From an uncultured Bdellovibrio sp. (GTDB lineage Bacteria > Bdellovibrionota > Bdellovibrionia > Bdellovibrionales > Bdellovibrionaceae): a stretch of DNA of 64,000 nucleotides. This document shows positions 1 to 64,000 of the stretch, one piece after another. Position 1 is the stretch's first letter, and each line of letters starts with the position of its first letter. The notes beneath the pieces were generated by a model. It worked only from the letters and a program-made list of their open reading frames with translations, was not told the DNA's origin and did no database searches. The stretch lies in the NCBI GenBank assembly GCA_963932905.1, contig CAWVRN010000002.1, positions 96,001 to 160,000 on the forward strand, written 5' to 3'. The position numbers were made by a program, and so were the translations under genes.

Positions 1-1120
1 GAGGACGTAAACTTTCATGCAGCTTTGAACAGTCATTTCCAAAATGAGTTCTTATCAGATACTCGCATTGGTTTGTGTTAGGATTTTTTTTTCTAGCGAC
101 AATTAAAGACTTATGGTCTGTCTGCATGGACGAAGAACTGTTCTTGCATAACCATTTTTGATCACCAGTGGACGGTTTACCATCAAACAAAAATCCATAG
201 CAAAAGTCGATTCCTATCGGAAGACCTTCGTTTCGGTTCAGTATCTTGTCTATCTGATTCAAGAGTTCTTTTTTAGATACAATCTGACTAGAATTTAGTT
301 TTGGACAATCCGTGTGGGTATTTTCGACAGTTTCGTTGAACTGCGGAGTTCTGAATTCATTGCACTGAAAGTCATCTAAAGATTTATTTTCTAGATGTGC
401 ATTCAAATCGGCACTTCCTGTAAAAGAATTTTTGTCCGACGCATAACTGTGGCAGCGAGGTGCCACCAGGTTATTATAGGCAGTAGCTAGAGATAGACTT
501 TCTGGATGTTTTTCTAAAAAGTGACTGAGGTTTCTGGTTTTATCCACACCCATAAATTTTCTATTTGGTTCAGTAAGCTTCCAAGACATGTACCCAGTTT
601 TGTTTTTTATTTTAGACGTCGCAAGGTCCCTGCTGAGATCAAAAATGAAGGCTTCGAACTCGGTGATTCCCAATCGGTGAATTGATGAACATTGATCACG
701 GCTGACATTCTGGCTAGAATCCACATCGGGAAAATACATCTGATCACTGGAATCTATATAAGTATCTTTAACGGCACAGACTTTTTTCAATTGTCCGATA
801 TGCTTGATAAGACCGCAGGGAGTTAGGCACGTCAGACCGTTGGCTATAGCGGAGTTCATAGTGACAGTTGGGCTCGCGAGATTTTTTGCGCCCCATTTCG
901 CTAACTTCGCATTCAGGAGCTGAGTGCCAGTGAATGCCCAACAATAGTCGGTATTTTGCTGATTGAAGTTGTGTATTTTTTCTAAAGAACCACCAGGTAA
1001 ACGTAAATCAACCGAACTACAATGCTCATCAGAGCCCCAGGCAACTAAATGAGGAAGAAGTAAAACGTAGATGATGGTAGTTAGAACTAATAGTCTACAA
1101 TTGAACGGAATCAACGACAT
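1..1120 (-). CDS. Secreted papain-like (C1-type) cysteine peptidase; runs off the left edge of the window
   Basis: Absent from the ORF track; I translated both ends by hand from ATG 1120. Signal-like N-terminus, then VDLR...NQQNTDYCWAF (Gln/Cys motif); near position 1-130, DHKSLIVARK...CEYLIRTHFG (His motif). Confidence 0.7.
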   Translation of the reverse strand, partial: MSLIPFNCRLLVLTTIIYVLLLPHLVAWGSDEHCSSVDLRLPGGSLEKIHNFNQQNTDYCWAFTGTQLLNAKLAKWGAKNLASPTVTMNSAIANGLTCLTPCGLIKHIGQLKKVCAVKDTYIDSSDQMYFPDVDSSQNVSRDQCSSIHRLGITEFEAFIFDLSRDLATSKIKNKTGYMSWKLTEPNRKFMGVDKTRNLSHFLEKHPESLSLATAYNNLVAPRCHSYASDKNSFTGSADLNAHLENKSLDDFQCNEFRTPQFNETVENTHTDCPKLNSSQIVSKKELLNQIDKILNRNEGLPIGIDFCYGFLFDGKPSTGDQKWLCKNSSSSMQTDHKSLIVARKKNPNTNQCEYLIRTHFGNDCSKLHESLRP

Positions 1121-1266
1121 TTTTAGTAGTTTAATTCAAACCAACTCAATTCACAAATATTGAGAAAACGACAAGGCTTTAGGCCGAGCCCGGCTGCGCT
1201 TTTTGTTAGACGTGTCAACTTATACGACAGATGAGATTTTGATTGAAGAATAAGGTTCAGAAAAAA

Positions 1267-1282
1267 AGGCCCAAGTAATGCA
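1267..1282 (+). promoter_or_regulatory. Putative sigma54 -24/-12 promoter
   Basis: AGGCCCAAGTAATGCA fits GG-N10-GC, about 60 bp upstream of ATG 1342. Confidence 0.4.
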
Positions 1283-1341
1283 GAGTTCACCGAGGGAAAT
1301 ATTTTTAGAAAGCTAAAATATACTTAAAAAAGGAGATTTCT

Positions 1342-2055
1342 ATGAAGGCCATATTTTCGATCATTTTGTTATCTAGTGTGCTTACTCAAGCAAGTCCCGA
1401 TCAAAAAACAAATTTGAAAGATATTAAGTTGATGTGGACACAGTCTTTTGTTTTGGAAGGATGTAGTATTGAACTTCCTCAAAACTGTGTTTCGACTAAA
1501 GGGGTTAGTGTAAATCCAGTTGTGGCCGACTATGTACAGAAGCACAGTGAAGAACTTTCGCCCGTTTTAGCCGAATTGAAGCGATTGGACCTTGCCCAAA
1601 AAAACTCTATCACGGATCTTAACCGCACTGGTGATAGTCAAAAGTATCTAGATGACAGCCGTAAGATCCAAGAAGCCCACAGATCAAAAATTAAACCTTA
1701 TTTAAACGTAATTCCGCAGTTTTATTACAGTCAAATTGCGTTTGAAAGCTACTTTTATGAATATCCCGATTTCGTAATGAGCAAAAATTCGCTTTTTGAT
1801 TGCAGTGACACTCGCAAATTTTGCATCGTTGAAGATGAGAACAAGCAGCTTCATTTGCGAACCTTTGTCCAATTCAAAGGTAACGCTAATAATGGTTATA
1901 AACCCCAGTTGATGGTCGCGGAAGATATAGCTATGTCGTGTACTATTCTTGATAATAGCGTTTATGTGGCAGGACTTAAAATCTATGATCGTCAAAAAAT
2001 TCAATGTGGGTTAGCTGCAAACCGAGGCCAGCTAAACTTTATTGTTGCTAAGTAG
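1342..2055 (+). CDS. Secreted hypothetical protein
   Basis: 237 aa ORF, AAGGAG RBS, N-terminal signal peptide, several Cys. Confidence 0.75.
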   Translation: MKAIFSIILLSSVLTQASPDQKTNLKDIKLMWTQSFVLEGCSIELPQNCVSTKGVSVNPVVADYVQKHSEELSPVLAELKRLDLAQKNSITDLNRTGDSQKYLDDSRKIQEAHRSKIKPYLNVIPQFYYSQIAFESYFYEYPDFVMSKNSLFDCSDTRKFCIVEDENKQLHLRTFVQFKGNANNGYKPQLMVAEDIAMSCTILDNSVYVAGLKIYDRQKIQCGLAANRGQLNFIVAK

Positions 2056-2306
2056 TGTTTTTCGTCGGTCTTCGAATTGAAATTTAGCAAGTATTTGAGC
2101 TGAGGGATAGTCGGAGTGCCGATTTCAGCGGGTCAAGGTAGATTTGACCGTAGCCCGCACAGAGCAGCAGGTGATAAGTATTATGCCTACACAGCAACTT
2201 ATCTGACACGGTTGGAAGTAGAAAGCCTGTCTAAGGCTTCAAATGTGAAAATATAAGTCCTAACTTTGTGCTGTTGCCTCATTAGAATTTGCAATGTGAC
2301 AAGGCA

Positions 2307-3116
2307 TTAGTCTTTTTCGATAGATGTTCTCATTAGTGATTTAACATGATTTTTTCGTTGGCTACCCCCGACAAGAGACTTGAGCTGATCATGCAAGCTG
2401 GAGTCATTAACAAGTGCGCCCAACGTGCCTTCACCACGATCAATTTTTCCTAGGATACTATTTAGCTTATCGATGGAAGCCTTCATTTGGACTGATGGTG
2501 ATTTGCCGTCCGAGAAATCAGAAACGATTTTCAATGATTTTTCACTGATGATTTTGAAATCACGGCTGGCCTGGCTCATGTTCGCCACCATTGTACCAAT
2601 ATGGTTCTCATGGTTTAGCGTCTTAGTCAGTTTGTAGACTTCATTAATAATATCAAAAATCTTTTCTGTTTCTTTTCCGCGTTCAGAGATCACGTTCAGA
2701 ATATCCGTTGATTTTGCGATCGGTAGAGTAGCACCATCTTGAACGGCTTCCGAGCGTGGGTCACCGGGAATGATATAGATAAATTTATCACCCAGGGCGC
2801 CTTGTGTACGGATTTCTACTTCCGATCCCTTGAATACACGTTGTAGGTATTCATTTTCGATTTTCATATTTACGCGTAGTAAGTTTTTCTCTTTGACGAA
2901 ATCAATCGATTCAATATTACCAATTACAACTCCTGACAACGACACAACGCTACCGCGAGCTAAACCTTGTACGTTTTCAAAATCAGCATAGAGATGAGTA
3001 AAATTTGAAAACAGAGCTTTGTTTGCACCCAACATAAAGATACTGGCCATTGTTATAACTATACCCAACACCAGGAAAATGCCGACTTTGATTTGGTTTT
3101 TTAAAGTGGTTTCCAT
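2307..3116 (-). CDS. mlaD: MCE/MlaD family lipid-transport substrate-binding protein
   Basis: N-terminal TM; GLARGSVVSLSGVVIGNI and IRTQGALGDKFIYIIPG MCE motifs; helical C-terminus. Confidence 0.9.
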   Translation of the reverse strand: METTLKNQIKVGIFLVLGIVITMASIFMLGANKALFSNFTHLYADFENVQGLARGSVVSLSGVVIGNIESIDFVKEKNLLRVNMKIENEYLQRVFKGSEVEIRTQGALGDKFIYIIPGDPRSEAVQDGATLPIAKSTDILNVISERGKETEKIFDIINEVYKLTKTLNHENHIGTMVANMSQASRDFKIISEKSLKIVSDFSDGKSPSVQMKASIDKLNSILGKIDRGEGTLGALVNDSSLHDQLKSLVGGSQRKNHVKSLMRTSIEKD

Positions 3117-3118
3117 TT

Positions 3119-3841
3119 TTAGCCTTCTCCATCAATAAATTTTTTAACAATTCCGCTTTTATCGTGTTGAATTTCATTCAGAGAACCTTCAAACGCGATT
3201 TTGCCATCTAATATGAATGACATTTTATCACACACCGCAAATGCCGTCGGCATATCGTGTGTAACCAGGATAGACGTGATGCCAGTGGCCTTCAGTTTTA
3301 GAATATGCTCTTGAATTTTGCGTGTATTATAAGGATCTAATCCTGCCGTCGGCTCGTCATAAAGAATCCATTTTGGTTGCATCATCAGCGCGCGTGCTAG
3401 GCCTACGCGTTTTTGCATACCTCCGGATAAGTTGGCTGGGTATAAAGTTTCTGCTTTAGGCAAGCCGAATTCACCCAGTTGATCTGAAATCATTTTTTTT
3501 ATCTCGGCTTCTGTTTTATTTGTATGTTCACGTAGCGGGTAGGCCAGGTTTTCATACACCGTCATCGAATCAAAAAGAGCGCCGCCCTGAAATACATAGG
3601 CTACCTTCTTGCGAATTTCGACAAGGTCATTTTCTTTGTAACGAGTGATTTCTTCACCATCGATCAAGATTTCACCGCTGTCAGGTTTTTCTAAACCGAT
3701 TAGACTGCGCAAGATAACACTCTTACCAACTCCCGAGCCGCCAATTAGGCCCATGCATTCGCCTTTCTTCACAGAAAAGGTAATGCCTTTGTGGACTTCT
3801 TTTGAACCAAACGATTTTCGAAAATTTTTAACTTCGATCAT
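3119..3841 (-). CDS. mlaF: MlaF-type ABC transporter ATPase
   Basis: Walker A GGSGVGKS, signature LSGGMQKR, Walker B LYDEPTAGLDP, H-loop VTHD. Confidence 0.92.
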   Translation of the reverse strand: MIEVKNFRKSFGSKEVHKGITFSVKKGECMGLIGGSGVGKSVILRSLIGLEKPDSGEILIDGEEITRYKENDLVEIRKKVAYVFQGGALFDSMTVYENLAYPLREHTNKTEAEIKKMISDQLGEFGLPKAETLYPANLSGGMQKRVGLARALMMQPKWILYDEPTAGLDPYNTRKIQEHILKLKATGITSILVTHDMPTAFAVCDKMSFILDGKIAFEGSLNEIQHDKSGIVKKFIDGEG

Positions 3842-4635
3842 GTTAGTCTTTCCACGATCCAGAACAATTTAGATAAAAAGAAGTTTCCAACAAGTACCAG
3901 TATAGACGATACAACAACGGCTTTCGTTGTCGCCATGCCAACTTCTTTTGTTCCATTTTTAACGGTTAAACCGAAGTAGCAAGAAGGGATAGCGATACAA
4001 AGTGCAAACACGAAGCTTTTTAAGAAACCAGAGAAATAATCCATCAGCGTAACTGTTTGGATAATTTTTAAAACATAGAAATTAGGATCTAATTTTAATT
4101 CAGAATAACCAACTAGTAAGGCACCAAAATTACTGACTACATTCGCAATAGCCACAAGCAGCGGTAGTGATATGAATGTGGCAATGACCCGTGGGATAAC
4201 TATCGTTTTTAATGGCGACGTTCCCAGTGCGCGAATGGCATCGATTTGCTGAGTAACGACCATACTGCCAATTTCCGAAGCGAAGCCGGCGCCCACGCGG
4301 GCAGCCACCATCAAGGATGTAAACACAGGACCCATTTCGCGTAGAACGATAAGTGATACAAGCTTAGGCACATACATCTTGCCACCAAATTTTTCTAGTC
4401 CTAGACCAAACTGAAGTGACATAACCATGCCAGTACTGATTGCGGTCACAACGATCAATGGCAACGAGCGGTTGCCAACTTGAAAAACCTGTTCCATTAC
4501 CAGTTTCCAGTAGATCTTCCCTTTAATCGTATCACGTATAAGTTGCAGAGTAAGAACGCCGATTCCGCCAAAAAATTTCAGAATTTCAATGATGAACAGA
4601 TATAATGGGGTAGATGCGATTAATGCGTGGATCAT
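3838..4635 (-). CDS. mlaE: MlaE family ABC permease
   Basis: REMGPVFTSLMVAARVGAGFASEIGSM and QIDAIRALG motifs. Confidence 0.92.
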   Translation of the reverse strand: MIHALIASTPLYLFIIEILKFFGGIGVLTLQLIRDTIKGKIYWKLVMEQVFQVGNRSLPLIVVTAISTGMVMSLQFGLGLEKFGGKMYVPKLVSLIVLREMGPVFTSLMVAARVGAGFASEIGSMVVTQQIDAIRALGTSPLKTIVIPRVIATFISLPLLVAIANVVSNFGALLVGYSELKLDPNFYVLKIIQTVTLMDYFSGFLKSFVFALCIAIPSCYFGLTVKNGTKEVGMATTKAVVVSSILVLVGNFFLSKLFWIVERLT

Positions 4636-5126
4636 GGTGCCCTAAAGTTTTCAGTGAACCGTTTGAATTCTGCGCTTTCGCTATCAAAACGTTCAGCCAT
4701 TCCACCGTAGATTAGATTGTAACTGCATGCATTTTTTTTGAATGAAACCACGTTCAATTTTACTTTGACTCCGTCGATCAGACCTTCGCCGATAGTTATT
4801 CTAGCCGTACGCTGATTGTAGGGAACTTCCTCGCGACTTTTTATTTCTAGTTTTTCCAAACCAGACAATGCATCCTGTTCCAACTGATCGAGTGAAGGAT
4901 CTTGGTTGGGAGAGCAATCAGAAATGTATGAAATTACGTTGTTTGTTTTGCTAGAAATCCACGCCTTGTCACCTGTCTTAGATTTCAAATCTGAAAACGG
5001 GCTAGAGGGTGCTTTAAATTCAAGATTCTTAGCTGGTTGAGGATCTTTGGAAACCCCAATAGTGATGCATGAATTAAGCAAAAAGATAAAAGGAAATAAT
5101 AGAAAAATGCGGTGGGTGGTTTTCAT
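4632..5126 (-). CDS. Lipoprotein, first gene of the mla operon
   Basis: Lipobox LNSC; ATGA overlap with mlaE. Confidence 0.75.
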   Translation of the reverse strand: MKTTHRIFLLFPFIFLLNSCITIGVSKDPQPAKNLEFKAPSSPFSDLKSKTGDKAWISSKTNNVISYISDCSPNQDPSLDQLEQDALSGLEKLEIKSREEVPYNQRTARITIGEGLIDGVKVKLNVVSFKKNACSYNLIYGGMAERFDSESAEFKRFTENFRAP

Positions 5127-5135
5127 ACAGGGTTC

Positions 5136-5162
5136 TTTTCGGTAGCTCTAGTTAAATTTTAA
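5136..5162 (-). promoter_or_regulatory. Putative sigma28 (FliA) promoter for lipoprotein-mlaEFD
   Basis: Minus strand reads TTAAAA-N13-ACCGAAAA, ending 9 nt before the ATG. Confidence 0.35.
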
Positions 5163-5270
5163 ATGTCAAAAAGTAAAACTCGACCGTCAGTAATCTGTCA
5201 GTCCAGGATTACCAATTTCGATTAATTCTTTATGGGATATTTTTTCCTATACCTTTGATGTGAAGTCCAG

Positions 5271-5286
5271 TGGCATTCAATGTGCA
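5271..5286 (+). promoter_or_regulatory. Putative sigma54 promoter of the flagellar operon
   Basis: TGGCATTCAATGTGCA fits TGGCA...GG-N10-GC, 40 bp upstream of ATG 5326. Confidence 0.55.
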
Positions 5287-5325
5287 TTTTAAGATTTTAA
5301 CTAGAAAACTAAGCGGGCAGTGTAA

Positions 5326-8121
5326 ATGAGAAAAAATAAAAAAATGTTTTATATTATTGTTACTTTTTTATTTTCAAGTATTGCATTTTCAGATCAAAAT
5401 TTAACTCCCGTAAACTCGCGTATTTCCTACCAAGACGAAACGATCCATTTGGAATTCTCAGGACGTAAGGACTGGGATTATAACGTAGAAAAGAAAGAAA
5501 AAAAGGGTGGCAGCGCCGTTGAAATCACTTTGGATTCATTGGACCAAAAGAGTTTGGCCGATATCAAAAACTTCAAAGCAGACTGGGTTAAAAAAGTAAT
5601 CATCGATGCGAATGGACCAGATGGTAAAACTAAGATCACTTTAGATTTAGCGACTGATTTAGATGTATTTGATTATCTGATGGAATCACCGTCACGTTTA
5701 GTAGTGGATTTGTTTCCAAATTCTAAAAAAGCAAAATCGACTAAAGACAATAAAGATGCGGAAAAACCAGTTGCTGGTGAGAAAGCCAAAGATAAACAGC
5801 CAGCTAAACAAGCAGCGGCTAAAGAAACTAAAGCAGGAACTCGAAATCCGGCAACAGCTGATTTTTTAGAAATTGAAAAGTCGGGGTTGATGTCAATTTC
5901 AGATAAGAAATCGTTTGAAAACAAATTGGCTGGAATTTTTGATGGAGCGGATCCGTTCTATGATCGCTTTTCATTAAAAGATTATGAAATCAAAGATGCG
6001 TCGATTATTAAAAGTAAAGAAAACTACTATATCCCGTTTCCTAATCATATTTTGCCAGTGGCCGACTGGGCACGTATCAAAAATGCAGAAACATTATTTG
6101 AAATCATGCCGAACGATGAAAAGGACAACAAACACGCACGTCTATTGCAAACACTTTTCAAAAATGAACGCGATCAAGTTTTCCTAAAAACGTATGATTG
6201 GTTCATGGAAAAATATCCTGCGTCTGAATATAAAGATATCGTTCAGAACATGAGCATCCAAGTTCATTTACGTTTGTGGCAGAACGAAAAAAATACGAAT
6301 CATTATGATCTAGCCATGCAAAAAATGAAAGATGTTGTTCAGAAAACTCCGGAACATGCGATGGCTGAAAAGTATTCTTTAATGCTTGGAGTTTTAGCCT
6401 ATGAAAAGAAAGACTATTTTAATTCTCTTCGTTCATTTCAGAACCACACTAAAAACGCTTTGTGGAATAAAAAGGGTTCGTTTTCTAATGATTTAGCTCA
6501 GCTAGGTATGGCTTTAAGTTTTCAGAATATGAATCAGTTTGAAGAGGCCGTTAAAGTTTACGATGAACTTCAAAAGAATTCTATTTTTGAAGAAATGAAG
6601 GCTGAAGCTGCGTATCGTAAGGGCGATGTAAAGCTAGCCGAACGCAATTATGATAAAGCCGTTCAAATGTACACTGAGGCAATAACTAAGGTTCCGGGAT
6701 TCCAAAACAATTTTCCAAATGCATATTACAACAAAGCCCAGTCATTGTTTCTGCAAGATAAATACAGGGACAGTTTAGATGCCTATCGCGAATTTATTAA
6801 AAAGTTTCCGCAGGATAAATTAACTCCATTCGCAATGACTCGCGTTGGTGAGTTACTTGACATAATGGGCGCTGACAAAAATAAAGTGTTAGGCGCTTAT
6901 CTAGAAACCTATTTCCGTAATGGCGACAATCCATCGGCGATTGTAGCTAGACTTAGAATTTTGTCCTCTAAAATGAAAGGCATGAAGCCGAAAGAAGTGG
7001 CTTCTACCGTAAATGAAATTCTTGAGTTAGCTAAAAAATCAGATTTGCCGGGTATTGATTCATTTTCGAAAGTTTTAATTTCTGAAGGCTATGGCGATCG
7101 TCAAGATTATGATGAAGCTTTAAAACTGTTAATTGATCACTATCGCAAAAATCCTACAACGGTCGATAGAGAACTATTTACGAAACGTATTTTTTCAAAC
7201 ATCTATTCGAAAATCGCAAAACAGGTTAAGGAAAATAATTACTTAGATGCGCTTAAAATATACACAGAGCATTACGATACGTGGTTAAAAAATTCGAATC
7301 GTTTGGATATCAAGTACCAGATAGGTAAAGCTTATGAGCAAGGCGGCGTATATAAGCCGGCGATTAACTACTACACTGAAGTGTTAAACAAATTCCTAGC
7401 TGTTAAAGGCACGGAAACGGGCAAGGCTCTGTTAATCAAAGAAGACATGCCTTCGGAATCTGAATTGTATTTACGTTTGGCAAATGCAGAAAGCCAAAAC
7501 AAGAACTATTCTAAAGCTTTGGATTACTTAAAGTTGATCAAGGCGACAGATACATTAACAGAAAAAGAGCAAATTGAAAGAATCGTCCTTGCGTCTGATT
7601 TAAATGATAGAAAGGGTGATGTCGATCGTGCGATTCTATACTTAACTGAACTTTTGAAATATTGGAAAGGTCAACCGGAACATGTCGCTGAACCATACTT
7701 TATTCTAAGTCAGTACGAGCAAAAGAAAGGCATGAAGAAAGAAGCGATCGAATCACTTAAGCGTGTAGACACACTGATGACTGACACTGGTCTTGTCGAT
7801 AAAAATCTTCATAAGAAAAGTTTAGAACAAATTGCAAAAATTTATGATTCTGAAAACGACTTCGCCCAAGCGATTATTTGGTACGATAAATTGTTAACTC
7901 AATATGAACCAACGACACCGTTAGCTTCAGTTAGATTCCGTTTAGGAAAACTATATTTCGACCGTGGTCAGTTGCAAAAAGCACAAGATGTCTGGGGCCA
8001 GTTTAAAGGCCAAGAATCCGAGTCATGGAAGAAAATGGCTCAGGAGCAAGTTAGTTCAAACGAATGGAAATCAGACTACAAAAAATATTTAGATCGCATA
8101 CCTGCTATGGAAAAGAATTAA
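5326..8121 (+). CDS. Large periplasmic TPR protein heading the flagellar cluster (possible AMIN-like N-terminal domain)
   Basis: Signal peptide, PSRLVVDL motif, many TPR-like helical repeats. Confidence 0.8.
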   Translation: MRKNKKMFYIIVTFLFSSIAFSDQNLTPVNSRISYQDETIHLEFSGRKDWDYNVEKKEKKGGSAVEITLDSLDQKSLADIKNFKADWVKKVIIDANGPDGKTKITLDLATDLDVFDYLMESPSRLVVDLFPNSKKAKSTKDNKDAEKPVAGEKAKDKQPAKQAAAKETKAGTRNPATADFLEIEKSGLMSISDKKSFENKLAGIFDGADPFYDRFSLKDYEIKDASIIKSKENYYIPFPNHILPVADWARIKNAETLFEIMPNDEKDNKHARLLQTLFKNERDQVFLKTYDWFMEKYPASEYKDIVQNMSIQVHLRLWQNEKNTNHYDLAMQKMKDVVQKTPEHAMAEKYSLMLGVLAYEKKDYFNSLRSFQNHTKNALWNKKGSFSNDLAQLGMALSFQNMNQFEEAVKVYDELQKNSIFEEMKAEAAYRKGDVKLAERNYDKAVQMYTEAITKVPGFQNNFPNAYYNKAQSLFLQDKYRDSLDAYREFIKKFPQDKLTPFAMTRVGELLDIMGADKNKVLGAYLETYFRNGDNPSAIVARLRILSSKMKGMKPKEVASTVNEILELAKKSDLPGIDSFSKVLISEGYGDRQDYDEALKLLIDHYRKNPTTVDRELFTKRIFSNIYSKIAKQVKENNYLDALKIYTEHYDTWLKNSNRLDIKYQIGKAYEQGGVYKPAINYYTEVLNKFLAVKGTETGKALLIKEDMPSESELYLRLANAESQNKNYSKALDYLKLIKATDTLTEKEQIERIVLASDLNDRKGDVDRAILYLTELLKYWKGQPEHVAEPYFILSQYEQKKGMKKEAIESLKRVDTLMTDTGLVDKNLHKKSLEQIAKIYDSENDFAQAIIWYDKLLTQYEPTTPLASVRFRLGKLYFDRGQLQKAQDVWGQFKGQESESWKKMAQEQVSSNEWKSDYKKYLDRIPAMEKN

Positions 8122-8125
8122 GGAG

Positions 8126-8992
8126 ATGATAATGAATACAGTTGATCTTTTTGGCATGAAATACAAATCAGAAACCTACTTAAGCTTGCAAAAGCTAGTT
8201 CAGTCTATTTTGCCGATTGAATCTAATATCAATATTCATGGATCGCAAGGAACCGGAAAATCAACATGGGCCCAAGTTATTTTGGAAAAGTCGGGTTTGG
8301 CAGAGGCTTACTGTAAAATTGATGTAAAAGAAATCGAGGAAGAAAAGTTTAAAGCGGAATTGGAGTCGTCTAAACATAGACACATTCTTTTAGAAAACGT
8401 AGACTATCTTCATAAAGAAAATCAAGCAGTGTTGGCTCAGTATATCCAAACTCGTTCGCTGCAAGTAAAACCAGTAGTAATTACAACGTCTAAACGCAGT
8501 TTGAGTGATTTGGCTCGTGAGGGCCTACTAAGACAGGATCTGTATTATAAGTTGTCAGTATTTACTATCGGATTACCTGATTTAAAGCAGGTAAAAGAAG
8601 ACATTAGAACTTTTGCTGAATACTATTTGAGAGTTTTTTCTATTAACTATAAGCGCCCCCAGTTGAGTCTATCTAACGAAGCTCTAGTGCGACTAGAGTC
8701 CTTTTTCTGGGTAGGTAATATATTAGAGCTGGAAAACGTTGTAGAGCGAGCCGTGTTGTTGTGTGAAGGCGAAGTTATCAGTGACAAGCATATCCGTTTT
8801 GATGAGTTCCAAAAGTACAACTCATTAGATTTAAGTTTGGGTATGTCGTTATCCGAAGTTGAGCGTCGTTTGATTCTGCAAACTTTAGAGCACACACAGA
8901 ACAACCGCACGAAAGCCGCTCATATTCTTGGTATTAGCATCCGAACTCTTAGAAATAAGATTAACGAATATAGAGAGGCAGGCTTAATATGA
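8126..8992 (+). CDS. Degenerate sigma54-activator-like AAA+/Fis-HTH regulator
   Basis: Walker A GSQGTGKS, RQDLYYKL, WVGNILELENVVER, C-terminal HTH NRTKAAHILGISIRTLRNK; no GAFTGA loop and no receiver domain. Confidence 0.8.
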   Translation: MIMNTVDLFGMKYKSETYLSLQKLVQSILPIESNINIHGSQGTGKSTWAQVILEKSGLAEAYCKIDVKEIEEEKFKAELESSKHRHILLENVDYLHKENQAVLAQYIQTRSLQVKPVVITTSKRSLSDLAREGLLRQDLYYKLSVFTIGLPDLKQVKEDIRTFAEYYLRVFSINYKRPQLSLSNEALVRLESFFWVGNILELENVVERAVLLCEGEVISDKHIRFDEFQKYNSLDLSLGMSLSEVERRLILQTLEHTQNNRTKAAHILGISIRTLRNKINEYREAGLI

Positions 8993-9393
8993 GTCTATTT
9001 GATAAAACAACCTCCGCGTTGCAGACGTCATTAAACATGCGTCAGTTGCGCCACAATATCACGTCATCGAATATCGCCAATGCGGAAACTCCGGGGTACA
9101 AAGCACAGAAACTAGATTTCGAAGAAGCACTAGCACGATCAATCGACTTGGATGGTCTCCGCGGCATGAGCACAACGGATGAAAATCATTATGCCGTTGG
9201 TGGAAAAACGGCCTCTGTCAGACCTGATATCTATGCAAACCCTGAGGGTGCGGTGAATAACGATGGTAACTCGGTGGATTTAGAGAAAGAAATGTCGGCG
9301 TTGTCAGAGAATGCGATTTTGTACAAAACGGCTCTACAACTAATTAACAAAAAAATGGCCGCGCTGAAATATGCAGCTTCGGAAGGTAGATAG
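8989..9393 (+). CDS. flgB: Flagellar basal-body rod protein FlgB
   Basis: SNIANAETPGYK and DGNSVDLEKEM motifs. Confidence 0.95.
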   Translation: MSLFDKTTSALQTSLNMRQLRHNITSSNIANAETPGYKAQKLDFEEALARSIDLDGLRGMSTTDENHYAVGGKTASVRPDIYANPEGAVNNDGNSVDLEKEMSALSENAILYKTALQLINKKMAALKYAASEGR

Positions 9394-9395
9394 AC

Positions 9396-9839
9396 ATGTC
9401 TGATTATATTTCCGGGATGAGAATTTCAAGTAGTGGTATGACGGCTCAAAGAGCTAGACTAAATGCCATATCTAGTAATATTGCCAACATCAATACGACG
9501 CAAACCCCTGAGGGTGGCCCGTATCGTCGCAAGGACGTGGTCTTTGAAGCCATGCCAGATGCGCGAAACTTCGGGGAAATTTTGACTTCATCGAACCCAA
9601 AATCGAATATGCAACGCGTGCAAGTGACTGATGTTGTCTCGGATTTGAAGGCGCCATTGATGAAATATGATCCCGATCATCCAGACGCAAATCCAGAAGG
9701 ATATGTTGCTTATCCAAACATCAATTTGATGGAAGAAATGACCAACATGATACAGGCGACGCGGGCTTATGAAGCCAACGTTTCGGCACTTCAGGCTTCA
9801 AAGGATATGGCCATGAGTGCGCTTGAATTGGGCCGCTAG
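9396..9839 (+). CDS. flgC: Flagellar basal-body rod protein FlgC
   Basis: NIANINTT, PYRRK, YDPDHPDA, GYVAYPNIN, RAYEAN motifs. Confidence 0.96.
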   Translation: MSDYISGMRISSSGMTAQRARLNAISSNIANINTTQTPEGGPYRRKDVVFEAMPDARNFGEILTSSNPKSNMQRVQVTDVVSDLKAPLMKYDPDHPDANPEGYVAYPNINLMEEMTNMIQATRAYEANVSALQASKDMAMSALELGR

Positions 9840-9971
9840 ACAGGGTTTTAGCTGTCTCAGGTTAAGACATACGTCTTAGACTAGTTTGAAAATAGGTACT
9901 TTGTGCCTAGCTAAAGTTACGGTAAAATAATTTTAAGGGCTTAAAGAATTTGAGCCTGGGAGAAAGACACC

Positions 9972-10355
9972 ATGGACGGATTTAACATTAAGAATTCGAA
10001 TCAGTTTCTGAATAATTCGAATTACCTTGATCAGCGGTCAATGAAAGTGACCCCTCCAGCTTCCGAAAAAATTTCTGGAATGAACGGCTCTGGAACAATC
10101 GGCTCCATCGGCCCAACTCAATCCAGTGAACCGGGGAAATCGTTTGCAGCCACACTGAACGAAGCCATCAAAGGTGTAAATGAGTTACAAAAATCAAGTG
10201 ACAAAGCCGCGCAAGATTTAGCGACAGGTAGAACAGATAACGTAGCAGAAGTAATGTTATCGGCAGAGAAAGCGGATGTCGCATTGAGAGTTATGGTGCA
10301 AGTAAGAAATAAAATTATCGATGCCTATAACGAAATCATGAAAATGCAAGTTTAG
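9972..10355 (+). CDS. fliE: Flagellar hook-basal body protein FliE
   Basis: C-terminal VRNKIIDAYNEIMKMQV. Confidence 0.95.
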   Translation: MDGFNIKNSNQFLNNSNYLDQRSMKVTPPASEKISGMNGSGTIGSIGPTQSSEPGKSFAATLNEAIKGVNELQKSSDKAAQDLATGRTDNVAEVMLSAEKADVALRVMVQVRNKIIDAYNEIMKMQV

Positions 10356-10387
10356 TTTAACGGTTGAAGGATTAGAGGGGACGTAGA

Positions 10388-12043
10388 GTGAGTAAATTAT
10401 TCGCTGGTTTGATTATACAATTTAGAGAGTTCTTCAAGAACTTGGGGCCAACCAAACGATTCTCTGTAGTGATCGTTGGTTTGATCGCTGCCTTGTCGTT
10501 TGTGTCCATCATTTTCATGTTGTCTGGAAATGAATACGTTCCGTTGCTAACGAACGTGCCGTCGGATCAAATGCCGATGATCGTTCAAAAATTAACTCAG
10601 AAAAATATCCCGTTTCAATTGAAAGAGGAAGGCAAGACAATTTCCATTCCGAAAGAATTATTGCATTCGACGCAAATGACTTTGATGTCAGAAATTGGTT
10701 CTACAAAAATGGGATCAATTGGTCTTGAGATTTTTGATAAACAGGAATTTGGAGTGAATTCGTACGCACAAAAAATTAATTATCAACGTGCCTTACAAGG
10801 CGAGTTGATCCGTGCGATCAATACATTAACTGCCGTAAAACAATCTAAAGTAATTCTGGCTTTGCCAAATAAGAAAACATTTTTAGAAGAAGGTGGTAAA
10901 CCGTCCGCTTCTGTTGTCGTTGAATTACATCAAGGAAAAGAATTGTCAGCAGAGCAAATTCGTGGTGTTCGTTATTTGGTAGCTAATGCCATCGAGGGTA
11001 TGGATCCAGAAAGCGTAGCGGTACTTGATGAACGCGGTAAAATGTTAACTCAGCATACCGATGGGACAACAGCGGGCTCATCAGAAATTTTAGATCTTAA
11101 AAATAAAATTGAGCGTGAATATGAAGGCCGCATCGAGAGTATCTTGTCTAAAGTAGTAGGACAGACGCGTGTGGTTGCGAAAGTAGAAGCGCAATTAAAC
11201 AATAAAGTTGTTTCTAGTGTTGAAGAAATTGTGGATCCAGAGAAAACGGCGATTCGTGCCCAGCAAAGTGAAGAAGAATCACTGGATGGTGCCCGTACAA
11301 ACCCAGCCGGAGTACCCGGCTCGCGTAGTAACTTACCAGGTGCTGAAGACGCCGGTCAGGTTGGTTTCAAGCAAGATGTTAAAAAAGAAATTAAGACTAC
11401 TAATTTTGAAGTGCCTAAAACGGTTCGAAATGTAAAAGAGGCCGCAGGCAATTTAGAGAAAATTTCAGTAGCAGTCGTAGTCGATGGTCTTTTCCAAACA
11501 GTCAAGAATGATCAAGGTGTGGAAGAAACTAAGTGGATGCCCCGTTCAGCCGAAGAATTGAAAAAGTATGAAGATATCGTTAAAAACGCAGTCGGATTCA
11601 ATGCGGCCCGCGGTGACTCTGTTAAAATTGAAAACATTCAATTTCAACCAGAGGATTTCTCAGAAGCTGAAAAATTATTAACTAATTTAGAACGTCGTAA
11701 ACTTCTACAAGCTCTATTCAAATGGGCATTATTAGCTTTCTCGTTAGCGTTACTATTCATTCTGATCGTAAGACCATTCATGCAGTGGATTACAGATTCA
11801 TTCCAAGATTCAGTAGATGAAATGCTACCGCGCACGATTGAGGAACTGGAAGAATTGCAATCGGTGGATAATACTTTACCGGGTATGTCAGGCGCCTTGC
11901 CGGTCTTACAAGAGTCAATTGATCCAGACAAAGCGGAATCTGAGTTACTTAAAGATCGCATCATGACGTTAATGCAGAAAGATCAAGAAAAAGCAGCCAA
12001 TGCATTTGGTATGTGGCTAGTTAGAAAGGATGAGAATCGGTGA
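10388..12043 (+). CDS. fliF: Flagellar MS-ring protein FliF
   Basis: GLEIFDK, NYQRALQGEL, PSASVVV, GVPGSRSN motifs; two TM segments. Confidence 0.95.
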   Translation: MSKLFAGLIIQFREFFKNLGPTKRFSVVIVGLIAALSFVSIIFMLSGNEYVPLLTNVPSDQMPMIVQKLTQKNIPFQLKEEGKTISIPKELLHSTQMTLMSEIGSTKMGSIGLEIFDKQEFGVNSYAQKINYQRALQGELIRAINTLTAVKQSKVILALPNKKTFLEEGGKPSASVVVELHQGKELSAEQIRGVRYLVANAIEGMDPESVAVLDERGKMLTQHTDGTTAGSSEILDLKNKIEREYEGRIESILSKVVGQTRVVAKVEAQLNNKVVSSVEEIVDPEKTAIRAQQSEEESLDGARTNPAGVPGSRSNLPGAEDAGQVGFKQDVKKEIKTTNFEVPKTVRNVKEAAGNLEKISVAVVVDGLFQTVKNDQGVEETKWMPRSAEELKKYEDIVKNAVGFNAARGDSVKIENIQFQPEDFSEAEKLLTNLERRKLLQALFKWALLAFSLALLFILIVRPFMQWITDSFQDSVDEMLPRTIEELEELQSVDNTLPGMSGALPVLQESIDPDKAESELLKDRIMTLMQKDQEKAANAFGMWLVRKDENR

Positions 12044-13074
12044 AAGTAGTTAAAGCGGAAAATATAGACTTTGATATTCTTAAGGGGTTTGATAAAGCCG
12101 CCATTCTGCTTAATTATTTAGGCAAGGACGCGGTTAAAATTCTTCTTGGCAGAATGGAAGACGCGGATATCCGTAAATTAATTAACGTGATGAACAAGTT
12201 TCGCGTAGTTCCTGTTCACGTGACTAAAAAAGTTTTGGAAGAATTTTATGAAATGATCAGCGAGACAGATGACTATATCTTCTCGGATCAAATTTCTAGT
12301 AAAGATAGCATTGTCGACGCGGTCGGTGAAGATCGTGCCCGCGGTATTCTGGGTGGTTTAAATATCGGTTCAGCGAACGCGCGTTCATTAGAATCATTAG
12401 AGATGGTCGATGCGAAGTCCTTGGCGAACTTCCTGGTGAATGAGCATCCGCAAACAGTTGCCGTTATCTTGGCGCACTTAGAGCCAGAGAAAAAAGGTGA
12501 GGTTCTAAAGCGTTTGCCTGATACTTTGCAAGCTGAAGTGGTTCTGCGTATGGCCAACTTAGAGCACGTAGATCCTGAGCTAATTGTTGAAATTGATAAA
12601 GTTTTGAAAAACCAATTGGCTAATACTGCCAGTGTCGAGCAGTCAACATTGGGCGGTGTTCAGCCAGTGGCCGAAATGCTCAACGTTATGGACAAAAACA
12701 CAGAAACCTCGATCATGTCCCGTTTGGAAGAAAAAGACCCATTGCTGGCCGAAGAGATCCGCAAGTTGATGTTCGTATTTGATGACATTATTAAAATCGA
12801 TGATCGCGGTATTCAGTCACTTCTTAAGGAAGTACCGAATGATAAACTTCTTCTGGCTCTTAAAACGGCGAACGAAGATATCAAAGCAAAAGTATTCAAA
12901 AATATTTCTGCCCGTGCTGCCGACATGTTACGTGAAGATTTAAATAACATGGGACCATCACGTCTATCCGATGTTGAAGGTGCTCAACAAGAAATCGTCA
13001 ACGTGGCTCGTCGCCTAGAGGCTGAAGGTAAGATCCTAATTGCTAGAGGTGGTTCAGAAGATGCCATGGTATAG
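12040..13074 (+). CDS. fliG: Flagellar motor switch protein FliG
   Basis: KAAILL, EHPQTVAVIL and MFVFDDI motifs. Confidence 0.96.
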   Translation: MKVVKAENIDFDILKGFDKAAILLNYLGKDAVKILLGRMEDADIRKLINVMNKFRVVPVHVTKKVLEEFYEMISETDDYIFSDQISSKDSIVDAVGEDRARGILGGLNIGSANARSLESLEMVDAKSLANFLVNEHPQTVAVILAHLEPEKKGEVLKRLPDTLQAEVVLRMANLEHVDPELIVEIDKVLKNQLANTASVEQSTLGGVQPVAEMLNVMDKNTETSIMSRLEEKDPLLAEEIRKLMFVFDDIIKIDDRGIQSLLKEVPNDKLLLALKTANEDIKAKVFKNISARAADMLREDLNNMGPSRLSDVEGAQQEIVNVARRLEAEGKILIARGGSEDAMV

Positions 13075-13843
13075 TCGTTCAATTTTAAAAGAAGAAAGAG
13101 CACGCGAGGTCGTAGTTGAATACACTCCGACCCAATTCAATTTAGGCACGCCAGTTCAGGCTCTTGATTACCTAGATGAAATCAAAAAGGGATCTGACTT
13201 TGTTATGAATCCCGTGATCCGCGAACAGACGGGTATTGAAGAAATTCAGCGCGAAGACTTAGATTCTAAGGCTGAAGAGTTAGCTATTCATAAACTAAAA
13301 GACATTCAGGCATCTGCTTATAAAGAAGGTTACGATTTAGGTTTAGATGAAGGCACTAAGCGTGCGTATCAGGAAAAAACTAAAGAAATCACAGCCAAGC
13401 TGCAGGAATTAGATCGTTTGTTAGTAAACGTAAATACGTTAAAAACGGATTTAGAAGTACAAAATGAAAGCCATCTGATTCAACTTGTCTACCACATGGC
13501 TTCGCGTATTTCTATGCGACAGATTGAAATGGATAACAAAATCGTGATCGATATTATGAAGCAAGCGATGAGTTTGGCTCAGGATGAAGAAAACATTACG
13601 GTTCACGTGTCGGATCGTCAGCTTGAATTCATTGAAGATATTAAAAAGAATTCGCATTCTAGAGAGTTTGAATTTTTGAAAAAAGTTAAACTAGAAGGAA
13701 ATCCCGATATCCAACCAGGCGGTTGTATTGTTGAAACAAATTATGGTGAAGTGGATTCACGGATTGAACAACGATTACAAAAACTTTGGGAACATGTCGG
13801 TGAAGCACTTCCTAAAGTTAAAACCCCTATAGAATACGAGTAA
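13061..13843 (+). CDS. fliH: Flagellar assembly protein FliH (start uncertain: 13040 or 13061)
   Basis: AYKEGYDLGLDEG repeats, GGCIVETNYGEVD; lies between fliG and fliI. Confidence 0.9.
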   Translation: MPWYSRSILKEERAREVVVEYTPTQFNLGTPVQALDYLDEIKKGSDFVMNPVIREQTGIEEIQREDLDSKAEELAIHKLKDIQASAYKEGYDLGLDEGTKRAYQEKTKEITAKLQELDRLLVNVNTLKTDLEVQNESHLIQLVYHMASRISMRQIEMDNKIVIDIMKQAMSLAQDEENITVHVSDRQLEFIEDIKKNSHSREFEFLKKVKLEGNPDIQPGGCIVETNYGEVDSRIEQRLQKLWEHVGEALPKVKTPIEYE

Positions 13844-13846
13844 ACT

Positions 13847-15178
13847 ATGGACGTGGGATCAAAGATCAACATTGAGAAATACAACCAGATTATTTCTAAC
13901 ATCCATTTATCAAAAGATAGTGGCAAGGTTAAGGAAGTTGTTGGTCTATTGATTAAAGGTTATCTACCAGGTGCCGCAGTCGGTGCCGTGGTAGAAGTAT
14001 TCCCTAATGGGCTAGAAAAATCGTTTTTAGCCGAAATCGTTGGTTTTAAAGATAAAGATGTATTGATGATGCCACTGAATGAAATGCGTGGTGTAGGTTT
14101 AGGATCAAAAATTATTCTAGCAAAACAGACAGCGGCCGTGCGAGTCGGTGAAGAGCTGATTGGACGAGTCGTAAATGGTTTAGGTCAGCCAATTGACGGC
14201 AAACCTGATATCGAAGACTTCGAAGAACGTCCTTTATACGCTGAAGTGGTTAACCCACTCGAGCGTGAACCAATTCGTTCACCCATTGATTTGGGTGTGC
14301 GGGCAATTAATTCTTGTTTAACCGTAGGCCTGGGGCAACGTGTGGCTATTATGGCTGGTTCAGGGGTGGGTAAATCAGTCTTGCTGGGCATGATGGCCAG
14401 AAACACGAATGCGGACGTTAACGTCATAGCGCTTATTGGTGAGCGTGGTCGTGAGGTTCGTGAATTTATTGAAAACGATTTAGGCCCCGAAGGCATGAAA
14501 AAATCTGTTGTCGTATGCGTGACAAGTGATCAAAGTCCTTTGCTGCGTATGCGCGGCGCTTATGTTGCCACCGCTATCGCGGAGTATTTCTGTAATAAGG
14601 GGCAAAATGTACTTTTGATGATGGATTCTGTAACTCGTTTTGCTATGGCCCAGCGTGAAATTGGATTAAGCGCGGGTGAGCCACCATCCTCGCGTGGTTA
14701 TACTCCTTCAGTATTTGCACAACTGCCAAAGTTATTAGAACGCGCCGGGAATTTTGAAAATAAAGGTAGCATCACTGGGTTGTATACCACGTTAGTAGAA
14801 GGCGACGATATGAATGATCCCATCGGAGATTCCGTTCGTTCGATTGTGGATGGCCATATTGTGCTGTCACGCGCATTGGCGCAGCGTGGGCATTTCCCAT
14901 CAATTGATGTATTACAATCAGCAAGTCGGGTGATGAAAGCAGTATCAAAACCTGAACACCAAAAGTTAGCCCAGAAGCTTCGTGAAAATTTAGCGATTTA
15001 TAAAGAAGCCGAAGATCTAATTAATATCGGTGCCTATAAACCAGGTGCAAATCCCAAAATCGACAAAGCCGTTAAATTAATTGATGGAATAAATGATTTC
15101 TTAAGGCAGAGGGTAGAGGATGGAACAAGCTTTTCTCAGACGCAGAAAATGCTTCAACAACTATTTGTCGGGAACTAA
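13847..15178 (+). CDS. fliI: Flagellar export ATPase FliI
   Basis: AGSGVGKS, GERGREVREF, MDSVTRFAMAQRE motifs. Confidence 0.96.
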   Translation: MDVGSKINIEKYNQIISNIHLSKDSGKVKEVVGLLIKGYLPGAAVGAVVEVFPNGLEKSFLAEIVGFKDKDVLMMPLNEMRGVGLGSKIILAKQTAAVRVGEELIGRVVNGLGQPIDGKPDIEDFEERPLYAEVVNPLEREPIRSPIDLGVRAINSCLTVGLGQRVAIMAGSGVGKSVLLGMMARNTNADVNVIALIGERGREVREFIENDLGPEGMKKSVVVCVTSDQSPLLRMRGAYVATAIAEYFCNKGQNVLLMMDSVTRFAMAQREIGLSAGEPPSSRGYTPSVFAQLPKLLERAGNFENKGSITGLYTTLVEGDDMNDPIGDSVRSIVDGHIVLSRALAQRGHFPSIDVLQSASRVMKAVSKPEHQKLAQKLRENLAIYKEAEDLINIGAYKPGANPKIDKAVKLIDGINDFLRQRVEDGTSFSQTQKMLQQLFVGN

Positions 15179-15183
15179 GCCAT

Positions 15184-16290
15184 ATGAAAAAATATGCCGC
15201 TTTGGTCTGTTTAATTCTATTGCCTGTTTTGGGAAAGGCTCAAACTCTTCCGGGTAACGTTGCCTATACACCGGAGCAAATCGTAAACGAAAAAGCGAAT
15301 AAAGTTAATGAGCAGAATCAAATGGGTTCTGGCCCAAACGCCGACTATAGTATATTTAATAATTCTCAATCTTCGCATGGAGTGAATTTCTCGTCAGTTG
15401 GTAAAAGTCAGCAGGTGGGACTTGATTTGCATTCTGAAGCAGAAAACTTGCAGGGGCAGGTTATCACAGAACAAAAAGATGCCGGTATATCGGATCCGAA
15501 GGGGTGTAGCGATCGTGGGGCATTAAGCGAATATCACAACAACATATGCACTGCTTCGGATACGTTGCAGGTTATGGGTATCGAGGCCTTAGAATCGCAA
15601 AGTGTATTTCAAGAGTCGGCAACACAAGCATACCAAACAATGGAAGATACCTCTGCATTTCCTTTAGATGGATCAAATCTTGGAACATTCGCCGCGGATA
15701 CGCATGGCCTGCCTACAAATACGAATGTGCTTTACTCAAGTAATAAACCTTCGATCGAAAGCTTTAATACACTCTACAAATCGTTGGATTCAACGGCGCA
15801 GTACAAGGGATTAAAATACAACACAAAAAATGATTACTTCTATTTAGAAGGAAAAAAATATTCAACGTCCGTATTGTATTCTAAGGATGCAATGCTAAAA
15901 GCTGGAATCAACAAATCACTTACAAATTTCGCGTACGCGATGCTGAATAAAAAATCGATTTCGGCGCAAAATAAAATTACTGCAATTCTGAAGGGTAGAA
16001 AACTTTACGACGGAAAAAAATGGAGTATTATTGGTGTTTCTTCAGATCCCAGTGCTTCGCTGGTAGATGATTCTTCAACCCGGCCAGTGATGACTAGTCC
16101 TGAAAGACCTTCCCAGATTCGATCTGGAGTTGTTGATCTTTCGTCTAGTCTGGTCGAGGACAAGACGCTTTATAAAGACATAAATGGCGTATCGGTAGGA
16201 CTTTCCTCTGATGACATTTTCAAAATGATCAGCAGAAAGTACAGAGAAAAAGATAAATTAGGTTTTTTTCACAACTCTCCAAAAAAATAA
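15184..16290 (+). CDS. Secreted hypothetical protein inserted between fliI and fliJ
   Basis: 368 aa, signal peptide, C-terminal GVSVGLSSDDIFKMISRKY. Confidence 0.75.
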   Translation: MKKYAALVCLILLPVLGKAQTLPGNVAYTPEQIVNEKANKVNEQNQMGSGPNADYSIFNNSQSSHGVNFSSVGKSQQVGLDLHSEAENLQGQVITEQKDAGISDPKGCSDRGALSEYHNNICTASDTLQVMGIEALESQSVFQESATQAYQTMEDTSAFPLDGSNLGTFAADTHGLPTNTNVLYSSNKPSIESFNTLYKSLDSTAQYKGLKYNTKNDYFYLEGKKYSTSVLYSKDAMLKAGINKSLTNFAYAMLNKKSISAQNKITAILKGRKLYDGKKWSIIGVSSDPSASLVDDSSTRPVMTSPERPSQIRSGVVDLSSSLVEDKTLYKDINGVSVGLSSDDIFKMISRKYREKDKLGFFHNSPKK

Positions 16291-16306
16291 TATAAACTAA
16301 AAGTAT

Positions 16307-16768
16307 ATGAAATTTAACTTCCGCATGCAGAAGGTCCTTGAACACCGCAAGGTTCAAGAGGATCTTGCTAAAACTGACTTTCAATCTGCGCTGATGCGGT
16401 TGAATGAAGAAGTCGAAAAACTTCAATTCATGATTGATCAAAAAAAGAAAGCCCGTGTGAAAAGTTTTGAAATAGAAACGGGTACGCTTGTTCCAAATGC
16501 CTTGCAGAACGGGATTCTGGAAGAATCTTCTCGTTTTCAAAAACTTCAGGACGTACGCATTGAAAAACAAAAGGAAGTCATTGCCGCTTGGGAAAAAGAA
16601 GTCGAGTCCAAACGAGAAATTTTGAAATCGAAGGCGATAGATTATAAAATAATAGAGAAGTTCAAAGATAAAAAGAAACAGCAGTTTATCGATGAAAACA
16701 ACAAAAAAGAGCAAAAAGAAAATGATGAAATTTCGATTTTGCGATTTGCGAGCAGGAATAAAAAATGA
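16307..16768 (+). CDS. fliJ: Flagellar export protein FliJ
   Basis: MKFNFRMQKVLEHR N-terminus, coiled coil, EQKENDE C-terminus. Confidence 0.9.
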   Translation: MKFNFRMQKVLEHRKVQEDLAKTDFQSALMRLNEEVEKLQFMIDQKKKARVKSFEIETGTLVPNALQNGILEESSRFQKLQDVRIEKQKEVIAAWEKEVESKREILKSKAIDYKIIEKFKDKKKQQFIDENNKKEQKENDEISILRFASRNKK

Positions 16769-17643
16769 GAGTACATGAACGTTATCTAGATCAGATGCTC
16801 AAAAAATCCGGTGAAGGCGATTCGCTTAACTTCAACAGAAAGAAAGCGCAGTTTCCTTTGAAAGAGCAGCCAGCTCCGCAAATGAAAAGAAAATTCAAAC
16901 CGTCTGTGACTCGCAGAAAAAATAGTTTTTCACCTACGGCTATTGTTTTCACAATGTTGGGCATCGGTGTTGCCTATTTTGGTTACGAAAATATCGAATC
17001 TATTGAGAAATGGATGAATTCAGTCAATATCACGTTCACGACATCAGCAATGGCCGAAGGCAAAGTGTCAGAAAAGCCAGCCGTAGCCGATAAAGCCAAA
17101 TCGGAAAAGACTGCGACGGAGGCCAAAGGCGAAGCTGCGCCTGCCAATGAAACTAAGTCCGCTGATAATTCAGGAATTGATTTTGATTTCGTAAGAGACT
17201 TCAAAGATAGAAAGAAAGCCTTAGATCAAAAAGAAGAAGAATTAAAAGCTTGGGAAGCGGAAATTCAAACTCAGAAGTCAGAGCTAGATACTAAGATCGC
17301 TGAAATTCAAAAAATCAGAAAAGATATTTCAGCACAGCTTGAAGAGCGAGTAAAAGCCGATCAAGCGAAGATCGATACTTTGGTTCAGGTGTATAGCCAA
17401 ATGAAGCCTTCTCAAGCTGCGAAAGTATTCGAAGCCTTGGACGAAGATTTAGCGGTTGATATTTTAACGAAAATGAAAAAGAAAAGCGCGGCTGATATTC
17501 TTAACTTGCTGAAAGCAGATAAGGCGCAGGTTTTGTCTGAAAAATTTGCGGGTTACACAAGAAAACCAGCATCGGCTAAAGATACAAATACAAACAATCA
17601 AACTAAACCAGAGGGGGCGCCTGTTGAAACAGCCAAACCCTAA
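16765..17643 (+). CDS. MotE/FlbB-like flagellar protein (MgtE N-terminal-like domain)
   Basis: TM, coiled coil, YSQMKPSQAAKVFEAL...MKKKSAADIL. Confidence 0.8.
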   Translation: MRVHERYLDQMLKKSGEGDSLNFNRKKAQFPLKEQPAPQMKRKFKPSVTRRKNSFSPTAIVFTMLGIGVAYFGYENIESIEKWMNSVNITFTTSAMAEGKVSEKPAVADKAKSEKTATEAKGEAAPANETKSADNSGIDFDFVRDFKDRKKALDQKEEELKAWEAEIQTQKSELDTKIAEIQKIRKDISAQLEERVKADQAKIDTLVQVYSQMKPSQAAKVFEALDEDLAVDILTKMKKKSAADILNLLKADKAQVLSEKFAGYTRKPASAKDTNTNNQTKPEGAPVETAKP

Positions 17644-17657
17644 CGGAAGGAGGACTA

Positions 17658-19610
17658 TTGAACGTTCAACCGGTTTCGTTCATGCCGAAGCCAGACGCGA
17701 AAGCGCCGAGCAGCATGAATACACAAGAAAACCGTGTCGACGAAAAAGGATTCAGCAAAGAGCTTGAACGTAGAGTGGATGCCCCAGGGACCAAAAAGCC
17801 GGCGGATAAAAATTCCGATAGGCAGCTAAAGACTCCAGGGGAGAAATCAGAAAAGAAAGAAGTGGTTGCTAAAGACACTTCGGTAGAACAAAACACAGCC
17901 GATAAAAGAGTTGTGGAAAAGAAAGTAAAAAAAGATTCAGACGATAAATCTGAATCCGGTGACGGCAAACTGACAAAAAAGGCGGATACTAAAGAAGAAC
18001 GCCTTAAAAAATTCATGGACTCGTTAGAGAGTGAATTTCAAATACCTCCGACTCGAATAGTGGAGGCATTCAGTGAGCTCAGCCCCGAAGAACTTTCGCT
18101 ACCGGCTGATGAATCCATCGACCGTGTTGTTGGTAAGTTAAATCTAGATGAAGAATCAACTGCCAAGGTTAAAGACCTTTATGGCGATCTGGTTCAGGAT
18201 CTAGAAACTATCGACACCAAGCAGACTGAATCTAAATTCGGAATGGCACCAAGTGTGGCCGCGCTAGGGCTGACTCGCGAGCGTTTTGACAAAGTCAAAA
18301 ATCAGCGTGAAGCCTTGCAGAAATCTTTGGATCAAATGAACCAAAGTTTTTGGCAGCCACAAGTGAATCCACAAATCACGACGCCAATTCAAGGTGATCT
18401 AATTGCTAAAGCGCAATTGGCCTCGAAAGGGCGAAATGGTTTAGATTCTTATCGTGATATTTCTACAGAAAACACGTTGCCTAGTGTGATGGCGGGGCTG
18501 ACTCCAGGCGAATTAGCGATGGATCAGAATCGTGAGTTTATATATGATCCGCGCACAGGCGACATGTATAAAATAGATCCCAATGTGATGGCCTCTAATA
18601 ATGAAGGTGATCAGTCATTCAGCGCCAAAGACGCTGCGATGATGGGCGTCGCAGCCGCTCTCGGAATTTCAAAAATGAAATCAGATGCCGGTAATTTAGA
18701 TGGTACGTCCCCAATGGGTCCGGGTTATGGTATGGAAGCATCAAAAGCTGCAATGCCAATGAACCCTAAGCCAAATCAGCTAGCCAATCTTGAATCTCTA
18801 AGTAGTGCACCGACTGATGTTTCTTCTGCGATGCTAGCTAAATTAGCTAACTCGTCGAATTCATCGGGTAGTGGATCCTCTGACTTTTTCAGCAAAGGCG
18901 GCGGCGGTTCTGAATCTCATAACACTCAGGTTTCTGGAAAGAAAACTGACGGCGATGACATGAAGACCATGCTAGCGGCATCATTAGGTGTGGGAGCCGG
19001 TAATGATTTGAAAGAGTCATCGCTAAATTCTGCGCCAATCATGGTGCCAGGAACAAACGCTCAGGTGACTCAAGAAGCCACTGATCGCAATGTCCAGAAC
19101 GTTATGCAACAAGCTCAATACTTGGTGAAAGCGGGCGGCGGCGAGATGAAGGTAAGAATGACTCCTGAAGGCCTTGGCGAAATTCAACTCAGTGTTGAGT
19201 TAAAAGATGGAAAGGTTCAGTTGCATATGGCTGCTGAAAATAAAGAGACCAAGAAAATGTTAGAATCCAGTCTTTCAGATTTAAGAGAGAGTCTTTCTCA
19301 ACAAAAGATTTCTTTAGAGTCGGTCAAAATTGATACGGTTGCACGCACGAACACAGAAAATCATGCGAACAGTAATAACAGCAATCAATTTGGACAGAAT
19401 CAAAATCAGGAAAACCGCGATACGCGACAGTTCTGGAATCAGTTTCAAGATCAATTCGGTGGTGGACGTCCTGGACGTGAATCCCTAATGGATGGATTAA
19501 AAGTCAAAGGATATGCCGCGAAGAAATCAGAAACAATAGCTCCGGCAACGGAAACTAGTTCAGCTGGTCGTTCGAATGGAAAATCTTCAAGTCTAAATTT
19601 AGTCGCATAA
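17658..19610 (+). CDS. fliK: Flagellar hook-length control protein FliK
   Basis: Long low-complexity N-terminus, MTPEGLGEIQL T3S4 domain, TTG start with AGGAGG RBS. Confidence 0.88.
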   Translation: MNVQPVSFMPKPDAKAPSSMNTQENRVDEKGFSKELERRVDAPGTKKPADKNSDRQLKTPGEKSEKKEVVAKDTSVEQNTADKRVVEKKVKKDSDDKSESGDGKLTKKADTKEERLKKFMDSLESEFQIPPTRIVEAFSELSPEELSLPADESIDRVVGKLNLDEESTAKVKDLYGDLVQDLETIDTKQTESKFGMAPSVAALGLTRERFDKVKNQREALQKSLDQMNQSFWQPQVNPQITTPIQGDLIAKAQLASKGRNGLDSYRDISTENTLPSVMAGLTPGELAMDQNREFIYDPRTGDMYKIDPNVMASNNEGDQSFSAKDAAMMGVAAALGISKMKSDAGNLDGTSPMGPGYGMEASKAAMPMNPKPNQLANLESLSSAPTDVSSAMLAKLANSSNSSGSGSSDFFSKGGGGSESHNTQVSGKKTDGDDMKTMLAASLGVGAGNDLKESSLNSAPIMVPGTNAQVTQEATDRNVQNVMQQAQYLVKAGGGEMKVRMTPEGLGEIQLSVELKDGKVQLHMAAENKETKKMLESSLSDLRESLSQQKISLESVKIDTVARTNTENHANSNNSNQFGQNQNQENRDTRQFWNQFQDQFGGGRPGRESLMDGLKVKGYAAKKSETIAPATETSSAGRSNGKSSSLNLVA

Positions 19611-19615
19611 TTCGA

Positions 19616-19643
19616 AGGCAAGAGAAATAAAATTCTCTTGCCT
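19616..19643 (+). terminator. Hairpin between fliK and flgD (terminator or mRNA-stability element)
   Basis: AGGCAAGAGAA-N6-TTCTCTTGCCT, perfect 11-bp stem with no strong U tail. Confidence 0.45.
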
Positions 19644-19718
19644 CTACTTACGACTGAAAATGTATCGGTCTAGTCTCATTTTTAACTATTCAGGGATAGA
19701 ATAAAGAAAGGAGTACCT

Positions 19719-20888
19719 ATGACAGTAATGAATACGAAATTGGGTGTTAATCAATTTGGTGCCACTCAGACCAAAGCAACTTCTTCAAATGCTTCGCAGG
19801 CACAACTAACGGACGCTGATTTAAAAAAATTAGGCGGGGACAACGTTGGTGATGTTCTAAATAAAGTTGCGGATCCAAATTGGGTCGATCCTTCTAAGAA
19901 AATGCGTACTGTCGGTAATGATAAATTAGATAAAGATGCGTTCTTTAAACTAATGTTGGCGCAAATGAAGAATCAAGATCCGACGAATCCTTTAAAGTCA
20001 CACGAGATGGCCGCACAGTTAGCCAGCTTCTCGTCACTCGAGCAAATGCAAAATATGAATACAACATTAACTGATCTGAAGAATGGTCAGAAGCCAACTG
20101 AACAGTTTCAGGTGTTGAATTTATTGGGTAAAGGCGTTGCTGGGGATTCGTCTAAAATTCTTCGTAATCCTGGTGATAAGTCTCATGAATTTGTTTTCAA
20201 TTTACCAATGAAAGCGAAAGAAGCGGACATCCGCGTTCGTAATGCTGATGGTGAAGTTGTGAAAACATATAAATTAACAGGGTTGAAAGAAGGCGAGAAT
20301 CGTCTTCCTTGGAATGGCCAAGATGAAAAAGGAAACGCGGTACCTGCTGGTGAATATCAATTCTTCATCGAAGCGAAAAATGATCAAGGACAGAAGATGG
20401 CCATCAAAACAGAATTCGAAGGTCAGATTACCGGCGTGAACTATGCTCCGGAAGGACCAGTGTTGTTAATTGGAAATCAAGCGATCCGTCTACGTGATGT
20501 TAAGAAAATCGTTGATCCTCAGCTGATGAATGCTCCAAGTAAAGCTAACGAAATAAATCCAGAACTTCAAGCGATGCCAGCGGCTCCGCAACCAGGCGCA
20601 GTTCCGGGTGCTCCTCAGCTTCCTCCAGGAATGCCGGGGCTTCCCGCAATGCCAGGTTTATCTATGACTCCGCCAGTAGGCGCCGGTGGGGCTTCCACGG
20701 TACCACCGCAACCGCAAGCACCAGCGGACGGCAAAGGATCAACTCAAGCATCGGCGAATAGCAAAGCCGCTCAACCTAAAAAAGAAGTTCAGGGCGCACC
20801 GCCGGCACCCCAACGAAGCAAGCTTTTAGATCAAGTAGGCTTATCGAGTGAGATGATGGGTAAGATAGCTAAAGAAACTTCAATGTAG
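19719..20888 (+). CDS. flgD: Flagellar hook-cap protein FlgD with a Pro-rich C-terminal extension
   Basis: FFKLMLAQMKNQDPTNP, QLASFSSLEQM, WNGQDEKG FlgD-Ig motif. Confidence 0.93.
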   Translation: MTVMNTKLGVNQFGATQTKATSSNASQAQLTDADLKKLGGDNVGDVLNKVADPNWVDPSKKMRTVGNDKLDKDAFFKLMLAQMKNQDPTNPLKSHEMAAQLASFSSLEQMQNMNTTLTDLKNGQKPTEQFQVLNLLGKGVAGDSSKILRNPGDKSHEFVFNLPMKAKEADIRVRNADGEVVKTYKLTGLKEGENRLPWNGQDEKGNAVPAGEYQFFIEAKNDQGQKMAIKTEFEGQITGVNYAPEGPVLLIGNQAIRLRDVKKIVDPQLMNAPSKANEINPELQAMPAAPQPGAVPGAPQLPPGMPGLPAMPGLSMTPPVGAGGASTVPPQPQAPADGKGSTQASANSKAAQPKKEVQGAPPAPQRSKLLDQVGLSSEMMGKIAKETSM

Positions 20889-20896
20889 GAATTTAA

Positions 20897-21385
20897 ATGA
20901 ACCACTGGAAACCATGTAGCAGTTGTAAGAAAGAAATCGGATTTAATACGAAATATTACGAGTGCAGTGTTTCCACATGTACGGGTTCGCGAACTGGATA
21001 TGTTTTTTGTTCTGTTCCATGCTGGGAACGTCACCTTCCTGGCGCTAAACATCGCGATGCCGCTGCCATAGAAAAAAAATCTCCTACCCAGGCCGAATTT
21101 GAAAAGTCACAAGAGACCGTGGCCCCAGTTGGTGGTCAACGGCGAATTATTGCTTCATCAGCACCATTGTCCTCTACCGCCGCCACCAAGAAAGACGAAA
21201 ATGAAATCTTAGTCGTTGTTTCTAAAGTAAAAGCTTATATCAAATCGCAAGCCGACATGAATGTTTCTGACGAGATAATGGACATTCTTTCTCATCGAAT
21301 CCGTTATTTCTGCGACCAGGCGATTAAACACGCTCAAGCTGACGGAAGAAAAACGGTTCAAGACAAAGATATGAAAGTTAGCTGA
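20897..21385 (+). CDS. Zinc-finger (ZZ-like) plus bacterial histone-fold protein
   Basis: N-terminal CSSC...CSVSTC...CSVPCWERH...H; C-terminal EILVVVSKVKAYIK...MNVS...AQADGRKTVQDKD resembles Bdellovibrio histone Bd0055, including the R-K-T...D signature. Confidence 0.88.
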   Translation: MNHWKPCSSCKKEIGFNTKYYECSVSTCTGSRTGYVFCSVPCWERHLPGAKHRDAAAIEKKSPTQAEFEKSQETVAPVGGQRRIIASSAPLSSTAATKKDENEILVVVSKVKAYIKSQADMNVSDEIMDILSHRIRYFCDQAIKHAQADGRKTVQDKDMKVS

Positions 21386-21483
21386 AATCTGTTATTTCTC
21401 ATAAAATAATTATTTTTTTTAGTGTTCAATAGTCTGCCTTTATACTATTCCTATCATTTACTTTTTATCGCGTTGGAGTTGCT

Positions 21484-23433
21484 TTGGAATTACTGAGTGC
21501 CATTTTATCTGAGAAAAGTGATTTAGGGCCACAAGGGCGTGCCAAATGGTTATCGCGTTTGCTGTTCTGGTTCCAGCGTTCGCGTTCTTCTGATGAAAAG
21601 GAAATCAATTGGGAAAAGATCTACACCACTCGTTTAAAGTTTATCATTGTTCAGCTCAGAGCCAATCCTGAATGGCGGGATAATGTCGAGTCTAATTTAC
21701 GGCATGTCTTGATTGATCTGCTGACGTCACATCAATTGTCTAGCGCAGGGTTGCCGGACGAAACTAGTTTTTTTCAAGATTTTTTTCATCGTGTTCAAGA
21801 CAAGATTCTTCCGGATGGACTTTTCCAAAATGACCTAGCGTCCATACTTAAGCATACTTTTGATTCCGAGAATGAAATAGTGATTATTGATGCCATCGAC
21901 GAGGAAACTATTAGTGAGTTCATTGTCGAAGTATTTCGAGATAAGTCAGACCACAAGTTAATGAGGTCAGCCTTGATTCAGTCGTTAATACGAACCAGTA
22001 TCCAACTAGCCAATAGCTCTTTGTTGTTGTCGAATAAGTTGTTTAAGCGCGGATTTTCAAATTGGGAAAATGCAGAACGTATTTCAAAAAGTATTTTGTT
22101 TGATTTTGCCAACGCAGGTGAATCGATAAATGTTGTTCAATTGTGTGAATCTATTAATGAACTAGAAAAAGTCACCAACATTATCCAGAGCAATTTGGGT
22201 AAGATGGGTGTTGAGATTGAGGTCGTCTATACACTTCAAATACAACTTAAACGTATAAAGCGTTTAAAATTATTAACTAACTTTTTAGACGAAAAACTTT
22301 CAACGGCATTGGCTAGTCGACTATTTTTCTCTGAATTGGTGAAGGATGTCTACGAAAGCCGCGGCATCAAAGGATTTCTGGTTACCAATCTAGAGTTACT
22401 AGCAAAACGTGTAGTGCAGGGTAACTCAGCCGTGGGTGAACACTATATCGCAAAAACCTGGGATGATGTCAGGGCTATGTTTCTGTCGGCTTTGGGTGGA
22501 GGTATGGTTACCTCAATGACCGTATTCATCAAACATGTACTTTCGCTTATAGGCCTAACCGGATTTTTAAAAGGCGCCGCGGATGCCGTGAACTATTCTT
22601 GCAGTTTCTTGGCGATTCAACTAGCGGGTTTCACGTTAGCAACTAAACAGCCTTCGACAACGGCCGCGTTCTTGGCCAAAACGTTAGAGACCTCGACTCG
22701 CGAAAGTGTCCTTTCTATATTTTATATTTTGCGTGCTCAAATTGTTGCCGTTATCGGTAATGTTTCTGCTGTGGTTCCAATTTGTTTTTTTCTTTCATTG
22801 GGATTCCAAAAAATGGGACATCCCATGATGAGTTTAGAAGAGGCTCGTTCGGTGTTTGCTTCTACCCACTTGCTGGGGCCAACAGTTGTATTTGCCTGCT
22901 TCACCGGGGTGTTGCTGTTCCTATCCAGTCTAGTTGCAGGCTGGTTTGAAAATTTTTGTATCGTCACTAGCTTGCCAACACGTATTCGTCACAACAGTAA
23001 ATTATCCGCTTTAATAGGAAAAAAAGCGGCGTTGAATTTTTCTGAATTTATCAAAGAAAATAGTAACGCATTGGCGGCTAATATTTCTCTAGGTTTATTA
23101 CTTGGTTTAGTTCCTCAATTGCTAAAGTTTCTAAGCATACCGCTAGAAGCCCGTCACGTAACTCTGGCCTCGGGCGCTTTTGCATCGTCATTACCCATTA
23201 TGCTAGATCAAACCGAATATTCTGTTTTTGAATTTGCAAATGCAATAAGCGGGCTCGTGTTGATCGGTTTTTGTAATTTGATTGTCAGCTTCTCACTGTC
23301 CTTAACACTGGCTCTGGCAGCGTCTGAAGGGTCACGTGGTTCAGTGATGAAATTATTAAGATGGACAGGAAAGACGGTGATTCGTCGGCCGTATATGCTG
23401 ATTTATCCGGAAAGAAGAAAGAAAAAGAGCTAG
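21484..23433 (+). CDS. Gcr/'SpecificRecomb' (PF10136-like) polytopic membrane protein
   Basis: GEHYIA, FTLATKQP, AGWFEN, RHVTLASG motifs; multiple C-terminal TMs; TTG start after GGAG. Confidence 0.8.
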   Translation: MELLSAILSEKSDLGPQGRAKWLSRLLFWFQRSRSSDEKEINWEKIYTTRLKFIIVQLRANPEWRDNVESNLRHVLIDLLTSHQLSSAGLPDETSFFQDFFHRVQDKILPDGLFQNDLASILKHTFDSENEIVIIDAIDEETISEFIVEVFRDKSDHKLMRSALIQSLIRTSIQLANSSLLLSNKLFKRGFSNWENAERISKSILFDFANAGESINVVQLCESINELEKVTNIIQSNLGKMGVEIEVVYTLQIQLKRIKRLKLLTNFLDEKLSTALASRLFFSELVKDVYESRGIKGFLVTNLELLAKRVVQGNSAVGEHYIAKTWDDVRAMFLSALGGGMVTSMTVFIKHVLSLIGLTGFLKGAADAVNYSCSFLAIQLAGFTLATKQPSTTAAFLAKTLETSTRESVLSIFYILRAQIVAVIGNVSAVVPICFFLSLGFQKMGHPMMSLEEARSVFASTHLLGPTVVFACFTGVLLFLSSLVAGWFENFCIVTSLPTRIRHNSKLSALIGKKAALNFSEFIKENSNALAANISLGLLLGLVPQLLKFLSIPLEARHVTLASGAFASSLPIMLDQTEYSVFEFANAISGLVLIGFCNLIVSFSLSLTLALAASEGSRGSVMKLLRWTGKTVIRRPYMLIYPERRKKKS

Positions 23434-23460
23434 GCTAAAAACCCAGCTCTTTCGAATGAA

Positions 23461-24300
23461 TTATTTTTGAACGATGTTTCTTAAACCTGAAGAACCATTC
23501 GCGCCATAAACTGCTTTAGCAATTCCCGCGCATTGAGCTGCGACCGCCGCGATAGATTGGGCTCCGATTTTACCAAACACTATTTGTCCCACAGTGAAGT
23601 CTGGATCGTCATCTAAATGGCAATCAGCTACGACTGGGTATTGATTTACATCTAATTTTGGATTTTTAATTGCTGCAGAGCCGTTGTTTTTGTAGGCCGC
23701 CGTAGCGATTAGTTTACATTGGTTCATCGCTTCTAAGAAGTCAGACGTCGCGATTTGACCAACAGCAATTTGTCCTGCCGTGAAATCAGGGTCATCGTCA
23801 ATTTCGCACGTCGCCTCTACGAAGTAAGTTGGTTTTTGTATTACCGTGGCATTTGAAATTCCAAACGAGTACTGAGTCGAACCACTTGATTTGGCGATTG
23901 CCTCACAATCCGCTAAAATGGCACGAATTGAACTGCCCTTCAGCGTACCACCACTCATTTGCCCTGGTGTAAAATCAGGGTCGTCATCGATTTCACATTT
24001 TGCTGACATAATCACACGGTTATTTACAGGAGGTGGTGGGTAGTTAGGCTCATTGGGTGGGTAGGTTTCATTTAAAGAGTCGTTTAGGTTTCTTTCTGCC
24101 GCTGTCAGGCGTCTTTTAATTTGCTGCAATTTGCGAGTGATGTCTTGGACACTTCCGCCGCGGCCTAAATCAGAAATGGTACGAGTTAGCTCTTGTCGAG
24201 CCGCTGAAACTTGTTCTGTACCTTTTTGAACAAGAAAGTCGTCAGCCGCCATCGCGCTGAAAGCGACTAGGTAGCTGGATAAAATAAGTGATTTTTTCAT
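23461..24300 (-). CDS. Secreted protein with three C-x-x-DDDPDFT-x-GQ repeats
   Basis: Likely start MKKSLIL at 24300 (GGGGG RBS), signal peptide, coiled coil, Pro linker, three ~62-aa repeats. Confidence 0.8.
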   Translation of the reverse strand: MKKSLILSSYLVAFSAMAADDFLVQKGTEQVSAARQELTRTISDLGRGGSVQDITRKLQQIKRRLTAAERNLNDSLNETYPPNEPNYPPPPVNNRVIMSAKCEIDDDPDFTPGQMSGGTLKGSSIRAILADCEAIAKSSGSTQYSFGISNATVIQKPTYFVEATCEIDDDPDFTAGQIAVGQIATSDFLEAMNQCKLIATAAYKNNGSAAIKNPKLDVNQYPVVADCHLDDDPDFTVGQIVFGKIGAQSIAAVAAQCAGIAKAVYGANGSSGLRNIVQK

Positions 24301-24358
24301 TGGTTCCCCCATAATTTGGGTTCGAAATGACTCCGAACCGCATTCGGTTTGGAGAGTT

Positions 24359-24374
24359 TGCAAGTGGCAGACCA
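24359..24374 (-). promoter_or_regulatory. Putative sigma54 promoter
   Basis: Minus strand TGGTCTGCCACTTGCA fits GG-N10-GC with TTGC, about 60 bp upstream of ATG 24300. Confidence 0.5.
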
Positions 24375-24492
24375 ATCAAATTTCGTCGGCAAATTCAAAT
24401 TGCCCCCGCACGATGCGCCGTACTTGAACATGAATGAAATTATGAAATCTGGTCAATGAGTTGTTGATATGAAATCGACGAAAAAATACTTA

Positions 24493-24530
24493 GCAGTTTC
24501 TAAAAGTAGGGGATTACCTTTAGAAACTGC
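24493..24530. repeat. Intergenic inverted repeat with a 12-bp stem
   Basis: GCAGTTTCTAAA...TTTAGAAACTGC. Confidence 0.6.
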
Positions 24531-24647
24531 ACCTAAAGCCAGTGAAATTTTGCCACCAGTTGGCCCTATTTTAAGTTTTAGACTAGATTTTAAAGATAAT
24601 TCTTGCTGGACTTGAAAAGCAGTCTCCAAATCTGTGATGATGAATGT

Positions 24648-25079
24648 ATGGACGTAAAGAAAATGAATACTTTAGACACCGCAATAAAGGGGACAGGCTT
24701 CCCTGCCGGTGGTATTTCTCAAGGTACTCAGGTTCCGTCTACAGGACCTTCGTTCAAAGATACGTTGAATGGATTGTCCACTGTTGACTTGAAGAAAGTG
24801 GCTAATGATGCCGGTCTAGGCGAGAAGGGAATTAAGTTCTCGAATCACGCGATCGAGCGCATGCAGTCTAGGGGAATTTCATTTAAGGCGGACGATATGA
24901 CCAAATTAAATGAAGCCGTAGATCGCGCCGCAAGTAAAGGCAGCAAAGATTCACTGATCTTGATGAATGATTCAGCTTTGATCGTGAGTGTGAAAAACAG
25001 AACCGTTGTCACAGTGATGGATAAAACCGCACTGAAAGAAAATGTGTTCACGAATATCGACAGCACGATTGTGATGTAG
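24648..25079 (+). CDS. TIGR02530-family flagellar operon protein (start uncertain)
   Basis: IKFSNHAIERMQSRGI, KGSKDSLIL, NRTVVT, NVFTNIDS motifs; precedes flgE. Confidence 0.88.
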   Translation: MDVKKMNTLDTAIKGTGFPAGGISQGTQVPSTGPSFKDTLNGLSTVDLKKVANDAGLGEKGIKFSNHAIERMQSRGISFKADDMTKLNEAVDRAASKGSKDSLILMNDSALIVSVKNRTVVTVMDKTALKENVFTNIDSTIVM

Positions 25080-25256
25080 GTCTTCGGACAAAGTAAGTAC
25101 TAAACCTTAAATTCTCGAATAGAATTTAGGGATGTAAAAAACAGGGCTGGTCCTCTTTGAGGGGGCCCTCCAAAACTCCCAGAGCCGTTTGCTCAGGGAA
25201 ATTAATTTGGTCCAAGCAGGATGCTTGGGTCATACGAACATGACATGGAGGTCATA

Positions 25257-26540
25257 ATGGGTATTCTATCGTCTCTCTACACAGGCGTATCCGGTTTAAC
25301 AGCACAAGGTGAAGCGTTAGGGGTAATTGGTGATAACATCGCCAACGCCAACACTATCGGTTTCAAAGCCTCTCGTGCAGAATTTCAAGATATCATTTCT
25401 AAGAACTTAAAAGGTATCTTAGGTGGTAACCAGATCGGTCGCGGGGTTAAAATCGGCGCGGTAAATCCAATCTTGGTACAAGGTAACGTGGATGCGACTG
25501 AAAAAGTAACTGACTTAGCAATTTCTGGCGACGGTTACTATAAAGTAAAAGGTAGCGATGGCGAATCATTCACTCGTGATGGTTCATTCCACTTTGATAG
25601 AGAAGGTTACCTAGTTACAAACGATAATCAAAAAGTTCAAGGTTTCATGACGGATGAAAAAGGTAACATCCTAAATAAAATGGCTGATATCAAATTCCCT
25701 CGTGCATTGATCCCTGCAAAAGGATCGACAGAACTGAAGCTAGATCTGAATTTAGATTCACGTGTTGAGCCTACTAAAAAATTCAACATTGACGATCCTT
25801 ACTCAACATCACACTACTCAACGGGTGTAGAGATGTACGACTCACAAGGTAACAAACATTTAGTTCAGTTCTTCTTTAATAAAGTGGCTGATCGTAAGTG
25901 GGAATATAAAGGTCTTTGTGATGGTAAAGAAGTTACCGGTGGTGAAGAAGGAAAAATGGCTCAAGTTGTTGCGGGTACATTAGACTTCACAGTAGATGGA
26001 AAATTAGAAAAACAGGAAGTAACAGATTCATCATTCAACTTCATGGGTGGAGCTTTACAAAATCAAAAAATTAAAATGAATTTCGGTGACGATATCGCAA
26101 GTGGCGGTAAAGGTTTAGATGGAACTAAACAATACGGTAAAGGTTCAGATCTAATCTCATGGCACCAAGACGGTGCGGGCGCAGGTACAATCACTGGTTT
26201 ATCGTTCAATGACGAAGGTGTGTTGACGGCGGTTTATTCGAATGGTCAAGCGGCTGACTTAGCTCAGATTGCTTTAGCAAAATTCGAAAATCCGGAAGCG
26301 TTATTCAAAGTCGGTAACAATCGTTTGAAAGAATCTAGAGATTCTGGTGGTCCATCAATGGGTGCGCCAGGCGCAGCGGGTCGCGGTAAAATTTACGCGA
26401 AATCGTTAGAGCGCTCAACGGTCGACTTAGCGACAGAGTTCGTAAACATGATTCAAAATCAACGTGGTTTCCAAGCCAATGCGAAGACAATCACGACAAC
26501 AGATGAATTACTAAACGAAATCATCCAGTTGAAAAGATAA
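25257..26540 (+). CDS. flgE: Flagellar hook protein FlgE
   Basis: GGAGG RBS before MGILSSLYTGVSGL; NIANANTIGFK, DLAISGDG, FTRDGSF, LERSTVDL, QRGFQANAK. Confidence 0.96.
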   Translation: MGILSSLYTGVSGLTAQGEALGVIGDNIANANTIGFKASRAEFQDIISKNLKGILGGNQIGRGVKIGAVNPILVQGNVDATEKVTDLAISGDGYYKVKGSDGESFTRDGSFHFDREGYLVTNDNQKVQGFMTDEKGNILNKMADIKFPRALIPAKGSTELKLDLNLDSRVEPTKKFNIDDPYSTSHYSTGVEMYDSQGNKHLVQFFFNKVADRKWEYKGLCDGKEVTGGEEGKMAQVVAGTLDFTVDGKLEKQEVTDSSFNFMGGALQNQKIKMNFGDDIASGGKGLDGTKQYGKGSDLISWHQDGAGAGTITGLSFNDEGVLTAVYSNGQAADLAQIALAKFENPEALFKVGNNRLKESRDSGGPSMGAPGAAGRGKIYAKSLERSTVDLATEFVNMIQNQRGFQANAKTITTTDELLNEIIQLKR

Positions 26541-26593
26541 ACACTGAATTAGCTTAATAAAATAAAAAACCCAGTTTTTTATATCAATACCCA

Positions 26594-26636
26594 GCCCCGC
26601 GATGAAGTAGAGAGCATCGTGGGGCATTTTTATTTT
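26594..26636 (+). terminator. Intrinsic terminator after flgE
   Basis: GCCCCGCGATG-loop-CATCGTGGGGC followed by a T-rich run. Confidence 0.75.
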
Positions 26637-26642
26637 CTGTGT

Positions 26643-28409
26643 TTAAGAACCAGAAATTATTTTTTGTAATTGTAAAACCTGATTTTTTAATGACAAAGCC
26701 TCATTTGCTAAGGCCTGTGCTGACGCCGCCGATTCTTCGGCAGAACCCGCGTTCATTTGCGTGGCTTGATCTAGCTGATTCATCGCTTCTGTAATCTGTC
26801 CTAGTCCAACCGATTGTTCTTGGCTGGCCCCAGAAATTTCAGAATTGAGTGCGGCCATCCTTTTAATTGAAGATACAATATTTCCTAAAACCTGTTCGCT
26901 TCGTTTTGCTGCGGCTGAACTATTTACTACCTTTTCAGTGTTTTCGTTAATCAAAGAGGATATATTTTTAGCTTGCTCAGAACTTCGTTGAGCAAGTGAG
27001 CGTACGGCCTCGGCAACTACCGCGAAACCACGCCCTTGTTCGCCTGCTCTGGCAGCCTCGACGGCAGCATTTAGGGCTAATAAATTTGTCTGAAACGCGA
27101 CATCATCTATCACCGAAACAATAGCTTGTATTTTTTCTGAACTACTAGCCATCTCGTTAATAGCAGAAATTAATTGCATAATTTGTTGTTCCCCGTTTTC
27201 TGCGTTTTTCTGACTTTCTAGTGAGAGTTGCGATGCCGACGCCGAGTTTGATGCATTTATTTTTACCATGCTTGAAAGTTCCTCTAGCGATGCCACTGTT
27301 TCTTCCAATGAGGCGGCTGCTTCAGTGGACGCGGTCGCAATGACGTCGCTTGAAGTTTTTAGTTGCGTAGAGGCAGAGCCAACATCTTCGGCACTTTGAT
27401 TGAGAGAATTTATCGTCTTGTAAATTGGGCGTGTGATCCCGGTGATGATGAAGTTAACTAGGACAAAAATTCCCAGCAGTAAACCAGCACTAATGGCAGC
27501 CAAAACAACACCCTCGGAATAGGCTCGCGTGTAAACTAGATGTACTTTTTCAAGTAGTGCATCATTTTCGTTTGCAATCAAATCAGCAATGGCGTCGATG
27601 GACTTTGTAATCGTATTAAAAAAGTCAGTTGTATTTAATCCAAAATTACCTTGATTGGATAACCTAATGACCGACACAGCAGTTTGTTTCACAGAACGCC
27701 ATTCTGTCGATGTATTAAATTCTGCGATTCCTTTTTTTGTAATATCTAAGAATATCGTCGAGGGAGAATTTAAATGGGCAGATACACCCCCAATATAGTC
27801 AGTGATTTTCTCAACCTGGCTATCAGTTAAACTTTTGTTGCTAGCTATGATTCCAGTCAATGTGGCACGCAGCTGACCGGCTTCTTCTTTGGATGTCTCT
27901 AAAACAAGTAAAGATCGAGATCGGGACAAAAGCCCATCAGTGTCTTCAATGTTAACAAGTTCTTTTTCTAGCGAAATACAGGCAGCGATCGCTGACGTAA
28001 AAAATTTAAATGTATCGGCAGGTAGTGTGGTTTGCGATTCCACCTGAGTGCGGATAGACGGCAGTTTTCCAAGAAATTCGCTAATTATATCCACAGTCGC
28101 CGATTTGGGATTCAAGGAACCAATTACTTTTTCAAATTCTGAAATTTTTTCTGATGTTTTTGCCTTTTGCTTAGATAAAACTTCGGCAGAAATTCCTTTG
28201 TTTAAAAAGCCTACCGAAATTCCTCGCTCTTTTTGCAGTTCATGAATCAACTTAGAAGACGCATAAAAAATACTGGAGTTATTTGAGATATTGTTGGCAA
28301 TCTTAATTCTTTTGTAATTTTCATTTAGCTGTAGGCTTACCATTGCTAGGTAAGCTAGAACTGGAATAATTGACGCAACGGATATTTTTGCTCTAAGACT
28401 AAAGTTCAT
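26643..28409 (-). CDS. Methyl-accepting chemotaxis protein with a NIT (nitrate/nitrite-sensing-type) periplasmic domain
   Basis: [10 protein letters not shown] and [12 protein letters not shown] motifs, two TMs, [27 protein letters not shown]; likely start MNFSL with AAGGGG RBS. Confidence 0.92.
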
Positions 28410-28428
28410 TTGGTTCCCCTTACACATA

Positions 28429-28455
28429 CTATCGTCGCAATTTTTTACGACTTCA
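28429..28455 (-). promoter_or_regulatory. Putative sigma28 promoter of the MCP gene
   Basis: Minus strand TGAAG-N14-GACGATAG. Confidence 0.45.
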
Positions 28456-28584
28456 CGAAGTTGTTAAGATTTCTTGAAACAGTTTGAATTCGTATCGAAT
28501 TGACACGGAAATGCCTATTATTGTTACAAAGCATTTCACTGGACTTAAGTAGTTTTCGTTAATAACTTTTCTTTTGGGGGTTTT

Positions 28585-29211
28585 ATGAAAACTATGTGGT
28601 TACTGTGTTCGATGATGATGGTTTTAGTTTCTTGTAAGGAAATTTCCGGAACTTTGACTGTTAGCCAAGATTTTTCGGCTAATGTGAACAAGAAATGTGG
28701 TTGGAATCCGTTTGGGTCTTGTAATCCTAATAAAAAACTTCAAGTACCTGCAGGTTCTTACGAAGCGGTTGTAGATTTTGGTTCTAAAACTGAAATCAAA
28801 ATTGCGATGAAGGCTAATGCGTACAAAGAAAATATCTTTCTTTCTCGTCCGAAAAATTTTGAATTCCCGGCCAACGGTGATTTCGTTTTATCGGCGGCTC
28901 AAGTAAAACAATCATTTGATGTCAAAGGTAGAGTGCAAACGACGGTTTGGAATTCAGCTCCACAACGTGGAAATGAAAGTTGCACTTATACTCTTCCCGT
29001 GTGGGTGTGTTCTGCGGACGGCGACGGTCGTCCATACTGCCATTATGAAAATCAATCTGTTTGGGGTTATCGTATAGTTGAGTACTACAATCGCAATACA
29101 ACTCGCGATATGTGGGCTGATTTGATGGAAGGCCAGCGATCTTTGGCTCGATTCACTGGCGCGAAAACGGATTCAGAAAAAATTTATACTTACACTAGCA
29201 TCTGTCGCTAG
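28585..29211 (+). CDS. Cys-containing lipoprotein, hypothetical
   Basis: Lipobox LVSC, beta-rich 208 aa. Confidence 0.8.
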   Translation: MKTMWLLCSMMMVLVSCKEISGTLTVSQDFSANVNKKCGWNPFGSCNPNKKLQVPAGSYEAVVDFGSKTEIKIAMKANAYKENIFLSRPKNFEFPANGDFVLSAAQVKQSFDVKGRVQTTVWNSAPQRGNESCTYTLPVWVCSADGDGRPYCHYENQSVWGYRIVEYYNRNTTRDMWADLMEGQRSLARFTGAKTDSEKIYTYTSICR

Positions 29212-29231
29212 TTTCCTGTCTGGGGTATCTT

Positions 29232-29837
29232 TTATAAGCAGCGAACTTGTCTGCTAGTGGATACCTCAATCAACGTGTATCCAGCGCAATTATAACCGTA
29301 TGCACCACATGTCACGACTTGATTGTTGTAGTAGAACTGACCGTTACATTGCATCGAAACAACTCCCGTAGAGTTTGAGCAAAACGAATAGTCTACTTGT
29401 TGACCTGTTGTAGAAGAGTAGCACAAGTTTCCATTTAAATAGTAACCGTTAGTACCTGTCGTACATGCTGTCGTGTTTGTTGAACAGTACGTTGTTGCTA
29501 CCGCTTGTCCAGTGGACGATTGGATACAGTTTGATCCACTCCAGTAGTAACCAGTATTAGTCGTTGTTGTTGTCGAACAGTATGTAGTTGCTACGGCTTG
29601 TCCAGTAGATGAAGAGTAACAGTAGTTTCCATTCCAGTAATATCCGGTTGATGTTCCCGAACAAGTAGATGAACAGTACGTGCTAGCAACCACGGTATTT
29701 GATGGAGAGGCATAACATTGATTGCCGCTCCAGTAGTATCCAGTCGTCGTGGTTGTACTGTTGTTTGAGTTGCTCTTATTACAGCTTGTAGTTAACAGTA
29801 GTAGACTTAAAAAACCGAAGTAGAATATTTTTTTCAT
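29232..29837 (-). CDS. Lipoprotein with four Cys/Tyr/Thr-rich GYYW..C repeats
   Basis: Lipobox TTSC; four GYY[WL][SN]G..C...T...V...[YF]CS repeats; GAGG RBS. Confidence 0.85.
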   Translation of the reverse strand: MKKIFYFGFLSLLLLTTSCNKSNSNNSTTTTTGYYWSGNQCYASPSNTVVASTYCSSTCSGTSTGYYWNGNYCYSSSTGQAVATTYCSTTTTTNTGYYWSGSNCIQSSTGQAVATTYCSTNTTACTTGTNGYYLNGNLCYSSTTGQQVDYSFCSNSTGVVSMQCNGQFYYNNQVVTCGAYGYNCAGYTLIEVSTSRQVRCL

Positions 29838-29859
29838 TTGAACCTCACGACTGTCATTA

Positions 29860-29876
29860 GAGCAATACGAGGACCT
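29860..29876 (-). promoter_or_regulatory. Putative sigma54 promoter
   Basis: Minus strand AGGTCCTCGTATTGCTC fits GG-N10-GC with TTGC. Confidence 0.5.
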
Positions 29877-30114
29877 AAATCTCTAAAACGACCTAAGTAT
29901 CTTGAATAAGTGTCAAAAATGTAATCATGGAAAAACTGTGGAAATTGTAAAACCTGTCATACTCACCAAAATGAGACAAAAATGGGCGCACACCCTTAAA
30001 CTAGCATTTAATAAAAGTGTCTCATTCTGAAACGTAAACTTGATTCGCTGTCGTTTAAAATCTGACGAGTGAGTGATGCCTTGTCGTCGAAAACGCTTTG
30101 GTAAGGCCCTCATC

Positions 30115-30130
30115 AGGCCGTCATTATGCA
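30115..30130 (+). promoter_or_regulatory. Putative sigma54 promoter
   Basis: AGGCCGTCATTATGCA fits GG-N10-GC, upstream of ATG 30214. Confidence 0.35.
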
Positions 30131-30213
30131 CATAAAAATAGGTGGGGGCATCTATTCGGTCAAGAAACTCAAGACATTGCATCGGAAATGGATAGAGTTC
30201 GAGGAGATAACTT

Positions 30214-30747
30214 ATGAGTATCAAGGTTCACAAAACATCTTTGAGTTTTGGATTGGCGATTGGAATCGTTATTGGCGGTGTATTCATGTCGTTAATGCTG
30301 CATAAACGAGGCGAACCAGTATCCTTAAGCAAGAAAATCGCAGACTCAGAGGATGTAAATCTAAGTGGGAACATAAAGGAATCTGAACCTACGACGGTAT
30401 ATGAAGATATCGACATTAAACAGGATGCTCGCATAACTAAAATGAAGTGGGATATTGAAAATGCTAAAGATTTGTTGAATTCCGATACCCTGAACTGGGC
30501 TCAAAAACTACCCCAACCAAAGACAATTCAAGAAGAGTATTTCCAATTGTATATGCTAATTGCATTCGAAAAGAAAAACTTGGATGTCCTTGCGGTGGCT
30601 TCAAAAAATAAAGTATTGTTGGAAGACGCGAAAACGAACAGTTCTCTTAAAGACTATATAGGGCAATGTTTAAAGTCTCCTAGCATTGAACAAGAGAAAG
30701 CCGTCAAGGATTTCGTCGTTCATTTCGACGGCATGATCAGTAACTGA
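30214..30747 (+). CDS. Membrane-anchored hypothetical protein
   Basis: GAGGAG RBS, single N-terminal TM. Confidence 0.7.
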   Translation: MSIKVHKTSLSFGLAIGIVIGGVFMSLMLHKRGEPVSLSKKIADSEDVNLSGNIKESEPTTVYEDIDIKQDARITKMKWDIENAKDLLNSDTLNWAQKLPQPKTIQEEYFQLYMLIAFEKKNLDVLAVASKNKVLLEDAKTNSSLKDYIGQCLKSPSIEQEKAVKDFVVHFDGMISN

Positions 30748-30842
30748 TTCGTATATAAATAGTTGAAACGTCTTCCAGAAAAAATCTCGATCTGTTTATT
30801 AGAATCTATGAACAGCTGGATAGCTATTTTGAAAAGTAAATT

Positions 30843-30870
30843 CGGCCTTGAATAGTTGTATCCAAGGCCG
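30843..30870. terminator. Hairpin between convergent genes
   Basis: CGGCCTTG...CAAGGCCG stem. Confidence 0.6.
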
Positions 30871-30879
30871 GTAGAAAAA

Positions 30880-31869
30880 TTAGCCTAAAAGGTGCTTAAC
30901 GCCATCGCGTTCTTCAGTTAGTTCTTTTAGTGTGAATTCCATTTTTTCTTTAGAGAAAGAGTCGATTTCCAAACCTTTAACGATTTTGTAGTCGCCGTTT
31001 TCACATGTGCACGGGAAACCGTAAACGATACCTTCAGGGATACCGTATGAACCGTCCGATGGAACGCCCATAGTTGCCCATTTGCCGTTTGTTCCTAAAC
31101 ACCAGTCACGCATGTGATCAATAGCCGCATTCGCTGCCGACGCCGCCGAGGACAAACCACGAGCTTCGATGATCGCAGCACCACGTTTACCCACAGTTGG
31201 GATGAACGTTTCTTTATACCAAGTTTCATCATTAACAGCCGCTTTCATTGCTTTACCGTTAACTTCTGCGAAACGATAGTCAGGATACATGGTCGGAGAG
31301 TGGTTACCCCATACAACCATTTTTTGAATATCACCAACGGCTGTTTTAGTTTTAGTTGCTAATTGAGAAAGTGCACGATTGTGGTCAAGTCTCATCATCG
31401 CAGTGAAGTTTCTAGGATTTAATTTAGGAGCCGACTTCATCGCAATGTAGGCATTCGTGTTTGCTGGGTTACCCACAACAAGAACTTTTACATTTTTGTT
31501 AGCAACGTCATTTAATGCTTTACCTTGTGCCGTAAAGATTTGTGCATTGGCTTCAAGTAAATCTTTTCTCTCCATACCTTTTGAACGCGGACGAGCGCCA
31601 ACAAGTAACGCGATCTCAGCATCTTTGAACGCTACTTTTGGATCATCAGAACCAATGATTTCTTTCAATAAAGGGAAAGCGCAGTCATCAAGTTCCATCA
31701 TCACGCCTTTAAGCGCTTGCATAGCAGGTGTAACTTCTAGAAGTTGTAAAATTACCGGTTGATCTTTACCAAGCATTTCGCCCGAAGCGATTCTGTAAAG
31801 TAAGCTATAGCCGATTTGTCCAGCAGCCCCGGTTACTGCTACTCTCACGGGAGTTTTCGTAGTTGCCAT
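30880..31869 (-). CDS. mdh: Malate dehydrogenase (cytosolic-type, dimeric family)
   Basis: [33 protein letters not shown] motifs. Confidence 0.97.
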
Positions 31870-31928
31870 TGTGGTCTCCTTAAATAAGTAAAAAAAGTAT
31901 AGTTTACGCTAAATTCTAAGTCTATATT

Positions 31929-32969
31929 TTAAAGCGTTTTTAGATCTACGACGAAGCGGTACTTCACGTCCGACGCGACTGTGCGGGTGTAAGCTTCATT
32001 GATCTTGTCTGCCGAAATTAATTCGATGTCTGAGAAGACTTTTTTCTTCGCACAAAAGTCTAGCATCTCTTGAGTTTCCTTGATGCCCCCAATCAGAGAA
32101 CCGGTCAGAACTTTGCGTCCACCAATTAATCCGAAAGCGTTTAAGCTATTAGGATCCGGAGACACGCCCACTAGGACCATCGTCGCACCTAATTTCAGAC
32201 TGTTTAAGTATGGGGTGAAATCATGCTGTGCGGAAACAGTATCGATAATCAAATCCAAAGTCCCCGCCATTGAAGCAAAAACTTTAGGATCTTTCGTCAC
32301 TTTGAAATGCTTAGCGCCAAGTCGTTTTGCGTCAGATTCTTTGTTCGGAGAGGTGCTGAACACAGTCACTTCCGCGCCCATAGCTTTAGCTAATTTAACG
32401 GCCATGTGGCCTAAACCACCAAGTCCTACAACTCCCACTTTCTTACCTTTGCCTGCTTTGTAGCGCTTCAATGGAGAATAAGTTGTGATCCCTGCACAAA
32501 GAAGTGGCGCAACTTTATCTAACGGAAGTCCTTTCTTCACTTTTAAAACATATTGGTCTTTCACTGTGATGTGAGATGCGTAACCACCGTACGTTGGTGT
32601 TTTGCCATCAAGTTCAGTGCTATTGTATGTGAATACGGTTTTTTTCTCGCAGAATTGTTCTTCATTGTTTTTACATGGGTTACACTTTCCACAAGAATCC
32701 ACAAAGCAGCCCACACCAACAGGTTCGCCAACTTTGAATCGTTTAACTTTTTTTCCAACTTTAATTACGTGACCGACAATTTCATGTCCAGGTACGCACG
32801 GGTAGGCAGCGGGTCCCCACTCTGATCGTACCGTGTGGATGTCAGAATGGCAGATTCCGCAGTAGTCGATTTTAATCATGACGTCGTTAGCGCCGGGTTC
32901 GCGTCGTTCAATAGTGTGAGGTTTAATAGTTCCGCTTTTATCAAAAGCAGCCATACATTTTGATTCCAT
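31929..32969 (-). CDS. Zn-dependent NAD(P)H alcohol/aldehyde dehydrogenase (CAD/YahK-like)
   Basis: CGICHSD, GHEIVG, structural Zn Cys cluster, GLGGLGH; start MESKC at 32969 with AGGAG RBS. Confidence 0.93.
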   Translation of the reverse strand: MESKCMAAFDKSGTIKPHTIERREPGANDVMIKIDYCGICHSDIHTVRSEWGPAAYPCVPGHEIVGHVIKVGKKVKRFKVGEPVGVGCFVDSCGKCNPCKNNEEQFCEKKTVFTYNSTELDGKTPTYGGYASHITVKDQYVLKVKKGLPLDKVAPLLCAGITTYSPLKRYKAGKGKKVGVVGLGGLGHMAVKLAKAMGAEVTVFSTSPNKESDAKRLGAKHFKVTKDPKVFASMAGTLDLIIDTVSAQHDFTPYLNSLKLGATMVLVGVSPDPNSLNAFGLIGGRKVLTGSLIGGIKETQEMLDFCAKKKVFSDIELISADKINEAYTRTVASDVKYRFVVDLKTL

Positions 32970-33284
32970 TTTTGATCTCCTGATATGTGAATTGAGTAGA
33001 AGTAAATCTACACATGTCCGTCGAAATAGCACAATGGGAAAATAGTTTAGTTGCTATTGCGCTGGACCACTGGCAGGCTTTGGTTAATGAGGCATTCGAA
33101 TTTTAGAATTTATATTCTGATCATCGTGTTTCTAGCAGTGAAAATTGCTCTATCGTAGGCTGCATGAAAAACAATGCATGGATTCCAAACCGGGTGGGAT
33201 CGCATAGGTCGCAGGAAAAACGTTGACCTACTTTAAAAGACGACCAACCATTTTTTTATCCATTTAAACGTGTATTTTTAAGAA

Positions 33285-33306
33285 GGCTTCGGGTGCCCCA
33301 AAGCCT
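33285..33306 (-). terminator. Probable terminator hairpin downstream of the 33315-33752 gene
   Basis: GGCTTCGGG-TGC-CCCAAAGCC imperfect stem. Confidence 0.45.
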
Positions 33307-33314
33307 ATTATAGT

Positions 33315-33752
33315 CTATAGATTTTCTTCTAAGAAGCTTTTTACGGAATCAGGACCAGGACAGCCGTTGCCATGTAAATTTGCCGCGAAAACTAGAGTAT
33401 CGTTCTCAAGAGTTAATTTTCCTTCGCGATCGTGAATAAATTTAACTTTTTTGATTTTGTCACGGAAAGCATCTTTTGACATTTGATCGGTGCAAACTTT
33501 TTTCAAGCCTTCTTCAAAATTTTGTAAAAACCACTCCCTGATGTTGTTGCCGTTATTCAGGAACATGTTTTCAAAACTATCAGTTAGAAGTCCTTGTTCT
33601 ACCGTCGCCCAATCAAATTCAATATTAACTGTACCTCCGGCGATAGCTGAAATTTTCGTATGGTAATTGATGAAGTCTGCATTTTCTTTGTGTTGTTGGA
33701 TGTAGCGTTTTTGTTGTAGATTTAATTTTTTAGTCTCTTGAGCGCCTGACAT
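33315..33752 (-). CDS. Cytoplasmic hypothetical protein
   Basis: AAGGAG RBS, 145 aa, EFDW and VCTDQMSKDA motifs. Confidence 0.75.
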   Translation of the reverse strand: MSGAQETKKLNLQQKRYIQQHKENADFINYHTKISAIAGGTVNIEFDWATVEQGLLTDSFENMFLNNGNNIREWFLQNFEEGLKKVCTDQMSKDAFRDKIKKVKFIHDREGKLTLENDTLVFAANLHGNGCPGPDSVKSFLEENL

Positions 33753-33926
33753 AAAATCTCCTTGCTATAATGTTTTATATATTTTGAGTGGGGATATACC
33801 GACACGCAAATTGTTTTTGATATGGAACTACATAGATTCAATGTGGTTCTTTATACCAAAGAAAAATGAAAAATCTCGACTATGGAAGGGCTAGCATTCT
33901 GCAACCGGTTATTGCCTAGGAAGCCA

Positions 33927-34346
33927 TCAGATAAGTTTGATTTTAAGTTCTTTAAAGCCGGTCTCGGGATCAAATTCTCGATCAAACCGAATGCCAGAAT
34001 AGCTGGCGACAACGACCTCACCGGTTGTAAAGATCTGATTACCATCGCTCAGGTGGCCGCCGTAAACGCGTGCCTCCTTATCAGCGATTGATATATGAAT
34101 GTGCACGCCTTCGGTGGAAAGCAATCCAGAGAGGGTTAAAATTTCATGCGGTTCATTTGATTCATAAAAGGAATCAGAACTGGCTTTTCTCAATTTAGTA
34201 GTGCTTAAACTGCCCACACCACTAACAATGGAACCAGCGTGTATTTGATGGTTCTTGCAAAAACTGATCAGCGATTGGCGAAGATCTTCGCCAGGAGATA
34301 ATTTCACAAAATAAAAGGAGCAACTATCGCTGGAAATATTAGCCAT
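33927..34346 (-). CDS. PPC/DUF296 domain protein
   Basis: LSPGEDL, GVGSL, EILTLSG, HIHISIAD, GGHL motifs. Confidence 0.9.
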   Translation of the reverse strand: MANISSDSCSFYFVKLSPGEDLRQSLISFCKNHQIHAGSIVSGVGSLSTTKLRKASSDSFYESNEPHEILTLSGLLSTEGVHIHISIADKEARVYGGHLSDGNQIFTTGEVVVASYSGIRFDREFDPETGFKELKIKLI

Positions 34347-34376
34347 ATTTGCTCCTTCAGAGATCAGATAAAGCGA

Positions 34377-34751
34377 TTAAGCTTCACCTTTTTGAGATTC
34401 GATTTCTTTTCTAACTTCATCCATATCCAATTTTTTTACTTGGGTAGTGATGTCCGCAAGACCCTCTTCTGGCAACATACCTGGCTCTAGGAATACCAGA
34501 GTTTGCTCTTTAAAAATTCCTACCGTAGGGATGCTTTGGATACCAAATGAAGCCGCGATTTCTGGTTCCTCATCCGTATTCACTTTAGCAAAAATCATAT
34601 CCGTGTTTTTGGACGCGAATTCTTCGAAAATTGGAGCAAACTGTTTGCACGGTCCACACCAAGGAGCCCAGAAATCGATCATGACGATTTTGTTTCCATT
34701 AATTGTGTTTTCAAAATTCGTCTTATCTAGTTTCAAAATATTGTCAGCCAT
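34377..34751 (-). CDS. Thioredoxin
   Basis: DFWAPWCGPCK active site. Confidence 0.93.
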   Translation of the reverse strand: MADNILKLDKTNFENTINGNKIVMIDFWAPWCGPCKQFAPIFEEFASKNTDMIFAKVNTDEEPEIAASFGIQSIPTVGIFKEQTLVFLEPGMLPEEGLADITTQVKKLDMDEVRKEIESQKGEA

Positions 34752-34761
34752 GGGGCCTCCG

Positions 34762-36633
34762 TTAGTTTACTCTAGCCATCAGGTCAGAGATTTGTTTCGT
34801 AAATTTTCCTGGATCAGGTAATTCAGATCCTTCATTTAACAATGCTTGGTTGTACAGAATTTCTGACCAAGTTTTTTGATCTTCTACAGGTTTAGAAAGC
34901 ATCGTTTCAAACAATGGGTGTTTCAAGTTCAATTCTAAAATACGCTTTACCTTAGGTGCTTGAATATCACCACCCATGCGGCTCATGATGCGTTCCATGT
35001 TTGCTGAAGGGTCATTCGCCGAATTCACCAGAACCGCCGCCGACGTGCTTAGACGATCAGACACTACGATATCTTTGATGTTTTCAGAAAGACTAGTTTT
35101 CATTGTTTCGATCAAAGGCATAAAGCGTTCTTTAAGCGACTTGTTTTCTTCTTCTTTTTTCTTTTTGTCTTCTTCTGAATCCAAATTCAAATCATCGCGA
35201 GTGATGGATTGAAGTTTTTTATCTTTGTATGTTGGTAGCGCTGACATAACCCATTCATCCACTGGATCTACGCACAATAGAACTTCTAAACCTTTCTCGT
35301 TTAGTTTTTCCATATATGGCGTATTTCTAACTTGTGATAAGCTTTCTCCTGTAATGAAGAAAATTTCTTTTTGATCTGGCTTCATGCGTGCAATGTATTC
35401 ATCCAGTGTAGTGAATGAATCTTGAGTCGAGCTATTGAACAAGATTAAATCTTGTAGTTTTTCTTTGGCTGACATGTCCATCGCGACGCCTTCTTTTAAC
35501 GTCGAACCGAATTCTTTCCAGAAACTATCGTATTCTTTGCGCGAGTTAGTTAGTAAATCTTTTAATGTGGCGTAAATTTTGTTCGTGACATTTTTCTTGA
35601 TCAACTGAACCTGACGATCTTGCTGTAAGATTTCGCGAGATACGTTCAATGATAAGTCGGCGCTGTCCACAAGACCTTTAACGAAACGTAAATGCGAAGG
35701 GATTAAGTCTTTGCAATCGTTCATGATAAACACGCGTTTAACGTACAAATTTAAACCGTAGTCTGTGTCGCGCGAATGGAAATTCATTGGACGCTTAGCT
35801 GGGATGTACAATAATGAGTTAAACTCCATCGTACCTTCGGCCTTGTAGTGTACTGTTTTAAGAGGTTCATTCCAGTCGTGTGATAAATGGTGATAGAACT
35901 CAGTGTATTCTTCCGGTTTGATTTCACTTGGTGTACGCAGCCATAAAGCTTTCATTGAATTCAAAGTTTGATCTTCTTCTTTATCCTGATTCTTAGTTTT
36001 CATTAGAATAGGGTAAGAAATAAAATCAGAGTATTTTTTAACTAGTGAACGTAAAGTCCACTCATCAGTAAAATCACTAACGTTATCTTCCGCTTCGAAT
36101 TTTTTAAGGTGAAGAGTGATTGTAGTCCCTGTGCCTTCTGGACGAGGAACTTCATCGATCGTGTAGGTGCCATCACCGCTAGATTCCCAAACGACACCGT
36201 TATTTTCGCCGGCCTTTTGAGTGTGTAATGTTACTTTTTCAGCCACCATGAATGAGGAATAGAAACCAACACCAAATTGGCCGATTAATTCTGGGCGGTC
36301 TTTTAATTCTTGAGAAATTTTTTGATAAGTTTGAGTGCCTGAACGAGCAATGGTTCCGATATACTCGACTACCTCGTCTTTAGACATACCAATACCCGAA
36401 TCTTGAATTTTAAGGGTATTGTTTTCTTTGTTGGGAACTAAACGGATTTGATAGGTGTGATCGTTTTTAGCTAGTTCAGGCTTGGTTAAAGCTTCGAATC
36501 TTAATTTATCTAAAGCATCCGATGCGTTTGAGACAAGTTCTCTAAGGAAAATCTCTTTATGTGAATATAACGAGTGGATCATTAGATCCAAAAGTTTCTT
36601 GATTTCCGCGTTAAAGCTTTGAGTTTGTTTCAT
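34762..36633 (-). CDS. htpG: Chaperone HtpG (Hsp90)
   Basis: [37 protein letters not shown]. Confidence 0.97.
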
Positions 36634-36635
36634 GT

Positions 36636-36686
36636 TCAGCGACTCCTTAAGGATAAAAATTATTTACCCTTAATATGAGTCGCTGA
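36636..36686 (-). promoter_or_regulatory. SD-sequestering hairpin upstream of htpG (RNA-thermometer candidate)
   Basis: Two-part stem TCAGCGACTC/GAGTCGCTGA and TTAAGGGTAAA/TTTATCCTTAA covers AAGGAG. Confidence 0.5.
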
Positions 36687-36701
36687 TGGAACCTGTCAAC
36701 C

Positions 36702-36803
36702 ACGACGGCTTAATATTGAATTTTTCGGCGTTACTGCGTCGTCGACGTGCTAGGCGCACGCCTTCCTCCTAGTGCCTTGATAAATTCAATATTAAGCCGT
36801 CGT
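36702..36803. repeat. Palindromic element with 22-bp perfect terminal inverted repeats (MITE/REP-like)
   Basis: ACGACGGCTTAATATTGAATTT ... AAATTCAATATTAAGCCGTCGT flanking a GC-rich 58-bp core. Confidence 0.75.
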
Positions 36804-36808
36804 ACTAC

Positions 36809-38218
36809 CTAAACTTCCATTTGCGGGCCGGCGCCGTAAGGGCGTAAGCCTTTCTTTTTGATCTTTTCTACCAGTGTGGTGCGGTTTAAACGCAATAGAG
36901 CGGCTGCTTGGTTACGATTCCAGCCCGTTTTCTCTAATGCCTTCAGAATTAGGCTGTTTTCAAAGGCATCAACGGCCGAATTGAAATCCAAGCCGTTATC
37001 TGGGATGTCTTCAAATTGGAATTCTTCCTTCTTTTCGACCTTAACTTGATATTTCGCAGGCAAATCAGACATTTCGATCGTGCCTTCGGTTTTCAAGATC
37101 GTTAGGCGTTCAACCAAGTTCTCTAGTTCGCGGATGTTTCCTGGCCATGGATACTGAATTAGACTATCTAAAGCCGCTTCGCTAAAACCAGTGATCCGTT
37201 TCGTTTTAAATTTGTTAAACTGAGTTAAAAAGTGTGTCAGTAACAATGGGATATCGGCCTTACGCTCTTGCAAAGCCGGTAGCTGCACAGGGATCACATT
37301 CAAGCGATAGTACAAGTCCTCGCGGAACTGACCTTCTTCAACGGCTTGTTCTAAGTTGATGTTGGTCGCTGCAATCACGCGAACGTTTACATTAACAGTT
37401 TTGACTCCGCCCACTGGCTCGAACGACTTTTCTTGAAGGGCGCGAAGGATCTTAACTTGTAGGCTTGGATCCAGGTCTCCGATTTCGTCTAAAAACAGTG
37501 TTCCTCCGTCAGCCATTTCGAATCTTCCTAAACGATTACTTATAGCACCAGTGAAGGCGCCTTTTACATGACCGAATAGTTCGCTTTCTAATAATTCAGC
37601 CGGGATAGCGCCGCAGTTAATTGCGATGAATGGACCCGAAGCACGTGATGAATTGAAATGAATCGCTTTAGCAATCAATTCTTTACCCGTGCCGCTTTGG
37701 CCCGTAACTAGAACCGTGGCTTCTGAATCAGCTACTTTTTCTACCAGACTGAGTACGCCTTGGATGCTTTCACTGCGGCCGATGATTTGATCGAATTTGT
37801 ATTTTTTATTTACTACTGTTTTAAGTAGCTTGTTTTCAACTTGAAGCTTCTTGTGCTCTAGCGCTTTATCCACAAGTCCCAGAAGCTCATCCACATTTAC
37901 TGGTTTCGTCATAAAGTGGTAAGCCCCTCGCTGAGTTGCCGAGATTGCGGTTTCGATGGTCGCAAAACCTGTAAGGATAATCACTTCGATGGCCGGGTTC
38001 ATGCGCTTTAAGATATCCATGAAATCCAAACCGTTTCCGTCAGGTAAACTCATATCGACGATAGCTAAATCGAATTGATTTTCACCTTGGGTAAACATTT
38101 TGGCTTCTTGTAAAGTTCCTGAGGTAACGACATCTAAGTTTCTTTTAGAGATCGCTCTTGATAAGACGGTTCTTAGTTGCGAGTCGTCTTCTAGAATCAA
38201 AACTTTTGGATTCTTCAT
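36809..38218 (-). CDS. NtrC-family sigma54-dependent response regulator
   Basis: Receiver (LEDD, D-MSLP, KP), [35 protein letters not shown]; likely start MKNPK at 38218. Confidence 0.95.
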
Positions 38219-38448
38219 TAACCTTCCTTCCTGGTAGGTTGTTGTATTTGTCGCTCCGCCAATCATTGGCTTCTGTCCCCTATGGGAAGAGAACGTCGTG
38301 ACATAACTATATGTTATTAAAATTTGACAGTACTGTCAAAAAATCAACTCTGTTTTTTTAAAAAAACGCTAAAATCTTGACTAGCGTTGAGTTTCCGAGC
38401 GGGCCTTGGACCAGTTAACTTTCCGACGATCTAGACCAAGACACAGTT

Positions 38449-39813
38449 TTAGCCGCGTGTATTAACTAATAAATTGTTTACAATTTCAGCGCATTTTTTG
38501 ATCGCCGCTTCTATCGACTTTAAATCCGCATACATTGGATCAGAACTTTGCGTGTCCATAATCAATAGCTGAGTATAGGACAACAATCCCCCCAACGGAT
38601 TATTAATTTCATGAGCAATACTGCTAGAAAGTATCCCTAACTCTGCTTTAGGTGCTAATTCTAATAATTCTTGTTCTAACTGCATTTTCTGAGTGATGTT
38701 GCGATAGTAGTGAATTGCATATTTCTTGCCATCTAAACCAACGGACTGGCCAGCAACTTCAAAGTGTTCTTTGTTCTGAGTTATCTCAAATTTAGAACCC
38801 ATTTGACAGCCTTCACACGGAATTGCGCGACCAAATAAAAACTGGTGGCACTTTTGTGGTGCTTGGAAATTATCTAAATTTGTTTGTACGATATTATATT
38901 CAGCATCAACCAAGATGATCGCATCCTTAATCGCGTTGAATAAGGTTTTCCAGTAATTGTGAATTTTCTCAAGTTTGTTTCTGTTCTCAAATCGTTCGGT
39001 TGCTAAACTTACGGCTTCCGTCACGCGTGCTAAGAATTCGGACTCTTCCTTAGTGAATGGCTTCTGCAAAGAGCGCATGAAAAATACAGATCCAATTTCG
39101 CTATTTTGTTTGTGAACGCGGAATCGCAAGTACTGGTATTGCAGCTGTGATTCAAGTTCTTTAACGAACAAATCGTCCGTCGGAGAAAAACAAATTTTAA
39201 TCCACTGGATTTCAAAAGTTCTAAGAAGTTCTTCGTTTAGATTCTTTTCGAGCTCTTCCAAGTTTTGCGATTGGTAGACTGTAGTCAATGCCTTACGGAA
39301 GGATTCGATACGCAGATTCGTGAAGAACAATTTTCGACGAGATTCGACTAGGAACTTGGTACGCTTTTCAATTTTCTCATCTAGACTGGCACGCAGTTTA
39401 ACTAATTTTTGATTCTGTTCTTCGAAAAGTGCTTTGTAGCTTTCGAACTGCTTTTCTTGATACGATTTTTCTAGTGATAGGTTTAAAAATTGTTCAATGT
39501 TTTTGTCGTTGTACGAAGTGAAGATTTTGCTAAAAGAATACTTCCACTGCAAATCTAGAAGTGACTTTTTCGAAAAATCGGCAGGGACGACGGCTACAAT
39601 TTGTAAATGCGGGTTGTTTTGCTTCCATTTTGTATACAAATCAAAGAAACGTTTTTCCAATACGGCCGTTAAATTAATTCCGAGGACGTCAATTAGCGAC
39701 CGATCAAACTGGTAATTAGCTTCGTACAAATCATTTACGATCACAGCCCCAATTTCACTCAGGTGCTTTGGCCAGGGACCAACCAGCAAAAATTTGTGAA
39801 TTATAGCTGACAT
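38449..39813 (-). CDS. Sensor protein ending in a HisKA/DHp domain, with no HATPase domain
   Basis: GAF/PAS-like middle region; IAHEINNPL H-box about 50 aa from the C-terminus; no N, G1 or G2 boxes. Confidence 0.8.
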   Translation of the reverse strand: MSAIIHKFLLVGPWPKHLSEIGAVIVNDLYEANYQFDRSLIDVLGINLTAVLEKRFFDLYTKWKQNNPHLQIVAVVPADFSKKSLLDLQWKYSFSKIFTSYNDKNIEQFLNLSLEKSYQEKQFESYKALFEEQNQKLVKLRASLDEKIEKRTKFLVESRRKLFFTNLRIESFRKALTTVYQSQNLEELEKNLNEELLRTFEIQWIKICFSPTDDLFVKELESQLQYQYLRFRVHKQNSEIGSVFFMRSLQKPFTKEESEFLARVTEAVSLATERFENRNKLEKIHNYWKTLFNAIKDAIILVDAEYNIVQTNLDNFQAPQKCHQFLFGRAIPCEGCQMGSKFEITQNKEHFEVAGQSVGLDGKKYAIHYYRNITQKMQLEQELLELAPKAELGILSSSIAHEINNPLGGLLSYTQLLIMDTQSSDPMYADLKSIEAAIKKCAEIVNNLLVNTRG

Positions 39814-40496
39814 GCCGAGATCAGCTCCTTGTGGGTGTGAATCGTATAGTCTGGAATTTCAAAATGATCTTGAGCCACGTCTTCCGCATGCTCACCGTGC
39901 TGGTAGTAACAGGTTTTAGCACCGATTTGCTTAGCCATCCGGATTTCTTGAGAAAGACGGTTGCCAATAGACAAAAGCTGCTCGGGCAGAATCCCGGAGT
40001 CCTCCACAATTTTTTCAAAAGCCGCGCGTTTTGTTGGGTAGGCACCCTCGGCAACAACCAAAATATTTTCTTTCTTTATAAAACGTTCGATTTTTAGCTG
40101 AGCCAGTTTCTTGTGTTGTGCGCTAACGACACCAGCTGTAACTACGAAAACTTCATATTTTGCGCCTAAGGTCTTTAGGTTATCTTCCGCTCCAGGCATC
40201 AGTGCTAGATTGGGGGGAAGGTCGGGCTCGTAAAACAGACGATTCAAGTTAGCCACTACTAGTGACGCTTCTGAAGGCACCCTGAGGGGAAATGTTGTAA
40301 CAAGATTTTTAAAAAACTCTTTGTGTGACTTTGTTTTCACATATTCTTTTCGCGAAATATCAAAATCTTCAAAAGCATTTTTATAACCTTCAGTTAACAA
40401 ATAGCTGTGGATTTTTCGACACGCAAATGGAATTAACTCGTTTGTTGTGTCGATCAAAGTGTCGTCTAGGTCAAAGGCGATGGCCTTATAATTCAT
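39801..40496 (-). CDS. HAD-superfamily hydrolase
   Basis: FDLDDTL motif I, VVT motif II, K and IGNRLSQEI motif IV variant. Confidence 0.88.
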   Translation of the reverse strand: MNYKAIAFDLDDTLIDTTNELIPFACRKIHSYLLTEGYKNAFEDFDISRKEYVKTKSHKEFFKNLVTTFPLRVPSEASLVVANLNRLFYEPDLPPNLALMPGAEDNLKTLGAKYEVFVVTAGVVSAQHKKLAQLKIERFIKKENILVVAEGAYPTKRAAFEKIVEDSGILPEQLLSIGNRLSQEIRMAKQIGAKTCYYQHGEHAEDVAQDHFEIPDYTIHTHKELISACQL

Positions 40497-40662
40497 TTAA
40501 AAAATCCCAGTTTTATTTTGTGCAGAAAAGGCAACAGTTCCAATTGTATTATTCATGAAAAGTGGCTAGTCCTCAATGTTTTTCTAGTAGGTGATTTTGC
40601 CTGAAATGGTAGGCGCGATAAATATCGCTGGATTATCGAGCAAACAGTGATATTTTAGGTTC

Positions 40663-42051
40663 ATGACAGAAAAAGATGATTCAAAAAACAAGGAAGTCTC
40701 ATTTACGGCCATCATTTTAGCGGCAGGTAAGGGAACTAGGATGAATTCAGCTCTACCAAAGGTTTTGCACCCGGTCGCGGGAAAGCCAATGATTTCAAGA
40801 GTGATAGCTTCATGTAAAAAAGCAGGCATTACCGATATTCGCGTTGTTGTTGGCCATGGTTCTTCATTGGTGAAGACCGTTCTTGAGCCTGAAGGTGTTA
40901 CCTTCTTTGAACAGAAAAATCAGTTAGGAACAGCTGACGCCGTTCGCTCGGCGCAGCCTGAAACGATCGAAGGCAATATCATTATCTTGAACGGCGATCA
41001 CCCTATGATCGAGCCGCAAGATATTGAAGGTTTCATTCGTGATTTCAAAGATCAAAAATTAGATATTGGCTTGGTAACTACTATTTTAAAAGAACCGGGT
41101 GATTTCGGCCGTGTTGTTAGAAATGGCGGGGAATTATACGCGATCGTGGAAGCAAAAGACGCATCGGCAGAAGCTAAAAAAATCAAAGAAGTGAATACGG
41201 GTATTTATTTAACTCGCGCAGCAATTTTAAATTTGCTGTTACCTGAAGTTAAAAATGAAAATCAGAAAAAAGAATTTTATTTAACAGATATCATTTCACT
41301 AGGCATCGAAGAACGTAAGAAAATCAAAACGATTTCGGGTGCTAAAAATGTTTCAATGGGTGTGAACAATCAAATTGAGTTAGCAAAAGCAACGAAACTG
41401 GTTTTCAAATCACATATGAAAAAGCTGCTAGAAAGCGGCGTGATGATCATCGACCCAAGAAATACATACATCGAAGAAACGGTAGAGATCGGGCCGGGAA
41501 CAATTATTTATCCTGGTAGTTACTTAAAGGGGAAAACAAAAATCGGAAAGTTCTGCATGATTGAAACCAACACATTCATTGTAGATACTACGATCGAGGA
41601 CAGTGTACAGGTTCGTGCTGGTAGTTATTTAGAATCGTCTATTATCCGTTCGAAATGTAATATCGGGCCCTACGCTCGGGTTCGTCCCGATAGCGAATTG
41701 TTAGAAGAAGTTCATATTGGCAATTTTGTAGAAGTTAAAAAATCTAAACTTGGTAAAGGAACAAAAGCCGCGCATTTAGCCTATATTGGTGATGCCGAGA
41801 TAGGTGAACACACCAACATCGGCTGCGGAACCATTTTCGTAAATTATTTACCAAATAAATCAAAACATAAAACAAAAGTGGGCGACAATTGTTTCATCGG
41901 TAGCGATGTCCAATTAATTGCTCCTCTTGAAGTTGGCTCAGGAGCCACAGTGGGTGCCGGTTCCGTAATTACCAAGAATGTGCCCGCTAATGCACTGGCT
42001 GTGACGCGGGCTCCGCAAATCATAAAAGAAAATTACAGGCCAAAACCGTAG
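40663..42051 (+). CDS. glmU: Bifunctional GlcNAc-1-P uridyltransferase/acetyltransferase GlmU
   Basis: LAAGKGTRM, PKVLH, QLGTADAV, hexapeptide repeats, GNFVEVK. Confidence 0.96.
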   Translation: MTEKDDSKNKEVSFTAIILAAGKGTRMNSALPKVLHPVAGKPMISRVIASCKKAGITDIRVVVGHGSSLVKTVLEPEGVTFFEQKNQLGTADAVRSAQPETIEGNIIILNGDHPMIEPQDIEGFIRDFKDQKLDIGLVTTILKEPGDFGRVVRNGGELYAIVEAKDASAEAKKIKEVNTGIYLTRAAILNLLLPEVKNENQKKEFYLTDIISLGIEERKKIKTISGAKNVSMGVNNQIELAKATKLVFKSHMKKLLESGVMIIDPRNTYIEETVEIGPGTIIYPGSYLKGKTKIGKFCMIETNTFIVDTTIEDSVQVRAGSYLESSIIRSKCNIGPYARVRPDSELLEEVHIGNFVEVKKSKLGKGTKAAHLAYIGDAEIGEHTNIGCGTIFVNYLPNKSKHKTKVGDNCFIGSDVQLIAPLEVGSGATVGAGSVITKNVPANALAVTRAPQIIKENYRPKP

Positions 42052-42066
42052 AGAAAGGTAGGAGTT

Positions 42067-43950
42067 ATGTGTGGAATAGTTGGGTATTTAGGCCCTTTGA
42101 ATCCTAAAGACGTGATTATGCAGGGTTTGAAAAAGTTAGAGTATCGTGGATACGACAGCGCCGGTTTAGCTATCATTCAGGATGGTCATACTAAGCTCAT
42201 CAGAGCTATGGGTAAATTGCAGGCTTTGGATGATAAAATTAAAAATGAAACTTGGACTGGAAATGTGGGCATTGGCCACACTCGCTGGGCGACCCATGGT
42301 GTTCCGTCAGAGCGTAATGCGCATCCTCACAAAGCGCGTGGTATTACTTTGGTTCATAACGGTATTATTGAAAATTATCATGAAATCAAAGAACAACTTC
42401 TGGCTCGAGGCGCACAAATCGCATCGGACACTGATTCAGAATTGGTGGCGCACTTAATTGCCGAAGAGTTTGAAAAGGTAAAAGATTTAAAATCAGCGGT
42501 GGAACGTGTGTTGCCTCAGTTGAAAGGTGCTTTCTCGATTGTGGTTCTTTGCGAACAAAGTCCTAATGAATTGATCGCATTTAAAGATGGTCCACCGTTA
42601 GTGGTTGGCCTTGGCAAAGGTGAAAACTTTGTTGCCAGTGACGTTCAAGCATTAATCAAATACACAAACGAATTTATTTATTTAAATGATCGTGAAATCG
42701 TAAAACTTCAGCCGAATAAAGTTCAGTTGTTTTCGTCTCATGGTGTAGCTATCGATCGTAAATCGGTCACATTAAATTGGAATGCCGAGCTTACAGAAAA
42801 ACAAGGTTTTGCGCACTTCATGCTTAAAGAAATTCATGAACAACCTAGAACCGTGGCGGCTGCAGTTAACAATCATCTGGTTGAAAATTCGGTACGCCTC
42901 AACCGCATTGGTTTTAAAGATGCTAACTACTTTGAAAATCGGGAAACTCTTGATGTCGAGAAAGACTGGCAGAATACACAAAGGGTTCTTCAAGGCGTTG
43001 AGCGTGTTTTTATTATCGCCTGTGGAACTAGTTTCTACGCAGGTAACGTAGCGAAATATTTCTTAGAGAAAATTGCACAGATTCCAGTTGAAATCGATAT
43101 CGCGAGTGAATTCCGTTATCGCGATCCTGTAATTCCCAAAAATACGTTAGTGATGACAATTTCTCAAAGTGGTGAAACTGCAGATACTTTAGCAGCGATT
43201 CGTTTAGCGAAAGAAAAAGGTGCTTTGACGCTATCTCTATGTAACGTGAAAAACTCGTCAATCGATCGCGTGGCTGATGGTCACTTATACATGAATGCGG
43301 GGCCAGAGATCGGTGTTGCCAGTACGAAAGCGTTTACAGCAACGTTAGCGATCCTAAACGTATTTGCGTTGGGTTTCGGTAAAATTAGAAACACATTACC
43401 GGTAAATGAAGAGCAAGAATTGGTGGCTAGCCTTCGCGCTCTGCCAAGTAAAATGGAAGTTGTATTGTCCTACGACAAATACTTCCATGCATCGGCAAAC
43501 ACTTTAAAAGACTTCAAAGGCTTCTTATTCATGGGTCGTGGTACAAGCTATCCAATCGCAATGGAAGGCGCGCTAAAGCTTAAAGAGCTAGCCTATTTCC
43601 ATGCGGAAGGTTATGCTGCGGGCGAAATGAAACACGGTCCTATCGCACTTATTGATGAGCGTATGGCGATCGTAATGGTGGCGCCTCGAGATAATTATTT
43701 TGAAAAAACGGTCAGTAATATCGAAGAAGTCAAAGCTCGTGGTGGCCACATTATATCTTTAGGTTCTGGTGATGATCAGGCGTTAAAGCGTATCAGTAAT
43801 CAATATCTACCCATCCCAGTTTCCGACTGGTTAACTAATCCAATCCTATTCGTAGTGCCGTTGCAATTGATGGCCTACCATTTGTCTTCAGCGCTGGGCT
43901 ACGACGTGGATCAACCACGTAATCTGGCTAAATCGGTGACAGTGGAATAA
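42067..43950 (+). CDS. glmS: Glutamine-fructose-6-phosphate transaminase GlmS
   Basis: MCGIVG, LEYRGYDSAG, GHTRWATHG, PRNLAKSVTVE. Confidence 0.98.
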   Translation: MCGIVGYLGPLNPKDVIMQGLKKLEYRGYDSAGLAIIQDGHTKLIRAMGKLQALDDKIKNETWTGNVGIGHTRWATHGVPSERNAHPHKARGITLVHNGIIENYHEIKEQLLARGAQIASDTDSELVAHLIAEEFEKVKDLKSAVERVLPQLKGAFSIVVLCEQSPNELIAFKDGPPLVVGLGKGENFVASDVQALIKYTNEFIYLNDREIVKLQPNKVQLFSSHGVAIDRKSVTLNWNAELTEKQGFAHFMLKEIHEQPRTVAAAVNNHLVENSVRLNRIGFKDANYFENRETLDVEKDWQNTQRVLQGVERVFIIACGTSFYAGNVAKYFLEKIAQIPVEIDIASEFRYRDPVIPKNTLVMTISQSGETADTLAAIRLAKEKGALTLSLCNVKNSSIDRVADGHLYMNAGPEIGVASTKAFTATLAILNVFALGFGKIRNTLPVNEEQELVASLRALPSKMEVVLSYDKYFHASANTLKDFKGFLFMGRGTSYPIAMEGALKLKELAYFHAEGYAAGEMKHGPIALIDERMAIVMVAPRDNYFEKTVSNIEEVKARGGHIISLGSGDDQALKRISNQYLPIPVSDWLTNPILFVVPLQLMAYHLSSALGYDVDQPRNLAKSVTVE

Positions 43951-43956
43951 GAATAT

Positions 43957-45300
43957 TTAGTTCGTAGCTAGGTAGTGAAAGTAAGCTTTCGTTTTTTCTA
44001 CATACTCAACGGTTTCGTTGCCACGAGCGTGTCCCCATTTTGTATTTTTATAATATTCATTTTCAGCCAGCTTAGGAAGAATTGTCTTAAGCTGGTTCCA
44101 GTGATACGGATTTTTTCCGAACGATTCAGATAAAACAAACGCATCTTGTAGGTGCCCAATTCCGATATTGTAGGCCGCCAGCGCCAAGATCACGCGATCA
44201 TTATAAGAAATTTCTTTTGGAAAAAATTGAATCAGTTTTTTTAAATAACGAGCGCCACCTAAAATATTTTCCTCAGGATCATGGATGTCTTCAATTCCTA
44301 AATATTCGGCCGTGGATTGTGTGATCTGCATTAAGCCTTTAACGCCCGTAAAACTACGCGCCGTTGGGTCCCAGTGCGATTCCTGATAGCAAACCGCCGC
44401 AATTAATTGCCATGGCAATCCGTATTTGATGCCAGCGCGCTTAAAATACGTGATGTACTCGGGCAATCTAGATTTAGTACGTAGTTTGAAGATTTCAATA
44501 TCAGATTGAGTTAACTCCTCAGAGTAAATTCGATATTGTTCGTAAATTTTTTGAACGCGCCCTTCGCGTGAAGCTTTTTGAAACCAGCTGCGCATCAACG
44601 GATTTAGGAAATCTTGGTCTTCTGCAATCATCCAGTTCAAAGAAAAATTGTCTTTTAATTTGAATTTAAATTCCAAACTGCTGAAGTCTTTTAAATGGAA
44701 AACACCTTCGTTACTATTTGTGATCAGGCAATCGGCGTGGCTTTCAGCAATTTCCGAAAAAGCGCGCGCGGTTGAACCATTTAGCCAAACTTGAATGCGT
44801 GCATTCGGAACGCTCTTCACAAGCTCCTGGTGGGATACAACGTTCTTATTGCGATCGAAGGAAATGATATCAAGGCCATTTAAGTCTGTTTCTGACTGAG
44901 CCTCTACGCGTTTGCGACAGAATACAGATAAGGATGCCGATTCATAATCCGGACCGATCACTTCCGAATGGCTTTCCGCAAAAGCGCGTGGGAAGCGGCC
45001 AGCAGCAATATGGCCTTCGCCGCGTTTGTAAGCGGCAATCAAATCGTCTTCATTGCGGTAGGCTTTGAATTCTACTTTTTTGCCATAAGATTTAGCAAAG
45101 TCGGAGATCAGATCGTGGTCGATACCTTGGCTGATTTGTTTGGTTTTAGAAGAATAAGAAAGGGGATGCCTTAAAATAAGAACTTTAAGCGCAGGTAATT
45201 CCTGCAGCTTAAGAGCTTGTCGATCTGAATAATATCTTGGACCTTCACAATGAATTAAGCAAAGCAGAGGTAGAACCAAGAGTGTCCGAAAAAAAGGCAT
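43957..45300 (-). CDS. mltF: MltF-like lytic transglycosylase (substrate-binding domain plus SLT domain)
   Basis: YQESHW, GLMQIT, ALAAYNIG motifs; N-terminal ABC-SBP-like domain. Confidence 0.85.
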   Translation of the reverse strand: MPFFRTLLVLPLLCLIHCEGPRYYSDRQALKLQELPALKVLILRHPLSYSSKTKQISQGIDHDLISDFAKSYGKKVEFKAYRNEDDLIAAYKRGEGHIAAGRFPRAFAESHSEVIGPDYESASLSVFCRKRVEAQSETDLNGLDIISFDRNKNVVSHQELVKSVPNARIQVWLNGSTARAFSEIAESHADCLITNSNEGVFHLKDFSSLEFKFKLKDNFSLNWMIAEDQDFLNPLMRSWFQKASREGRVQKIYEQYRIYSEELTQSDIEIFKLRTKSRLPEYITYFKRAGIKYGLPWQLIAAVCYQESHWDPTARSFTGVKGLMQITQSTAEYLGIEDIHDPEENILGGARYLKKLIQFFPKEISYNDRVILALAAYNIGIGHLQDAFVLSESFGKNPYHWNQLKTILPKLAENEYYKNTKWGHARGNETVEYVEKTKAYFHYLATN

Positions 45301-45460
45301 AGGGTCGCTTGTTAATCCAGAGACTCTAAGGGTTCAAGTCAGATGACGTTATTTGTTTCACCAGCTCCAAATAAAGACAGGCTTAACGTGCGCGTCAAAA
45401 AAAATTACATGATATCGTAACATTTTTTCAATACTCTCTTCCTGTTTTCGAGGGGAAAAA

Positions 45461-46075
45461 ATGTCAGAGTTTTCATATTTTCAAACAAGGGGATGGATCG
45501 AAGTCGTTGTCGGATCCATGTATAGCGGTAAAACTGAAGAACTTATTCGTCGTGTGCGCCGAGCTCAATTTGCCAAACTTCAGGTTCAAGTTTTCAAGCC
45601 GGTCATCGACAATCGTTACCGAGCCAAAGAAGTTACGTCTCATAATCAAAACACCGTCGATGCAATGCCTTTGAATAACATCGAAGAAATCTGGGATCAT
45701 TTGAATCCAAAAACTCGCGTCGTCGGAATTGATGAAGGTCAGTTCTTTAGCGCCGAGATTGTAAATATTGTTCAAGATCTTGCCGATCGCGGTCTGCGTG
45801 TGATTATCGCGGGACTTGACACAGACTGGAAAGGTCAACCATTTGAACCAATGCCTACACTGATGGCCATTGCAGAGAATGTGACCAAGCAACACGCTGT
45901 TTGCATGCGTTGTGGAGCTCCAGCAAGTCGTACTCAAAAAATCGCTGGTGGAAATTCGCAGATCGAAGTGGGTGCAACGGAATCTTACGAAGCTCGTTGC
46001 CGTGAGCACTTTGTTCCACGAGTAGATTCACGTCATGAAGATAAGTCTGAGCAAATGACTGAAGCCAACCCTTAA
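45461..46075 (+). CDS. tdk: Thymidine kinase
   Basis: [34 protein letters not shown]. Confidence 0.96.
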
Positions 46076-46077
46076 CT

Positions 46078-46944
46078 CTAAGGGTTGCACCAATCACAAA
46101 CGGAGTAGATTCTGTTATCTAACGTGTTGTAGTAGACCTGTGTCTTTTTATAAGGGGCTGTGCAGGTCGGGTTAAACTTGTAACCTTGATTATCGGTCCG
46201 GCAGTAAAAATCAGGATTGCAGCGGTGATCAACCGACGAGAACAATCCATCATACGCGTAACCACGCGATTCGCAGGCCTCAGCTTCAGATGTTTCACCA
46301 TGGCAGGCCATAATTTTTCCAGCCGCCGTGGTTTTAATGAAAACGCGGATTTTGTTTTTTTGGTTTTCTGGGTTCCATAAAAAATTCATTGAACTAGAAC
46401 TGTTATGAATGAGCTTAATTTCTGCCAAGTATTTATTTAAAGTGACGTACTCCGGGTCAACTGTCCAAGGTGTTGGCCATGCGGCCGATGAAGCGATCCG
46501 AACAGGCACATGGGGATTGGCTCCTTCGGGCGCACGGCTCACTAAACTTCCATTTTTAAAGCTGCTAGGAACATTCAATATTTTCAATTCGACTCTGGTT
46601 ATTGCAATCTTATTGTCAAAAACGTAACCACTTGTGATCACACCACTAGAGCCACCTGCAAGGATATAACTCAAATTCACATTTGAAACGCTATTGATCG
46701 CTGTCGTTACAGTGTTTTGCCCCTGACCTAAAATAGTCGGGCAGATTGCTGGATCATTCATCGCTTGCCGTAGTGATTTTACTAAAAGGCGCATACTTAA
46801 TTCTGAGGTACTTTGCGCCTTTAGTTTGTTCCCTACTTGTAATATGTCGATTATACTAAACGACAGCATTGCGAAAACTGCCGACAGCGTAAGAGCTATC
46901 GCTAAGGCGGATCCGCGATTATTAGTTACAGCGAATACAGACAT
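46078..46944 (-). CDS. Pilin-like protein lacking Glu5 (PilX/GspK-like)
   Basis: NNRG|SALAIAL prepilin-like cleavage site, hydrophobic helix, Cys-rich C-terminus. Confidence 0.75.
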   Translation of the reverse strand: MSVFAVTNNRGSALAIALTLSAVFAMLSFSIIDILQVGNKLKAQSTSELSMRLLVKSLRQAMNDPAICPTILGQGQNTVTTAINSVSNVNLSYILAGGSSGVITSGYVFDNKIAITRVELKILNVPSSFKNGSLVSRAPEGANPHVPVRIASSAAWPTPWTVDPEYVTLNKYLAEIKLIHNSSSSMNFLWNPENQKNKIRVFIKTTAAGKIMACHGETSEAEACESRGYAYDGLFSSVDHRCNPDFYCRTDNQGYKFNPTCTAPYKKTQVYYNTLDNRIYSVCDWCNP

Positions 46945-47764
46945 AGTAATCTATCCAATCATAAATAGGGGCTTCACATTTTTTTCCGCAACTATAGTTG
47001 CGAAACCAGCGATGTGGTGATTCGCCTACTTTTTGTGTCGTTGAGCCAGCAGGGCAGGTCGTAGCACCCGTGACCTGGTTGGGAACGTCACTATAGAAAA
47101 ACCCGTGACCCATGGGCTCAGCACGAGCCACTTGATAGCTGCCTCCAATAATACAGTTCACATTGGTCAGACATTTTCCCGTTCCGGCATCGTATTGGCT
47201 GCCATTTAACGTACACGCTTGTTCACCTGTAAGTTCTGACAAGCAGTAACGGATAATATTGCCGCCATCGACAAGCACGGGAAGTTCTAAAACCCGCTTA
47301 CGTTGAGCGCGATCACTATTATTAGGTACGGTGACTTCAGTTTCGATTTCTATTTGCGCGATTTTTTTTGTTAGGGCTTGTGCGTTGTAATTATAACTCG
47401 TGGCTGGGGAACCAGGCTTGGTTCCCATCGTTAGTTTCTCGATACGAAGATTATTATTTATAACGAGTCCAACCTTGATGGGTGTCGACGAAAAAATGCC
47501 AAAGCCTTGGTAGCCATTTAATTCCAAGTCGGTTTGAGCGGCCGTAAGAGGTTTCGTTACAAAAGATGATTTGCAAGCAGCTTGGGTGTAAATCCAATCA
47601 GATAGCGAAGATACTACTTCAATACTTTCTGTACCGGCCTTTTGAGCGATGGTACTGGATTTGGCAACCATAGAAACGTAGCCGATACCGATAGCGACCA
47701 CCGCAGCGATACCGATTGCAATTAAAGTTTCAACTAATGTCATACCTTTATTATTCAATAGCAC
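46922..47764 (-). CDS. Type IV prepilin-type minor pilin
   Basis: NKG|MTLVETLIA class III signal, Cys-rich C-terminus. Confidence 0.88.
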   Translation of the reverse strand: MLLNNKGMTLVETLIAIGIAAVVAIGIGYVSMVAKSSTIAQKAGTESIEVVSSLSDWIYTQAACKSSFVTKPLTAAQTDLELNGYQGFGIFSSTPIKVGLVINNNLRIEKLTMGTKPGSPATSYNYNAQALTKKIAQIEIETEVTVPNNSDRAQRKRVLELPVLVDGGNIIRYCLSELTGEQACTLNGSQYDAGTGKCLTNVNCIIGGSYQVARAEPMGHGFFYSDVPNQVTGATTCPAGSTTQKVGESPHRWFRNYSCGKKCEAPIYDWIDYYVCIRCN

Positions 47765-48711
47765 CTCATGCAGCTGTAATATTCTTCTGTGTAGCCATCT
47801 TGAATATCGGCTTCAGAAACTTTAGTTGGTATCACACCTGGTGGGCAGGATTGAGCACCAGTAACAGGGTTGATGGCTTTGGCTATATCACCTTGCAAGA
47901 TAAATTTATTGCAAGGCGCAGAACCCATCGACCCCGAACACGTATACTGAATAAAATAACCTGAATTTTCGCAAAAGCCTACGGGAGTGCAGGTTCCTAA
48001 CGCTTCGTCGAAGTGGCCACCTTGAATGCGACAGGATTCGCGTAAAGAAATTTCCGGTATGCAGCCATAGATTCGGCTTCCCACGGTTTCTACTAATGTT
48101 TCAAAAAAAACTTCACGAGTTGGGCGATAGGTGAACGTGCCATTGACATTCGCTGCTTGCACATCCAGTTTCAATCTGATTTGCAAAGCCCTTCGAACTG
48201 TTTGACTAGCATCGAGTTTTAAAAACTGATCGCCTTGTGAAACTGATGTTAATTTGCGAAGGCGAGCCTGAAGACCATCAGCGGGAGCGATTCTTAAATC
48301 ACGTGAAAGTTGTACTCCATTTTGTAAACTGTTTGAACCGGAAACATTGAATGTTCCTGGTCCTGCGTATTTCCAATCCGTACCATCAGTATTTACGGGA
48401 ATTGAAATATTGACTCCATTCCAAACGCCTGCGGTAGCCTCTTCCGGAAGATCTACTCCATAAAACGTTCGTGTGCACGAACTGGCAGGGTTATAGTTGG
48501 CGTTGAATCCTGCGATATTAAAAGTCTTTGAACTTCGCAGCCAAGTGCTAAGGGCAGAAACGTAATCAGAGGCCCCGACTTCGGCCTCTGTGAGCCGACG
48601 TAAATTAATGAAGCCAGTTAACATAGATGAAGCAATGAGTGTAATAAAGGACACCAGTCCAATGGCAATAATTATTTCAACCAAAGTAAAGCCTTTCTCA
48701 TTTCGTTTCAT
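47755..48711 (-). CDS. Type IV prepilin-type minor pilin
   Basis: EKG|FTLVEIIIA class III signal, Cys-rich C-terminus. Confidence 0.88.
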   Translation of the reverse strand: MKRNEKGFTLVEIIIAIGLVSFITLIASSMLTGFINLRRLTEAEVGASDYVSALSTWLRSSKTFNIAGFNANYNPASSCTRTFYGVDLPEEATAGVWNGVNISIPVNTDGTDWKYAGPGTFNVSGSNSLQNGVQLSRDLRIAPADGLQARLRKLTSVSQGDQFLKLDASQTVRRALQIRLKLDVQAANVNGTFTYRPTREVFFETLVETVGSRIYGCIPEISLRESCRIQGGHFDEALGTCTPVGFCENSGYFIQYTCSGSMGSAPCNKFILQGDIAKAINPVTGAQSCPPGVIPTKVSEADIQDGYTEEYYSCMRCY

Positions 48712-48763
48712 ATCTGAGTTCTAGTTTGACTTAGAAAAATGGTTTTGTATAGTTGATAGATAT

Positions 48764-49501
48764 ATGAGCGACCGAAAGAATTATTATCTTTTTGCGGGTT
48801 TGATTATTGTCGTTGTTGTCATTTTTATTTCCCGTAATAAACCGTCTCAAATTGAAATTCCTAACGGGAATGTACCTACTATTCAGAAACCAGATAAAGT
48901 CAATTCATCGAATGAAACACCAGTGGTTGCTAAAGCTATTGAGCCGGTTCAACGAGCGGCTCAAATGCAAGCTATTCAGCAAAAAGCATCTGCTAACGAA
49001 CAGCTAAAAAAACAGGTAGAGGATAAAAACATAGCCATTAAAAAGAGCTTTGGAGAAGAGGCGTTTCTTCAATATACCACTAGTTCGAAATATAATTTTC
49101 TACCTAAAGATTTAGATGATGGAATGGCCGGTATTGTGGGAAGAGCCGGTACACCTAAAGAGTTTGTCGCTATTGTTGCTCGTCGGGGAGAAACATCTGA
49201 AAAAGAAATCAGAGAGTTTTTACCGGAGTTGTCGAAACAATTTCCAGAAATTTCGCCAGAAATGGTGAGCTCGCAAGTCATCAGGTCTCCGATGCCGACA
49301 GAGAAAGATTCAAATTTGAAAGAAGGTATGTGGATGGTTTTGCGACACAAAGATTTACAATTGTATATTTTTAGAGCGAACCGCATCGATGGTAAGGGCA
49401 GCTATATGATTGTAAGCCAAGGCAATACGATAGCTAACCCCGCACTAGTTCAAGATTTGCAAGATACAATTAGGTCGCTAAAAGCTGTTCCAGCTAAATG
49501 A
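48764..49501 (+). CDS. Membrane-anchored periplasmic hypothetical protein
   Basis: Single N-terminal TM; ATGA overlap with the next gene. Confidence 0.75.
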   Translation: MSDRKNYYLFAGLIIVVVVIFISRNKPSQIEIPNGNVPTIQKPDKVNSSNETPVVAKAIEPVQRAAQMQAIQQKASANEQLKKQVEDKNIAIKKSFGEEAFLQYTTSSKYNFLPKDLDDGMAGIVGRAGTPKEFVAIVARRGETSEKEIREFLPELSKQFPEISPEMVSSQVIRSPMPTEKDSNLKEGMWMVLRHKDLQLYIFRANRIDGKGSYMIVSQGNTIANPALVQDLQDTIRSLKAVPAK

Positions 49502-50055
49502 CAAAGAGGCGCTTCCTACTTTCTTTCTTATTCTCTTTCAACGGAATGATGTATGAACTTATGTTGTCACAGAATCTGAGTGCCGCCTTAGGTGGGACTT
49601 TGTTCAGGTATTTTATTACGGTAGGCTTATTTACACTTTGTTTAGGGGTGTCTTCCCTAGGTTTTGACTACTTTCCTGAAAAATTCAAATCGATTTCTTA
49701 TTTATTCAAAATTAATATAGGATTTATTTGTGGCCTTTTCGTTTTGCCATTCTACTTTTGCTTCCTTGAGTGGCTATTAAACAGAGATACATTTTCCTAT
49801 GCGGTATTCCAGTATCTTTATCATGTTCCTCTAATTGTCATAGCTCTTGTTACTGGTTTTGAAATTCCTTATCTTTTTCACGGACAAGCTGACGATAGAA
49901 AATCACAGATATTAGCTTTCGATTATGGTGGTATGTTTGTGGCCTGCCTTGCATTCCCATTGCTGTTTATTGAAAATTTAGGATTATTTGGTTCATACGC
50001 CGTAGTTTTATGTTTGCAGATACTAACGGTGTGGCTGCTTAAGGCGGTTGTATGA
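49498..50055 (+). CDS. Small polytopic membrane protein, paralog of the membrane domain of membrane-fused spermidine synthases
   Basis: MYELML, VGLFTLCLGVSS, TGFEIPYL and LAFDYGG align with SYQFLM, LGFFLLAMGLGS, TGLETPYL and LAFNYLG in the next gene. Confidence 0.78.
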   Translation: MTKRRFLLSFLFSFNGMMYELMLSQNLSAALGGTLFRYFITVGLFTLCLGVSSLGFDYFPEKFKSISYLFKINIGFICGLFVLPFYFCFLEWLLNRDTFSYAVFQYLYHVPLIVIALVTGFEIPYLFHGQADDRKSQILAFDYGGMFVACLAFPLLFIENLGLFGSYAVVLCLQILTVWLLKAVV

Positions 50056-51647
50056 AAATTTATTTTGGTTTCATCGCCTTGTTGTTATCGTTTTGTAGCT
50101 TGAGCTATCAATTTTTGATGGTGAAAATGATTGTTCCGTTCGTGCAAAACGAAGTTCTTTGCCAATCTGTTACTTTGGGATTTTTTCTTTTGGCTATGGG
50201 GCTAGGTAGTTATGTAGCACCCAATTTATACAAATCAGGAGGACTCTTCGGCCGCTTAGTAAAAGTTGAAATTTGTATCAGTTTAGTGGCGCTGTTTATG
50301 AGTTTTATGGTTTATGCGCTTCAACTTACAATTCAACTTTACGTTAGTGAGCGATCGGGATTTGGGCCTTTGGGTAAGACACTCGTGTTTCAATTCTTCA
50401 CGGTGCTGTTAGGTTTCTTAACAGGATTGGAAACGCCCTATTTGTTTTATTCGGCCAAAAGTAAAAGTGTGGATGTAAGTTTTAATTTTTTACTGGCGTT
50501 TAATTATCTAGGTGCCGTGATAAGCGCATTTACAACGAGTTTTGTTTTTAGTCGTCTTTTCTCTCCGTCGGCAGCTTTGATATTCATTGCTTTGATTAAT
50601 ATCTGCGTAGGTGTATTAATGGTCTTCACCGAATTTAAAGCTTGGCGACATCGTATTCTATCTGTTGTCACATTTGCTGCGCTAGTGCCGTTTTCTTCTT
50701 TGGCACTTCATAGTAATCTGCTTCTAGAGCAGATGTTTCTTAAGGCGTTCTATTACGATTTTAAGTTAGAGAGTTTTTCATTATTTGATTTCGAACAGCA
50801 TTTAAAATTTTCTCAGGATCTACAGAACGTGCAGCGGATATACACTCCTTATCAAATTATCGATATTTTGCCGGCACAGACTCGATTTGCAGAGTATCTA
50901 AATAGTGAATGGTCGCTGTACTTGGATCATCAACCACAATTTACAAAGGATTCGTCGTCTTTGTATCACGAAACTATGGTGTTTGGCGCGGTGAATTTGA
51001 ATAAAACAAAACCTGCTAGTATTCTTATTCTGGGTGGTGGGGATGGATTGGTGGCGCGTGAATTACTTAAGTTTAATTTCGTGAGGACTATAGAACTGGT
51101 GGAGCTTGATGAGGTTATGCTCAACTTAGCTAATTCAGATTCAAGGTTTACGGATTTAAACCATTATTCGTTATCTGACCCCAGAGTTTCGGTTATAATC
51201 GATGATGCTTACAAATACATAAAACTGAGTAAAAAAAAGTATGACGCCGTTTTTATAGATTTCCCTTTTCCAGTTAATTTTGAATTAAGCCGTTTATATA
51301 GTAAAGAGTTCTATCAACAAGTGGAAAGACTATTAGTCGAAGATGGTTTTATTGCTTTGGATTTGCCTTTGAAATATCGAACAGAAGCTGCGGATGCTCC
51401 TCAAATGGCAATTTCACGTACTGTCTATCAATCGGGATTTAAAAATATGCTTTTGTTTGGCCCGTTGAATCCATTTCTTTTCGCAAACAAAAAGGACCAA
51501 GCGCTAGAGTTTGACTATGAGGAAATTAAAAAAGACGTTTCAGCAAGAACGTTAATGAATTTGATCCCAGCTAACGAGTTTGATTTGGACCACGTGAAAA
51601 AAGATGGACCTATCAACAGTATATATAAGCCAATGGTGTTCCGATGA
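50052..51647 (+). CDS. Membrane-fused spermidine-synthase-like (aminopropyltransferase fold) protein
   Basis: About 7 N-terminal TMs; TPYQ, LYLD..PQF, YHE, LILGGGDG, VELD, DDAY, IDFPFP, LYSKEFY. Confidence 0.88.
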   Translation: MKIYFGFIALLLSFCSLSYQFLMVKMIVPFVQNEVLCQSVTLGFFLLAMGLGSYVAPNLYKSGGLFGRLVKVEICISLVALFMSFMVYALQLTIQLYVSERSGFGPLGKTLVFQFFTVLLGFLTGLETPYLFYSAKSKSVDVSFNFLLAFNYLGAVISAFTTSFVFSRLFSPSAALIFIALINICVGVLMVFTEFKAWRHRILSVVTFAALVPFSSLALHSNLLLEQMFLKAFYYDFKLESFSLFDFEQHLKFSQDLQNVQRIYTPYQIIDILPAQTRFAEYLNSEWSLYLDHQPQFTKDSSSLYHETMVFGAVNLNKTKPASILILGGGDGLVARELLKFNFVRTIELVELDEVMLNLANSDSRFTDLNHYSLSDPRVSVIIDDAYKYIKLSKKKYDAVFIDFPFPVNFELSRLYSKEFYQQVERLLVEDGFIALDLPLKYRTEAADAPQMAISRTVYQSGFKNMLLFGPLNPFLFANKKDQALEFDYEEIKKDVSARTLMNLIPANEFDLDHVKKDGPINSIYKPMVFR

Positions 51648-52402
51648 AGATTTTTATTTTGATCCTTTTCTTCATATCCTGTTCCTATTCGGTACCGGTA
51701 CACGAGTTCTTTAAGAAAGGAAATGTCGCCTACTATCAAATTAATTCGACAAATATTTTCGATTATTTTAGGCGCAAATTAAAATGGCCTTCAAACGGTC
51801 ATGCAGAATTATTTGAATCGTGTCGTAAGCAATATACTCATTTTGGTTTAGATTTAAATAGCGATGTAAAAGTAACTTTGTTTCAAATTAAATTGGGACT
51901 CGATACGACAAAAACTCAAAACCTAGACTATTACTGTTTAGTTAATGCGTCCATCGCAAAACAGTTCGAGAAAATTGAAGGTAAGAAGAGGATTAAATTA
52001 CAAGCGGGTTTGTATTACCATTTGAAATGGAATATTTTAGATTCGAAACTGTCCGTGTTTGTAGTCGAAAAATCCTTACCTGCGTCGTCTGCTAGCGCTT
52101 CATTGCCAAGTGGATTCTCGTTTCTATCGTTGTACTTGTCGAATCTGGAAACTGGAAAAAAGATCTATTTTATGAAAACGACAGATAGGCGCAAAGCTAC
52201 AACTATTCATCCTTTGCTGGATATAAAATACCCCGTTCTTTTAGATGAACAAAATGGCGAATATGAATTCGCACTCATCGAAACCAATCCTCAGTTTTTT
52301 GAAGAGAAAACTAGAGGTGTATTTAAAGAATTCAGCCATATATTTGGCATAATTCCCGATCGCATGGCGTGGCGAGGCGGACCGATAGCGGTGATGCCAT
52401 GA
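51644..52402 (+). CDS. Putative lipoprotein, hypothetical
   Basis: MKIFILILFFISC lipobox-like; ATGA overlaps on both sides. Confidence 0.7.
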   Translation: MKIFILILFFISCSYSVPVHEFFKKGNVAYYQINSTNIFDYFRRKLKWPSNGHAELFESCRKQYTHFGLDLNSDVKVTLFQIKLGLDTTKTQNLDYYCLVNASIAKQFEKIEGKKRIKLQAGLYYHLKWNILDSKLSVFVVEKSLPASSASASLPSGFSFLSLYLSNLETGKKIYFMKTTDRRKATTIHPLLDIKYPVLLDEQNGEYEFALIETNPQFFEEKTRGVFKEFSHIFGIIPDRMAWRGGPIAVMP

Positions 52403-53445
52403 CCAGTATTCAAGAAACTAGTCCTCCTAGACTTTATTTGTTGGATTGGGTTCGTCTTATTTTTTTGAGTCTAATTTTTTTATATGATGCCTACGCGGCG
52501 GTCTGGCCAGGGGAAGTTCAGTGGCCCTTCGGTAAAGCCTTTACGTGGGATTGGTCGTATAACTTTTTTGCTAGCTTTTCGTTCGCGGGTTTTGTGGTGT
52601 TAGCCGCATTTGCATTTTTGGCCGGTTATAAAAAGGGCAAAGTTCAGTTTTTTAACTTACTCGTTTTGTTGTTTGTAGGAGTCATCGCAGTCAGTTTTTG
52701 GGAAGGTGGATTGAAGTGGGAATCTTTAGGTAATGAATGGGATATTTATCATTATCTTTTGATCAATGCGTTTTGTATTTACTTGATCAGTTGGAAGCCA
52801 AAATTAAAATGGATATTAGGTCTTGTTGGAATTTCGTTGTTCCTTTTGCCTTGGAAAAACTACGCCGCTGATTTTAATTTTTCTATACCTATCCAGAGAA
52901 TTTTTACAGGCATTTGCTTGCAGGACGGTCGAGGTGGATGGCACCTGTTTCCTTGGATCGGTCTTTCTTGGGTGATGTATCTTTTTGGTGACATCACGGC
53001 TCGACGACCATTTGTTCAGATCCGTGAGCTGGTGTTATGGGTGCCTGTTCTGGCTTTTTGTTTTTGGAATTGGGGAGCTTATAGTCATCCGCCATTGAGC
53101 CTTGGATTCTATTGCTACGTGTTCGGTCAGTCTAATTTGAATTTTTGGATTCACATGTTACCTATTATGTTTTTATTTCGAGTTTCTACGGCTTCGTTTG
53201 TTCAAAAAATATTTATAAATTACCCGGTTTTACAATGGCCTTCACATTTGTATATGAGTAAAAAACTGGGGCTTGCGTTTCTCACGCACATCGTTGTTTG
53301 CTCGGTTTTTGCTGAGTTCGAAGCGTTTTTTCAAACGTCTTCGCTACGGCTAGAGATATATTTTATTGTTATCCTTCCCTTGATTGAAGGATTTACACGG
53401 TTGCTAGACATGCTTATGGTAAGGATAAGAGCTAAGATGGCTTGA
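52399..53445 (+). CDS. Polytopic membrane protein, HGSNAT/acyltransferase-3-like
   Basis: RLYLLDWVR N-terminal motif, LFPWIG, about 10 TMs; start at the ATGA overlap. Confidence 0.6.
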   Translation: MTSIQETSPPRLYLLDWVRLIFLSLIFLYDAYAAVWPGEVQWPFGKAFTWDWSYNFFASFSFAGFVVLAAFAFLAGYKKGKVQFFNLLVLLFVGVIAVSFWEGGLKWESLGNEWDIYHYLLINAFCIYLISWKPKLKWILGLVGISLFLLPWKNYAADFNFSIPIQRIFTGICLQDGRGGWHLFPWIGLSWVMYLFGDITARRPFVQIRELVLWVPVLAFCFWNWGAYSHPPLSLGFYCYVFGQSNLNFWIHMLPIMFLFRVSTASFVQKIFINYPVLQWPSHLYMSKKLGLAFLTHIVVCSVFAEFEAFFQTSSLRLEIYFIVILPLIEGFTRLLDMLMVRIRAKMA

Positions 53446-53588
53446 AATATTTACTGTACGTTTTCTTTTCGTTTTCAATAAAATCTACAAATTCAAAATC
53501 GCTAGACAAGTGATTTCATTCCCGTCATTTATTTTCATGGAAAAAACAGAGGATTTGAGTTATCACACTATCCCTATGGGGAGCTTAC

Positions 53589-54803
53589 ATGGCAAATAGA
53601 GCAATATTAAGGGGTTTGGCTAGTTCTACTAAGAATTTAACAATAGCTCTTATTTTTTCATCTCAGTCACTTTGGGCGCAAGCGCCTGCAACGTCGTCGA
53701 CAACTTTGCCCTCTAACGGAACTACGTCTACTACTTTAGCGACAAAGCCTGAAGAGAAAGACAAAAAATTAAGTGGTTCAGTTAAGGTCACAACATTAGG
53801 TCGCGGGATTCAAGATAAGAACTTGAAATCAAGAGTTGGGTGGACATTCGTAGAAGCGGGTGTTGATACTGAGTATACAGACTGGTTGGCATTCAATATC
53901 GGTGTTGTCGGCGTATTCGGTGAAGGCGCGGGACAAAACTATCTTTCTGATGAAGGCGGCGGTTCAAGCGCTCTGTTATTAGATTATGCTGGTGTTAACA
54001 TTAAGCCAATTCAACAAATCAATTTAAAAGCAGGTGTGATCGGTTACCAAATCAATCCACTTTACACAACTATGTCTCCAGGGACTAGTTTGGGTGCTGA
54101 ACAAAAATTTGAATTAGCGACTCCATCAGAAACTTTTAAATTCACTCTACAAGGTAACGAAGCCGTTCCTTCAGTGGGTGTTTCTAAAGGTTTAGTTGAA
54201 GACGATAAAAATCCATTCTTCTTAGCTGGTTCAGTTATCGGCGAAGTGAATGTGAAACCAATCGGGACTAAATTAAAATTAGCGGGCACACAGTTCAGAT
54301 TCGGTAACTTACCAAAAAGCCAAGCAGCAAGTTCATTAACTGCGGGTAACTCGGTAAACGCAGTAGCTGGCGTGGGCGATGAAATGCAATACGTAATCAG
54401 TTTCGCTGGTACTGAAGTAGCTGCGGTTCTTGAAACGGATTGGACTTCAAAAGTAAAAACAACGGCTAAAGCTGTGGCGATCAAAAATGATCGTATTACT
54501 GAAGCGAATACGGGCCGTATGGGTCGTTTCGATTTAAGAATGGTTTTTGGCAATATCGCTTTAAAACCATCGGTAACTGTTTTCGAAGTGCAAGCAGATA
54601 CAACTCCAGCAGGGTACACAATCTTGTCTAATCGATATAACAATCGTAAAGGTCAAGTGGCTGGTCTAAGCCTAGAGTTAGTTAAGCAGAAGGTCATTTT
54701 CTTCGGTAACTACACTAAGGCAGAAGAAATTGTGGATAGTCCGTTTTTATCAGATAGAGAAATTTATAATATTGGGGTGGAGGTTAACTATGATCTTTTC
54801 TAG
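53589..54803 (+). CDS. Outer-membrane beta-barrel (porin-like) protein
   Basis: Signal peptide, amphipathic beta strands, C-terminal YNIGVEVNYDLF ending in Phe. Confidence 0.8.
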   Translation: MANRAILRGLASSTKNLTIALIFSSQSLWAQAPATSSTTLPSNGTTSTTLATKPEEKDKKLSGSVKVTTLGRGIQDKNLKSRVGWTFVEAGVDTEYTDWLAFNIGVVGVFGEGAGQNYLSDEGGGSSALLLDYAGVNIKPIQQINLKAGVIGYQINPLYTTMSPGTSLGAEQKFELATPSETFKFTLQGNEAVPSVGVSKGLVEDDKNPFFLAGSVIGEVNVKPIGTKLKLAGTQFRFGNLPKSQAASSLTAGNSVNAVAGVGDEMQYVISFAGTEVAAVLETDWTSKVKTTAKAVAIKNDRITEANTGRMGRFDLRMVFGNIALKPSVTVFEVQADTTPAGYTILSNRYNNRKGQVAGLSLELVKQKVIFFGNYTKAEEIVDSPFLSDREIYNIGVEVNYDLF

Positions 54804-56955
54804 AAATAAGGTGAAAAGCCTATTAGGTGTTTTCTTAAGCGCAGGTTTGTTAATCTCTTGTAGTGAGAACAATGAACCGCAAGTCAAAGGTGCAAACAAT
54901 TCTACGTTCTACGTAGATGCTTTAACAGCGAAGTTTGCTACTGTTGGTGAGCCAAATGCTCAAGGTAAACAAAGCAAAAAATTGATTTCGTTTGAAGCGT
55001 GTTTAAAAGACAACGCGCAAACTAATTCAGTTAGTAACTTGAAATTTGATATCGTTGCTGGTGAAGCCGCTGCGACGAAAGTTTCTGACTACCGTGGTTG
55101 CCTAGTTTGGTACGAATTAGTGGATTTTGATCCAGATGCAGAAGTTAAAAACATCTTCATGTCTCGTGACGTAAAAGCAACGGAATCCCATTCAGGAACT
55201 GAAAAACTAGTTTTCTGGGTTAATCCACATAAAGATACGTTTGAATTTAATCGTCATGGTACTGCTGGAGCGGCTATGCAATCAGCTCCAATTAGCTACA
55301 AATTAAGTCGTGATGTTAAAACTAGCTCGTTAGCTGGTTATGACTATGACATCTACGTTAAAATCAATGAAGACGTGAACAGCTTGTTAAGCCCAATTCG
55401 TCGTCAAGCAGAGATCACATCTTTGCGTTTAGATTTCCGTAATATCGATTACACAAACATCGAAGTTGATTCAAAAATGAATTTAACTTTCCCATATACA
55501 TATAAGACAAGCTTAGCGATGGACCTAATCCGTCAAGATCTTGGAAATATCACGGCTGAGAAAATCAAACGTGGTAACTTTATGTTCAACTTAGTGTTCT
55601 TAAAAGATATGGCTAAAGTTGATAAACCATCAGCATCTGATGTAGTAGCTGCGGTTCAATGGTCGGCTCGTCCACGGGGCGATGCAGGTTTAATTGAAGT
55701 TCCTATCAGCGTTAAGTTTAGCAACATTGCAGCGTTATCAAGCCGTATGAACGTTTTATTAACGATCACATCTTTAGATACGCCAGCTTTGTTTGCTGAT
55801 CAAAGCTATGATGGTATCGTTAACGGTATTTCAGCCAATGACAACTTGGATATCTCTTTGATTCCAAATGAAAATAGCGCTCGTGATTTGTTAGAAAAAT
55901 ACGAAGCTGAAAAAGCGCAGAAGCCAGTTCGTAACTTAACTGCTAAACAAGTTCTTGAATCTGAAGGTTTCGAAGCAGTTTCAAGTGCGGCTGTTAAATT
56001 TTCTTCCAGCAAAGGTTTCTTTTCGAAACCAACGGAATCGACTGTTGATTTAGCTAAAGTGGTTGAAAACTTGGGCGAGAACCAACAATTAACTGACGTG
56101 GAAGAAAAAGCAGTTTGTGCGGCTTTCTTTTTGGGTAAAATGCAAGGTAATGAAAAAGCGTACAAAGATTGCTTAAACAGTCCAAATCGCGTGTTGAATG
56201 CGGAAATTCGCGAATTTGCGAATTCGGTGGATGGTAAACCTTCAAACATTTCTTTCGGTAGAACTGAAAATTTAAAAATCAGCGCTGCGTTTGAATTAGC
56301 TCAAGGTTCCTCAAAAACATCTGGTTACAATCTGGATGCTAATATCGGTGGAAATATCGATGCTGGTGCAACAGCTGGTATCGGTGCACTGATCCCTGTT
56401 CCTAAAGCTCCGGTTAAAACGGACGTTGGTATCGGTGTTAAACTTGGTTTAGGTGGCAAAGCATACACAGCTAAAGCATTAGAGAAATCTGAAAAAGGCA
56501 CGAAAGCTGTTAGTATCTCTTCTACTGAGGCGGTTTCTTCGCAGCCAATCGCGGTTACTTTGGATCTAACGACAACTAAGTGTTTACTTGTTGTTGCTAA
56601 CCAAAACTATGTCGCGAGTACTAAAGCTGGAGCAATGCCTAAAGCAAAATACTTATGCTCTAAGAACGCGTTAAAAGGTCAACGTACTGAATACTTCTTC
56701 TTGTTGAATCATCAACGTGTAGATGGAAACAGCGCTGTGACAGATATGCATTCGGCCGTAGTTAATCCTTTAAGAATGTTAGTTCGTGGTCAACGACCAT
56801 ACGAATTCTTAAAAGGAATTTTAACTAGCGAAAAATTCAGCTACAAATTATTAGTTGGAATGAACGCTGATCAAGTTACTGAAGACCCAACTAACTTTGT
56901 AACTCAAGAAGCTCCAATGATGCTTTCTTCGACACGCAAAGTAGTTCTTAAATAG
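54790..56955 (+). CDS. Large beta-rich lipoprotein, hypothetical
   Basis: GGAGG RBS, start MIFSRNK overlapping the porin stop, lipobox LISC. Confidence 0.8.
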   Translation: MIFSRNKVKSLLGVFLSAGLLISCSENNEPQVKGANNSTFYVDALTAKFATVGEPNAQGKQSKKLISFEACLKDNAQTNSVSNLKFDIVAGEAAATKVSDYRGCLVWYELVDFDPDAEVKNIFMSRDVKATESHSGTEKLVFWVNPHKDTFEFNRHGTAGAAMQSAPISYKLSRDVKTSSLAGYDYDIYVKINEDVNSLLSPIRRQAEITSLRLDFRNIDYTNIEVDSKMNLTFPYTYKTSLAMDLIRQDLGNITAEKIKRGNFMFNLVFLKDMAKVDKPSASDVVAAVQWSARPRGDAGLIEVPISVKFSNIAALSSRMNVLLTITSLDTPALFADQSYDGIVNGISANDNLDISLIPNENSARDLLEKYEAEKAQKPVRNLTAKQVLESEGFEAVSSAAVKFSSSKGFFSKPTESTVDLAKVVENLGENQQLTDVEEKAVCAAFFLGKMQGNEKAYKDCLNSPNRVLNAEIREFANSVDGKPSNISFGRTENLKISAAFELAQGSSKTSGYNLDANIGGNIDAGATAGIGALIPVPKAPVKTDVGIGVKLGLGGKAYTAKALEKSEKGTKAVSISSTEAVSSQPIAVTLDLTTTKCLLVVANQNYVASTKAGAMPKAKYLCSKNALKGQRTEYFFLLNHQRVDGNSAVTDMHSAVVNPLRMLVRGQRPYEFLKGILTSEKFSYKLLVGMNADQVTEDPTNFVTQEAPMMLSSTRKVVLK

Positions 56956-57000
56956 GGGTACCTCCTAACATTCTGGTACCCGGCGCGTTGAAAAATGTGT

Positions 57001-58542
57001 TTAAGCAGCGGATTGTTTGCGTGATGAAGATTCTTGGGCGATAGCTCCATGGACTTCGATTGGTAAATCTAGGCCTCGGATTTTTTGTAGGCCTAGATTT
57101 GTAAATTTAGATCTGTGTTTTGAGTTCACTTTGTTTAGGAAGTGCGAACTGACCACCAGCCCTACTTGATTGTCTTTACATAACCCTTCTAATCGAGACG
57201 TAACATTCACCGGATCGCCGATGATGGTATACTGAAGCTTATCTTTAGAGCCAATAGATCCTAAGATTACGGTCCCTTCGTGAAGACCAATGCCTAATTG
57301 AATTTTAGGAAGGTTCTTCTTTCTAAGTTTGATATTCGTTTGATTCAATTTGATGTGCATGTCGAAAGCGGCTTTCAGCATGTTTTCGTATACCTTTGGT
57401 GAGCCTTCTTCAATCGCATACGCCAAGATCCCATCACCGATGAATTTATCGACTACGATACCGTTTTCAACAAAGACTTCGATCATGTCAGAGAAATAGA
57501 TGTTAAGCATATCTACAACGTCTTGAGGTTTTAGCTGCGAAGATAATGTTGTGAAGTTTCTGATGTCAGCCATCATAATAGCGACTTTTTTGGAATCGCC
57601 AGAATAAGCATACGCTGGTTCATCTTTATCTAATATATCTTGCGCGACAGAGTCAGAAACAAAGGAAGAGAAACCTTTTAATAGGCGACCTTTTTTTACT
57701 AGAGTATCAGATAGGCGATTCATTAAATTAAATACGACCGAGAAAAATCCTGAATTCATCGTATTTGAGCGAAACATGAAATTTTGCGATTGGATCGATT
57801 GCAAGTGGCATTCAACTTCACGTGATAGAATCAAATTTTTATAAAAGTCGAAATAGAAGATAATCATCTGCCAAACAATCACCACGCCCGTTAAATAGAA
57901 GAATTTTTCTTTTTGTTCAGCCATGATTTGCTCTGGGTTTTCCCAGCCAGTTTGGCGGATGAACATCAACGAGAAGTAGCTGCCAAAGAACAAGACAATA
58001 CCAATCACAGGAATAATTTTGTTTTTTTGTTCAATGACCCAAAGATGGAAAAGGGTTTGATTAGAAGCAACAGATTCTCTAAATACGCGCTTACGAGTAA
58101 TAAATAATAGTTCCGTTTCAATCCATTGCCATGTGGTAACCAAAATCATTGACATGCATATCCACAGAAACATTTTAATAGAATCCGCATTAGGACTGAT
58201 GTCGGAAAGATGTTTGTCGTATATAGAAGAATTTAAATAGAAGTTGGCAAAATGGATGGCAAGGAAGGCGACAGGAAGAAGGTTCACCGTCAACGATTTC
58301 GACAAGAACGTTTTCGGCCATTTTTTAATCGCGTAGAAGAATCCAAACAAAGTCAGCGTCTGAATCAGAACAACCGTGACCGCAAACTGAGTAGCCACGC
58401 GGCATCCAAATAGAAAGCCATGTTCCTGCATGATCGGGCAAATGTTTACGCCAAAGTAGGACAGCACTGGAATCAGTGCTAGGTGCGAGCAGATGAAGAA
58501 GACAAAGCTGATGAGGGTGAACTTCTGAATTCGCATGCCCAT
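57001..58542 (-). CDS. Membrane-bound class III adenylate cyclase
   Basis: About 6 TMs; MADIRNFT, DKFIGDG, GIGLHEG, YTIIGDPVNVTSRLE. Confidence 0.92.
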   Translation of the reverse strand: MGMRIQKFTLISFVFFICSHLALIPVLSYFGVNICPIMQEHGFLFGCRVATQFAVTVVLIQTLTLFGFFYAIKKWPKTFLSKSLTVNLLPVAFLAIHFANFYLNSSIYDKHLSDISPNADSIKMFLWICMSMILVTTWQWIETELLFITRKRVFRESVASNQTLFHLWVIEQKNKIIPVIGIVLFFGSYFSLMFIRQTGWENPEQIMAEQKEKFFYLTGVVIVWQMIIFYFDFYKNLILSREVECHLQSIQSQNFMFRSNTMNSGFFSVVFNLMNRLSDTLVKKGRLLKGFSSFVSDSVAQDILDKDEPAYAYSGDSKKVAIMMADIRNFTTLSSQLKPQDVVDMLNIYFSDMIEVFVENGIVVDKFIGDGILAYAIEEGSPKVYENMLKAAFDMHIKLNQTNIKLRKKNLPKIQLGIGLHEGTVILGSIGSKDKLQYTIIGDPVNVTSRLEGLCKDNQVGLVVSSHFLNKVNSKHRSKFTNLGLQKIRGLDLPIEVHGAIAQESSSRKQSAA

Positions 58543-58543
58543 A

Positions 58544-58570
58544 CTATCGGTAGACTTTGGTAAAGCATTA
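58544..58570 (-). promoter_or_regulatory. Putative sigma28 promoter of the cyclase gene
   Basis: Minus strand TAATG-N14-ACCGATAG directly before the ATG. Confidence 0.45.
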
Positions 58571-58647
58571 CGGGTTTCTGATGAAAATTCGCTGTGATTA
58601 AAGAGTCACACGAAGATTGGGTTTAGTGACTCATGAAATCTTTAAAT

Positions 58648-60060
58648 TTACGAAGGAAGTGACTCTTTTTGAGTCACATTTTCGGAATTCAACGTGGCTG
58701 ATGCGTTGATACCAAGGGTCTCATCGACCGGAAGATTCAACCACTGCGCGAAAGCAACGCGGGCATTTTGGATTTGTAGATCCTTTTTTGCCTTCTTATC
58801 TGCCTTTTTACCCACCATGCCTTCGATCGGAGGAAGCAAGCCAAAATTGATGTTGGTCGGTTGAAAGTGTTTAGCGCGAGTTTCATCCGTGATAGCTTCT
58901 AAAATAGAACCCATGGCGGAGGCTCGCGGAGGATACGAAACTTCCCGGCCATTAATTTTATCATCCAAGAACTTGGCAACCAGAGCGCCCGTGCACGTTG
59001 ATTCAAAATAGCCTTCAACGCCCGTGATTTGACCAGCGAAGAACAACCAAGGGTCTTTGCGACTAGAAAGATCCTTGTTCAATAATGACGGCGTATTGAT
59101 GAACAGATTGCGATGAATACTGCCTAGTTTTAAGAACTCAGCATTTTCAAGACCTGGAATTGTTCGGAAAATACGGACTTGTTCACCGTAAGTCATGCGC
59201 GTTTGAAAACCGACCATGTTAAACGCCGTACCTTCTTTATTATCCTGTCTTAGCTGAACAATTGCATATTCGTCGCGGCCTGTTTTTGGATTTGCTAAGC
59301 CGACTGGTTTCATCGGGCCAAATCGAGGTGTTTGTAGTCCGCGTTCAACCATGGTTTCGATCGGCATACACCCTTCGAAGTAACTGGTTTTCTCGAATTC
59401 TTTCGGTTCCACTTTTTTTGCTGCTTCGATTTCACGGACGAAATTCCAATACTGTTCTTTATTGAACGGGCAGTTGATGTAATCGGGAGTGCCTTTATCA
59501 TAGCGATCGGCTTTCCAACAGATATCCATGTTGATGGAATCAACATCTATGATCGGCGCGATTGCATCGAAGAAGTACAAGAAGTTTCCGCCGAAGTGCT
59601 CTTGCATAGATGCTGCCAATGAAGGTGCTGTTAAGGGACCCGTAGCGATCACCAGTGGACGAGGTAACTGATCAAGGCTGTTGATCATCTCGTCGTACAC
59701 TTTGATATTCGGATTTGATTTTACTAATTGATCCATGTTCGCAGAAAAACGTTCGCGATCGACGCTTAATGCTTGGCCAGCGGGAACGGCGTTAGATTTT
59801 GCAGTTTTTAAAACGAACGAATTTAATTTTTCCGCTTCCCATTTTAATTGGTGAGGCGCACTTCCTTCAGACTGTGAACCGAATGAGTTTGAACATACAA
59901 TTTCTGCTAAATTCGGTGATTTATGTGCTTCCGAAAAATGTTTAGGCTTCATTTCGTAAAGATGTACAAAATACCCACGTGATGCCAGCTGTAATGCACA
60001 CTCAGACCCGGCTAAACCGCCACCTACAACATAAATTTCTTTTTTACTTGAAGCCGTCAT
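58648..60060 (-). CDS. trmFO: Folate/FAD-dependent tRNA (uracil-5)-methyltransferase TrmFO
   Basis: GGGLAGSE, EIVCSNS, YFFDAIAPI, FGPMKPVGL, AGQITGVEGY. Confidence 0.96.
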   Translation of the reverse strand: MTASSKKEIYVVGGGLAGSECALQLASRGYFVHLYEMKPKHFSEAHKSPNLAEIVCSNSFGSQSEGSAPHQLKWEAEKLNSFVLKTAKSNAVPAGQALSVDRERFSANMDQLVKSNPNIKVYDEMINSLDQLPRPLVIATGPLTAPSLAASMQEHFGGNFLYFFDAIAPIIDVDSINMDICWKADRYDKGTPDYINCPFNKEQYWNFVREIEAAKKVEPKEFEKTSYFEGCMPIETMVERGLQTPRFGPMKPVGLANPKTGRDEYAIVQLRQDNKEGTAFNMVGFQTRMTYGEQVRIFRTIPGLENAEFLKLGSIHRNLFINTPSLLNKDLSSRKDPWLFFAGQITGVEGYFESTCTGALVAKFLDDKINGREVSYPPRASAMGSILEAITDETRAKHFQPTNINFGLLPPIEGMVGKKADKKAKKDLQIQNARVAFAQWLNLPVDETLGINASATLNSENVTQKESLPS

Positions 60061-60084
60061 AAATTCTTTATAACCTCGCGGGAA

Positions 60085-60483
60085 ATGGACGAAATAGACT
60101 ATAAGACCAAATTTAAAGTCAGTAGCCAGGTTCTACAGAGCTTGTTTGAGAATGGCAAGAGCCCATTGTCAGAGCATTTCTTACGTTGGAAATTATGGTC
60201 ACGATGGAAAGAGTTGATGGGCGACGGTATCGCAGAAAACTCAGAACCAGTGGGATATCACCAGAAAAAGCTCTACATTTTTGTAAAAAATTCAAGCGTC
60301 ATGCACCACATGTATTTCCTAAAGAAAAACATGATCAAAAAAATCGCCAAAGAATTTCATCCTACATTCGTGAATGAGATCATTTTCACATTAGATAAAC
60401 GAAGCGTTCCGCGCGAAAGCATCCAGTCGGATACCTTGAAAGAAAACATCGATAAAATCTTGCAGCGAGACGCCGAGGACTAA
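60085..60483 (+). CDS. dciA: DUF721/DciA-family replicative helicase loader
   Basis: W..LMG..IAENSEP...L.IFVKNSS DUF721 pattern. Confidence 0.7.
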   Translation: MDEIDYKTKFKVSSQVLQSLFENGKSPLSEHFLRWKLWSRWKELMGDGIAENSEPVGYHQKKLYIFVKNSSVMHHMYFLKKNMIKKIAKEFHPTFVNEIIFTLDKRSVPRESIQSDTLKENIDKILQRDAED

Positions 60484-60486
60484 GAA

Positions 60487-60537
60487 GTGCCAGGCTACTT
60501 TTCCGGACGCGCTGCTTACGTAAAAGTAGCCTGGCAC
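60487..60537. repeat. REP-like palindrome or bidirectional terminator
   Basis: GTGCCAGGCTACTTTT-N19-AAAAGTAGCCTGGCAC, perfect 16-bp stem between convergent dciA and rpoH. Confidence 0.75.
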
Positions 60538-60540
60538 CGG

Positions 60541-61731
60541 TTAGAAGTCGCCGAATTTGTCTTTTATTTTTTTGATTAGGCGAGCTTCCATTTGGCGGAC
60601 GGCTTCGCGGGTGATTCCGTATTTTTCGCCGATTTCTTGCAGAGTGAGTGGTTCTTCGTTTAGTAAACGTTCGTGAAGAATGATTTTCTCGCGCTCTGAT
60701 AGGCCGGGCTCTAGTTCGGATACTTTGCTTTGCAATAGTTTGATCATTTCTTCGCGAGCGAAGCTGTCTTCCATCGATTCGGTCGAGGATTGCTGAAAGG
60801 CGCCTAGTGATGGCGAATCTTCGTCGCCGACTGGGCGATCCAAGCTGACGTCGCGGCCGCTTAAACGTTGAGCCATGATTTTGATTTCGTCTTCTGGAAT
60901 ACCTAAACGTTCTGATAGTTCGTGCAGGTTTTGCTCGTTCGACAACGCTTCTAGATTATTTTTTTCTTTTTGTAACTGATAGAAAAGTTTTCTTTGGTTT
61001 TGAGTCGTTCCGATCCTAACCATGGAATACTGGCGCATCAAATATTCTTGGATGTAACCACGAATCCACCAAACCGCATAAGTGATCAAGCGTGCGCCTT
61101 TGTAGGGATTGTACTCGCGTACGGCGTGCATTAAACCCACGTTGCCTTCCTGGATTAAATCAATCAGCTTGGCGCCGAACTTTGAATACTCGGCTGCGAT
61201 CTTAACTACGAAACGCAGATTACTACGCACCAATAATTGAGCGGCTTCGGGATCTTTTGTTTCAAAATACTTTTCTGAAATTTCTTTTTCTTTTTCACGC
61301 GTCAGAAGCGGGTATTTTCTGATTTCATTTAAATACAGAACTAACGGATCTGATGTTTTCGGCAGATGGCTAGAGGCGATGGCCACCGCTTTTTCCGATA
61401 CATTAACTACGGGTTCATCGGCTTGAGGCTCTTCGGTATCAAATTCGAAATCGTCATCGTGTGATTCATGATACGCAGCTTCGGCTTTTTCGGCGGCGAT
61501 ATCTAAAGGAGACAATTCTTCGTCAGACTCCGTAACAATTTCGACAGGTGCCGATTTTTTAGAAACGTCTTTGAATTTGAGTTTACTGTCGTCGACGATT
61601 TCTGCTGTGACAGCTTTTGATTTAATTTTGGGCGTGACCACTTTCTTAGTCGGTTTCTGAGCCGACCCTTTCGCAGAAGTAGTCGCCTTAGAAACCACCT
61701 TTTTTTTGGCCGGTTTCTTTGTGTCTGTCAT
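60541..61731 (-). CDS. rpoH: RpoH-type (sigma32 family) sigma factor with an N-terminal extension
   Basis: SNLRFVVKIA, DLIQEGNVGLM, YAVWWIR, RpoH-box-like GTTQNQRKLFYQL, TLQEIG...REAVRQ. Confidence 0.88.
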   Translation of the reverse strand: MTDTKKPAKKKVVSKATTSAKGSAQKPTKKVVTPKIKSKAVTAEIVDDSKLKFKDVSKKSAPVEIVTESDEELSPLDIAAEKAEAAYHESHDDDFEFDTEEPQADEPVVNVSEKAVAIASSHLPKTSDPLVLYLNEIRKYPLLTREKEKEISEKYFETKDPEAAQLLVRSNLRFVVKIAAEYSKFGAKLIDLIQEGNVGLMHAVREYNPYKGARLITYAVWWIRGYIQEYLMRQYSMVRIGTTQNQRKLFYQLQKEKNNLEALSNEQNLHELSERLGIPEDEIKIMAQRLSGRDVSLDRPVGDEDSPSLGAFQQSSTESMEDSFAREEMIKLLQSKVSELEPGLSEREKIILHERLLNEEPLTLQEIGEKYGITREAVRQMEARLIKKIKDKFGDF

Positions 61732-61737
61732 AATGGT

Positions 61738-62043
61738 CTAGCCTATGTGCTTCTTTAACATTTTTTGGAGGCTATCTTGAATCGTCCCTTTAAGGGGAGT
61801 CAACAAAAACGGCAGATCTATGTTAATTGTAATCTGACTACCAGTACCGGCTTCTTTAACTTTGAAGTCGCCTTTAAACTGAGAACCCTTTAGGTCGCAG
61901 GAATAAGCCGGATCATTGAACTTGCACTCTACTTTAGGATCGTATTTTTTGATTTCATCTGTCTTTTCGAAAAAGTCTTTTAGCTTAGAGTAGGTATCTG
62001 TCACGCCGTGGCTAGTAGGGTAGTCGATGGATATTTTTGGCAT
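61738..62043 (-). CDS. Polyhydroxyalkanoic-acid-system family (PHA_gran_rgn-like) small protein
   Basis: MPKISI N-terminus and IDLPFLLTPLKGTI motif. Confidence 0.7.
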   Translation of the reverse strand: MPKISIDYPTSHGVTDTYSKLKDFFEKTDEIKKYDPKVECKFNDPAYSCDLKGSQFKGDFKVKEAGTGSQITINIDLPFLLTPLKGTIQDSLQKMLKKHIG

Positions 62044-62172
62044 TACGAATCTCCTTTTCCAAATAAGGGTACGACTTCGATACTAGAATAAAGCTGGGAA
62101 AAAGAACAACGTTTTGACCTCAGCACTGACCTGTGTCAGTATTTAGTTTCGTTTCATAATCAAGGAACCTTC

Positions 62173-64000
62173 ATGGAAAAATCATCAAAATTTGTATTAG
62201 AGAAAAAACGAACTCATTATTGTGGCTTATTAAATAAAAGCCTTGATGGGAAAAAGGTAACCGTCATGGGTTGGGTTTCGAACCGACGCGACCACGGCAG
62301 CCTAGTATTTATTGATCTTCGTGACCGCGAAGGTTTAGTGCAAGTCGTACTTGATCCTAAAAAAGCAGAAACAGCGCAAGCGAAAGATCTTCGTGGCGAA
62401 TATGTTTTAGCTGTTGAAGGCATCGTGAAAGTGCGTCCTGAAGGTATGCGCAATTCAAAATTAAAAACAGGTGAAATCGAAATCGAAGCGTTGAATTGTG
62501 AAATATTAAATGAAGCAGCGGTTCCTCCATTTCAAATCGATGATACGAATGTGAATGAAATGTTACGACTAAAGTACAGGTACTTGGATTTACGTTCACC
62601 AACGTTACAGAATAATTTGTTCACTCGCCATAAAGTCGCGCAGCTAGTACGTCGCTATCTTTCAGATAATGGTTTTATCGAAGTTGAAACTCCGATTTTG
62701 TATAAATCAACACCAGAAGGCGCACGTGACTATTTAGTTCCGTCACGTGTGAATTTGGGTCATTTCTATGCGCTTCCTCAGTCGCCACAAACATTGAAGC
62801 AATTATTAATGATTTCAGGATTTGATCGCTATTTCCAACTAGCTCGTTGTTTCCGCGATGAAGATCTGCGTGCGGATCGTCAGCCAGAATTTTCACAAAT
62901 CGATATCGAGATGTCATTCATCGACGTGGAAGATATTATCGATATGAATGAAAGAATGGTTCAATACATTTGGAAAGAAATCAAAGGGATCGATATTCCA
63001 AAAATCCCTCGTATGAGTTTCCAAGAAGCTATGGATCGTTACGGTTCAGACAAGCCAGACATCAGTTTCGGTATGGAAATTAAAGATCTTTCAAAGGTTG
63101 TGGGTACTACTTCTGGCTTCAAAGTCTTCGACGAAGTGATTGCCCGCGGCGGTATTGTTCGCGGTATCTCGGTTCCAAAAGGCGGCAGTTATACTCGCGG
63201 TCAATTTGATAAATTGACAGAGATCGCAAAGCGCGCGGGTGCTAAGGGTCTTGTGTGGATTAAATCTGAAGAAAGTGGCGAACTTTCAACGCCAATTTCA
63301 AAATTCTTATCTAAAGAAATTCTAGAAGGTATTTTCAAAGCGACGGGTTCACAAAAAGGTGATGCGTGTTTGATCGTGGCGGATGATTATGATCCAGCGT
63401 GTGCGACATTGAGTACTTTACGTTTGCATCTTGGTCGCGAATTGAATTTACTGGACCGTTCGAAATATCACTTCCTATGGGTTGTAGATTTCCCTCTGCT
63501 TGAGTACTCTCCAGATGAAAAACGCTGGGTAGCCCGTCACCATCCATTCACTTCACCTAAAGATGAATCGTATGATGACTTGATCAACAACAACGAGAAA
63601 AACTTCGGGAAAATGTTAGCGAAAGCTTACGACTTAGTTTGTAATGGTTACGAATTAGGTGGTGGTAGCATCCGTATCTATCGTAACGAAATTCAGCAAG
63701 CTATGTTCCGCGTATTAGGTATGTCAGAAGAAGATACGAAAACTAAATTTGGCTACTTTTTGGATGCTTTGAAATACGGAACGCCTCCGCATGGTGGTAT
63801 TGCCTGGGGTATGGATCGTCTGATCATGTTATTGTGTGGCACTGATGCTATCCGTGACGTTATTGCATTCCCTAAAACTGCGAAAGCCACTGACTTGATG
63901 TCAGAAGCACCAACACCAGTAAATCGTGATCAGTTAAACGAAGTGGGCGTCCGCTTATCTCCGCAAGCTGAGAAGTTTATCGAAGACGCTAAGAAACAAA
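62173..64000 (+). CDS. aspS: Aspartate-tRNA ligase; runs off the right edge of the window
   Basis: Absent from the ORF track. From ATG 62173: [67 protein letters not shown]. Confidence 0.97.

Follow-up and report, generated by a model that had tools for sequence, protein, structure and literature searches.

The ZZ histones have been described as a subfamily of the alpha3 histones that includes Bd3044 of Bdellovibrio bacteriovorus (Schwab et al. 2024, PMC11390915), the second, longer histone-fold protein of that organism (PMC10627809, PMC12701072). The available text of PMC11390915 presents them as a recognised yet functionally uncharacterised class, as the first-pass annotation of the present locus had stated. 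It reports that alpha3 histone genes follow a single-gene-operon pattern, that a second histone occurs in only about half of the ZZ-bearing proteomes, and that conservation in ZZ histones does not extend to the peptide-pocket residues of eukaryotic ZZ domains. In the same account the B. bacteriovorus ZZ histone is found at very low transcript and protein levels, which argues against a role in bulk chromatin. No function has so far been assigned to ZZ histones, and the one in B. bacteriovorus is expressed weakly and is hard to study. The other B. bacteriovorus histone, HBb (Bd0055), is reported to bend DNA by approximately 84 degrees (PMC11317129).

In the window, by which we mean the whole 64,000-nucleotide stretch of DNA analysed here, a gene of the ZZ class lies immediately behind the hook-cap gene flgD. 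What is new is the genus-wide, tightly coupled position of the gene behind flgD; the protein class itself was already known. The first-pass annotation knew of no described coupling between a histone and a flagellar operon. Likewise, no such link was found in the literature searched, and the string "flagell" is absent from the text available for PMC11390915 and PMC12701072. We consider it likely that the locus as a whole is explained by a ZZ histone gene that was relocated once, is co-transcribed with flgD and is expressed late in the life cycle.

Domains and class of the encoded protein

The coding sequence (P0001; 20897..21385, + strand, ATG start) specifies a protein of 162 aa. Among 494 candidates, 466 were homologues at E≤1e-3, and a Protein Atlas search with the protein matched Bdellovibrionota clusters only. 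Three parts were delimited: a ZZ-like zinc finger at residues 4-63 (20906..21085, + strand; from the invariant ligands and a domain-only AF2 model), a disordered linker at residues 64-101 containing the motif QRRI (21086..21199, + strand; from pLDDT, dN/dS and the alignment), and an alpha3 ("bacterial dimer"-like) histone fold at residues 102-160 (21200..21376, + strand; from phmmer and Foldseek/VIA).

The annotation had called the C-terminal domain a histone fold, and this was confirmed. Residues 103-160 matched HBb/Bd0055 (PDB 8cmp/8fvx) with a phmmer E value of 3.5e-11, followed by weaker matches to archaeal HTkC and Leptospira HLp. The AF2 model matched HBb with a Foldseek TM score of 0.69-0.71 (target-normalised) at 47% identity, and HBb, HTkC and HLp were returned as structural matches by Foldseek and VIA. 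The curated profiles scored below their cutoffs (Pfam PF00808 CBFD_NFYB_HMF, 21.2 bits against a gathering cutoff of 21.4, 0.2 bits short; NCBIfam NF043032 archaea_histone, 23.6 bits against 50). Despite these sub-cutoff scores, the homology of the domain to solved histones is clear from its sequence.

The protein carries GRKTVQDKD at its C-terminus, and in an alignment of 35 sequences R151, T153 and D158 of the RxTxxxxD motif (the RD clamp) were invariant, as was K152. The DNA-contact residues of HBb, taken from the available text of PMC11317129, were mapped through the phmmer alignment. Eight of the ten were identical in the ZZ histone (S109, K110, K112, K116, N122, S124, K152 and T153), R57 was conservatively replaced by K157, and T8 was changed to V108. 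Because the contact residues are conserved, the domain most likely acts as HBb does, forming dimers that bend DNA and contact its backbone without sequence specificity.

The N-terminal Cys6/His2 cluster was present as the annotation had described it, and all eight putative zinc ligands (C7, C10, C23, C28, C38, C42, H46 and H52) were invariant in 35 of 35 sequences. Following the published pattern of D0LYE7, and not model geometry, they were grouped into a C4 site (C7/C10/C38/C42) and a C2H2 site (C23/C28/H46/H52). When modelled alone (N-terminal 66 residues, 37 sequences), the domain reached an AF2 pLDDT of 83.8. Its best Foldseek matches were almost all ZZ domains (p62, KCMF1, BIG, HERC2), with target-normalised TM scores of 0.54-0.65 and E values of merely 0.03-0.2. 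The Pfam ZZ profile gave no match to residues 1-68 even at E≤10, and a phmmer search of the domain against the PDB matched no ZZ chain, nor any other chain. The modelled resemblance to ZZ domains is one of fold only. The domain is predicted to be a cross-brace finger of ZZ-like fold that would bind two zinc ions, and it most likely mediates contact with a protein or peptide.

The segment between the finger and the histone fold, previously described as a linker, was disordered in the AF2 model (pLDDT <50 at residues 75-105). Within its QRRI motif, R82 was invariant and I84 nearly so in the 35-sequence alignment. For genus pairs with unsaturated dS, dN/dS was 0.01-0.05 in the zinc finger, 0.01-0.02 in the histone part and 0.07-0.5 in the linker; both folded domains are under strong purifying selection and the linker is fast-evolving. 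Over the whole gene, dN/dS was 0.04-0.06 in comparison with the related loci L003 and L004. Recent horizontal transfer was considered and rejected, as the composition of the gene gave no sign of it and its GC content (0.44-0.46) matched the surroundings.

The match to HBb, the invariant ligands, the Foldseek matches to ZZ domains and the class set out in the available text of PMC11390915 all bear out the assignment of a ZZ-type histone, and the sequence places the protein as an ordinary member of that class, of the Bd3044 type.

The flgD junction and its transcription

The flgD gene (hook cap; 19719..20888, + strand; Pfam FlgD and FlgD_ig, with NCBIfam) encodes 389 aa, with an expanded Pro/Ala/Gly-rich segment followed by a conserved C-terminus. 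The junction with the ZZ gene (20886..20896, + strand) consists of the flgD stop codon TAG (20886-20888), an overlapping Shine-Dalgarno sequence AGGA (20887-20890) and a spacer, and the ATG of the ZZ gene follows at 20897, leaving 8 nt between the two genes. Both the gap and the overlap had been reported by the annotation and could be read directly from the sequence. In 9 of 9 genus loci examined, the ZZ start was located 8 to ~50 nt past the flgD stop and was preceded by a Shine-Dalgarno-like sequence. Run X1 yielded DNA contigs that cover 19719-23120 unbroken, and a contig from run X2 bridges 20767-21685, which includes the flgD-ZZ junction. Since X1 is possibly the source sample of the window assembly, its contig adds little beyond the synteny of ten genomes described below.

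Upstream of the junction the gene order is fliI (13847-15178), orf368 (368 aa), fliJ, an MgtE_N/FlbB-like gene, fliK (hook-length control; 17658..19610, + strand; Pfam Flg_hook, 5.6e-19) and flgD. Farther upstream on the same strand are a TPR gene, a sigma-54 activator-like gene (8126-8992), flgB, flgC, fliE, fliF, fliG and fliH. A consensus scan placed a sigma-54-like promoter, TGGCAT-N5-GTGCA (5271..5287, + strand; a consensus match only, with 2 mismatches), 55 nt ahead of the first gene of this co-directional cluster (5326-23433), and intergenic gaps ranged from -35 to +132 nt throughout 5326-21385.

Downstream of the ZZ gene is an AT-rich spacer without a terminator-like structure (21386..21483, + strand). 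The scan found no terminator on the + strand after the gene, and the RNA fold z-score was +1.27 against shuffles. Three genes then separate the ZZ gene from flgE (hook; 25221..26540, + strand; Pfam FlgE_D2, Flg_bbr_C and Flg_bb_rod). These are a PF10136 ("SpecificRecomb") gene (21484..23433, + strand; Pfam, 1e-129), an ORF of 304 aa without a family match (orf304; 23461..24375, - strand), and a TIGR02530 flagellar biosynthesis gene (24603..25079, + strand; NCBIfam TIGR02530, 2.2e-39), the true start of which is probably the ATG near 24649. The earlier description of the histone gene as embedded in the hook operon was correct for its place directly behind flgD and did not hold on the downstream side, where in this window the PF10136 gene and an opposite-strand ORF come before TIGR02530 and flgE.

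No match to the sigma-70, sigma-28 or sigma-54 consensus was found in the last ~400 nt of flgD. In its last 90 nt, synonymous sites were freely variable among genus members and no conserved -35/-10-like block was seen. A promoter-like element, C(A/T)GGACTTGAAA, 17-18 nt, TGnGAnAAT, was located directly upstream of the TIGR02530 gene (24606..24641, + strand), with a sigma-70-like match TTGAAA/18/GATGAT with TG, which is a consensus match only. All 7 genus sources that contain the region carry the 12-mer of the element with at most one mismatch, and at the corresponding position in the two Bdellovibrio loci the element was not found. The presence of a conserved promoter-like element before TIGR02530 suggests that the ZZ gene is the end of its unit and not the middle of an indivisible operon; in our reading, TIGR02530-flgE would have acquired a promoter of its own once the flgD junction was opened. 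Given the 8-nt gap, the Shine-Dalgarno sequence of its own and the lack of a recognisable promoter in front, the ZZ gene is most likely co-transcribed with flgD, at the distal end of a unit that starts with fliK and flgD.

Expression independent of flgD, from a promoter in the flgD 3′ end or from the fliK-flgD spacer in combination with attenuation, would make the adjacency silent on timing. The promoter scans were confined to sigma-70, sigma-28 and sigma-54 consensus forms, so that an unconventional promoter inside flgD would escape them, and flgD does contain a weak sigma-28-like match, TAAA-N15-GGTGATAA, with 2 mismatches at 20153. However, this match lies ~740 nt upstream of the ZZ gene and is at chance level, the gap is just 8 nt, and the free synonymous variation at the end of flgD speaks against a conserved promoter there. 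Independent expression is unlikely on this evidence. A flagellar promoter shared by ZZ genes across the family was also considered and was rejected, since the best sigma-28 matches upstream of 66 non-genus ZZ genes were distributed as in shuffles.

Extent and origin of the flgD-ZZ adjacency

A genome-contig scan gave 491 relatives, of which the best 80 loci were kept for neighbourhood comparison. Flagellar genes were found near the ZZ gene in seven of these best 80 (L003-L009, all at least 65% identity; tblastn with eleven window proteins), and in each of the seven flgD was immediately upstream. Of the remaining 73, none had a flagellar gene in the fetched flanks, which extended up to 8 kb and were shorter at many contig ends.

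In a family-wide search, a ZZ match (E≤1e-15) was obtained in 108 of 182 genomes and a FlgD match in 172 of 182. Every one of the 10 genomes in the window's genus has retained the ZZ gene, versus 98 of 172 in the rest of the family, a comparison of related and non-independent genomes. Adjacency was scored in the 83 family genomes that had both genes placed among the matches listed; for 25 further ZZ-bearing genomes, FlgD was not found or its place was not among the matches listed. All 10 genomes of the genus, the window's own included, carried the ZZ gene directly downstream of flgD in the same orientation; of the 73 remaining family genomes in which the matches listed gave a place for both genes, none did. 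In 59 of those 73 the two genes were on different contigs, in 13 they were at least 151 kb apart, and in one (G109) they were 5 kb apart on opposite strands. Each genus genome gave a single ZZ match.

The adjacency is thus neither a misassembly nor a chance arrangement of one assembly, having been kept in all ten genus genomes. The annotation had proposed a synteny check across Bdellovibrionota; made across the family, it gave a divided answer: the order is conserved within the genus, and the 0 of 73 in the rest of the family speaks against any general coupling. Because the coupling is confined to one genus, gene order argues that it is a lineage-specific relocation and that ZZ histones have no intrinsic link to the hook.

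The arrangement before the relocation may be seen in B. bacteriovorus Bd5 and Bdellovibrio sp. HCB2-146, where the order is fliI-fliJ-flbB-like-fliK-flgD-TIGR02530-flgE, without a histone gene. In Bd5 no gap separates the flgD stop from the TIGR02530 gene, which abuts or overlaps it, and the ZZ gene is 364 kb from flgD, amid clpB, an MGS-domain gene, a PGA_cap (capA-like) gene and ORFs without assignment. Two deeper-branching genus members (L009, and L089 of genome G178) showed the clean order flgD-ZZ-TIGR02530-flgE, which is most simply taken as the ancestral order of the genus. The FlgD C-terminus (VGLSxEMMxKIAKET) is intact and common to the genus and Bdellovibrio, and the insertion was therefore clean.

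In a 68-row maximum-likelihood tree, the nine flgD-adjacent proteins formed one bipartition with support of 100/100. The tree left out 14 loci, 5 without a ZZ ORF of at least 80 aa clustering with the family and 9 outside the trimming pattern, and none of the 14 was flgD-adjacent. Tree and copy number point to one relocation, without duplication, of a single-copy gene in the genus ancestor. No inner branch of the ZZ tree was longer than the one that carries the genus clade (0.79), and its length may stem from the alignment of the linker.

The PF10136 gene was present in L003, L004, L005, L007 and L008; L009, L089 and the two Bdellovibrio genomes lacked it, and a homologue of orf304 was found in L003 only among the loci compared. 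By this distribution, PF10136 and what follows it would be a later insertion restricted to the window's subclade. Non-flagellar inserts in the cluster of this lineage, other than the ZZ gene, are orf368 between fliI and fliJ, and PF10136 with orf304 behind the ZZ gene; such further inserts in the same operon suggest a permissive site.

It is a real possibility, though somewhat short of an even one, that the ZZ gene is a neutral hitch-hiker, which landed at a permissive boundary behind flgD with its function unchanged and whose context is without adaptive meaning. The contexts of ZZ genes are highly variable, with the commonest neighbour family present in 19 of 81 sources and neighbours elsewhere that include subtilases, kinases, peptidases and D-Ala-D-Ala ligase. 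Unrelated genes have also accumulated behind the ZZ gene and at the fliI/fliJ junction, the adjacency is limited to one genus, and the ZZ genes outside it show no sigma-28 enrichment. Moreover, a gap of 8 nt is a tiny target for rearrangement, so that retention is expected even without selection. Against neutrality, the adjacency has persisted in ten of ten species-level genomes despite FlgD identities of 66-67% in the deepest genus pairs and saturated synonymous sites, and it was kept while the DNA on either side of flgD-ZZ was remodelled. Every flgD-ZZ junction carries a Shine-Dalgarno-like sequence, and the full retention of the ZZ gene in the genus, in genomes that are not independent, exceeds that in the rest of the family. 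Reported late-cycle expression, considered below, also speaks against it.

Timing, function and relation to known histones

In a synchronised time course of B. bacteriovorus, the available account describes bd0055, bd3044 and HU-beta as peaking specifically at T260, the time of division and exit, and flagellar and chemotaxis genes as enriched in the T260 cluster (bioRxiv 10.1101/2025.09.24.678257). As bd3044 and the flagellar genes are co-timed though 364 kb apart, the relocation is most economically explained as uptake of the gene by an operon with which it already shared its timing. By this analogy, the relocation probably fixed an existing late-cycle timing and conferred no new flagellar function. 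The match between the reported bd3044 peak and flagellar timing also counts against the neutral reading. The annotation had proposed a link between the ZZ histone and differentiation into the attack-phase cell, and the reported T260 peak of bd3044 would lend that proposal indirect support.

Under the relocation model that we favour, the single-copy ZZ gene would have moved directly behind the flgD stop in the genus ancestor, taking the spot held in Bdellovibrio by the tightly coupled TIGR02530 gene. There it would form the distal end of the fliK-flgD transcription unit, within the long sigma-54-type flagellar cluster. The ZZ histone would then be made during hook-basal-body assembly, as progeny cells mature, and the relocation would lock in the late-cycle timing that the gene already had.

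A different proposal is that the protein was recruited as a flagellar factor, whether as an IHF-like bender at sigma-54 promoters, as a checkpoint regulator, or through binding of the ZZ domain to the N-termini of export substrates. Tight coupling to flgD would fit such a role, as would the sigma-54-like promoter at the head of the cluster, the sigma-54 activator-like gene within it, the DNA bend of ~84 degrees reported for HBb (PMC11317129), and the long inner branch of the genus clade. In addition, the N-terminal domain is structurally closest to N-degron-binding ZZ domains, those of p62, KCMF1, BIG and PRT1. However, the pocket residues of eukaryotic ZZ domains are reportedly not conserved, the DNA-contact and zinc-ligand residues are unchanged and bear no mark of a new function, and the genus proteins are unexceptional by identity (69-71% within the genus versus 58-66% for the best outside matches). 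We regard recruitment as quite improbable. Because there is no synteny with flagellar genes outside the genus, no sigma-28 enrichment and no change in functional residues, a dedicated flagellar role of the ZZ histone is not supported.

It is also doubtful that the ZZ histone is a stage-specific chromatin factor under the flagellar hierarchy, which would aid compaction of the attack-phase nucleoid or shape the sigma-54 flagellar promoters. In that case, transcription at the time of hook-basal-body assembly would supply the progeny cell with a DNA-bending histone that bears a peptide-binding ZZ module. If true, this would be a hard-wired link of flagellum building to chromosome remodelling. The favoured relocation model, for its part, provides a hypothesis of timing and no demonstration of a general functional link between histone and flagellum: the genus-wide coupling to flgD predicts, testably, expression during late maturation and flagellum assembly, which fits the late-growth-phase peak of bd3044. 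The locus also indicates that the Bdellovibrio hook operon is open to insertion and re-wiring between flgD and TIGR02530.

Among described proteins, the ZZ histones are the closest to the window protein and, in the available text of PMC11390915, have the same two-zinc finger, linker and bacterial-dimer-like fold with RxTxxxxD. Ligand spacing at the second zinc site is that reported for D0LYE7, with 5, 18 and 6 residues between ligands, whereas the third ligand pair is CxxxC in the window protein and CxC in D0LYE7 as reported. The ZZ histone of B. bacteriovorus Bd5 is 51% identical to the window protein. Related genera also have ZZ proteins that stand alone. The difference is in gene position: the window gene is coupled to flgD, an exception to the single-gene rule stated for published alpha3 histones in the available text of PMC11390915.

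HBb/Bd0055 (8cmp, 8fvx, 9ezz) shares the histone fold at 46-47% identity, and its RD clamp is kept in the window protein. HBb lacks the ZZ domain and the linker of the window protein, and it is reported to be abundant and probably essential. The window genome has a separate short histone on another contig (L002). The eukaryotic ZZ domains of p62/SQSTM1, KCMF1, HERC2, ZZZ3, p300 and BIG/PRT1 have the same cross-brace two-zinc fold and supplied the top Foldseek matches, but they show no detectable sequence similarity to the window domain, and their pocket residues are reportedly unconserved in ZZ histones.

Precedents for a histone gene in a conserved operon with unrelated-looking partners are the RdgC histones and IHF histones, as described in the available text of Schwab et al. 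(2024). Those operons are reported to be kept wherever the histone type occurs, whereas the context of the window gene is that of one genus and its partners are flagellar.

Linker, zinc finger and tree position of the ZZ protein

The stem of the clade formed by the flgD-adjacent ZZ proteins was the longest inner branch of the maximum-likelihood ZZ tree, at 0.79 changes per column. This length may be an effect of the linker alignment or may record a genuine burst of change; protein identity was 69-71% inside the genus, compared with 58-66% for the best hits outside it, which does not look exceptional. The linker is fast-evolving except for the short conserved motif (Q/K)RR(I/L)(I/V) at residues 81-85 (window 21137-21151), in which R82 was invariant and I84 nearly so across the 35 aligned sequences.

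The zinc-finger module can apparently occur alone, as judged from the sequences of stand-alone ZZ-domain proteins of approximately 70-76 aa in other genera of the family. The two such loci inspected, L092 (3847-4059, genome G151) and L091 (4174-4398, genome G088), contained neither a histone fold nor a downstream histone remnant, and the ZZ search of the family genomes returned more short matches in G083, G086, G087, G117, G107, G161 and G097.

The ZZ gene also lies close to flagellar genes in one genome of another genus, G109. At this locus (L093, contig C246) the ZZ gene (2846-3340, + strand) is found about 3 kb past flgE, in convergent orientation to flgE-TIGR02530-flgD-fliK (6277-10910, - strand). 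One such near-miss among the 73 genomes outside the genus with both ZZ and flgD placed is about what chance would be expected to produce.

Inserts in the flagellar cluster

A 649-aa PF10136 'SpecificRecomb' gene (Pfam 1e-129) and, on the opposite strand, a 304-aa ORF with no family match separate the ZZ gene from the TIGR02530 gene (window 21484-24375). The PF10136 gene was restricted to the window's subclade (L003, L004, L005, L007 and L008). The position behind the ZZ gene is variable, since the DNA following the PF10136 gene differs from member to member of this subclade. Between fliI and fliJ, a 368-aa ORF (window 15184-16290) matched nothing in Pfam or NCBIfam; it has homologues in L004 and L005 and a partial one in L006, and is missing from the deeper-branching L089 and from both Bdellovibrio genomes. 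This ORF looks like a further lineage-specific insert within the flagellar cluster.

Promoter-like elements and FlgD length

The co-directional flagellar cluster begins with a TPR gene, 55 nt downstream of a sigma-54-like promoter identified by consensus match (TGGCAT-N5-GTGCA, window 5271-5287). Its second gene (window 8126-8992) encodes a 288-aa sigma-54-activator-like protein with Sigma54_activ_2, AAA lid and HTH_8 domains, in which a receiver domain was not detected. Directly 5′ of the TIGR02530 gene is the 12-mer C(A/T)GGACTTGAAA (window 24606-24641; L009 3770; L089 8890), followed 17-18 nt downstream by a consensus match to a sigma-70-like extended -10 sequence. Both were kept in all seven genus sources covering the region, and neither of the two Bdellovibrio loci gave a match to the 12-mer element in the corresponding position.

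Local GC content reaches 0.50-0.53 in the flgD region (window 20400-20999), compared with approximately 0.42 nearby. FlgD of the window is 389 aa, versus 334-335 aa in Bdellovibrio and in the deeper-branching L009 and L089, the extra length being an enlarged Pro/Ala/Gly-rich segment N-terminal to the conserved C-terminus.
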